Of a DNA stretch of 40,143 nucleotides, positions 1 through 40,143 are shown one piece after another; within the stretch, counting starts at the first letter, position 1, and the number at the start of each line of letters is the position of its first letter. Source of the DNA: an uncultured Anaerolineales bacterium (GTDB lineage Bacteria > Chloroflexota > Anaerolineae > UBA2200); contig CAYZKS010000004.1 of the NCBI GenBank assembly GCA_964478725.1, forward strand, positions 9,031 through 49,173, given 5' to 3'. Below the pieces are notes generated by a model. The model was not told the DNA's origin, searched no databases, and saw only the letters and a list, made by a program, of their open reading frames with translations. The translations under genes were made by a program, and so were the position numbers.

Positions 1-59
1 GGTAGTGGCGACTTCAGTCGCTCCACGCACGCTCTGATCTGACTTCAGGAGCAGGCAGA

Positions 60-1133
60 ATGCAGGTCGAATGCTATCAGGACGAACGGGGATGGGACGC
101 GCTGCAGGAGGGATGGAATGCCCTGCTGCAAAACAGCGTCACGCCCGTGCCGTTCCTTACCTGGGAATGGCAGCGTGCCTGGTGGGAGGCCTTTGGCGGG
201 GGCAGGAGGCTGCAACTGCTGGCCATGCGCGATGCAAATGGGCAAGTGCAGGCTATCGCCCCGCTCTTCGCCCAGGATACCGCCGTGGACCCCGGCGCAC
301 CCCTGCCCGAGATCCACATCGAGCCTAGCGTTCCGGCGACTGAGGGCCAGACTCTCTGCACCCTGCACTGGATTGGTGGCACCGAGGTCTCGGACTATCT
401 GGACTTGATCGTGGCAGCGCCACAGCATCGCGAGGCGTGCGCCGCGCTCTTGGAGGCGTTGGCGGCGCGCGAGGACTGGCAGTTGCTCGACCTGCACTGC
501 CTGCGCGGCGCGTCGCCCACCGCGGCGACGTTGGCCGAACTGGCGCGCGCTCGCGGTTGGGGCGTCCAGCAGGTGCGCGAGGACGTCTGCCCCGTCGTAG
601 AGCTGCCAGGCACGTGGGACGAGTACCTGGCGCTGCGGCTCGACAAGAAAAAGCGTCACGAGCTGCGGCGCAAGATACGCCGGGCAGAGCAGGCGACGCG
701 CGTGGAATGGCACTGGGTGGAAAAGGCCGAAGACCTGGGCGCCAGCCTGGAGACCTTTTTCGCACTGCACAAAGCCAGCCAGCGCGACAAAGATGCCTTC
801 ATGGACCCGCGTATGGAGGGCTTCTTCCGCAATGTGGCACGCATTGCCCTGGAGAAGAACTGGCTGCGTCTCAGCATCTTGAGCTTCAATGGCCAGCCCG
901 TAGGCAGCTACCTGTGCTTTGACTACGGGCGCGAGCGCCTGGTGTACAACTCTGGCTACGATCAGGCGGCTTACGCCGACCTGGCTCCCGGCATCGTGCT
1001 GATGGGCTACATGATCCAGGACGCCATCCAGCGCGGCCTGCAGCGCTTCGACCTGCTGCGCGGCAACGAACGTTACAAGTACGACTTTGGCCCCGTCGAG
1101 GAAGAGGTGCTGCGCCTGCTAGTGCGCCGCTAG
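60..1133 (+). CDS. GNAT family N-acetyltransferase (CelD/BcsL-like)
   Basis: PFLTWEW near the N-terminus, SDYLD, C-terminal YNSGYD..LAPG..FDLLRGNERYK; AGGAG upstream of ATG. Confidence 0.8.
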   Translation: MQVECYQDERGWDALQEGWNALLQNSVTPVPFLTWEWQRAWWEAFGGGRRLQLLAMRDANGQVQAIAPLFAQDTAVDPGAPLPEIHIEPSVPATEGQTLCTLHWIGGTEVSDYLDLIVAAPQHREACAALLEALAAREDWQLLDLHCLRGASPTAATLAELARARGWGVQQVREDVCPVVELPGTWDEYLALRLDKKKRHELRRKIRRAEQATRVEWHWVEKAEDLGASLETFFALHKASQRDKDAFMDPRMEGFFRNVARIALEKNWLRLSILSFNGQPVGSYLCFDYGRERLVYNSGYDQAAYADLAPGIVLMGYMIQDAIQRGLQRFDLLRGNERYKYDFGPVEEEVLRLLVRR

Positions 1134-1298
1134 GAGTGCCCACCCAGGACTGCGCGACAGGGATAGCTGCACAGCGGAAGAGGAACCTTGCTCTGTTCGC
1201 AGATATGCCCTGGGTTCGAGGAGCCCTCTGGCCTGCGTCTTCCCTCGGATTGTATTTGCTCCCGACATTCGCACTCATAGGAAGGAGAGCGTGCAAGC

Positions 1299-2582
1299 AT
1301 GAACAGATTCTCCATATCGAGAGTAAGGGCCCGCGAGATCATCGACTGCCGGGGGTTTCCGACCCTGCAAGTGGACGTGCTCACGGACAGTGGCAACATG
1401 GGGAGGGCAGACGTGCCGTGCGGCCGCTCGACAGGCAGGCATGAAGCCGTAGAGCTGCGCGACGGCGGGAAACGCTATCTCGGCCGGGGCGTGCACAAGG
1501 CGATCGCCAATGTGAACGATGTGATCGGGCCCGCGCTCGTTGGCAGAGACGTGACCAGGCAGCGCGAACTGGACGAGTTCATGGCGCGCGACTTGGACGG
1601 CACTGCGGACAAATCCAAGCTGGGCTCCAACGCCATCGTGGGGGTCTCACTGGCTATCGCGCGGGCGGCCGCGGCGGCCCTGGGAGTGCCGCTCTACAAG
1701 TACCTCGACGCAAACGCCCACATCCTGCCCACACCCCTGATCAATCTGATCGGCGGTGGAAAGCTCGGCTCCAGCGATCTCGAGATACAGGAGTTTCACA
1801 TTGTGCCCGTGGGAGCCGAAAGCGTGGGGCACGCGCTGCAGATTGCCACTGAAACCAATGAGAAACTGCGGGAGCTTGTTCTGACCAAATACGGCAAGAT
1901 GGCGCTGAACACCGGGGATGAAGGTGGATTCATGCCACCGATGCGGGGCATGCGTGAGCCCCTGGAGTGCCTGGCCCGCGCGGTGAAACGCGCCGGCTAC
2001 GAGAAGCACATCGCCTATGCTCTGGACTGCGCTTCCACCCACTTTTACGACGCACAAAAGGGCACGTACCAACTTGCCGGGGAGCACCTTACCCGCAAAG
2101 ACATGATTGCTCAGTACAAGGAGCTGTTGAAGGAGTTCCCGATCGTCTCGATCGAAGACCCGCTGCAAGAGGACGACTGGGAGGGATTTGCACAAGTGAC
2201 GGCCGAGCTGGGCATCCAGATTGTCGGCGATGACTTCTTTGTCACCAACCCCAAGCGTCTCAGCAAAGGCATCGAGATGAAAGCGGCGAACGCGTTGCTC
2301 TGGAAAGTGAACCAGATCGGAACCTTGACAGAGGCACTGGACGCGGCTGCCCTGGCCTTCCGCAACGGCTACGGAGTGCAGGTCTCAGAGCGCTCTGGGG
2401 AGACCGAGGACCCCATCATCGCCGACATCGTCGTGGGACTGAATGCGGGTCAGATCAAGACGGGCGCGCCCGTGCGCGGTGAACGCACCAGCAAGTACAA
2501 CCGGCTGCTGCAGATTGAAGAGGAACTTAATGGCCAGGGCAAGTTTGCTGGCAGGAACTTTCACCAGCCGGTTGGGCGATAG
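1299..2582 (+). CDS. eno: Enolase homolog with divergent active site
   Basis: REIIDCRG, ELRDG, GDEGGF, SIEDP, VGDD, KVNQIG, RSGETED, QIKTG; AAGGAG RBS. Confidence 0.85.
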   Translation: MNRFSISRVRAREIIDCRGFPTLQVDVLTDSGNMGRADVPCGRSTGRHEAVELRDGGKRYLGRGVHKAIANVNDVIGPALVGRDVTRQRELDEFMARDLDGTADKSKLGSNAIVGVSLAIARAAAAALGVPLYKYLDANAHILPTPLINLIGGGKLGSSDLEIQEFHIVPVGAESVGHALQIATETNEKLRELVLTKYGKMALNTGDEGGFMPPMRGMREPLECLARAVKRAGYEKHIAYALDCASTHFYDAQKGTYQLAGEHLTRKDMIAQYKELLKEFPIVSIEDPLQEDDWEGFAQVTAELGIQIVGDDFFVTNPKRLSKGIEMKAANALLWKVNQIGTLTEALDAAALAFRNGYGVQVSERSGETEDPIIADIVVGLNAGQIKTGAPVRGERTSKYNRLLQIEEELNGQGKFAGRNFHQPVGR

Positions 2583-2662
2583 CTGGCCCCAGGCGTGCTG
2601 CAGACGCGCTGCGCACCGGCAGCACGCTTCGATTGCACCGACTTGACCGAGGAGCACAAGGT

Positions 2663-4042
2663 TTGTTCGTTCAGAACTCTGCTCAATTGCTGGATCACAG
2701 TTGCTCGGAACTGCGGCGCACCGCACTGGACATCGTTGAACATGCCCTGGCGGCCGCGGATCCGTATCACGCTGTGCACAAGCTGGTGCACCTGGACGGC
2801 GAGCATCTGACAGTAGGCGATCTGTGGTACGACCTATCCCAGCGTGGGGCGATATACGTGCTGGGAGCCGGCAAGGCGACCTTGAGAATCGTCGAGGCCC
2901 TGGAGGACATCCTTGGACCTCGCATCAACCAGGGCCTGATCGCTATCAAGCGCGGGCAGCCGCATGACCTCAAATACGTTCGCGTGATCGAAGCCGGCCA
3001 TCCTCTCCCCGACGAGGCCAGCTACCGCGCTGGACGCGAACAGATGTTGTTGGCCAGGTCCGCACGCGCCGACGATATCGTCTTCACCGCCGTCACCGGC
3101 GGCAGCTCGGCACTGCTGTGCAATCCCGCTGAGGGCATCACCCTGGAGGAGAAGCGCCACGTTCACGAGCTGCTTCTGACCTGTGGCGCAGACATCACGG
3201 AGATCAATGCGGTTCGCAAGCACCTGTCACAGGTCAAGGGCGGTCTTCTGGCTCAGGCGGCCTTGCCAGCGGAGCTGATCAACTTGACCGTCTCGGACGT
3301 GATCAGGGATCCGCTGGACTACATCTGTTGCCCCGTCGTCCCGGATACTTCGCATGTGCCCGACGCGGTTGGTGTGCTGCAGAGGTACGACCTGTGGAAG
3401 CGCGTCGCGCCCTCGGTGCGGGCCCACCTGGGCAAAGGCCCTCGGGCCGAGACACCCAAGCATCTGGACAAGCAGCTCGTGCACACGTTCGTGCTGGTGC
3501 CGCTCGCGGCTGCCTCCAACGCCGCCAGTGCGCGTGCCAGTGAACTCGGCTTTGCGCCACTGTATTTGACCAGCACGCTTACCGGCGAGAGCAGGGAAGT
3601 AGGCGCTTGCCTGGGCGCAATCGCCCGTGAGATCGCAGATAGCGGCAGACCAGCAGCTGCGCCCTGTGCTGTGATTGCTTGCGGCGAAACCACCGTGACG
3701 GTTCCGAAGGGAAGCGGCACGGGAGGACCCAGTCAGGAACTTGCCGCCAGCATCGCCATGCACATCGACGGCCTAGCGCAGACGGTTGCACTCTGCCTCG
3801 ACACGGACGGGACGGACGGGCCGACCGAGTTTGCAGGTGCGATGGTTGACGGATCCACTGCCAGTCGCGCCAGAGAGCTGGGGTTTGACCTCGCTCGCAT
3901 TCTGAGAGCCCACGATGTCACGCCATTCCTGCAGGGAGTGGGCGACATCGTGCTCACCGGCTCCACAGGCACGAATGTGGCTGACCTGGTTCTCATGCTA
4001 TTCGGCGCAGCCTCTGCGCCAGGCGCAACCAACGCCTGCTGA
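2663..4042 (+). CDS. Glycerate 2-kinase-like protein (DUF4147/MOFRL, TtuD/GckA type)
   Basis: GAGKA, AGHPLPD, GGSSAL, NAVRKHLSQVKGG, GETTV, TDGTDG, TGTNV; TTG start at 2663 chosen from GGAG at 2651. Confidence 0.85.
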   Translation: MFVQNSAQLLDHSCSELRRTALDIVEHALAAADPYHAVHKLVHLDGEHLTVGDLWYDLSQRGAIYVLGAGKATLRIVEALEDILGPRINQGLIAIKRGQPHDLKYVRVIEAGHPLPDEASYRAGREQMLLARSARADDIVFTAVTGGSSALLCNPAEGITLEEKRHVHELLLTCGADITEINAVRKHLSQVKGGLLAQAALPAELINLTVSDVIRDPLDYICCPVVPDTSHVPDAVGVLQRYDLWKRVAPSVRAHLGKGPRAETPKHLDKQLVHTFVLVPLAAASNAASARASELGFAPLYLTSTLTGESREVGACLGAIAREIADSGRPAAAPCAVIACGETTVTVPKGSGTGGPSQELAASIAMHIDGLAQTVALCLDTDGTDGPTEFAGAMVDGSTASRARELGFDLARILRAHDVTPFLQGVGDIVLTGSTGTNVADLVLMLFGAASAPGATNAC

Positions 4043-4043
4043 C

Positions 4044-4092
4044 AAAACAAGACCTCCTGCGATGCCACAAGCTCACGTGGTATCAGGAGGTC
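4044..4092 (-). terminator. Hairpin, likely intrinsic terminator between the convergent kinase and tRNA genes
   Basis: GACCTCCT/AGGAGGTC and GATGCCAC/GTGGTATC stems, followed by TTGTTTTG on the minus strand. Confidence 0.6.
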
Positions 4093-4109
4093 ACGCGCCA
4101 CCCTCTCAG

Positions 4110-4182
4110 AGCGGGTGATGGGATTCGAACCCACGACATTCTGCTTGGGAAGCAGACACTCTGCCACCTGAGTTACACCCGC
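4110..4182 (-). tRNA. tRNA-Gly(CCC), CCA end not encoded
   Basis: Reverse complement GCGGGTG...TCTGC-TT-CCC-AA-GCAGA...GGTTCGAATCC...CACCCGCT folds as a cloverleaf. Confidence 0.97.
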
Positions 4183-4197
4183 AGGCCAGACACGCCT

Positions 4198-4225
4198 ATT
4201 CTAATTCCATTCTCCGAATTGTCAA
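4198..4225 (-). promoter_or_regulatory. sigma70-type promoter of tRNA-Gly
   Basis: TTGACA-16nt-TAGAAT just upstream of the tRNA. Confidence 0.75.
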
Positions 4226-4240
4226 ACCAGTCGAGACGGC

Positions 4241-6676
4241 CTAGCGCCGCATCACCACCGGTAGGTACAGCATGTGACGCGTGGGAGTCGGACTGGGCGT
4301 GTGCGTCGCTGTCGGAGTTGCGGTCACCTCAACGCTGCCCGTCACCGTGGGCGTGGGCGTCTCCGTCAGCACGGCTGTGGTCGTGCCGGTCGGCGTAGCG
4401 GTGACTGCGGCGCTGCCGGTCGCCGTGGGCGTGGCGCTGGCTGGCCCGGTAGGCGTCCCGGTTGGCGTGGCCGTGGGCGCGCCGGGCGTCGCAGTCGGCG
4501 TCTGGCCCGGCGCCGCTGGCTCCAGCTCGCTCAGACCGTGATCCGTGGCGAACCACACGTGGCCTGTGGATGCGTCCACGCGCACAGCGGATACGTCGTC
4601 CCCAGCCAGGCCATCTGTGCTGGCATACTTTTGCCAGCGATCGTCATCGGCCACAAAGGGCGTCTCCCCGTCACACAGGCGATGGACGCCCTGCGTGGTA
4701 GCCAGCCACCAGCATCCAAAGCGGTCGCGCGCCAGCCCGCGCACCGGCATGCCGTACAGGAAGGTGCGCCAGCGGTCGTCGCCGGGATCGGAGGGCGTGC
4801 CGTGATGATCCAAAACGCTCAAACCCCCTGCTGTGCCCACCCAGACGCGTCCTTGAGCATCGAGCGCTACGTCCAGGATGGAATTGGAGGCCAGGCCATC
4901 CACCACGACGCCGCCGGTCAACACGTCCGTCATGGTAAAGACGAATGCCGCCGTGAGTGGAACTGCCCCGCGCCGATCCAGATAGACCAGGCCGGCGCTC
5001 GTGCCAAACCATGCCTCATCGCCGCTCGGCGCCACCGCGATGGCTCTAACCAGGGTGAGCGGAGTGGACACGGGGCTCACCCAAGTGAACGCGGCAGTCA
5101 GTGCCTGGGTGGGACTGAGTGGGATGCCGCGATGGTCGATCAAGAAAGCTCCCTGATCTGTGCCAACCCAGACCTGGTTGTAGGGACCGGCCGTGACGGC
5201 ATACGCGTAAGCCAGCGGTGAGGCTTGGGAGTACAGGTAGGTGGCCCAAGTTGGCGTGATGCTCGCATCGTCCAACACACTGACCCCACCGCCCATACCC
5301 ACGCGTAGAGCGCGCTGGGTGGCCACCCACTTCAATCCGCGGTTGTCCAAAGCTACCCCACCCACATAGTCTGATGCTAGACCAGAGCCGAAGGCATAGG
5401 AGCGCCAGGTGTGATTGTGCATGACGCTGATGCCGCGATCCCAGGTGCCGCACAGCACTGTCTCTGCTGCAACCGCCAGCGAACGCACTTGATTCGAGGC
5501 AGGCCCCGTGCCGTTGAAGTAAGCTGTCCAAGCATCGTCGTTCTTGTCGGCCGGCGTGCCGCCGGCATCCAAAGCCCCGATGCCACCCCCATCTGTGCCG
5601 AACAGCAAGCGCTGCTGGCCATCGTAAGCCACAAAGGTGGCTGCGCCAGGCAGGCCGTCCGCCATCGAGTAGATAGGCCATTCGCCCTGCGGCTGCATCA
5701 CCGTAGCCTGGCCGTCGCCCAATACGGCCCAGGCATTGCCCAGCCCATCCACAGCCACAGAAAGCGCTTCTGGATGGGGCAACGCGTTCTCCCGGCTCGG
5801 CGCGTAGCTGGACCATCTCCCATCGGCGTTGCGGCGGCTCAGACCGTTATCGGTTGCCACCCACAACTGACCCTGCGTCCACAGGATGTGATTGATGCGG
5901 TTGGAGGCCAGTCGAACCGTCGGCGTGGTGTATGTGCTCATGGTCACGCTAATCAGAGGGTTAGGGCCGGATAGCTGCGTGATGCCGCTATCCGTTCCGC
6001 ACCAGACCTGCCCAGCAGCATCTGTGTCCAAAGAGGTAACGAACCCGGAGGCCAGTCCGTCCCAAGCCCGGTAGCTGCGCGTGCGCAGCGTCCCGGTCAT
6101 GGCATCGTCCAGTACGGTGATACCCGCATCGGTGCCCAACCACTTGAGCTCTGCACCATCCGCGCCCGGCGAGAAAGCGATGGCCTGCACATGCTCGCCA
6201 ACCAACCCGTCAGCGTAGCCGTAGTGCTTCCAGACGTCGTCACTTTGATCAAAAGGCGTGGCATGGCCCTGGGCCAGCACAGCGACGCCTGCGGTTGTGC
6301 CGAACCACTTGCGGCCCTGAGCGTCCACCCGTACGCACAACACGTCGTTGGAACGCAGGCCGCTGGCAAGCGTGTAGCTCAGGCAGCGGCCGGAATTCAA
6401 GTCCCAACAGGCCGCCCCGCCGTCTGTGGCCACCCAGGCGTAGCGCCCTGTACCCACATCCTCCACAGCAATGGCCCGTATGTGATCCACGTTGGTGTAC
6501 AGCTTCCAGTTGCCGGCAGTCCCTGCCATGGCTCGCGCTGTCTCAGGCACCAGCGAGGCTCGTGTCGTCATAGCCAACAGCAGTGCCAGCATGCTGAGGC
6601 TGGTCGCCCAGACCAGGAGGCGCAGGAGGCGGCTACTGCCGCGCGCGCTCTGACAGGGCATCACTTGTGGTTGCAT
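4241..6676 (-). CDS. Secreted beta-propeller repeat protein with Pro/Thr linker and C-terminal LYLPVVMRR motif
   Basis: Signal peptide; repeated W(F/V)GTxxGL and GLxSNxV blades; TPTATP linker. Confidence 0.8.
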   Translation of the reverse strand: MQPQVMPCQSARGSSRLLRLLVWATSLSMLALLLAMTTRASLVPETARAMAGTAGNWKLYTNVDHIRAIAVEDVGTGRYAWVATDGGAACWDLNSGRCLSYTLASGLRSNDVLCVRVDAQGRKWFGTTAGVAVLAQGHATPFDQSDDVWKHYGYADGLVGEHVQAIAFSPGADGAELKWLGTDAGITVLDDAMTGTLRTRSYRAWDGLASGFVTSLDTDAAGQVWCGTDSGITQLSGPNPLISVTMSTYTTPTVRLASNRINHILWTQGQLWVATDNGLSRRNADGRWSSYAPSRENALPHPEALSVAVDGLGNAWAVLGDGQATVMQPQGEWPIYSMADGLPGAATFVAYDGQQRLLFGTDGGGIGALDAGGTPADKNDDAWTAYFNGTGPASNQVRSLAVAAETVLCGTWDRGISVMHNHTWRSYAFGSGLASDYVGGVALDNRGLKWVATQRALRVGMGGGVSVLDDASITPTWATYLYSQASPLAYAYAVTAGPYNQVWVGTDQGAFLIDHRGIPLSPTQALTAAFTWVSPVSTPLTLVRAIAVAPSGDEAWFGTSAGLVYLDRRGAVPLTAAFVFTMTDVLTGGVVVDGLASNSILDVALDAQGRVWVGTAGGLSVLDHHGTPSDPGDDRWRTFLYGMPVRGLARDRFGCWWLATTQGVHRLCDGETPFVADDDRWQKYASTDGLAGDDVSAVRVDASTGHVWFATDHGLSELEPAAPGQTPTATPGAPTATPTGTPTGPASATPTATGSAAVTATPTGTTTAVLTETPTPTVTGSVEVTATPTATHTPSPTPTRHMLYLPVVMRR

Positions 6677-6706
6677 AAATCATCCCCACCTTCCGCTCGG
6701 GTGAAC

Positions 6707-6751
6707 AAAAAGCAGCTCCCGCCGTAGGCACGCAACCTAGAGGGGAGCCGC
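6707..6751 (-). terminator. Intrinsic terminator after the last TadE-like gene
   Basis: Minus strand GCGGCTCCC...GGGAGCTGC followed by TTTTT. Confidence 0.6.
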
Positions 6752-6791
6752 ACGGGCAGGCGCTGCCGGGCAAGCCGATGCAGGTGCCCTC

Positions 6792-7322
6792 TCAGTAGGG
6801 CCAGCCTTCCGGCAGATCCACCCAGGGCCGCCAATCCGCATTCGGTCCATCGATGAAACTGACTTGGCGTTCCACCAGGGTGATGTTCCCGGCGCCGACG
6901 AGAGTAGTCAAGCCTGGCGCGGTCAGTTCGGCGCGAACTCCAAACAGCCAACCCCAGCTCGCCGTCGAGCCGCGCCTGCCTGCTTCCACGGACACACTCA
7001 CGTTGAGAGTATATCCCTGTGGCAGGAGGGCATTGCGGTTCAATTCCTCCGCGACAATCCCCTTGGCCCTGTCGTTGGCCCTGGCTTCCCACTGCCAGGC
7101 GTCGGCCGAAGGATAGCTTCTTCCCTCCCAGGAAAGCACACGCGCGGCTTTGTAGGCGCCCAGGTACAGGGACTGCTTGACGGCCATCACCTTCCAGATC
7201 TCCAGAATGCCAAACACCAGCACAAGGAAGATCGGCAGGATGAGCATGTAAGAAATCACACTCACGCCCCGGCAGTCGCGTCGCAGTCGCTCCAACACGT
7301 GCAGGCTCCTAGTTTGCGGCAT
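6792..7322 (-). CDS. TadE/TadG-like minor pilin
   Basis: Basic leader RRDCRG, hydrophobic LILPIFLVLVFG, AYKAAR motif. Confidence 0.8.
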   Translation of the reverse strand: MPQTRSLHVLERLRRDCRGVSVISYMLILPIFLVLVFGILEIWKVMAVKQSLYLGAYKAARVLSWEGRSYPSADAWQWEARANDRAKGIVAEELNRNALLPQGYTLNVSVSVEAGRRGSTASWGWLFGVRAELTAPGLTTLVGAGNITLVERQVSFIDGPNADWRPWVDLPEGWPY

Positions 7323-7950
7323 GTGGCGCGCCCGAAGGTGTGGAGGTTGGCGTTGGTGTCACAATGCGAGGTGGGTACCAGGGGCCGCAATCCACAAAGG
7401 TGGTATGTGCACTGGTCAAGGTCACATCACCGAATGGCACGCCCAGCACTGAGGAGCGCCACGGGATGGTGACCCACGTGCGCACGGTGAAGATCAGGTT
7501 GTTACTGAACGAGTCCATGGCAGTGGGCCGACTGACGTACTGCCCCAAGCTTTCGCACGAGAAAGTCACCGGCGAGGCAATTTCCTGGCCGGCGCCGTTG
7601 TAGTAGCGCACGATCACGCTAACGTTGCCTGCATCAGCAACATAGGGGTTCGAGAGCAGCGACTCCCAAATCAGGCGTTCTGCCTGCAGTCTGTCGTCGT
7701 CGGTGCGGTTATAGCGCGCATTGGCATACGTCTGGTGGTAGGCGGACAAATAGCGCGCAGCCTGGTAAGTGGCGGCTTCCAGGGTCTGGCGCACCGAAGC
7801 CAGCTTCATCAGCTCGAAGGAGCCGTAGAGCACCAACACCAGAATCGGCAGAATCAGAACGAACTGGATCAAGTCGTAGCTGCCTCGCCGGTCGCGGCGC
7901 AGCCTGTGCACAAACCTCTGCAGTTTCGAGCGCGCATCTACTGAGCACAT
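7309..7950 (-). CDS. TadE-like minor pilin
   Basis: RRDRRG leader, FVLILPILVLVLYG, ATYQAAR; short P/T tail. Confidence 0.8.
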   Translation of the reverse strand: MCSVDARSKLQRFVHRLRRDRRGSYDLIQFVLILPILVLVLYGSFELMKLASVRQTLEAATYQAARYLSAYHQTYANARYNRTDDDRLQAERLIWESLLSNPYVADAGNVSVIVRYYNGAGQEIASPVTFSCESLGQYVSRPTAMDSFSNNLIFTVRTWVTIPWRSSVLGVPFGDVTLTSAHTTFVDCGPWYPPRIVTPTPTSTPSGAPHAAN

Positions 7951-8408
7951 AGCATCCGCCCGCTGTGCTCTTGTCTGAGCACCAATACCTCGGAAATGGG
8001 ACTGCTTCCCAGGACCGGCAGTGGCACGCTATACTCATAGGTCACCAAGAGGCGGAACGTGCTCGGGTTGCGATCATCACACCAGTCGGGGCGAGTGACG
8101 TCAAGATAAAGAATGACCTCCGCATCGCTGTCCTCTGGTACAAACGTGTTGTTGTGCAGCTCCTTGTTCACCAGAGGCCTGATCACATCGCGCAACAGAT
8201 CCGCCTGATGCCTCTGCCACAATAGGCCGTTCAGAGTCAAAAAGCGCGCCGCCTGGTAGGTGGCAGACTTGAGCGATTGCTTAATGGAGAGTACCTTCCA
8301 GACCTGAAAGGACAGGCTCAAGATCAGGACGAAAATGGCGACGTAAGCCATGGCCTGAATTGTGATCGAGCCGCGCCTATCTTGTCTGAACTTTACCAAA
8401 GGAACCAC
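7938..8408 (-). CDS. TadE-like minor pilin
   Basis: RQDRRG leader, TM helix, ATYQAAR; GTG start at 8408 is inferred and overlaps the peptidase stop. Confidence 0.7.
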   Translation of the reverse strand: MVPLVKFRQDRRGSITIQAMAYVAIFVLILSLSFQVWKVLSIKQSLKSATYQAARFLTLNGLLWQRHQADLLRDVIRPLVNKELHNNTFVPEDSDAEVILYLDVTRPDWCDDRNPSTFRLLVTYEYSVPLPVLGSSPISEVLVLRQEHSGRMLCAQ

Positions 8409-8983
8409 AGGTACACTACCCCCGGTAAACAGAACAGCCACACATAGGGCCTCCCCTCTTCTGCCAGTTGGCGTTCCGAGGGGAACAGGTGGCCCGTCTT
8501 GAACCATCCAAACACGGCCGCCGGTATGTCACGCAGACACTTGCCGCGCTGTTTGAGCAAGACCACGGGCAGCCCCAGGGCAATCACGGCCAGGCTAAGA
8601 AAGGTCACAAAGTCAGGGCGGGCAAACAGAGCCAGCATCGCCATCAGCGTCTTGGCGTCGCCGCCGCCAATCACGTGCAGCCACCACAACGCCAGGCAAA
8701 TCACCCACGCCACGAGCATGAACTGCAGAGCGTTCCCGGCCTGTGCGGCGCTCGCCCGGTGAGCCCAGTCGCCAGAAGCAACTGCCAAGGCCGGTACCAA
8801 CACGCCGAGGAGCTGCCAAGCTCCCCACACCAGTCGCCATCCTCCAAACAGAACGATGGCGGGAAAGGTAAGACGGTTTGGGATGATGCTGCTGCGCCAA
8901 TCGCTGTAGGCGATAGCGAACAGCCATACTGTTACGACGAGCCTGAAAAGCCAAGGCAAGACAGAGACCAGTGCGTTCCCCAA
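8393..8983 (-). CDS. Prepilin peptidase A24 (CpaA/TadV-like)
   Basis: SDWR..IIPN (first Asp) and IGGGDAK (GxGD); multi-TM; no methylase domain apparent. Confidence 0.9.
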   Translation of the reverse strand: MGNALVSVLPWLFRLVVTVWLFAIAYSDWRSSIIPNRLTFPAIVLFGGWRLVWGAWQLLGVLVPALAVASGDWAHRASAAQAGNALQFMLVAWVICLALWWLHVIGGGDAKTLMAMLALFARPDFVTFLSLAVIALGLPVVLLKQRGKCLRDIPAAVFGWFKTGHLFPSERQLAEEGRPYVWLFCLPGVVYLWFLW

Positions 8984-9002
8984 GCAGAGAACCGCCCTGG
9001 CG

Positions 9003-9167
9003 CTAGGACTGCAGCCGACGCAGAATGGTCTGCATCAGAAGCAGCACTTTGGCGTATAGGTCTTGGAAGATGAGATAAGTCGGCAGGAGCAGGGCGAGCG
9101 TCACCAACAGGTACTCCATCGCTTCCGCTCCGCTCTCATCATGCAGAAACCTTCGCAACGTGTGCAT
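9003..9167 (-). CDS. flp: Second Flp family pilin (54 aa, absent from ORF track)
   Basis: Manual translation MHTLRRFLHDESG-AEAMEYLLVTLALLLPTYLIFQDLYAKVLLLMQTILRRLQS*; GAGGAG RBS. Confidence 0.88.
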   Translation of the reverse strand: MHTLRRFLHDESGAEAMEYLLVTLALLLPTYLIFQDLYAKVLLLMQTILRRLQS

Positions 9168-9265
9168 TTAACTCCTCACGGCCATACCCGGCGGAACGCG
9201 CAGACATACCACCGCGCCCCTGGGGCGTTCGGTTGCATACCACAGGTTCCGACGTCACCCAGCCA

Positions 9266-9293
9266 TGGGGGATGCGGGCACCCGCATCCCCCA
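9266..9293. other. Perfect GC-rich hairpin between the two flp genes
   Basis: TGGGGGATGCGGG-CA-CCCGCATCCCCCA. Confidence 0.75.
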
Positions 9294-9370
9294 GCCTCAC
9301 GGGACATGTCCGCTCGAGCTCTGCCGTGCGGTAGGAGGGGGCCCATCCGCAGCGGCACCATGGGTCAGAA

Positions 9371-9547
9371 TTACGGGTTGTACCCGATGACTCGGTTGAT
9401 GACTTCGACGACCCGGTCCCCAGCTCGCCTGATGGCTGCACCGATGTTGGGGAACACCGCCCAGACCACCAGTGCCATGATCAGAATGATGAGGATCGTC
9501 TCTACCAAGTCTTGTCCGCTTTCGTCGTTCCAGAACCTTCTGAGCAT
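9371..9547 (-). CDS. flp: Flp family pilin (likely the major pilin)
   Basis: MLRRFWNDESG-QDLVE followed by a hydrophobic helix; GAGGAG RBS; alternative in-frame ATG at 9601. Confidence 0.9.
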   Translation of the reverse strand: MLRRFWNDESGQDLVETILIILIMALVVWAVFPNIGAAIRRAGDRVVEVINRVIGYNP

Positions 9548-9681
9548 GCTAGTACTCCTCTCCCTTCTCTGCAATGTCCCAACCCTGTGGATAACCTGCA
9601 TCGTACCTCCCCGGTACTGGGAAGCTGCGTTTGATGTTGAAACGCTGCAGGACTCGCCGCAGAACCCGGTCCGCACTTTGC

Positions 9682-10305
9682 TTACACCGACGTAATCAGG
9701 CTCATCAGCAACGGAAATATGGCCAAGATCAAGGCAGCCAAGAAGACTCCGCCGATCATAGGGAACGTCAGCCGAATCGGTGCCTGCTGAATCTGATTGC
9801 GGATGCTGCCGCGAATCTCATCTTCCACCTGGGCCACGGTAATGGACAAGGCCTGATCGTACGTGATTCCGCCGTTTCGCGCCGACTCCAGACGCTCGGG
9901 CAGCAGTTGCAGGTGGTCCGACTTGAAGTCGTCAGCCAGACCCTTGAGCACTTCCTCGGGTGCAATGGACAGACGCGACTCCACGTGTTTGTCCAGGCGC
10001 TGCCCAAAGATACCCCGCTTCTTGAACTGGTCGGCGGCCGCGATCAGTGAACCGCTCAAGGTCTGATTCATCGAGGTGCCAAGTTGTAGGCTGACCGCAA
10101 AGTCGCGAATCTCAGTCAGGTCTGCTTTGTACTCCTGCTTGCGCCCCAGCCTGGTCAACAAGCGCGTCCGGCGCTCCTCAGCGTGGCGACTGAAGCGCTT
10201 GCGTTGAAACGACCAAATGCGCCGCAATTCATAATCAATCCCAGTGCTGGCCACCACGCCCACAATGGCTATCACCAACAAGATCGTTGCCATCTGTTGG
10301 GTCAC
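9682..10305 (-). CDS. TadC-like platform protein
   Basis: N- and C-terminal TM helices, RLTFPM..FL motif, position after tadB. Confidence 0.7.
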   Translation of the reverse strand: MTQQMATILLVIAIVGVVASTGIDYELRRIWSFQRKRFSRHAEERRTRLLTRLGRKQEYKADLTEIRDFAVSLQLGTSMNQTLSGSLIAAADQFKKRGIFGQRLDKHVESRLSIAPEEVLKGLADDFKSDHLQLLPERLESARNGGITYDQALSITVAQVEDEIRGSIRNQIQQAPIRLTFPMIGGVFLAALILAIFPLLMSLITSV

Positions 10306-11132
10306 GAGATTCGCTCCCCCAGCTTCTGTGTCTCACGGTCGATGTAGTACGAGCTGCCTAACATCACGGTCAACACAGTCACATACACGAACTGGCCGAA
10401 CGAAGTGGTATAAGCTTGCCGTAGCATGGGAACCAGAGCTACCGCCAACAGGATCGCACCCGCTACCACCTGCATGATCTTGGTTTGTGTGCCGATCGAT
10501 GCCAAGTTGGACTGGACTTCCCGACGCAGCTCCGCATGTGAGCGCAGTCGCATTTCCAGGCCCTGCAGGGCCTTGACCACCGCATCGGGGGCCGCATTCT
10601 CCGCCATTTCCAGGATGTACGCAAATTGACTCAGGTAGACGTTATCGGTGCGTTTGCGCAATTCCTCAAAGGCGCGCTGCGGGGACGAGGTCAGGAAGAA
10701 GGTCTGAGCTGTGGTCTTCATCAGGCTCCGCAACGGACCGGTAGTCCTATCCGTCACCTTCTCCATCATGGAGAACACCGAAGGTTGCAGAGTGTATTCA
10801 GCACGAAAGGCCATTACGAATTGCAGAATCTGGTCCGTGTTTAGCCGCCGGCGCTCACTCTCCATGCGCTGCAGGTCGCGCCACAAAACCAACCCCGCTG
10901 CAATCACCAGATACAGCGAGATCAAAGGCACTCGCATCAGAAGTGCCAGCAGCACCAGCACGCCCGGGACCACAAGCTGCTTCCACGACAGGCCCTCCGG
11001 CAGGTAGCGCGCCCGGTAACGCCGCAGCACTGGCGCCAACGCAAGAGTGCTCGTGTCTCCTACCAAGAAGAGGAGCACGATCAGCAAGGCTGCTCCGAGC
11101 AGCAGGATCCGGATGGGATCTAGGCCTGCCAT
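10302..11132 (-). CDS. TadB-like platform protein
   Basis: T2SSF-like topology with two C-terminal TMs; follows the CpaF ATPase. Confidence 0.75.
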   Translation of the reverse strand: MAGLDPIRILLLGAALLIVLLFLVGDTSTLALAPVLRRYRARYLPEGLSWKQLVVPGVLVLLALLMRVPLISLYLVIAAGLVLWRDLQRMESERRRLNTDQILQFVMAFRAEYTLQPSVFSMMEKVTDRTTGPLRSLMKTTAQTFFLTSSPQRAFEELRKRTDNVYLSQFAYILEMAENAAPDAVVKALQGLEMRLRSHAELRREVQSNLASIGTQTKIMQVVAGAILLAVALVPMLRQAYTTSFGQFVYVTVLTVMLGSSYYIDRETQKLGERIS

Positions 11133-12346
11133 CTTTCGATCCCTTCCATCAGGGGAGTCCAGCCATCGCCCTTGCGTTGCTTAAGGGTATGCAGGACGTA
11201 TTGCCCGTTGTCGTAGCCATCTACAGCCAGAATCTCCTGCAGGAAGCGCACATAGTGCCCTCTCTTGGCATCATAGTCCTTGTTGAGGTGCACTACCAGG
11301 CCCAGACCGTGGCCGATGACCGGTCGCATTTCCTCGATGGCGATGTCCTTACGCGCGAGGTTCTCCAGACGGAACAGGGCCATACGGGCGCTCTGCGAGT
11401 GCGTCGTGGTGTGGCTCACGATGCCCAGGTTCAACGCAAGGATGTACTCCACGGCTTCTCCGGACACCACCTCGCCGATCATCACCACGTCGGGGCGCAT
11501 GCGCAGGATGGCCGTGTTGATGGCATCGCTCATCTGCCCGGTTTCTTCCTCCACCACCAGGTGGTGGAAATGCTCAACCTGCGGCTGCAATTCCTCAAAG
11601 GTCTCCACTACAGATACCTGCGCACGCTCTGGAAGATGCTGCGAGAAGGCGTTTAGCCAAGTGGTCTTGCCAGCACCCGGGCGCCCAGAGAAGACCACGC
11701 TGACCTTCATGGAATTGGCCACCTTGGCCAGGAAGTCGATGGTCTCTTCGTCAGCACTGCCCTTCTGCACCAGATCCTCAAGCCGCAGTTTCTTGCGAGC
11801 GAAACGCCGGATATTGATCGCCGTGCCTTCGCGACTGAGCGGCGGGATGGTGGCGGCGAAGCGTGAGCCATCCGGCAATCCCACCTTGATCATGGGGTCT
11901 GCTGCGCCCAGGCCTCTACCCGACATGTCCGCGATGCGCCGGGCCAAACGATAGAAATAGGCATCTTCGCCCAACTGCCCAATGGGCTTGAGCTCCCCCA
12001 TGCGCTCCACCGTTACATACCCGTTGCGCACGATGATCTCTTCGAGGTCTTCTTCCTCCAGGAAGGGGTGCAGCACGCCGAGCCCGATGATGCGCTTCAC
12101 CAGCTCCCTGGCGATCTCTTGCAGGTCCGCCTCTGCCACCGGCAGCTGCAACTCTCTGACAGCGCGCAATACATTGGCGCGGAAGGCAAAGTCCTGTTCG
12201 TCTTCGTGTCCGTCCGAACTACGCCAAGTAGGGACAGGGACCTCCCTATCCACACACCAGTCCTGGACCAGGGTCGCATAGTGATTGAGGTTGTGCACCC
12301 GCTCCAGTTCTTGGATTCTGGTCTGGGAACTCCTGGACTCGGACAT
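11120..12346 (-). CDS. cpaF: CpaF/TadA pilus assembly ATPase
   Basis: LPDGSRF, INIRRF, Walker A GRPGAGKTT, LRMRPD..IGEV, HTTTH. Confidence 0.92.
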   Translation of the reverse strand: MSESRSSQTRIQELERVHNLNHYATLVQDWCVDREVPVPTWRSSDGHEDEQDFAFRANVLRAVRELQLPVAEADLQEIARELVKRIIGLGVLHPFLEEEDLEEIIVRNGYVTVERMGELKPIGQLGEDAYFYRLARRIADMSGRGLGAADPMIKVGLPDGSRFAATIPPLSREGTAINIRRFARKKLRLEDLVQKGSADEETIDFLAKVANSMKVSVVFSGRPGAGKTTWLNAFSQHLPERAQVSVVETFEELQPQVEHFHHLVVEEETGQMSDAINTAILRMRPDVVMIGEVVSGEAVEYILALNLGIVSHTTTHSQSARMALFRLENLARKDIAIEEMRPVIGHGLGLVVHLNKDYDAKRGHYVRFLQEILAVDGYDNGQYVLHTLKQRKGDGWTPLMEGIERWQA

Positions 12347-12358
12347 CTCTCACTCCAC

Positions 12359-13564
12359 CTAGTTGCCCGTATTGGGCAGGCTGGCATTGCCCGTGGGCGG
12401 GCAGGTAGCATCGGAGGTGGTCTCCCACGTGCACTGAAACGCCGCAGCGCCTGCCGTCACAGTCGTCGTGAACTTGGTATTCGCTGGAAAGCCGCCCGGA
12501 CGCTCAATCAGGTGCGAGGCCGTGCCTGGCGCAGGGTGAAAAAACTGCTGGCTGAAGTGCTGCACCCGATCCTGATCCGTGACCTCGATGGTAATGGGGA
12601 ACGCTCCTGCGGGCGCATAGTTGAGCGTCACAACAGCCCAGAGCGTACTCGTGCCGTTAGAGAACTTTTCGCATTGAGTGCCATTCCTAGCAGCGCTCAT
12701 GTACACGCTTCCACTGACAACAGAGACTGTTCCGCCAGGCACAGTCGTGGCGTTCGGGCCTCCCGGCGTGGATGGCTCGCTCGTCGGCTGCAGCGTAGGC
12801 TGTGGTGTCGGCGTGGGCCTCCGCAGAGTGGGAACGGGCATAGGCGTGGTAATCGCCGCGGGCTGCGGTGCCAGCGTCACCCAGGCTGAGTAGTCACGAC
12901 TACCCAGGAATGCGATGATAGCCTGCGCTACCCTGGGCTCGGCTGCATACACGACCACACTCGCCGGCTGAGCACCGGCCAAGCCGCCCCCCAGGCTGCC
13001 AAAGTCGAGCGGGCCGCCGCCGCTGGGCGTGGGCGTCCCCGACACGCTTGCCTGCCCTGCCGTCGCTTGTTCGCCGGTTTCCGTGCGCACGCCGACCACC
13101 AGGATGTTGCTCGCCACCAGGACAAGATCGCCGTTGTCTTCGTCTTCATCGCTCTTGCGATAGGCATACACGTTGATCCTGTGCCCCGGCCGCACCTGCC
13201 CGCCCACCAGCTCGCTGAACACGGCCTTGAAGCTGCCGATCTCCAGGCCCATGTCCCCCCAGAAACGGAAATCCTCTGGCAACAACGCGTTGGCACGGGT
13301 CAGTCCGGTGCCTTTCTTGATCAGGGTTGTTGCCATGTACCCATCCAGTTTGTCTGCGGAGGTGTAGTAGCCGCCCGCCATGGCGCTGGGCACGGTAGTG
13401 GTGCTCACCTGACTGGAGCTGATGAACGTGTAGGGCTCTATGTTCTCTCTGGCGGCCAAGACCACGACTGCGCTCGGCGCCGCCGGTCCCTTCTGGGTCG
13501 GCAAGAGTTTGAAGGCGACCAGAATGACGACCAACAGGAGCAACAAGACCTTGCGGTTTCTCAT
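12359..13564 (-). CDS. CpaB/RcpC-like protein (SAF domain) with P/T linker, extra C-terminal domain and terminal LPNTG
   Basis: N-terminal TM, VVVLAARENI, VGGQVRPGHRINV, NILVVGV. Confidence 0.75.
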   Translation of the reverse strand: MRNRKVLLLLLVVILVAFKLLPTQKGPAAPSAVVVLAARENIEPYTFISSSQVSTTTVPSAMAGGYYTSADKLDGYMATTLIKKGTGLTRANALLPEDFRFWGDMGLEIGSFKAVFSELVGGQVRPGHRINVYAYRKSDEDEDNGDLVLVASNILVVGVRTETGEQATAGQASVSGTPTPSGGGPLDFGSLGGGLAGAQPASVVVYAAEPRVAQAIIAFLGSRDYSAWVTLAPQPAAITTPMPVPTLRRPTPTPQPTLQPTSEPSTPGGPNATTVPGGTVSVVSGSVYMSAARNGTQCEKFSNGTSTLWAVVTLNYAPAGAFPITIEVTDQDRVQHFSQQFFHPAPGTASHLIERPGGFPANTKFTTTVTAGAAAFQCTWETTSDATCPPTGNASLPNTGN

Positions 13565-13583
13565 TTTTCCTCCACGCAGTCGC

Positions 13584-14561
13584 TCAACGCCCGATGAGTC
13601 GCTTCAGTGCACCCGAAATGCCTTCTGGCTTCTCATACCTCTTCCAGGCGCGTCCGTAGACGTACTGCAGAACCGCGGCGCCCAGCTTGCCCTCCCACTG
13701 GGTTACCCGGTCCTGGTAGGGCAGATCGAGCCCGCGCTCAGTTCCGGCCAGGGCCAGCGTGTCTGCTGTACCACGTTTCTCGTTCAACACGATGCTGGCT
13801 TTGGCTCCCAGTTCCGCTACGAGCTTGGTGGCATTGCCTACAGCATCGAGTCGAGGCGTAGTCACCACCAGCCACTCGTCTACTTCGGGCTCAATCGACT
13901 TGACGAGACCATGTGGTTGGATGGCATCTACCACAGTGAGGGTATGCCTTGCCACCTGCTTCTTGAGGTACTTGGCCAGTTGCTCCACCGGCAACACCCT
14001 GCAGCTCTCATAGTCCATTGGCACCATGGTCACACCCTTGAAAGAGGAAGGGCGCAACTCGGTATTGGACGTGAGGTCGAACATGTGGGGCATCTCCATA
14101 CCGGTGAGCGCTGCCAAGGCAGATACCCCGTGGACGAACTCAACCATCATGACCGGCCGCTCAGTCTGGCGCGCAAAGTGCAGCGCAGTATCCAGGGCCA
14201 GAGTGGTCTTCCCCACTCCACCAGAGTATGAGGTGAAGGCTATCGTCAGCTTGTCCGGCAGCTCTGTGCCACCTTTGGTACGGGTAGCATCCTGGGTCAG
14301 CTTGTCAGGCGCCATCAAAAAGGCTTCGCTGCTTGCCCAAGGCAATCTGCGTTTCTCTTGGGCCTCGGCCAACTGGCTCTGAATGACGCCAATCTCGTAC
14401 GGGTATTCGACGATGTCCTGGAAATCGATGATCACCAGATCGGCCGTGGGAATGCCCTTGGCAATTTGATCGGTGAAGAGCGCAGGTTCAAGCTCGACAT
14501 CCTTCATCGCACGCAATGCTTCCAGAACGGCCACCGACTTGGTAGCGACGAGGACTTTCAT
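13584..14561 (-). CDS. CpaE/TadZ-like MinD/ParA family protein
   Basis: Degenerate receiver-like N-terminus, SYSGGVGKTT; ATG at 14561 with GAGAGGGGG upstream. Confidence 0.8.
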   Translation of the reverse strand: MKVLVATKSVAVLEALRAMKDVELEPALFTDQIAKGIPTADLVIIDFQDIVEYPYEIGVIQSQLAEAQEKRRLPWASSEAFLMAPDKLTQDATRTKGGTELPDKLTIAFTSYSGGVGKTTLALDTALHFARQTERPVMMVEFVHGVSALAALTGMEMPHMFDLTSNTELRPSSFKGVTMVPMDYESCRVLPVEQLAKYLKKQVARHTLTVVDAIQPHGLVKSIEPEVDEWLVVTTPRLDAVGNATKLVAELGAKASIVLNEKRGTADTLALAGTERGLDLPYQDRVTQWEGKLGAAVLQYVYGRAWKRYEKPEGISGALKRLIGR

Positions 14562-14610
14562 GAAGCGTGCACCCCCTCTCTTCTGGCCCAGCGGCCGATA
14601 GTACGGGCCC

Positions 14611-14639
14611 ATTATAACATGGGCACATACCCTTGTCAA
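14611..14639 (-). promoter_or_regulatory. Consensus sigma70 promoter of the Tad operon
   Basis: TTGACA-17nt-TATAAT with extended TG. Confidence 0.85.
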
Positions 14640-14681
14640 TAGCTAGTAAATCACATTTCCCTGGCAGTTATGTGAAAAAGC

Positions 14682-14723
14682 CTGACCACCATACTGACTT
14701 TTTGCTGACTTTTTCATGACATT
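14682..14723. repeat. Phased direct repeats, putative wHTH operator
   Basis: TGAC cores at 14683, 14695, 14706, 14717; CTGACTTTTT exact twice. Confidence 0.65.
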
Positions 14724-14728
14724 GCCCC

Positions 14729-14757
14729 TGGACAGAAGCCGGATTCCGTGCTATAAT
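14729..14757 (+). promoter_or_regulatory. sigma70 promoter of the NACHT gene
   Basis: TGGACA-17nt-TATAAT with extended TG. Confidence 0.75.
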
Positions 14758-14790
14758 GCCTCCACCTCCTAAGCCCAAGGAGAATTGCCC

Positions 14791-17700
14791 ATGGCCGACA
14801 GCTCATTCCTACACAGACTCGGGGCGAGACTGGCACCGGAAGCGTACTTGAACCGGTATCTTGACAACGTGGCCAAGGCTTGTGATGTAGTGCTTCTTCC
14901 TGGCGACGACCAGCCGCGCTCCCTGGAATCGTTCTATCTCCCGCTGCACTTGCGCGACATGACTCCTCAGACCAGGGGAACGCCAGGGGGTCAGAACAAA
15001 ACCCAGGACATCTGGGACGCACTGTTCCGCTCGCCTCGCCTGGCGATCGTAGGCGAAAGCGGCGCAGGCAAGACAAGCACGCTAAAGCACGCTACCGCTA
15101 CTCTGGCACGCAAGAAGATGCCAGAGGCGTACGTCCGGCGGCTGACCTTTCTGCACCTCGGGCAGGCTTTTGCTTCGTTGTTGCCTATCTACGCTGACTT
15201 GAGCCAAGCGGACCCTGGCGCGGAGGATCTGTTGACCATTCTGGCCGAGGAGCTGCATGCCCATGGGTTTCCCGCGGCCTCGGGTTTCCTTAGGGATAGG
15301 TTCAGTCAGGGCGGCTGCATTCTGTTCCTGGATGGCATAAACAGGCTGACCTCAGACGCGACTCTTGGCAGGATCAAGGACCTACTGGCTACATACCCCA
15401 GGCTGCTGGTAGTGATCGCCACACGCACCTTCCGCACTCTGAGCACCTTGCCTGCCTTCGCCGGCTTTGAGTGCCTGCCCTTCACAGCTTCGAACGCAGT
15501 GGACTGGATCGGACGTAGGTTTGACAAGGACTCGCATGCCGCGGCTTCGCTGTCCCAGGCAATAGAGCGCAACGCCGGACTGCGTACGCTGGCCGAAAAC
15601 CCTTGGCTTCTTTCCATTCTGGCATCCGTCAAGGCGCCGGCGCCATCCTCCATTCTGACTCTACAAGCCCTTTACGAGCAGTGCCTGCGTGTTCTGATTG
15701 CAGAAGGCACTGACGCGGCCTCGAACTCGGGGCAGTCATCTGCCGGCAACCAGCCTCGGCAGCGAGCAGTGCAACAACTGGGGCTCTACGCTCATGAGCG
15801 GCACCTGGAGCAGTTCTCAGAACAGGAGATCCGCGCCGCCATCAGGCTGCTGCCGCGAACACCTGATGCGCTAGACGAAGCGACTCTGCTGGCCTGGATC
15901 ACGCATAGTCCGCTTCTGCGGCAGAATGGCGGCGAATCCTTCTCCTTCCTGCGGCAAGCGCTTCAGGAATACCTGGCGGCGCAGACACTGGTGGCAAGAG
16001 GCCCCATCGCAGAGGTTGTGCGCAACCATGCTGGGGATCCGTGGTGGCACGAGGTACTGGTGAATGTGGCGGCGCTGCAGGGCAATGCTGCGGAGGTAAT
16101 CGAAAACCTGCAGCCTGCGCCTGACCAGTCCCCGGCCTCCTTACTACTGGCAGCCCGTTGTGCAATCGAAGCCCCCAACACACCGCCCGAGGTAAGGCAA
16201 CGCCTGCGCGTTCAGCTCTTCCCAATTCTGCAAACAGAGGACTCCTTGCACTGGCGCCAGGCTGCGCTATGCATCGCTGCCTTTCAGGGCCAGCGCATCA
16301 GCGAGTTCTTTCCCAGAGCGTTGAGAGAAGGGAGCATCCAGGAACGACAGAATGCCGCCTTGGCCATGGGTCGCGTTGGCTCGCCAGACTGGGCCACCAT
16401 TCCTCTGCTAGGAGCCCTGGACGTCAAGTTCCCCGAGCCCGTGCGTAGACAGGCCGCCTGGGCTCTGGGGCAACTGAAAGACAAAAGGGCCGTACAACCA
16501 CTCATGGCCGTGCTGAGAGACAACCCGGACTTGGCCGCTGAGGCCGCCACAGCCCTCAGTGTCATCGCTGAACCGGCCGTCCCGCCACTGACAGCGGCGC
16601 TGAGCAGCAGCGATACACAGGTACGCCAGATGGCGGTAAAGTCATTGGGCAAGATGGGTGCTACGGCTCTGAGACCGTTGCTGGAGATCGTCCAGGACGA
16701 GAAGCGGGCCGATCAGGTGATCAAGGGAGCGGCAGAAGCTCTCGGACTGCTGGGCGATGCGCAAGCCGTACCGGCTCTGGCAGCGCTGCTGCGGTCCCGT
16801 CGCGGCAAGTTCGCCGAGCCGGCCGCAAACGCGCTTGCCGGCATTGGCGTTCCTGCGGTTCAGTCCTTGATCGAGGCTTTGCCGGCTCAGAGTGCCGAAG
16901 TAGAACTGCGGCAGAGCATCATCTCTGCACTCGTGGCCATCAGTCTGCCGTCCGTTCCAGCGCTGACCCAGGCCTTGGACAGCCCAAGCACAGCCGTACG
17001 TACGGCTGCTGAAGATGCCCTGAAGGGCATCGGCGCTCCAGCCAATCAGGCCCTGCTGCAGACCCTCCGCGGAGGTGATCTGAATCTACGCCGCAGGATT
17101 GCTGAGATCCTGGAAAACACTGGCGATGCGGCTCTGACAGAGCCACTCATAGGCATGTTGGCCGACAGGGCTCAGGACTCTGGTGTGCGAGTGCGGGCGA
17201 TGCACATCCTCGCCAAGATCGCGCCAGAGCAGGCGGTGAGTCCTCTGATCGAGGCCATGCAAAGGGATCGGGAGGAGGTTGTGCGCCGAGAGGCCGTGCG
17301 CACGCTCATGGACATCAAGAGCGAGCGTGCCGTGGGCCCACTGATCGACACGCTACAGGATGGCGCGCTGTGCGACCAAGCTACGGCTGCTCTATCGACC
17401 ATCGGCGAGCCGGCAGTCGAACCCCTGATCCTGGCCGTCAACGAAGGTCGCAACAGTGGCCTGCGGCAAGCGGCTATCAAGGCTCTGAGCAACATCGGCG
17501 CAGGCGGAAGGATAGGAGAGCCGACGCTGGCGGCTTTGGCGCGCGTCTACAGCCGCTTACTTGGCGAACAGCACACGCCGGATGCGCTTCTTGCTCTGAT
17601 CGAGAACATACGCTGGTGGAAGCACGGAGAAGAACTGTACCAGGCTTTCAACAGCGCCAAGGTGCTGGCACAGGCACAGGATCTCGACCAAGTGGCGCGT

Positions 17701-19503
17701 TCCCGGGAGGCCCTGGCGTGGTGGATGGAGGGTGCCGGCAAGCCATTCAGACCAGGAATCAGGAAGATCCTTCAAGATCTGAACAGCATAGCGCAAGATG
17801 CGGCGATCTATCTGAGCAATCCGGACCGCGATGGGCAACGCAACGCCATGGTGAGCACCATCGACAGGCTCACCGGCATACAAGAGACCATCGACACTCA
17901 GCTTCTAGAATTCGAGAAGGGCCCGTTTACTCAAGTGGTCGAAGGCTGGCGCCGGCTAACCGAAGAGGCCATCAAGAACCTGCGTGGGCGCGCTCAATTG
18001 GCGGTCGATATCATTCGCGACGACATTGTGCTGGACAGCGGGTCCGTAACCGGCACGGTCGTGTTCAGCCTCACCAACACCGGCGCAAGCGCTGCGAGGA
18101 ACCTCACGGCCACCCTGAGACGTGGTAGCAAGGACGGATTCGAGGTGGTGGGCTCTGCCACTCAGCGCCTGGAGCCGCTGGGAACCGGCATGCAGAAGGA
18201 AGTAGAGTTCACCATCAGGCCCCTGGGTGTGACGCAGGCCACGTACGCGCTTGAGGTTTCCTACGATGATGATGAGGCTGAGAACCGCTTCTACCCCATC
18301 AGCGGCCAATTGCGGTTCCATTCCATCGACCGCGAATACCGCCCCATTCCATTCAGCCCATACAACTGGGGCCCTCCGGTCAAGACCCCGCACATGTTCT
18401 ACGGACGACAGGACGTATTTGCCTGGATCAACGAGAACATCGGCGGTCCTGAGCAGCCCAACATCTTGGTGCTGCATGGCGAACGCAGAATGGGCAAGAC
18501 CTCGATTCTGTACCAACTGCAGGCCAACCCGCCGACTCCGCAACACGTGCCGGTTCTCTTTAGCCTAGAACTTGCCGTGCCCAAGTCGATTGGGGACTTC
18601 CTCCTCGATCTGACCAACGCGATCCGCGAGAAGCTCATTAGGAGCGGGACTGAGGTGTCGAGGGCGGTCGAGTCGGACTTTATGAGCAACGCCCAGCGTG
18701 CCTTTCGCCACTACTACTACGAGGTAGTGGAACCCAGCCTGGGCGAGCGCAGGTTGCTGGTAATGGTGGACGAAATCGACATCCTACTCGACAAGGTGGA
18801 GTCGGGCGCCCTCAGCGAAGACACGCTCAAATTCCTGCGGGGATTGATGCAGCACAGTAGCAAGATCGCCTTTGTCTTCACAGGCGCCTACAAGTTGCGC
18901 GAGACGCTCAAGGACAACCACTCGATCCTATTCAACATCGCTCGAGCCTACGAGATCAGTTACCTTGGGCAGGTCGAGGCCGAGGCACTCATCACAGAGC
19001 CCGTCGCGCAATACCTCAACTACGACGATCTGACTGTACGCACCATAGTGGATGTCACTGCAGGTCATCCTTACTTCATACAGTACATTTGCGACTCGCT
19101 AGTCAAGCTCGCACGCAGGCTGAAGAAGAACTGGGTATTCAAACACGACGTGCAAGTTGTATTGCAGGATGTAGTCCAGGACAGCTCTGGCGTGTTGCAG
19201 AGCGCGATGTTCGCTCCTCTTAGCCGGTCGGAGCAAATCGTTCTGGCGGGCCTGGCAAATGTCACAGATGAGAACCGCGTCTATGTGTTGCCCGAGACTG
19301 TGGCTCAAAGACTTGAGCAGAGTAAGCTGAGTATACCCGGGAAGGACTTGCTGGAAGCACTGCGTTCGCTGCGTGAACGCGACTTGGTAGTAGAGCAAAA
19401 GTCCGGCCAAAGCCTCATGTACAGATTCAAGATGGGCCTGATCCGCATGTGGTTGTGCCAGAACGAGGTGCTCCTGCGCCTCAGTCAGGAGATGAAGGTT
19501 TGA
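14791..19503 (+). CDS. NACHT NTPase + HEAT repeats + Ig/CARDB-like domain + second STAND-like ATPase
   Basis: GESGAGKT, FLDG, NPWLL, LQEYLAA; repeated VRxxAAxALG / AVxPLI; LTNTGASAARN; FYGR, GERRMGKT, VDEID, GHPYFIQ; AAGGAG RBS before ATG 14791. Confidence 0.85.
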   Translation: MADSSFLHRLGARLAPEAYLNRYLDNVAKACDVVLLPGDDQPRSLESFYLPLHLRDMTPQTRGTPGGQNKTQDIWDALFRSPRLAIVGESGAGKTSTLKHATATLARKKMPEAYVRRLTFLHLGQAFASLLPIYADLSQADPGAEDLLTILAEELHAHGFPAASGFLRDRFSQGGCILFLDGINRLTSDATLGRIKDLLATYPRLLVVIATRTFRTLSTLPAFAGFECLPFTASNAVDWIGRRFDKDSHAAASLSQAIERNAGLRTLAENPWLLSILASVKAPAPSSILTLQALYEQCLRVLIAEGTDAASNSGQSSAGNQPRQRAVQQLGLYAHERHLEQFSEQEIRAAIRLLPRTPDALDEATLLAWITHSPLLRQNGGESFSFLRQALQEYLAAQTLVARGPIAEVVRNHAGDPWWHEVLVNVAALQGNAAEVIENLQPAPDQSPASLLLAARCAIEAPNTPPEVRQRLRVQLFPILQTEDSLHWRQAALCIAAFQGQRISEFFPRALREGSIQERQNAALAMGRVGSPDWATIPLLGALDVKFPEPVRRQAAWALGQLKDKRAVQPLMAVLRDNPDLAAEAATALSVIAEPAVPPLTAALSSSDTQVRQMAVKSLGKMGATALRPLLEIVQDEKRADQVIKGAAEALGLLGDAQAVPALAALLRSRRGKFAEPAANALAGIGVPAVQSLIEALPAQSAEVELRQSIISALVAISLPSVPALTQALDSPSTAVRTAAEDALKGIGAPANQALLQTLRGGDLNLRRRIAEILENTGDAALTEPLIGMLADRAQDSGVRVRAMHILAKIAPEQAVSPLIEAMQRDREEVVRREAVRTLMDIKSERAVGPLIDTLQDGALCDQATAALSTIGEPAVEPLILAVNEGRNSGLRQAAIKALSNIGAGGRIGEPTLAALARVYSRLLGEQHTPDALLALIENIRWWKHGEELYQAFNSAKVLAQAQDLDQVARSREALAWWMEGAGKPFRPGIRKILQDLNSIAQDAAIYLSNPDRDGQRNAMVSTIDRLTGIQETIDTQLLEFEKGPFTQVVEGWRRLTEEAIKNLRGRAQLAVDIIRDDIVLDSGSVTGTVVFSLTNTGASAARNLTATLRRGSKDGFEVVGSATQRLEPLGTGMQKEVEFTIRPLGVTQATYALEVSYDDDEAENRFYPISGQLRFHSIDREYRPIPFSPYNWGPPVKTPHMFYGRQDVFAWINENIGGPEQPNILVLHGERRMGKTSILYQLQANPPTPQHVPVLFSLELAVPKSIGDFLLDLTNAIREKLIRSGTEVSRAVESDFMSNAQRAFRHYYYEVVEPSLGERRLLVMVDEIDILLDKVESGALSEDTLKFLRGLMQHSSKIAFVFTGAYKLRETLKDNHSILFNIARAYEISYLGQVEAEALITEPVAQYLNYDDLTVRTIVDVTAGHPYFIQYICDSLVKLARRLKKNWVFKHDVQVVLQDVVQDSSGVLQSAMFAPLSRSEQIVLAGLANVTDENRVYVLPETVAQRLEQSKLSIPGKDLLEALRSLRERDLVVEQKSGQSLMYRFKMGLIRMWLCQNEVLLRLSQEMKV

Positions 19504-19622
19504 GTGCGGACAGCGCAAGCTCACCCGCGCATGCATTGAGGGTGGCGGGAGTTACCTACGACCCGGCTCCTTGCGCTTCGTGTTAAGCCGGGAGTCCTAC
19601 CTTAAGACCAGGAGATGACAAC

Positions 19623-20975
19623 GTGTCTACCAAGAGCGCTGTTGAGAATCCGTACTATTACGGTGGGCATCTGAGTGACCCGGCAGACTTCTACGGCCGC
19701 GAGGAGCAATTGCAGGACGTTCTGGAGCGCCTACACAAACGCGGTTCGACGTCGCTCGTGGGTGAACGGAAAAGCGGCAAGACGTCTTTGCTGTACTACA
19801 TGGTGACGGACACAGCGCATAGGCTGTACGGCGTGGGCAGCGAAGACCTGGTATTCGTGTATATGCACCCAGGACTGCAGATTGGTGGCCCTGCCGGTTT
19901 CTTTCGAGGTCTCCTGCAGAAGCTGGCGGAGCAAGTTCCCTCTGCGATCGTGGACATGCCAGAAGAAGCAGACGAGAAGGAAGTGGAGGCTGCGCTGAAG
20001 AGGCTTGCGCCGCGCCGCTTGGTCCTGCTGCTTGACGAGTTTCAGGACATTACCAGTCGCGGCGGCTTCTCTTCCGATTTCTTCCGGATCTTGCGTGGTC
20101 TTGCCGATACCTACGATGTGTGTTTCATCACCGCCACCGCAGAAGAGCTCCGTGATTGCTGTCCCGATGAGCTGGTCTCATCTCCCTTCATCAACATCTT
20201 TGCCACGGTCCGCCTAGGCTCGTGGACCGAAGGCGAATTCGATCAGTTCATGAGCGAGACCAGCAGGCGTTCTCGATCTCCCATGTTCGCCTGCAAAGAC
20301 GAGATTCAGAGGCTGGGCGGTCGTTTCCCTTTCTTCGTGCAGATGGCCTGCCACTTTTACTTTGATGCCTGGCGACGGCACAAAGAGCTGACCACACAGG
20401 GCCGAATCGCCGCGCAGCATTGCTTCACTGACGAAGCCATGCCCTACCTGGAAAGAGCTTGGGGAAGGCACCTGACGGCAGCGGAGAAGGCAACCCTCAT
20501 CTCCCTGGCGCATGACAGGGAGTGCACCGGTCAGCCTGCTCTGCGCACGCTGGAGCAGAAGGGATATGTCCTGGACGGGCACGTCTTCTCTTCGGCGCTG
20601 AACGACCTCATCCTGCGCAAGGAAAGTTCGGGCGAGAAGCTACTGCCAGAACTCTCGACCAGCCCGCAGGGGCCGGTTCCCAAGGGAATCTGGATGGACA
20701 GGACATCGGGCGATGTTTGGGTGGACGGGAAACGCATTCACGACCTGACCAGGCTGGAGTACAAGCTGCTGCGCTACTTGTACGAGAACGCCAACTGCCT
20801 GTGCGACAAATACGGTCTGGTCGAGGCAGTTTGGTCTTCAGACTATATCGACAAGGTGGATGACCCTCGCATCGCGAAACTGGTCAGCCGTCTGCGCGAG
20901 GACGTGGAACCCGATCCCAAGAACAGTCGCTATATCCTCACAGTGCATGGCCGAGGCTACAGGTTGGTGAGTTAG
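19623..20975 (+). CDS. STAND/AAA-like ATPase fused to OmpR/PhoB-type winged-helix DNA-binding domain
   Basis: NPY..G, FYGR, GERKSGKT, LLDEF, PFFVQ; C-terminal LTRLEYKLL..VSRLR..EPDP..ILTVHGRGYRL. Confidence 0.85.
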   Translation: MSTKSAVENPYYYGGHLSDPADFYGREEQLQDVLERLHKRGSTSLVGERKSGKTSLLYYMVTDTAHRLYGVGSEDLVFVYMHPGLQIGGPAGFFRGLLQKLAEQVPSAIVDMPEEADEKEVEAALKRLAPRRLVLLLDEFQDITSRGGFSSDFFRILRGLADTYDVCFITATAEELRDCCPDELVSSPFINIFATVRLGSWTEGEFDQFMSETSRRSRSPMFACKDEIQRLGGRFPFFVQMACHFYFDAWRRHKELTTQGRIAAQHCFTDEAMPYLERAWGRHLTAAEKATLISLAHDRECTGQPALRTLEQKGYVLDGHVFSSALNDLILRKESSGEKLLPELSTSPQGPVPKGIWMDRTSGDVWVDGKRIHDLTRLEYKLLRYLYENANCLCDKYGLVEAVWSSDYIDKVDDPRIAKLVSRLREDVEPDPKNSRYILTVHGRGYRLVS

Positions 20976-21586
20976 GCTCTCAGTTCCCTCAGCTGTCGCG
21001 CCAGCTGTGCAGCGGAGCGGAAAGTGATCGTCTGCATGCCCAACAGCCGGGCCGCTTCGATGTTGCGCTCTTTGTCGTCGACAAACAGGCACTGCGCCAT
21101 TTCAAGCCCAAGCCGTGCGGCGGTGATTCTGTAGATCTGCGGATCGGGCTTGCGCAAGCCCGCTCGCGCCGAATTCACAACGACATCAAACAGGCCGCTC
21201 AGGCCCTGCTTTGCAAGCAGAGACTCCAAGCCAAGGGTCGCGTTGCTCAACAAGGCCGTCCTGTAGCGCCTGTGCAACTGCCGGCCCACGATCACCATGC
21301 GCCGGTTTAGCCTTTCATAGGCAAAGGGATTAGACTTGAAGAGTTCAAGCTCAGGCGGAACTTGGCCACCCAGCGCGACACGGATCTGACACCAGTACTC
21401 TTCGGCACTGATACGGCCAGTAGAGTACGCGTACCAGTGCTCGCTCCCGAATAGCAGCTCGCTCAATGCACCCTTCGGAAGCCGCAATTCGCACTCACAA
21501 CGCCGTAACAGCGCTTCACGCGGTCCGACTCGCGTGAAGACGCCGCCAAAGTCCAGGATCACGCCAGACAACATCGCATTCGCCAT
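20972..21586 (-). CDS. HAD family phosphatase (YihX-like)
   Basis: ILDFGGV, LLSN, KPDPQIY, FVDD..N; start uncertain (21586 or 21574). Confidence 0.85.
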   Translation of the reverse strand: MANAMLSGVILDFGGVFTRVGPREALLRRCECELRLPKGALSELLFGSEHWYAYSTGRISAEEYWCQIRVALGGQVPPELELFKSNPFAYERLNRRMVIVGRQLHRRYRTALLSNATLGLESLLAKQGLSGLFDVVVNSARAGLRKPDPQIYRITAARLGLEMAQCLFVDDKERNIEAARLLGMQTITFRSAAQLARQLRELRA

Positions 21587-21648
21587 CCATTCCCTGCATC
21601 CGTGGCCAAGAGACTGACCTGTCTGCCGCACCATCGCGGCGCCTGATA

Positions 21649-21676
21649 ATGATAGGAGGCTTCCCGGGCTTGTCAA
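21649..21676 (-). promoter_or_regulatory. Putative promoter of the HAD gene
   Basis: TTGACA-16nt-TATCAT. Confidence 0.55.
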
Positions 21677-21757
21677 ACAGCGCGTGCATCCGCCGGAATC
21701 CAGAAGTGGTGCTTGCCTGGCTACGTTCGGACGAGGTCACTCGGGGATTTTCTTGCT

Positions 21758-21786
21758 TTGACAGAAGGTGCCTTGTCCTTTACAAT
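21758..21786 (+). promoter_or_regulatory. Promoter of the nnr operon
   Basis: TTGACA-17nt-TACAAT. Confidence 0.75.
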
Positions 21787-21845
21787 GACAAGCCCTGGAG
21801 CATCTATGAGCAGCTCAGGCTGCCCCACAGGAAGGAAATCCGATC

Positions 21846-23519
21846 GTGAAGCTCGTCACTGTGCAACAGATGCGCGCTTTGGAGCAAGCAGCAGACGCAC
21901 AGGGTCTCTCCTACGCTGTCATGATGGAGCACGCGGGTCAAGCGGTGGCTGACTGGCTGGCCGAGCGCGGTGTATCGCGCAAGCACGTTCTGGTGCTGGT
22001 TGGGCCAGGCAACAACGGGGGGGATGGCCTAGTCGCTGCCCACTACCTGCAGGAAGCCGGAGCCCAGGTATGCGTTTACGTCTGGAAGCGTGAGGTCTCT
22101 GGTGACCCCAACTGGCAACGCATCCAGACCGACGGCATTCCAGTGCTGTGGAATCATGAGGACCAGCGCCTCGGTGGCCTGCGACGTTCCGTGGGCCATG
22201 CTGACTATGTTCTCGATGCGCTTCTGGGAACAGGCGTGTCCAAGCCCATCGCCGGAGACCTGCAAGCGCTCTTGGCTGCAGTTAACAAGGCGTTGGAATC
22301 AAAGCGAAAGAGAACGGTTCGGACGCGCTATGAGCAATGTGGGCCTCCCGCGGACCAGCCGCGGGCTCGCTCACCCCTACTGGTTGCCGTAGACGTGCCG
22401 AGCGGCCTCAACTGTGACACTGGGGCCGTAGACCCGGCTACCTTGACGGCTGATGTCACGCTGACCTTCGGATTTCCGAAGGTGGGGCAGTTTCTATTCC
22501 CTGGGACGAGCAAAGTAGGTCAACTTGTGGTGGCTGACATCGGCATTCCTGGCAAGCTGGCCAGGCATGTATCCCTGGAGGTGACTACTCCAGGCGCCGT
22601 GCGCGATGTCTTGCCTGCGCGTCCCCTGGACGCGCACAAGGGATCCTTTGGCAAGCTCATGGTGGTCGGCGGTTCTGTGAACTACACTGGCGCCCCATAC
22701 CTGGCCGCTGCAGCAGCCATGCGCACGGGAGCCGGCCTGGTCACTCTGGGCATTGCAGAGCTGTTGCACGCGCCTCTGGCCGCCAAATTGACTGAGGCCA
22801 CCTTCCTGCTGCTGCCGCACCATATGGGCGCTCTGGTTCCCGAGGCCGTGTCCCTGCTGCACGAACGCCTGGATGACTATGAGGCACTGCTTCTGGGCCC
22901 GGGATTGGGCCGGGACCCACTAACGGCCAGGTTTGTGACGCGTGTGCTCGGCCTGCCGGCCAGTGAGGCGCATTCACGTCTCGGCTTCGTGGGCGCGACA
23001 GCTGAGTCCCAGGCGGTGGCAAGGCGCATGCCGCCCGTCGTGATTGACGCCGATGCCCTGAATGCGCTGGCGGACGCCCAGAGCTGGGAGTTGGCGCCAC
23101 AGATGCTTGCAGTGCTGACACCGCACCCGGGCGAGATGGCACGCTTGCTTCACATCTCGACAGCAGACGTGAATGCCGATCGCATCGGGGTGGCATGCCG
23201 TGCAGCGCAACAGTGGCGCGTCGTGGTCGTGCTCAAGGGAGCTCACACTGTCATCGCGGCCCCAGACGGCCGTGCGCGGGTGAATCCGTTTGCCACCCCT
23301 GCCCTGGCCACAGCCGGGACGGGTGACGTGCTGGCGGGCGTGATCGCAAGCCTCCTGGCGCAGGGCCTCGCGCCTTTTGACGCGGCGACGGCCGGAGCCT
23401 ACTTGCACGGCCTGGCCGGGCAGATGGTCGCCGACGAAATTGGTGCTGCCGGTGCGGTGGCTGGCGACTTGCTGGAGAGGTTGCCTGTCTGTCTGCGACG
23501 TTTGGCCAGCGGATCATGA
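21846..23519 (+). CDS. nnr: Bifunctional NAD(P)HX epimerase/dehydratase
   Basis: GPGNNGGDG, DALLGTG, DVPSG, HKGSFG, TPHPGEM, AGTGDVLAG. Confidence 0.93.
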   Translation: MKLVTVQQMRALEQAADAQGLSYAVMMEHAGQAVADWLAERGVSRKHVLVLVGPGNNGGDGLVAAHYLQEAGAQVCVYVWKREVSGDPNWQRIQTDGIPVLWNHEDQRLGGLRRSVGHADYVLDALLGTGVSKPIAGDLQALLAAVNKALESKRKRTVRTRYEQCGPPADQPRARSPLLVAVDVPSGLNCDTGAVDPATLTADVTLTFGFPKVGQFLFPGTSKVGQLVVADIGIPGKLARHVSLEVTTPGAVRDVLPARPLDAHKGSFGKLMVVGGSVNYTGAPYLAAAAAMRTGAGLVTLGIAELLHAPLAAKLTEATFLLLPHHMGALVPEAVSLLHERLDDYEALLLGPGLGRDPLTARFVTRVLGLPASEAHSRLGFVGATAESQAVARRMPPVVIDADALNALADAQSWELAPQMLAVLTPHPGEMARLLHISTADVNADRIGVACRAAQQWRVVVVLKGAHTVIAAPDGRARVNPFATPALATAGTGDVLAGVIASLLAQGLAPFDAATAGAYLHGLAGQMVADEIGAAGAVAGDLLERLPVCLRRLASGS

Positions 23520-23616
23520 TCGGGACAACACTGCTACAAGGGGGTGGCGCGCATCTGATGACGCCGGCCGTGGCAATTCTCGGGCACATTCGCCAACGCG
23601 GGGTGGCAGGACATAC

Positions 23617-23856
23617 ATGCCCATAGAGCTGTACATAGACGACATCGTGCGATTGCGCAAGGTGCATCCCTGTGGAAGCTACGAATGGCGCATCGTGCGA
23701 CTGGGCGCGGACATTGGCCTGAAATGCCAGGGTTGTGGGCGCCGCATTCTGCTGCCGCGCAGCGTGCTCGAGCGCCGGCTCAAGGCTTTCGTTGCGCGCG
23801 GCAGTGCATCTGCCCCTGTTCGCGAACCACTGTCCCAGGACGATAGCCCTGCATGA
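23617..23856 (+). CDS. DUF951 family protein
   Basis: DIVRLRKVHPCG..W...RLGADIGLKC..C. Confidence 0.88.
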   Translation: MPIELYIDDIVRLRKVHPCGSYEWRIVRLGADIGLKCQGCGRRILLPRSVLERRLKAFVARGSASAPVREPLSQDDSPA

Positions 23857-25163
23857 ACACCTGCCCAGAGCCAAACTCTTCGGCACAGAACGGCATTTCG
23901 GGCATCTTCCGGTACCGCAACTTCCGCTTGCTCTGCATTTCGCAAATTTTCGGTCAGTCTGCTCAGTATGCCATCCTGTTCGTGCAGACCCTGATGGTGG
24001 AGGGGCTAACGCGCTCCAGTGGACTGACCGGCATCATGGTGGTGATGTACTACCTGCCAGCCATTCTCTTCGGCTTGCTGTCGGGCATCGTGATTGACCG
24101 CTACCGGAAGAAGAGCATCCTGCTGTTCTGTAACATTAGCCGCACGTTCGTTGTGGCTGCCTTTGTCTTCTTTCACCGTTACACGACAGGTGCTGGATTC
24201 CTGACCGCGGTCTACGCCCTGAGCTTCATCCTCTCCACCATCGGACAGCTCTCAGATCCGGCCGAGGCGGCCACGGTGCCATTGCTGCTCCCTGCCGACC
24301 AGCTCCTGACCGCCAACTCGCTCTTCCACCTCCTCTTCAACGTAGCCCAGGTGATCGGTCTGCTGTTCATGGCGCCTGTCTCTGTGAAGCTTGGGGGCGT
24401 AGATGGGGGTTTTGTCGTGATTGCGTTAGCCTATCTGATCACATCGGTCCTGATCTGGTTCGTGTCCGTGAACGAACCACGGCGGGAACGACAAACCGAT
24501 CTCAATATCCTGCCCCAGCTCTGGCAGGAGCTCAAAGAGGGCTGGAGCTTCATCGCCGGCAGCCACTCGGTCTTCGTAGCGATCTCCCAGCACGCCTTGG
24601 TCACGATGCTCACCATGATCTTGGCCACACTGACACCGGGCTTCACCGCACGCGTCCTGCACATGCCACCTGCAGATGCCGTCTACATCCTTTTCTCTGT
24701 GGCGGTAGGCATGGTGGGCGTGACGGTCTGGACCAGTCGGGCCGGGCACCGTTTCCCGCGCGAGTCGTTGGTGGGAGTCGGTTTCCTGACCACCACGGTT
24801 TCATTCTTGGGCTTTGCTTTCATCTCCTGGAGTGGCGAAAACGCCAGTGGCATGGCAGCTGCGCCCCCCGCCCTGGTGACCCTGCAGGTGATTCTCATGG
24901 CCCTGTTGCTGGGCATAGGCATGACCCTGGCCGTCATCCCCGCGCAGACGATTGTGCAAGAACGCACGCCTCATGCCGTCCGGGGGCGTGTCATGGCCGC
25001 GCAGTTCATCTTCATCAACCTGGTTGGGCTGATCCCCATGTTAGTCATCAGCAACTTGGCCGACCTGGTTGGCATCCCCAAAGTCATGTCAGGATTGGCA
25101 GTGCTGACGCTGATCAGTTCGCTGCTCAGCTTTCGTCTGCGCCGAACTCTACAAGGCGTTTAG
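23853..25163 (+). CDS. MFS transporter
   Basis: About 12 TM segments, GIVIDRYRKK motif A, QERTP..RGRV. Confidence 0.88.
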   Translation: MNTCPEPNSSAQNGISGIFRYRNFRLLCISQIFGQSAQYAILFVQTLMVEGLTRSSGLTGIMVVMYYLPAILFGLLSGIVIDRYRKKSILLFCNISRTFVVAAFVFFHRYTTGAGFLTAVYALSFILSTIGQLSDPAEAATVPLLLPADQLLTANSLFHLLFNVAQVIGLLFMAPVSVKLGGVDGGFVVIALAYLITSVLIWFVSVNEPRRERQTDLNILPQLWQELKEGWSFIAGSHSVFVAISQHALVTMLTMILATLTPGFTARVLHMPPADAVYILFSVAVGMVGVTVWTSRAGHRFPRESLVGVGFLTTTVSFLGFAFISWSGENASGMAAAPPALVTLQVILMALLLGIGMTLAVIPAQTIVQERTPHAVRGRVMAAQFIFINLVGLIPMLVISNLADLVGIPKVMSGLAVLTLISSLLSFRLRRTLQGV

Positions 25164-25166
25164 GCC

Positions 25167-26534
25167 ATGTGGTCCCTGGATGACACCATCGCGGCCGTAT
25201 CCACGCCCATGGGCGAGGGCGGTATTGGTATCGTCCGCCTGAGCGGATCTCAGGCGCTTGCCATCCTACAGAAGGTCTTCAGGCCAGCTTCCAGGGGAGC
25301 ATCCACCCTGGAATCGCATCGCTTCTACTACGGGCATGTGGTGGATCCGGAAAGCACTGACCCAGTAGACGAAGTGCTGGCCGTGTGGATGGGCGCTCCG
25401 CGCACCTATACGCGCCAGGATGTCGTCGAAATCCATTGCCACGGTGGAATCGTTCCCTTGCGTCAGACTCTTGAGCTGCTCTTGCGCAGCGGAGCACGCC
25501 TGGCGCAACCGGGCGAGTTCACGCTACGGGCATTCCTGAATGGGCGCGTGGACCTAGCTCAGGCAGAGGCAGTGCTGGACATCGTGCGGGCCAAGACGGA
25601 GGTCAGCCTGCGAGTAGCCCTTGAGCAACTGGACGGACGCATCTCTGCCCAGGTCAGAGCAATCCGCTCCACACTCGTGGCGTTGCTCGCACATCTGGAA
25701 GCTTCGCTGGACTTCCCTGAGGACGAGATCCCGTCGCTCGACGTGTCCACGGCCCTGACACAGGCCCACACGCGGCTCGCGGCGTTGTTGTCCCAGGCCG
25801 GCCAGGGCCAAATCTACCGGCAGGGCGTACGCACGGCAATCGTCGGTCGCCCCAACGTGGGCAAGTCCAGCTTGCTGAACGCCCTGCTCGGAAGGGACCG
25901 GGCGATTGTCTCCCCCACTCCCGGCACTACGCGCGACACGGTCGAAGAAAGCCTGAACTTGCGTGGCGTTCCGCTTTGCCTGGTAGACACGGCCGGGATC
26001 AAGGCCAGCGCCGACCCCATTGAGGTATTGGGAATCCAGCGTAGCCACCAGGCTCTGACGCAGGCCGACCTGGTGCTACTGGTGTTGGATGGAAGTGAGG
26101 CTTTGCAGCAGGAAGATCTCGAGATTGCCGGCCTGCTGGGGAACCATACCGTCATTGTGACCGTCAACAAGATGGACCTGCCACGTGTCGCTGACGCGGA
26201 CAGCGTCTTGCCCAACGCCAGGCATATCCAAACATGCGCACTGACCGGAGCAGGCCTGCCCGACCTCGAAAACGCAATAGTTGAGTGCGTTTTCTCCGGG
26301 CAGGTGCAGACGTCCGATGCACCACTCGTCAGCAATCCCAGGCATTGCCAAGCCCTGCGCCGCGCACTGGACAGCGTCACTCTGGCTCAGAACGCCTGGC
26401 AGGAGCGCAGCGAGCCAGAGCTGGTGGTCGTCGAGTTGAGGGCAGCGGCCAACGCGCTCGGCGAGATCACGGGGGAGAGCGCAGGCGAGGACGTGCTGGA
26501 GGCCATCTTCAGCAGCTTCTGCATCGGGAAGTGA
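25167..26534 (+). CDS. mnmE: tRNA modification GTPase MnmE
   Basis: DTIAA, GEFTLRAFLNG, GRPNVGKS, GTTRD, DTAG, NKMD, terminal FCIGK. Confidence 0.97.
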   Translation: MWSLDDTIAAVSTPMGEGGIGIVRLSGSQALAILQKVFRPASRGASTLESHRFYYGHVVDPESTDPVDEVLAVWMGAPRTYTRQDVVEIHCHGGIVPLRQTLELLLRSGARLAQPGEFTLRAFLNGRVDLAQAEAVLDIVRAKTEVSLRVALEQLDGRISAQVRAIRSTLVALLAHLEASLDFPEDEIPSLDVSTALTQAHTRLAALLSQAGQGQIYRQGVRTAIVGRPNVGKSSLLNALLGRDRAIVSPTPGTTRDTVEESLNLRGVPLCLVDTAGIKASADPIEVLGIQRSHQALTQADLVLLVLDGSEALQQEDLEIAGLLGNHTVIVTVNKMDLPRVADADSVLPNARHIQTCALTGAGLPDLENAIVECVFSGQVQTSDAPLVSNPRHCQALRRALDSVTLAQNAWQERSEPELVVVELRAAANALGEITGESAGEDVLEAIFSSFCIGK

Positions 26535-26675
26535 GGGCCAAGCGCAGTCTGCCAGTCGTTGACGAGACTGCGACGACAAGCCTTGGATCCAGGCGCTGTC
26601 TCGCAAAGCGCTGGCAGCCCACGACGGACCCAATCGCCGGCGCTGGCGCAGAGCCTGTCGGGCAGCAATGAGGGC

Positions 26676-26705
26676 TTGCCAGTATCCCACCGTTTCCGGT
26701 ATACT
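26676..26705 (+). promoter_or_regulatory. Putative promoter of the polysaccharide locus
   Basis: TTGCCA-18nt-TATACT. Confidence 0.55.
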
Positions 26706-26737
26706 CCCCTTGGGTCCAGCGGAGGCGCATCAACGTC

Positions 26738-27829
26738 TTGAAAGCAGCTATTGTTTGCTCCTGGCTAAATCAATACGGAGGAGCCGAACGGGTGCTGGAA
26801 GTGGTGCATGCCCTATACCCAGAGGCGCCCGTCTTCACTTCCATCTTTCGCCCCGAGGCCCTGCCGGCAGCGTATCGGGACTGGGATGTGCGGCCATCCC
26901 CACTGAACCAGTTGCCCAGGGCAAACAGGCACCATCAATGGCTGTTGCCTCTGTACGCTTACACCTTCGAGCACATGGATCTTTCAGGCTACGACCTGGT
27001 GCTCAGCGTCACCAGCGCCTTTGCGCACGGCGTGCACACCAGCCCGCACGCCGCGCACATCTGCTACTGCCTGACCCCTGCACGCTTCTTGTGGGATTAT
27101 GACGCTTACGTAGCACGAGAGAACCTCGGGCGCGCCGTGCGCGTCGTGCTGCCATTGCTGATACGCAGCCTGCGGCGCTGGGATCGTCAGGTCGCTGAGC
27201 GGGTGACAGAGTTCGTGGGCATCTCCAAGGTGGTGCAACAGCGCATATTGCAGGTCTACGGGCGCGATGCAGAGGTCATCTATCCTCCCACAGATGTGCA
27301 GCGCTTCCGGCCATCGCTGCAGCATGCAGACTACTTTCTTATCATGTCCAGACTTGTGCCCTACAAGCGCATTGACCTGGCCGTGCAAGCCCTTAGCCGC
27401 CTGGGTCTTCCGCTGGTCGTCATCGGCGAGGGGCGTGATCGGCCGGCTTTGGAGGCCATGGCTGCGCCCAACGTGCGCTTCCTTGGATGGGTAGACGATG
27501 CAGCGGCCGGCCTCTACATGGCGGGCTGTCGCGCCTTGATCTTTCCTGGGGAGGAGGACTTTGGCATTGCCCCGGTCGAGGCACAGGCTGCTGGGAGGCC
27601 CGTGATCGCCTATGCGGGCGGAGGCGCGCTCGAGACCATTGTCGAAGGTGTCACCGGACTGTTCTTTCGAGAGCAGACGCCCGAATCATTGGCCGATGCG
27701 ATCACACGCTTCCGTGACCAAGATTTCGAGCCGCAGTTCATTCACCAGCATGCTTTGCGCTTCGACCGCTCGGAATTCGTGCGCAGGTTTCGAGAACTCG
27801 TACGCAGCAGGTACAATCAGTCGGCCTAG
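26738..27829 (+). CDS. Glycosyltransferase family 4 (WbaZ-like)
   Basis: GGAERV, SRLVPYKR, EDFGIAPVEAQAAG. Confidence 0.9.
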   Translation: MKAAIVCSWLNQYGGAERVLEVVHALYPEAPVFTSIFRPEALPAAYRDWDVRPSPLNQLPRANRHHQWLLPLYAYTFEHMDLSGYDLVLSVTSAFAHGVHTSPHAAHICYCLTPARFLWDYDAYVARENLGRAVRVVLPLLIRSLRRWDRQVAERVTEFVGISKVVQQRILQVYGRDAEVIYPPTDVQRFRPSLQHADYFLIMSRLVPYKRIDLAVQALSRLGLPLVVIGEGRDRPALEAMAAPNVRFLGWVDDAAAGLYMAGCRALIFPGEEDFGIAPVEAQAAGRPVIAYAGGGALETIVEGVTGLFFREQTPESLADAITRFRDQDFEPQFIHQHALRFDRSEFVRRFRELVRSRYNQSA

Positions 27830-27843
27830 AAGGAGCCCGCCTC

Positions 27844-28560
27844 ATGGAATTGCGTCAGTATTGGCAGATTGTTCGCCGCAGGTTGTGGGTTGTGGCCGCG
27901 CTGTTGCTGATCGTGGGCGTGGCCAGCTTGCTACTCCGTCCCTCGCGCGCACCTGCGTTCCAGACCAGCATGCGTTTCATGCTCGGCGTGCAACCAGAGA
28001 CCAGGACCGGTGACTATTACACCTACGACAAGTACTACACCTGGCTCACTGCGGAGTACCTGGTGGACGACGTGGCAGAACTGGTGCGCAGTGGAGCCTT
28101 TGCGCAGTCGGTAAGCGACAAGCTGAAAAGCCAAGGCATCTCCATCCCGGTGGGGGTCATCCAGGGTTCGACGCAGTCAGGGCGCTTGCACCGCATCCTG
28201 ACGGTGTCTATCACATGGGGCGACGCGGCACAACTCGCTCACATCGCCAACGCGGTAGCAGAGCTGCTGCCAGCTCAAATCGCCCGCCATCTCGCTTCAG
28301 TAGGACAGAGCGACGTGACTGCCAGTCTGATTGACCCGCCCGCCATCGGCGCGGTCGGCTCCAGCTTGAGGGACAAGCTGGACCTGCCCATCAGGCTGAT
28401 CCTGGCGCTGCTGGCAGGGCTCGTGCTGGCCTTTGTGCTGGACTATTTGGATGAGAGCGTGCGATCTAGACAGGAAATCGAGTCCACGGGCTTACAGGTC
28501 GTGGCAGAGATTCCTGCGTTTCCCCGTTCAATCAGATGGGCTGGGCGGCGCGCACCCTAG
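27844..28560 (+). CDS. Wzz/CapA (YveK-like) polysaccharide co-polymerase
   Basis: MELRQYWQIVRRR, two TMs, DYLDESVRS..EIE tail. Confidence 0.8.
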   Translation: MELRQYWQIVRRRLWVVAALLLIVGVASLLLRPSRAPAFQTSMRFMLGVQPETRTGDYYTYDKYYTWLTAEYLVDDVAELVRSGAFAQSVSDKLKSQGISIPVGVIQGSTQSGRLHRILTVSITWGDAAQLAHIANAVAELLPAQIARHLASVGQSDVTASLIDPPAIGAVGSSLRDKLDLPIRLILALLAGLVLAFVLDYLDESVRSRQEIESTGLQVVAEIPAFPRSIRWAGRRAP

Positions 28561-28670
28561 CCCGGTGAGGGCGCAACCGGCAGGGATTCTTCAGCGGGCG
28601 GGTGGCGCAGATAGCACAAGAAACCGGATTTCTGCTCTTAACGGGGGGCGTTCGCAGCGGCTCGGGGCAA

Positions 28671-28699
28671 TTGCCCGAACCATCCGGCTATGCTACAAT
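28671..28699 (+). promoter_or_regulatory. Putative internal promoter
   Basis: TTGCCC-17nt-TACAAT with extended TG. Confidence 0.55.
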
Positions 28700-28752
28700 A
28701 GGTGCGTTGTCCTGGTGAGCTTGGCACGACGTACCCCTCCGAGGAGGCTGGC

Positions 28753-29418
28753 TTGGACCTGAAAGACTATGTGAGGGTTCTTCAGAAACGCGGGTGGATC
28801 ATCTTGCTGGTGGCGGCGGTTACCGCCGTCGCCACGTTTGCCTTCTGCAAACTGCAGACAGTGACCTACCGCTCGAGCATCCAATTGAACGTGATCCCGG
28901 CGCGCCTGGACTGGGGACTGCAGCAGACCATCAAAGGCCTCATGCGCAACTACAGCGGCCAGATCAAGTCGCGCACACTAGTGGAGTCGGTAGTAAACCG
29001 GCAGCAACTCGACATGAGCGTGGATGACGTCTTGCGCAAAATGACCGTGAGCCCGATCGAATCGGACTTTATCATTCAGATCGACGTGGACGACATTGAC
29101 GCCACACGCGCGCAGGTGATCGCTCAGGCAGCGGCCGAGATCTTTGTGGAAGACATACGCGTCTACATGTTGGAGCAGGACAAGAGCGACCGGGTGGACG
29201 TGACCATTCGTGACCCGGCCAGCGCCGGTTACGTCTACTGGCCCAAGACCGGTCTGCTTACGCTGGCTGGTGGGCTGTTTGGCTTGTTGTCGGGTGCACT
29301 GGCAGTGATCGGTCTGGAGATGCTGGCATCCGACATCATCCGCGATCAGCGCGACCTGGAGCGCCGCACAGGCCTCAGCACAATCGGCTCCATACCCAGA
29401 CAGCCCGTGAAGTCATAG
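28753..29418 (+). CDS. Second Wzz/CapA (YveK-like) co-polymerase
   Basis: TTG start after GAGGAGG; DLKDYVRVL, two TMs, GLSTIGSIP tail. Confidence 0.8.
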   Translation: MDLKDYVRVLQKRGWIILLVAAVTAVATFAFCKLQTVTYRSSIQLNVIPARLDWGLQQTIKGLMRNYSGQIKSRTLVESVVNRQQLDMSVDDVLRKMTVSPIESDFIIQIDVDDIDATRAQVIAQAAAEIFVEDIRVYMLEQDKSDRVDVTIRDPASAGYVYWPKTGLLTLAGGLFGLLSGALAVIGLEMLASDIIRDQRDLERRTGLSTIGSIPRQPVKS

Positions 29419-29542
29419 TAGCGCTGGAAACCGGGCCCATCAGCCAAGCACCGCTGAACGTTACTTCGATGCAGCCGCGATTGGCCATGGATCATTCACT
29501 ATAGCCATTTAAGTGTTCATTTTCTTGTGGAGGTCCAAGCAC

Positions 29543-30247
29543 ATGACCGAAACATCCAAAACCGCACTCAGCGATCTGCTCGTCACCGTCACCAGCCCTC
29601 GGTCGCCGGCCAGCGAGGCGTACCGTACTCTCCGCACCAACCTGCAGTTCATCAGCCCGGACAAACCCCTGCACGCGCTGATGATCACGTCGCCCGGCCC
29701 CGAGGAGGGCAAGTCCACCATGCTCGCCAACCTGGCGGTGGCCATGGCGCAGGGAGAGAAGAAGGTCATACTGGTGGACTGTGATCTGCGCCGGCCCAGC
29801 CTGCACAAGCTGTTTGGCCTGGCCCATAAGCGCGGCCTCACCACCATGATGGTGGACGACAAGGCCCTGGCTGATCCACCGCTGCAGGATACGGGCGTGG
29901 CCGGGCTGCGGTTGTTGGCCAGTGGCGAGCTGCCGCCCAGCCCCTCCGATCTGCTGGGCTCGCAACGCATGGATCGCGTATTGGCGATGCTGCGCGAGCG
30001 AGCCGACGTGGTGCTGCTCGATGCGCCGCCGGTACTGGCAGCCAGCGACGCTGCCATTCTGGCTACGAAGGTGGACGGCGTGCTTCTGGTCGTGGCGGCC
30101 GGACAGACCAAGCGAGACGGCGTGCAAGCTGCCAAAGCCAAGCTGGAGAAGGTGAACGCGCGCGTGCTTGGGGCCGTATTGACCAACATGCCTCTGGACG
30201 CCAGCCTGCAACGCTACTACTATGCCAAGGAAGAGGACGCACAATGA
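29543..30247 (+). CDS. CpsD/CapB family tyrosine kinase
   Basis: SEAYRTLRTN, EGKST, DCDLRRP, DAPP, C-terminal YYY. Confidence 0.93.
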   Translation: MTETSKTALSDLLVTVTSPRSPASEAYRTLRTNLQFISPDKPLHALMITSPGPEEGKSTMLANLAVAMAQGEKKVILVDCDLRRPSLHKLFGLAHKRGLTTMMVDDKALADPPLQDTGVAGLRLLASGELPPSPSDLLGSQRMDRVLAMLRERADVVLLDAPPVLAASDAAILATKVDGVLLVVAAGQTKRDGVQAAKAKLEKVNARVLGAVLTNMPLDASLQRYYYAKEEDAQ

Positions 30248-31308
30248 AAGGCTTGATCCTGAGCGGAGGCAAAGGCACGCGTCTGTATCCCCTGACCTAC
30301 ACATGCGCCAAGCAGCTTGTGCCGGTGGCCAACAAGCCCGTGCTCTTCCGCGTGATCGAATCCATCAAGGACGCAGGCATTCAGGAGATCGGCGTGGTGG
30401 TGGGCGACACCGCCCCGGAAATCCGGGAGGCCGTCGGCGATGGCTCGCGCTGGAACGTCAAGATCACGTACATTCCTCAGGAGGCGCCACTGGGCCTGGC
30501 CCACGCCGTCAAGATCTCCGAAGGCTTCCTGGGCCAGGAGCGCTTTGTGATGTTCCTCGGTGACAACGTCATCCAGGGCGGCATCTCTGGCTTGATTCGC
30601 CAGTTCGAGAACTCGGACTGTAACGCTCAGATCGTGCTCACCAAGGTAGCGAACCCGCAGCAGTACGGAGTAGCCGTGCTCAAGAACGGCACCATCGTGC
30701 GCTTGATCGAGAAGCCGCGCGACCCGCCAAGCGACTTGGCCCTGGTAGGCATCTACATGTTCGACCACAGCGTGTTTCAGGCGGTCAACAACATCAAGCC
30801 GTCCTGGCGTAACGAGCTTGAGATCACCGATGCCATCCAGTACCTGGTGGATCATGGCGCGACGGTCCGGCCATACGTGCATACCGGCTGGTGGATCGAC
30901 ACGGGCGCGCCCGGTGACATGCTGGACGCCAACCGCCTGGTCCTGGACGAGATGGAGCCCAAGGTCGAGGGCTATGTAGATCGCGCCTCCAAGCTCATCG
31001 GCAAGGTCATCGTGCAAAAGGGCGCGGAGGTGATCGGCAGCGTGGTCCGCGGCCCTGCCATCATCGGGGAGGAAACGCGCATCCTCAACGCCTACATCGG
31101 TCCCTTCACCTCGGTCTACCACCACGTCCTGGTGGAAAGAAGCGAGATCGAACATTCCATCGTGCTGGAGCACAGCCGCATTGTGGACATCTCCCAGCGC
31201 ATCGAGAACAGTCTGATCGGCCGCAACGTGGAAATCGTGCGTTCTCCACTGTTGCCCAAAGCCTTCAAGATGACGCTTGGTGACAACAGCAAGGTGGGGC
31301 TGCTGTGA
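30244..31308 (+). CDS. rmlA: Glucose-1-phosphate thymidylyltransferase (long form)
   Basis: GGKGTRLYPLT, KQLVPVANKP, LGDN, EKP, ELEITD, WIDTG. Confidence 0.93.
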   Translation: MKGLILSGGKGTRLYPLTYTCAKQLVPVANKPVLFRVIESIKDAGIQEIGVVVGDTAPEIREAVGDGSRWNVKITYIPQEAPLGLAHAVKISEGFLGQERFVMFLGDNVIQGGISGLIRQFENSDCNAQIVLTKVANPQQYGVAVLKNGTIVRLIEKPRDPPSDLALVGIYMFDHSVFQAVNNIKPSWRNELEITDAIQYLVDHGATVRPYVHTGWWIDTGAPGDMLDANRLVLDEMEPKVEGYVDRASKLIGKVIVQKGAEVIGSVVRGPAIIGEETRILNAYIGPFTSVYHHVLVERSEIEHSIVLEHSRIVDISQRIENSLIGRNVEIVRSPLLPKAFKMTLGDNSKVGLL

Positions 31309-31317
31309 GAAAGATCA

Positions 31318-31385
31318 AGAAATCGGGTTTCTGAGAGAAACCCGATTTCTGAGAGAAGACGGGTTTCCTGCAAAACCCGTGTTCT
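31318..31385. repeat. REP-like tandem palindromes
   Basis: AGAAATCGGGTTTCT-GAG-AGAAACCCGATTTCT plus a second degenerate pair. Confidence 0.8.
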
Positions 31386-31400
31386 AGAAGGTTGGTTTGC

Positions 31401-32786
31401 GTGCGAACGACGCTAGTTTGCCCGGGCATCACGGGCAAAGGCTTCAACAGCCTGGGACAGGGCATGGACTCGGGCTGGATCAGTCACGGGCTTGCCATTC
31501 TGGCCGCCTGCGCCAAGGCCAAGGGCTTCGAGGTCGACCTGCTGGACCTGCGCGCCCTGCGCGATTGGGAGCATTTCCGCTCCGAGCTGTCGGCGCGCCA
31601 GCCCGACGTAGTCGGCGTCAGCATGATGAGCGCGGACTATAACCCAGCCATGCAATGCCTGAGCCATGTGCGCGAACTGCTACCTCAGGCGGTGACCATC
31701 GTCGGCGGGCCGCACCCCACGCTGATGCTCGACGAGGTCAAAGACGAACCGGCCATCGACCACGTCTTCCTGGGCGAGGCCGAGATCACTCTGCCTGCCT
31801 TCCTGGAGCAGTTGCAGCGCGGCGAGAAACCGCCGCGCGTGATTCCACCCATCCAGCCCGACCTGGACGCCATCCCCTTTGCCGACCACGAGTTCTTTCT
31901 GCAAGAGTGGCGCAAGTGGGGCTACGCATTGGATTCGCCCGAAGCTCCGTTCGTCCCCGAACTGCCGCCGCCGTTCGTGACCATCATCGCCGGACGGGGG
32001 TGCATCTACAATTGCAGCTATTGCCAGCCCGCCGAGCGCATCATTTTCGGACGGAAGGTGCGCCGCCGCAGCGTCCCCAACGTGCTGGCCGAGCTGACAC
32101 AGTTGCGCGAACATTACCACTTCAAAAGCTTCATGTTCCACGACGACTGCCTCACCGAGGACCGCGAGTGGGTGATGCAATTCTGTGAAGCCTACCGCGC
32201 AGCCGGATTCGCACAACCCTTTTTCTGCCAGAGCCGCGCCGACATCATCGTCAAGAACGAGGACATGGTGCGGTTGATGGCCGAAGTGGGACTGAAAGGT
32301 TACCTGATCGGCTTTGAGAGCGGCAGCGACCGCGTGCTCAAGTTCATTCGCAAGGGCACCAAGCGCTGGCACAACCTGGAGGCAGCGCGCATCTGTAAGA
32401 AGTACGGCATCTCCATCTGGGCCAATTACATGCTGGGCCTGCCCACCGAGACCCAGGAAGAGGTCATGCAGACCGTCTCCATGCTCAAGCAGATCGACCC
32501 GGATTATTACAGCCCGGCCTTTTACACGCCGCATCCGGGCAGCGACCTGTATACTTACTGCGTGCAGAACGACCTGTCGCTAATCCAGAGCCACGACTCG
32601 TACCGCCGCAACCCGGACGAGGCCAAGATCAAGGGCGTGGACTATGGCTGGCTGGCCGGAGCGCTGGCCGAATCGCAGCGGCGCACCTGGCCCAACCGCA
32701 TGAAGCGCCAGGCGCGCTACTATTGGAAGCGCTACGCGCAGCCGAAAAAGATCGCGCGCAAACTGAGGTCGTGGGCCGGTGGCTGA
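31401..32786 (+). CDS. B12-binding domain radical SAM protein
   Basis: IVGGPHPT, GEAE, RGCIYNCSYC (CX3CX2C), GFESG, GLPTET; start 31392 or 31401. Confidence 0.9.
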   Translation: MRTTLVCPGITGKGFNSLGQGMDSGWISHGLAILAACAKAKGFEVDLLDLRALRDWEHFRSELSARQPDVVGVSMMSADYNPAMQCLSHVRELLPQAVTIVGGPHPTLMLDEVKDEPAIDHVFLGEAEITLPAFLEQLQRGEKPPRVIPPIQPDLDAIPFADHEFFLQEWRKWGYALDSPEAPFVPELPPPFVTIIAGRGCIYNCSYCQPAERIIFGRKVRRRSVPNVLAELTQLREHYHFKSFMFHDDCLTEDREWVMQFCEAYRAAGFAQPFFCQSRADIIVKNEDMVRLMAEVGLKGYLIGFESGSDRVLKFIRKGTKRWHNLEAARICKKYGISIWANYMLGLPTETQEEVMQTVSMLKQIDPDYYSPAFYTPHPGSDLYTYCVQNDLSLIQSHDSYRRNPDEAKIKGVDYGWLAGALAESQRRTWPNRMKRQARYYWKRYAQPKKIARKLRSWAGG

Positions 32787-32787
32787 G

Positions 32788-32886
32788 GGTTTGCAGTTGG
32801 CAGTTTGCAGTATGCAGTATGTGTCTGGCGGCGAGCAATCGGCAATACGGTTCCCGACTGCCTACTGACAACTGCCAACTGAGAAC
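32788..32886. repeat. Inverted arrays of 7-bp repeats
   Basis: TGCAGTT GGCAGTT TGCAGTA TGCAGTA ... GACTGCC TACTGAC AACTGCC AACTGAG. Confidence 0.8.
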
Positions 32887-32909
32887 ACAAAACTTCAGAG
32901 GAGCATGCT

Positions 32910-33938
32910 TTGCGTAATCTCTTCATCGCCGGCGGCGCCGGCTTCATCGGCAGCAACTTTGCCCGCCACATCCTGAACAAGTACCCGGACTATCACGTGC
33001 TGGTGTACGACAAGCTCACCTACGCCGGCAACCTGGACAACCTGCGTGACCTCGAAGGGAATCCGCGCTACGCCTTTGTGCACGGGGACATCTGCGATGC
33101 CGAGGGCGTGGCCAAGGCCATTCGCGAGCAGCGCGTGGATACCATCATCAACTTTGCCGCCGAGACGCACGTGGATCGCTCCATCATGGACCCCGACGCC
33201 TTCATCCAGACCGACGTCTATGGAACCTACGTGCTGCTGGAGGCTGCCCGCAAGTTCAAGCTCGAACGCTATCACCAGGTGTCGACCGACGAGGTCTACG
33301 GCCACGTGCCGGGCGATCACCGTTCTGTGGAGACGGATGCGCTGGTTCCGCGCAGCCCCTACGCCGCCAGCAAGGCCGGCGGCGACCTAATGACCCTTGC
33401 CTACTATGTCACGCACGGCTTGCCTGCCACTCTGACCCGCGGCGCCAACAACGTCGGTCCCTACCAGTACCCGGAAAAGGTGCTGCCGGTGTTTGTCACC
33501 AACGCCATTGACGACCTGCCGCTGCCCGTCTATGGCGACGGCAAGCAGCGCCGCGACTACCAGTACGTGCTCGACCATTGCGAGGCGCTGGACCTGGTGC
33601 TCCACCAGGGTAAGCTCGGCGAGGTATACAACGTGGGCACTGGAACCGAGATGGAGAACCTGGCTATGGTGGAGATTCTGCTGGATGAGCTGGGCAAACC
33701 GCGCAGCCTGATCCAGCACGTCACCGACCGTCCTGGCCATGACCGGCGCTACTGCCTGAACGTGGACAAGCTCAAGTCGCTGGGCTGGCAGCCGCGCTAC
33801 AGCCACGAACAGGCCATCCGTGCCACCGCGCGCTGGTACGCGGCCAATCAGGACTGGTGGCGCAAGATCAAGTCCGGCGAGCGCTACCGGGAGTACTACC
33901 AACAGAATTATGGACAGCGCCAGGTGCTCAAACCCTGA
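32910..33938 (+). CDS. rmlB: dTDP-glucose 4,6-dehydratase
   Basis: GGAGFIGSNF, DKLTYAGN, AAETHVDRS, STDEVYG, YAASK, DRPGHDRRY. Confidence 0.95.
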   Translation: MRNLFIAGGAGFIGSNFARHILNKYPDYHVLVYDKLTYAGNLDNLRDLEGNPRYAFVHGDICDAEGVAKAIREQRVDTIINFAAETHVDRSIMDPDAFIQTDVYGTYVLLEAARKFKLERYHQVSTDEVYGHVPGDHRSVETDALVPRSPYAASKAGGDLMTLAYYVTHGLPATLTRGANNVGPYQYPEKVLPVFVTNAIDDLPLPVYGDGKQRRDYQYVLDHCEALDLVLHQGKLGEVYNVGTGTEMENLAMVEILLDELGKPRSLIQHVTDRPGHDRRYCLNVDKLKSLGWQPRYSHEQAIRATARWYAANQDWWRKIKSGERYREYYQQNYGQRQVLKP

Positions 33939-33956
33939 GGCCTCCTTGGACAGGGT

Positions 33957-33985
33957 TTGACAAAACCGTGCACCTGTGATAGCAT
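33957..33985 (+). promoter_or_regulatory. Promoter of the SAM riboswitch leader
   Basis: TTGACA-17nt-TAGCAT with extended TG. Confidence 0.7.
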
Positions 33986-34019
33986 AGCCCCGCTCTCAAA
34001 CTGAATACACGATTGCGAA

Positions 34020-34212
34020 CTCTTATCCAGAGGGGTGGAGGGACCGGCCCGTTGAAGCCCCGGCAACCAAGGTAGTCAAGTAGTCCGCTTGTCGCCGATC
34101 CGTTGGTCGGACAGTGGACGAGCAGACTGGGAATCACTGGACTAGCTATGGTGCCAACTCCGGCAGATCTCGCCCGCACGCGCGGCAGGCGATGTCGTCT
34201 GGAAGATGAGAG
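34020..34212 (+). ncRNA. SAM-I (S-box) riboswitch
   Basis: CTCTTATCCAGAG..GGAGGGAC.GGCCC..GAAGCC.CGGCAACC...GGTGCCAACTCC.GCAG...CTGGAAGATGAGAG. Confidence 0.95.
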
Positions 34213-34225
34213 GGAAGCGAATGCC

Positions 34226-34252
34226 TTCTCTCCCATCGGGAGAGAATTTTTT
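34226..34252 (+). terminator. Riboswitch-controlled terminator
   Basis: TTCTCTCCC-ATC-GGGAGAGAA-TTTTTT; the 5' arm can alternatively pair with GAGAGGGAAG at the P1 3' strand. Confidence 0.9.
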
Positions 34253-34350
34253 GTGCAGTGCACTGGGCTCTTCGCCAACCATGTGGAGACGTAGGGCTAC
34301 ACTGGGCAGTTTGTGCTTGTTTCGGGGCGGCTGCCAGCCCGGGGGCTGAG

Positions 34351-35394
<1,044 letters not shown>

Positions 35395-35396
35395 GC

Positions 35397-36443
35397 ATGG
35401 CTGACAAGTTCAATCCTGCATGGCTGCCCATGACCGTGGGGAGCTTGCCGCTCACCAGCGTTGCCGAGGCCTGGGCGTGGACGCTCCAGTATACGCCCGA
35501 GTTGCCCGTCTGGCCGCAGTTGCCCAAGCGCTCCTACCTGGAGAACATGTACGCTCAATTCTCGGAGGGCTTTCCGGGCGTGGTTGTGGATCTGGAAGCC
35601 GAACGTACCTTTGTGGACCGAACACGTGACCTGGACCGGGATATGGAACGGCTGTACATGTCCTACCTGCAGAACGATCTGGAATACGGTGCTCTCAGCC
35701 CCGAGTACGCCGCTGCACTGCATCATCTGCTGCAGACCCCGGGTCTGTTGCCGGCTCCGCCTTTGGCCATCAAGGGACAGGTCACCGGGCCCATCAGTTG
35801 GGGCCTTACGGTCGTGGATCAGGACCGCCGTCCCCTGCTGTACGACGAGGTTATGGCCGACGCTATCGGTAAGCATCTGCGGCTCAAGGCGGCATGGCAG
35901 GAACGCACGCTGCGCCCCTTTGCGCCGCGGACGATCATGTTCGTGGATGAGCCATACATGAGCTCATACGGTTCGGGCTTTGTCTCACTGAACCGGGAGC
36001 AGGTATTAGCCCTGCTGGAGGAAGTGTTCGCAGGCATCTCTGACCTCAAGGGCGTGCACTGCTGCGGTAACACGGATTGGTCTGTGCTCTTGAGCACGTC
36101 GGTGGACATCCTAAGCCTCGATGCTTACACCTATGCCGAATCGCTGGCGCTCTATCCCGAGGCACTCGCAGCCTTCCTGGAGCGCGGTGGCATCATCGCC
36201 TGGGGCATCGTTCCCTCTGGTGTGGAGGCCATGAGCGAGACGGCAGAAGATCTGGTGACCCGACTGCACGGAGCATTGGAACTTCTGGTGAACAAGGGCA
36301 TCGCCATGGATCGGCTGCTTGCGAGTGGCCTCATCACGCCCTCCTGTGGCACGGGCTCTTTGGAGCCATCGGTATCCGAACGTGTGCTGGCGCTCACGGC
36401 AGAGGTCTCGGCCTTGATGCGCAGACGCTACATCGCAGCCTGA
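35397..36443 (+). CDS. Single-barrel core methionine synthase (MesB-like)
   Basis: WPQLP, KGQVTGP, DEP, putative Zn ligands in HCCG, SLD and ITPSCG; 348 aa with no MetE N-terminal barrel. Confidence 0.8.
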   Translation: MADKFNPAWLPMTVGSLPLTSVAEAWAWTLQYTPELPVWPQLPKRSYLENMYAQFSEGFPGVVVDLEAERTFVDRTRDLDRDMERLYMSYLQNDLEYGALSPEYAAALHHLLQTPGLLPAPPLAIKGQVTGPISWGLTVVDQDRRPLLYDEVMADAIGKHLRLKAAWQERTLRPFAPRTIMFVDEPYMSSYGSGFVSLNREQVLALLEEVFAGISDLKGVHCCGNTDWSVLLSTSVDILSLDAYTYAESLALYPEALAAFLERGGIIAWGIVPSGVEAMSETAEDLVTRLHGALELLVNKGIAMDRLLASGLITPSCGTGSLEPSVSERVLALTAEVSALMRRRYIAA

Positions 36444-36460
36444 TCATTGGGAGAGAGAAC

Positions 36461-37450
36461 TTGAGCATACTCGTTGTCGGTTCGGTCGCACTGGATTCCA
36501 TCCAGACTCCTTTTGGCAAAGTCGAGGACGCCCTGGGCGGTTCGGCCACGTACTTTTCGGCCGCCGCGCGTCTGTATGACCAGGTAAACCTGGTCGCCGT
36601 TGTGGGCAGCGACTTTCCACAACAGCACATCGATTTCTTCAGAGAGCGACAGGTGAACATCGAGGGCCTGCAAATCGCGGAGGGCAAGACCTTCCGCTGG
36701 AGCGGCCGCTACGACTATGACCTAAACATCGCTGAGACACTGGACACCCAACTGAACGTCTTTGCCGACTTTCACCCGCAACTGCCCGAAAGCTATCGAG
36801 ACGCAGAGTACGTCTTCCTGGCCAACATCGACCCGGTCCTGCAGTTGGAGGTGCTGGAGCAGATCCGAAAGCCGCGCTTGACCGTGCTGGACACCATGAA
36901 CTACTGGATCAACTACCGTAAGGAAATGCTCACCAAGGCCATGTCTGCGGTGGACATCGTGCTCCTGAATGAGGCTGAAGCGCGCCAGTACGCCAAGACG
37001 TTTAGTCTGATCCGTGCCGCGCGCAAGATTCTGAGCCTGGGGCCCAAGGCCCTGGTGGTGAAAAAGGGCGAGTACGGGGCGGTCATGTTCGCCAACGGCG
37101 GCGTGCCCACCCATCGCTATTTCTACGCTCCCGCCTATCCGTTGGAGAAGATCCAGGATCCTACCGGAGCAGGCGACAGCTTTGCCGGTGGCTTCATCGG
37201 CTATCTGGCACAACAGGGCCACCCTACACACAGCGGCGAAACTGACAGCGCTGAGCACGCCATTCAGCGCGCCATCGTGCATGGCAGTGTCGTTGCCTCC
37301 TATACGGTCGAGGGCTTTGGCGTGGGACGCCTGAAGGAACTGACCACTGGCGACATCACGGCCCGCTATCGTGAGTTCAAGGATTTCACCAACTTTGAAC
37401 CCACGTGCCCCTGGGTCGATCAATGCGAGCACATGAAAAGCAGCCAATAG
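36461..37450 (+). CDS. PfkB family kinase (putative nucleoside/sugar kinase)
   Basis: VGSVALD, GGSATY, NEAE, KKGEYG, DPTGAGDSFAGG; TTG start after a purine-rich RBS. Confidence 0.88.
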   Translation: MSILVVGSVALDSIQTPFGKVEDALGGSATYFSAAARLYDQVNLVAVVGSDFPQQHIDFFRERQVNIEGLQIAEGKTFRWSGRYDYDLNIAETLDTQLNVFADFHPQLPESYRDAEYVFLANIDPVLQLEVLEQIRKPRLTVLDTMNYWINYRKEMLTKAMSAVDIVLLNEAEARQYAKTFSLIRAARKILSLGPKALVVKKGEYGAVMFANGGVPTHRYFYAPAYPLEKIQDPTGAGDSFAGGFIGYLAQQGHPTHSGETDSAEHAIQRAIVHGSVVASYTVEGFGVGRLKELTTGDITARYREFKDFTNFEPTCPWVDQCEHMKSSQ

Positions 37451-37498
37451 CACGTGTCCGCGTGAATGCATATCCAATACACAAATGGAGGAAGAGGA

Positions 37499-38704
37499 AT
37501 GAGGAACATCACAGTAGAGCGCCTGCACAAGACCCCTGTGGAGAAGCAGGCGGTTGAACTGGTTGAGCGCAAGGGCATCGGCCATCCCGACTCCATCTGC
37601 GACTCTATCATGGAGGCAACCTCGGTTGCGCTCTGCAGGCAATACCAGAAGACCTTCGGGCGCATCGTCCATCACAACATCGACAAGTGCCTGTTGGTGG
37701 CAGGCAAGACGTCACCGCATATCGGCGGAGGCAGCGTGGACGAACCCATGCGTCTGGTCTTCGGCGATCGTGCCATTTACGAGATCAACGGCAGAAAAGT
37801 GCCCGTAGGTGAGATCGCCATAGCCACGGCCGAAGAATGGCTGCACAAGAACCTGCGTTTCGTAGACCCGAAGCAGCATGTGGTCTTCCAGAACGAGATC
37901 AAGCCTGGCTCGCCCGAGTTGACGGACATCTTTGATCGCCAGGAGGTTGGCGCCAACGATACGTCCGCAGCCGTCGGATATGCGCCCTTTACTGACACCG
38001 AGCGTATCGTGCTGGCCACCGAGCACTACATCAACTCCAACGAGTTCAAGAGGCGCTACCCCGAGGCGGGCGAGGACATCAAGGTCATGGGCATGCGCCG
38101 CAAGCGCCATGTAACGCTGACCGTGGCCATGGCCTTCGTGGACCGCTTTGTGGAGAGCGAGAAGGGCTACTTTGCCCGCAAGGAGGAGATGCGGGCCGCC
38201 ATCGAGACCTTTGTGCGCAAGCAGAACTGCCAGTTTGACAAGGTCACCATCGATCTGAACACCCTGGATGTGGAGGGTCGAGGTGAGGACGGCATGTATC
38301 TGACGGTACTGGGCACTTCCGCGGAGGGTGGTGACTGCGGCCAGGTGGGCCGTGGCAACAAAGTTAACGGCGTGATTGCATTGAACCGACCGATGGGCAC
38401 TGAAGCCGCGGCCGGCAAGAACCCCGTTGCGCATGTGGGCAAGATCTACACCCTTCTCACGCACCAAATCGCTGGCAAGATCTACAACGAAGTCCCCGGC
38501 CTCACAGAGGTGTACGTATGGCTGTGCAGTCAAATCGGGCAGCCCATCGACAAACCGTTGATCGCTTCTGCGCAACTGGTGCTGCAGCCTGGGGCCAAGC
38601 TGAGCGACTTGCGCCAGCCCGTAGAAAACATCCTGGAACGTGAACTAGCGGAGATCTATGGCTTCACCAAGCGTTTGGCCAAGGGTGAATTCTCCGTGGT
38701 ATGA
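37499..38704 (+). CDS. mat: Archaeal-type methionine adenosyltransferase
   Basis: [47 protein letters not shown]. Confidence 0.92.
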
Positions 38705-38709
38705 TCGTC

Positions 38710-38742
38710 AGAAACCCATTCTGTGGCAGAAAGTGGGTTTCT
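38710..38742. repeat. REP-like palindrome copy
   Basis: AGAAACCCATTCT..AGAAAGTGGGTTTCT. Confidence 0.6.
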
Positions 38743-38775
38743 CGGGAAGACTCGTCGAGAACTACAAGGAGCAAA

Positions 38776-40041
38776 ATGGCCAAGAAGAAGTACGATGTGA
38801 GAGATGTGTCTCTGGCCGAGAAGGGCAAGAACCGCATTCTGTGGGCCGAGCAGGAGATGCCGGTTTTGCGCCTGATCCGGGCGCGCTTTGCCAAAGAAAG
38901 GCCGTTGAAGAGCGTGCGCATCTCGGCTTGTCTGCACGTGACCACCGAGACTGCAAACCTCTTGCACACGCTGAAGACTGGCGGCGCGGACGTGGTAGTA
39001 TGCGCGTCCAACCCCTTATCCACCCAGGATGATGTGTCGGCTTCCCTGGTGGCTGACTGGGGTATCCCGGCCTTTGCCATCAAGGGCGAAGACCACCAGA
39101 CTTACTATCAACACATCAAGTCCGCACTGGCGCACGCACCGCAGATTACCATGGACGACGGCGCCGATCTGGTGTCCACACTGCACAAGGAACGCGCTGA
39201 CTTGATCGAAGGCGTTCTTGGCGGCACAGAAGAGACCACCACAGGCGTGATCCGTTTGCGCGCCATGGCCGCTGATGGGCTCTTGCCCTATCCTATCGTG
39301 GCTGTGAACGACGCCATGACCAAGCACCTCTTTGACAACCGCTACGGCACAGGGCAATCGACCATCGATGGCATCGTGCGGGCCACCAACATCCTCCTGG
39401 CTGGCAGGAATGTGGTGGTGGCTGGATACGGTTGGTGCAGCCGCGGCATCGCTGCACGCGCGCGTGGCATGGGCGCTCAGGTGATCATCACCGAAGTGGA
39501 CCCGCTGCGCGCCTTGGAGGCGGTCATGGACGGCTACCGCGTCATGCCCATGCTGGAAGCAGCTCGCATCGGCGGCGTGTTTGTGACTGCAACTGGCGGC
39601 ATGCACGAGATAGACAAAAAGCACATGGACGTCATGCCCAGCGGAGCAATCCTGGCCAACTCGGGGCACTTTAACGTCGAGATCAACATCCCGGCACTGG
39701 AGGCCATGGCTGTCGAGAAGCAGCGCGTGCGCGACTTTGTGGACCAGTACACGCTGAGCGACGGCCGCAAGCTTTCGCTGCTGGGCGAAGGACGCTTGAT
39801 CAACCTGGCGGCCGCTGAGGGCCACCCCGCAAGCGTCATGGACATGAGTTTCGCCAACCAGGCCCTGTGCGTGGAGTATATCGTCAAAAACGCCAGGAAG
39901 CTGAAGAAGCAGGTCTACAGCGTTCCGGAATCCATCGACAAAGAGGTCGCGCGCATCAAGCTGGAAGCGATGGGTATCCAGATCGACACGCTCACGCCAG
40001 AACAGAAAAAGTACCTGGAGTCCTGGGAAGAGGGTACCTAG
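38776..40041 (+). CDS. ahcY: Adenosylhomocysteinase
   Basis: [50 protein letters not shown]; ATG 38776 after AAGGAG. Confidence 0.97.
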
Positions 40042-40087
40042 AACAGGCACACAGCCGTGCCTGCGGCAGCGCCAAGTCGTCGCCATT

Positions 40088-40128
40088 GCCGGGTTCTCTG
40101 CCCCTCGGGGCAGAGAACCCGGTTTCTT
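40088..40128 (+). terminator. Terminator hairpin after ahcY
   Basis: CCGGGTTCTCTGCCCC-TC-GGGGCAGAGAACCCGG-TTTCTT. Confidence 0.8.
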
Positions 40129-40143
40129 GCCCAGTCAGTTTTA

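Follow-up and report, generated by a model that had tools for sequence, protein, structure and literature searches.

As set out in the cited passages of Kaur et al. 2021 (eLife; Kaur, Burroughs, Iyer and Aravind; PMC8195603), a computational study, STAND NTPases of the nSTAND2 type form a two-gene operon predicted to be a counter-invader system, in which one partner is inactive and fused to an effector, and a heteromer of the two NTPases was predicted as well. A further related design is that of large SARPs such as AfsR, composed of an N-terminal OmpR-type DNA-binding domain with BTAD, NOD and TPR regions; AfsR binds a pair of 11-bp direct repeats that overlap the -35 element (PMC10936776).

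The window, a stretch of 40,143 nucleotides from an uncultured Anaerolineales bacterium, carries two genes, P1 and P2, divergent from a Tad/Flp pilus operon (Table 1). It is on balance probable, mechanism included, that P1-P2 constitute a two-protein, kinase-free STAND module co-inherited with the Tad/Flp locus in Anaerolineae-type Chloroflexota. Judged against the text description of Kaur et al. (PMC8195603), P1-P2 probably fall within the nSTAND2 two-gene class, with a winged-helix output, tad linkage and cis-element that are new; the first-pass annotation, which had spoken of a candidate new system, overstated the novelty, as a two-gene operon of paired STAND NTPases had already been described computationally.

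Table 1. Features of the gene pair, its control region and the divergent tad operon (window positions, or residues where marked aa).
Feature	Position	Strand	Remark
tad operon promoter, TTGACA-17-TATAAT	14639..14611	-	12/12 consensus, TG before -10
P1-P2 unit promoter, TGGACA-17-TATAAT	14729..14757	+	11/12 consensus, TG before -10
Phased (C/T)TGAC array	14683..14727	+	predicted P2 winged-helix binding site
P1, 1570 aa	14791..19503	+	ORF 14785-19503; likely start ATG at 14791, preceded by AAGGAGA
P1 NACHT-like NTPase	about aa 68-480		
P1 HEAT repeats	about aa 480-1000		
P1 helical region and nine-strand beta-sandwich	about aa 1000-1188		
P1 C-terminal STAND/Orc-Cdc6-like ATPase with winged helix	about aa 1189-1570		
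P2, 450 aa	19623-20975	+	
P2 nSTAND2 ATPase and helical/winged-helix region	aa 1-340		
P2 OmpR/PhoB-type winged helix	aa about 352-450		
CpaE/TadZ-like, first tad operon gene	13584..14561	-	weak ParA-type match only
CpaB/RcpC-like	12359-13564	-	RcpC and SAF below cut-off
CpaF ATPase	11120-12346	-	T2SSE 94.5 bits
TadB-like	10302-11132	-	position and matches among orthologous loci
TadC-like	9682-10305	-	position and matches among orthologous loci
Flp-type pilin genes, two	9371-9547 and 9003-9167	-	motif
GC-rich hairpin between the two flp genes	9267-9292		
A24 prepilin peptidase	8393-8983	-	Peptidase_A24 44.7 bits
TadE-like genes, three	7938-8507, 7309-7950, 6792-7322	-	TadE matched in two

Regarding P1, profiles and a structure model agree with the NACHT-HEAT-Ig-ATPase layout read at first sight, with a NACHT-like NTPase and a beta-sandwich in its first and third places. 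AAA_16 matches residues 84-203 (37.6 bits, cut-off 32.6), and the NACHT profile, below its cut-off in the window protein (20.9 against 26.7 bits), is matched in six of six P1 orthologs at E ≤0.01, the best E being 2.2e-15. HEAT_2 (E 4e-44) and, at the C-terminus, AAA_22 (E 2.8e-16) are also found, and the predicted structure of the last 572 residues (pLDDT 86.8) has a nine-strand beta-sandwich preceding the ATPase. Among Pfam profiles, this C-terminal module is matched weakly by AAA_22, ATPase_2 and nSTAND6 and not by nSTAND2 at E ≤0.01, and its Walker A (GERRxGKTS) and Walker B (DE) motifs are invariant in 21 of 21 orthologs. As in NACHT/NLR-like STAND sensors, an N-terminal NACHT-like NTPase is followed by a helical repeat arm; unlike them, P1 has no N-terminal effector, possesses a second, C-terminal ATPase and would delegate its output to a partner transcription factor.

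The ATPase-OmpR/PhoB layout of P2 is borne out, as nSTAND2 (PF20702; E 2.7e-21, 76.5 bits, cut-off 24) and, at residues 374-448, Trans_reg_C (59.8 bits, cut-off 26.2) both exceed their cut-offs. The P2 profile reaches 76 PDB sequences at E ≤0.01, the listed matches all covering positions ~330-440; RegX3 (E 4e-19) and PhoB (E about 3e-16) are matched by this profile, and comparison with the VicR DNA-binding domain gives a TM of 0.83 (Foldseek). The DNA-binding fold is shared with OmpR/PhoB response regulators, but the ATPase module takes the place of the receiver and no histidine kinase was found in the P1-P2 unit. P2 is ruled out as a two-component response regulator, having no match to Response_reg; NCBIfam response-regulator models cover only residues about 354-449, far below their cut-offs. 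It is also ruled out as a protein of the SARP/AfsR type, since no BTAD, NB-ARC or TPR was found in it with Pfam and its winged helix is C-terminal. Compared with AfsR as the cited text describes it (PMC10936776), both couple an OmpR-family winged helix to a STAND ATPase and have 11-bp direct repeats at the -35, and the ATP state, which gates activation in AfsR, may by analogy do so here; in P2, however, the domains follow the opposite order, the ATPase coming first and the winged helix last, BTAD and TPR were not found, the ATPase is of the nSTAND2/MNS type instead of NB-ARC, the sensor resides on a separate protein, and the array, of two to five repeats, lies upstream of the -35 without overlapping it.

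The two ATPase modules are related to each other (BLASTP E 3e-9, 21% identity over 365 columns), and the alignment displays the common motifs that the first-pass annotation had listed: PY..G, FYGR, GERRMGKTS/GERKSGKTS, VDE/LDE and PYFIQ/PFFVQ. In both, Walker A and B motifs are followed by a helical and winged-helix tail, and the nearest structures are PABY2304, SSO1545 and Orc1/Cdc6 (Foldseek). A P2-type gene lies directly downstream in 27 of 27 HEAT-type P1 orthologs (26 flagged by script, L078 by eye), its start overlapping or abutting the P1 stop in most. The Walker A lysine of P2 is replaced in 10 of 20 orthologs (GNTS, GTTS or GATS), and the window protein retains GKTS and DE; judging from these replacements, half of the orthologs can do without the P-loop of P2. 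The suggestion that the two ATPases hetero-oligomerise gains evolutionary support from the gene overlap and the P-loop erosion, and less from modelling. A co-fold of P1 1188-1570 with P2 1-345 scored 0.40 (best of three controls 0.00), a pass of the weak kind that, by the tool's own rating and unless a good prior exists, is wrong more often than not; of the solved complexes 58 of 80 reach the mark, of the mismatched pairs 2 of 110, those passing at 0.60 or under being 7 of the 80 complexes and both mismatches. The runs share at least 86% of contacts, with a partner pLDDT of at least 81. P1 and P2 may form a heteromer, with weak support from the co-fold.

On the other side of the control region, the minus-strand Tad/Flp pilus operon is confirmed, the TadB/C, CpaE and CpaB calls being weak or made by position, and two further genes are taken to encode Flp pilins, from a motif recognised by eye. 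Synteny of the pair with tad in Chloroflexota, proposed earlier as a check, is extensive: of the 22 loci whose upstream sequence extends to 700 nt or more, all but L074 have CpaE next to P1 in divergent orientation (21 of 22), and neither CpaE nor CpaF occurs in the flanks of any of 38 non-HEAT A-type loci. Full-length P1 is present in 6 of 61 genomes, all six among the nine that carry the same CpaE type, and none of the 61 has P1 without the CpaE type of the window; G015, a relative at 96% completeness, possesses this tad type and lacks the pair. The tad-adjacent position does not change from family to family, even as P1 identity falls from 54% to 27%, and the downstream neighbours of the pair differ between loci while the CpaE adjacency holds. 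Part of this synteny is not independent, because close relatives have the whole neighbourhood in common.

Set beside the nSTAND2 operon, as far as the cited text of Kaur et al. describes it (PMC8195603), the likeness consists of two adjacent genes with a STAND NTPase in each, the match of P2 to nSTAND2, the tendency of the output-bearing partner to lose its NTP-binding motif, seen here in 10 of 20 orthologs, and outputs that vary among related pairs, where B-type partners carry TIR (L131), Ser/Thr kinase (L097) or LuxR (L108) domains besides the winged helix. The differences are an OmpR-type winged helix as output and not GT4 or HEPN, two intact P-loops in the window pair, a P1 partner module below the nSTAND2 model, a complete NACHT-HEAT sensor added to P1, an identified cis-element, and a vertical linkage to tad, stable in 21 of 22 loci, where the nSTAND2 operon is mobile. 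It is unlikely, though worth weighing, that the pair is an anti-phage conflict system of this class, where P1 would sense an invader and the transcriptional output would, for example, shut down the Tad pilus, a potential phage receptor. The predicted counter-invader role of the two-gene operon (PMC8195603), the TIR, kinase and LuxR outputs of related pairs, the P2 P-loop erosion in 10 of 20 orthologs and faint partial NCBIfam matches to the anti-phage NACHT proteins HyoA (E 0.002) and DS8 (E 4.5e-4), far below cut-off, would agree with it. Against it, no effector domain was found in the P1-P2 unit with Pfam or PADLOC, as the first reading had remarked for toxic ones, and the PADLOC-DB 2.0 defence models yielded nothing beyond HEAT-ARM_XIII, which is a repeat match, and weak P-loop hits to mad8 (~40 residues) and PDC-S27 (E 0.0019). 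Moreover, the pair is not mobile, its phyletic pattern tracks tad, and the other genes around it have housekeeping rather than defence roles (HAD hydrolase, YjeF, MFS, MnmE).

Between the two transcription units, a promoter scan of 14400-21200 finds exactly two sigma70-like sites (shuffles mean 1.3), which are the back-to-back promoters noticed before, both near-consensus. Equivalents of the tad promoter are seen in seven orthologous loci, and its perfect consensus in the window should fire without an activator. The phased repeats described between the promoters are also present: TGAC cores stand at 14683, 14695, 14706 and 14717 (spacing 12, 11 and 11), with CTGACTTTTTG and CTGACTTTTTC occupying 14694-14715, ATGAC following at 14716 and the extra TGAC placed 12 nt upstream of the next core, and the -35 of the P1-P2 promoter starts 8 nt past the last core. 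Direct repeats about one helical turn apart are what the OmpR/PhoB winged-helix family binds, and response regulators of this family likewise use such sites next to the -35. The two TGAC-N7-TGAC matches are no more than chance would give in the window by itself (50 of 100 shuffles have at least two), so that the significance of the repeats rests on cross-genome conservation; a triple phased TGAC occurs once in the 4.2-Mb assembly, with about 0.35-0.46 expected.

That conservation, the other check named at first reading, is complete among the loci compared, as every one of the 22 orthologous loci with 700 nt or more of upstream sequence, and the window too, has TGAC-N7-TGAC ahead of P1, always in the orientation of the gene and never in reverse; outside the P1-upstream regions, the 22 loci hold 13 matches against 12.5 expected by chance. 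The arrays have two to five repeats upstream of the -35, and in 15 of 23 cases a promoter of at least 9/12 follows, at a distance of either 7-10 or 18-19 nt each time. The array accompanies P2 also without adjacent tad (L074), and is present where the A-type protein is short (contig C41 of G035). Its distance to the tad promoter varies (10, 55, 102, 107, 133, 170, 297 and 560 nt), and in L068 a repeat-rich insertion of ~450 bp interrupts this stretch; the array thus belongs to the P1-P2 promoter, and the variable distance speaks against the array controlling the tad promoter in a position-dependent way. A second array, CTGAC-N6-CTGAC, lies upstream of the flp promoter and in its orientation in 5 of 17 loci with a flp region, from distant genomes (L080, L081, L083, L084 and L086); the other 12 lack one, and none was found in the window or its nearest clade. 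The recognition helix of a paralog encoded on contig C18 of the window genome is almost identical, and this protein could bind the P1-upstream repeats.

In the preferred reading of a co-inherited STAND module, P1 would be the sensor, by its NACHT-type NTPase with a HEAT-repeat arm and its second, catalytically intact ATPase module, and P2 would be the output, by a related nSTAND2 ATPase fused to the winged helix. Signal-dependent assembly of P1 would recruit or re-arrange P2 via the paired ATPase modules, and several P2 winged helices would then align head-to-tail on the (C/T)TGAC-N6 repeats abutting the -35 of the P1-P2 promoter, most likely resulting in positive autoregulation; in this scheme the domain anatomy, the pairing of the genes, their tad linkage and the conserved geometry of the cis-element are observed, and we infer the signal, the heteromer, P2 as the binder of the repeats and activation rather than repression. 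The biological output would be expression of the pilus genes next door, controlled directly in some lineages via the array at the flp pilin promoter; in the window genome the only possible route would be the shared 230-bp control region. The earlier idea that the winged helix controls both itself and the pilus holds unequally: control of its own promoter is well supported by the array abutting the -35 at a fixed distance, while that of the pilus genes is indirectly supported, by conserved linkage, phyletic co-occurrence and the flp arrays, the array-tad distance not being conserved.

A pair whose proteins act directly on the Tad machine, for instance by serving as a checkpoint or scaffold that reads pilus assembly via CpaE, CpaF or pilin, with the winged helix setting only its own level and having no pilus-gene targets in this genome, appears improbable. 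Phase-locking of the array to the P1 promoter only, the triple array as the only such site in the assembly, a tad promoter already at full consensus and the lack of a flp array in the window's clade would all suit it; but a transcription factor targeting only itself has no output, the same motif precedes flp in five distant orthologous loci, and P1 shows no resemblance to known Tad-binding modules. Tad adjacency as inherited gene order without function, with the repeats bound by another regulator, is very hard to credit. In its favour, close relatives share the neighbourhood, G015 has tad without the pair and L074 has the pair without adjacent CpaE. Against it, adjacency persists in 21 of 22 loci while downstream neighbours differ, tad genes are near none of the 38 paralogous A-type loci, and P1-P2 keep their repeats even away from tad.

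Pairing extends beyond the co-inherited module itself: of the 38 non-HEAT A-type loci, 27 have a B-type partner no more than 2.6 kb away and seven of the other 11 end at a contig edge, and contig C58 of the same genome carries a paralogous pair with a different sensor, a membrane beta-propeller. A broader reading, which we put forward tentatively, is that A/B pairs serve filamentous Chloroflexota as a general, kinase-free signalling chassis, domesticated here as a Tad master switch. The A-type protein would carry any sensor (NACHT-HEAT here, the beta-propeller on C58), and a helical/beta-sandwich/ATPase adaptor would pass the signal to an often catalytically dead B-type nSTAND2 protein, whose C-terminus would be interchangeable between winged helix, LuxR, TIR, kinase or cyclase, the winged helices polymerising on two to five phased CTGAC repeats. 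If so, these pairs would add a third signal-to-promoter route to the one- and two-component systems and form a living bridge from NLR-type immunity to ordinary gene regulation.

The segment 14611-20975 holds two divergent transcription units, the tad operon on the minus strand and the P1-P2 gene pair on the plus strand, and a promoter scan of 14400-21200 returns only two promoter-like sites. The divergent promoters, the two-gene unit and the intervening repeats described in the first-pass annotation are all present. The two genes of the pair are separated by 119 bp in the window (19504-19622), and in most orthologs the stop codon of P1 and the start codon of P2 overlap or directly adjoin. Tad pili are relevant to adhesion, to filamentous growth in activated sludge and to phage reception. 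Regarding the pilus operon itself, the CpaF gene product matches T2SSE with 94.5 bits, and the Reg_prop protein at the distal end of the cluster is kept at the equivalent place in two related loci (L068 and L069). The GC-rich hairpin between the two flp pilin genes, GGGGGATGCG ... CGCATCCCCC, is retained in both of these and in L072 although the flanks diverged, and may set the pilin ratio, acting as attenuator or mRNA-stabilising element.

Features of the tad and P1-P2 region (window coordinates)
Feature	Position	Strand	Description
Reg_prop protein gene	4241-6676	-	811 aa, many Reg_prop (two-component regulator propeller) repeats
Hairpin between flp genes	9267-9292	-	GC-rich
CpaE/TadZ-like gene	13584-14561	-	first in tad operon
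Remaining tad genes		-	in order: CpaB-like, CpaF, TadB-like, TadC-like, two Flp-type pilins, A24 prepilin peptidase, three TadE-like
tad operon promoter	14639..14611	-	sigma70-type, TTGACA-17-TATAAT, perfect consensus
Repeat array	14683..14727	+	phased (C/T)TGAC direct repeats
P1-P2 promoter	14729..14757	+	TGGACA-17-TATAAT
P1	14791-19503	+	1570 aa, four parts: N-terminal P-loop NTPase, HEAT repeats, helical region, second ATPase
P2	19623-20975	+	450 aa; nSTAND2 76.5 bits (cut-off 24), Trans_reg_C 59.8 bits (cut-off 26.2)

The N-terminal NTPase of P1 matches AAA_16 above the cut-off, and the NACHT profile, which falls below its cut-off in the window protein, is matched in six of six orthologs (best E 2.2e-15). 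It is followed by a HEAT stretch of about 500 residues of the PBS-lyase type (HEAT_2, E 4e-44), which is alphaRep-like in the PDB. The final 572 residues were modelled with AlphaFold using 21 orthologs (pLDDT 86.8, pTM 0.77); the model begins with a three-helix segment, continues with a nine-strand beta-sandwich, a P-loop alpha/beta domain and then a helical domain, and finishes with a winged helix. The P2 model reaches a pLDDT of 87.9, and the profile of its winged helix-turn-helix (wHTH) domain matches RegX3, PhoB, WalR and further OmpR-family domains. In Foldseek, the structures nearest to both ATPase modules are the archaeal STAND-like ATPases PABY2304 (2qen) and SSO1545 (2fna), and Orc1/Cdc6, with plant NLRs lower in both lists; a PDB sequence search found no relatives of either module, P1 retrieving only HEAT/alphaRep proteins and P2 only wHTH proteins. 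The two modules align with each other (E 3e-9), and the ATPase motifs listed in the first-pass annotation are indeed common to both. Profile and defence-model searches of P1 and P2 detected no receiver domain, kinase, BTAD, TPR or toxic effector; P2 is ruled out as a response regulator by the absence of the receiver domain.

A six-ortholog alignment was used for a pattern scan across GTDB species, at one genome each, and gave 72 loci, in each of which ORFs were called and then searched with the window's own proteins; the named relatives are all Chloroflexota MAGs, with Anaerolineae in the majority. HEAT-type P1 occurs in 27 loci, with identities to the window protein from 54% down to 27%, and a P2-type gene lies directly downstream in all 27 (26 flagged by script, and L078 added by eye). 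At least 700 nt upstream of P1 are available in 22 of the 27, and in 21 of these a CpaE-like gene heading a tad operon is divergent from and adjacent to P1, in agreement with the synteny expected from the first reading; the sole exception, L074, has unrelated genes upstream. As the downstream neighbours vary by clade, this synteny appears to be more than local shared ancestry. Among 38 non-HEAT loci of the A-type, which encode the same ATPase in another architecture, none has CpaE or CpaF matches in its flanks, and a B-type partner, that is, a P2-like nSTAND2 protein, is located within 2.6 kb in 27; seven of the 11 partnerless loci reach a contig edge.

In a sample made of the window's genome and 60 relatives, full-length P1 occurs in six genomes, all among the nine that carry the window's CpaE type (a weak match in one, G029), and no genome has P1 without this CpaE type. 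Also among the nine, G035 bears P2 and a short A-type protein, on another contig, and G015 (96% complete) has the matching tad type and lacks the pair. In the tad locus of the latter (L140, G015:C2:85000-104999), the CpaE is 42% identical, the genes upstream of it run on the same strand with no P1/P2 among them, and a second CpaF/TadB set is found 6 kb upstream.

The array between the divergent promoters possesses two perfect 11-bp units, CTGACTTTTTG and CTGACTTTTTC, with a third TGAC 11 nt on and a fourth 12 nt upstream, and stops 8 nt short of the P1 promoter's -35. The TGAC-N7-TGAC pattern has two matches in the 40-kb window, which is the shuffle level and weak evidence taken alone, and a triple phased TGAC occurs at one site of the 4.2-Mb assembly, that of the window, against 0.35-0.46 expected. 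What decides is the comparison between genomes, which shows the repeats conserved in Chloroflexota, as had been anticipated: TGAC-N7-TGAC lies upstream of P1 in 22/22 orthologous loci with upstream sequence, with two to five phased cores per locus, always on the strand of the gene and never reversed, while the remainder of these 22 loci (436,851 bp) gives 13 matches versus 12.5 expected. A promoter scoring at least 9/12 follows the array in 15 of 23 cases, window included, and in 15/15 the array is phase-locked to it, the last core lying 7-10 or 18-19 nt from the -35, where the longer class equals one extra repeat unit. The spacers are clade-dependent, T/A-rich in one clade and GC-rich in another, and the (C/T)TGAC core remains constant, a pattern typical of a protein-binding site. 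In addition, the array accompanies the pair in L074, where tad is not adjacent, and in G035, with its different A-type protein, which makes the wHTH of P2 itself the most economical candidate for the predicted binder.

The distance from the array to the tad promoter, in the eight recognisable cases, is 10, 55 (window), 102, 107, 133, 170, 297 and 560 nt. As the array is fixed relative to the P1 promoter and variable relative to the tad promoter, it can be inferred securely that it would serve the autoregulation of the P1-P2 promoter. Activation would be its more likely sign, because the array is directly upstream of a usually imperfect -35 with a strong extended -10, as at PhoB- and SARP-dependent promoters; in the SARP literature (PMC10936776), the AfsR-type site is described as two 11-bp direct repeats overlapping the -35. 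In L068 (about 9300-9870, equal to L048 7050-7600), an insertion of about 450 bp separates the tad promoter from the array; it is repeat-rich and MITE-like, containing long inverted repeats and GGCCACCTTTGTCCCTGGG in tandem.

Direct pilus control finds separate support in five loci, whose sequences carry a CTGAC-N6-CTGAC array ahead of the flp pilin promoter and oriented like flp, with cores retained and flanks diverged; two belong to one lineage (L080 and L081) and three to Ardenticatenales (L083, L084 and L086). Such an array is absent from the 12 remaining loci that include an flp region, among them the window and its closest relatives, and a repeat array sought upstream of both flp1 and flp2 in the window and the nearest clade was not found; a shared 8-mer near flp1, GACATTGC, read from the sequence, is possibly due to chance. 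Genome-wide, phased TGAC triples at 11 or 12 out of 12 number 12 sites, estimated at about chance level, with the window site alone scoring 12/12, and double sites number 89 against 100-121 expected; therefore, no regulon can be called. The circuit first proposed is partly supported: the pair and its linkage to tad are confirmed, self-control is well backed by the array geometry, and control of the pilus genes in the window's genome remains inferred, from the tad linkage and from the 55 nt between the array and the tad promoter. In L080 (19115) and L081 (19111), a conserved double repeat on the plus strand, GCTGACTACTCCCTGAC, is located between an ECF-sigma-like gene and a gene for about 990 aa, at 3 kb downstream from P2, and may be a further target site.

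Regarding the cooperation of the two ATPases, a P1-P2 complex is argued for by the overlap of the genes and their strict co-occurrence. The C-terminal Walker A (GERRxGKTS) and Walker B (DE) motifs of P1 are invariant in 21/21 orthologs, and 10 of 20 P2 orthologs, none of them in the window's clade, have N, T or A instead of the Walker A lysine, with the remaining fold kept. Retention of a catalytically dead subunit beside a live paralog is what typically marks a hetero-oligomeric ATPase. This P-loop erosion in one partner agrees with the nSTAND2 pairs described by Kaur et al. 2021 (PMC8195603). Co-folding of P1 1188-1570 with P2 1-345 adds weak support, with a score of 0.40 (best of three controls, 0.00), a contact agreement between runs of at least 86% and a partner pLDDT of at least 81; 58 of 80 solved complexes attain the mark applied, as do 2 of 110 mismatched pairs, and scores up to 0.60 that pass it comprise seven of the 80 complexes and both mismatches. 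The hetero-oligomerisation put forward originally is thus favoured mainly by the genomic evidence, and heteromer formation by P1 and P2 seems rather likely.

The conserved A-module, formed by the helical region, beta-sandwich, ATPase and winged helix, is also found with other sensors. In contig C58 of the window's genome, it is preceded by a signal/TM segment and FG-GAP-like beta-propeller repeats, and the partner is another nSTAND2-wHTH protein. This paralogous pair (L017, 5699-11824) has a reversed gene order, with the 445-aa nSTAND2 and Trans_reg_C gene first, and its large protein of about 1400 aa has a TM helix between propeller and module, the gene being broken by 100 N (7676-7775); upstream of the pair, no clear 11-bp phased repeat was read by eye. 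B-type proteins elsewhere end in LuxR/GerE (L108), TIR (L131), Ser/Thr kinase (L097) or nothing recognisable. Forms bearing a cyclase or TIR come from a database search, as do more than 100 clusters of the nSTAND2 and Trans_reg_C architecture, named only 'hypothetical', 'AAA family ATPase' or 'DNA-binding wHTH protein'.

A solo paralog of 462 aa in contig C18 (L018 8570-9958; C18:20569-21957) has a recognition helix nearly identical to that of P2, and an 11/12 phased TGAC triple is located on the minus strand at C18:22013, about 56 nt downstream of its stop; this paralog could share or compete for the motif predicted for P2. In a deeper clade, a second pair stands in tandem behind the first (L078 15296-18701, L083 14794-18346, L096 16093-19383; also L082, L090 and L091), its A-type member having about 700 aa and its B-type member about 460 aa, the wHTH of the latter closely resembling that of the window P2. 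Between the two pairs of L078 and of L096 there is a triple GCTGACGCGAA array on the minus strand.

The P1-P2 pair is best placed in the nSTAND2 two-gene class, which Kaur et al. 2021 (PMC8195603) predict from genomics to be a counter-invader system. The pair is also like a split version of the AfsR/SARP regulators, where a STAND ATPase gates an OmpR-type domain on 11-bp direct repeats; however, membership is ruled out, as BTAD, NB-ARC and TPR are absent and the domain order is reversed. Literature searches on nSTAND2 yielded as relevant titles only the computational work of Kaur et al. 2021, whose source data possibly tabulate wHTH versions, and a fungal NLR study with its preprint, and the searches made found neither Tad pilus regulation in Chloroflexota nor such a paired system. 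The new features would be the transcription-factor output, the NACHT-HEAT sensor fused to an adaptor ATPase, the stable inheritance with a Tad locus, and an identified cis-element of fixed promoter geometry.

The locus supplies a testable cis-element with a candidate cognate factor, and is a natural case of a STAND/NLR-like sensor wired to transcription via a second protein. Its relatives provide an evolutionary series in which the output subunit's P-loop is lost and the adaptor ATPase of the sensor is preserved. This system could reveal how a signal is transmitted between paired STAND ATPases, as well as how modules classed as 'immune' are reused in the housekeeping regulation of a surface organelle.
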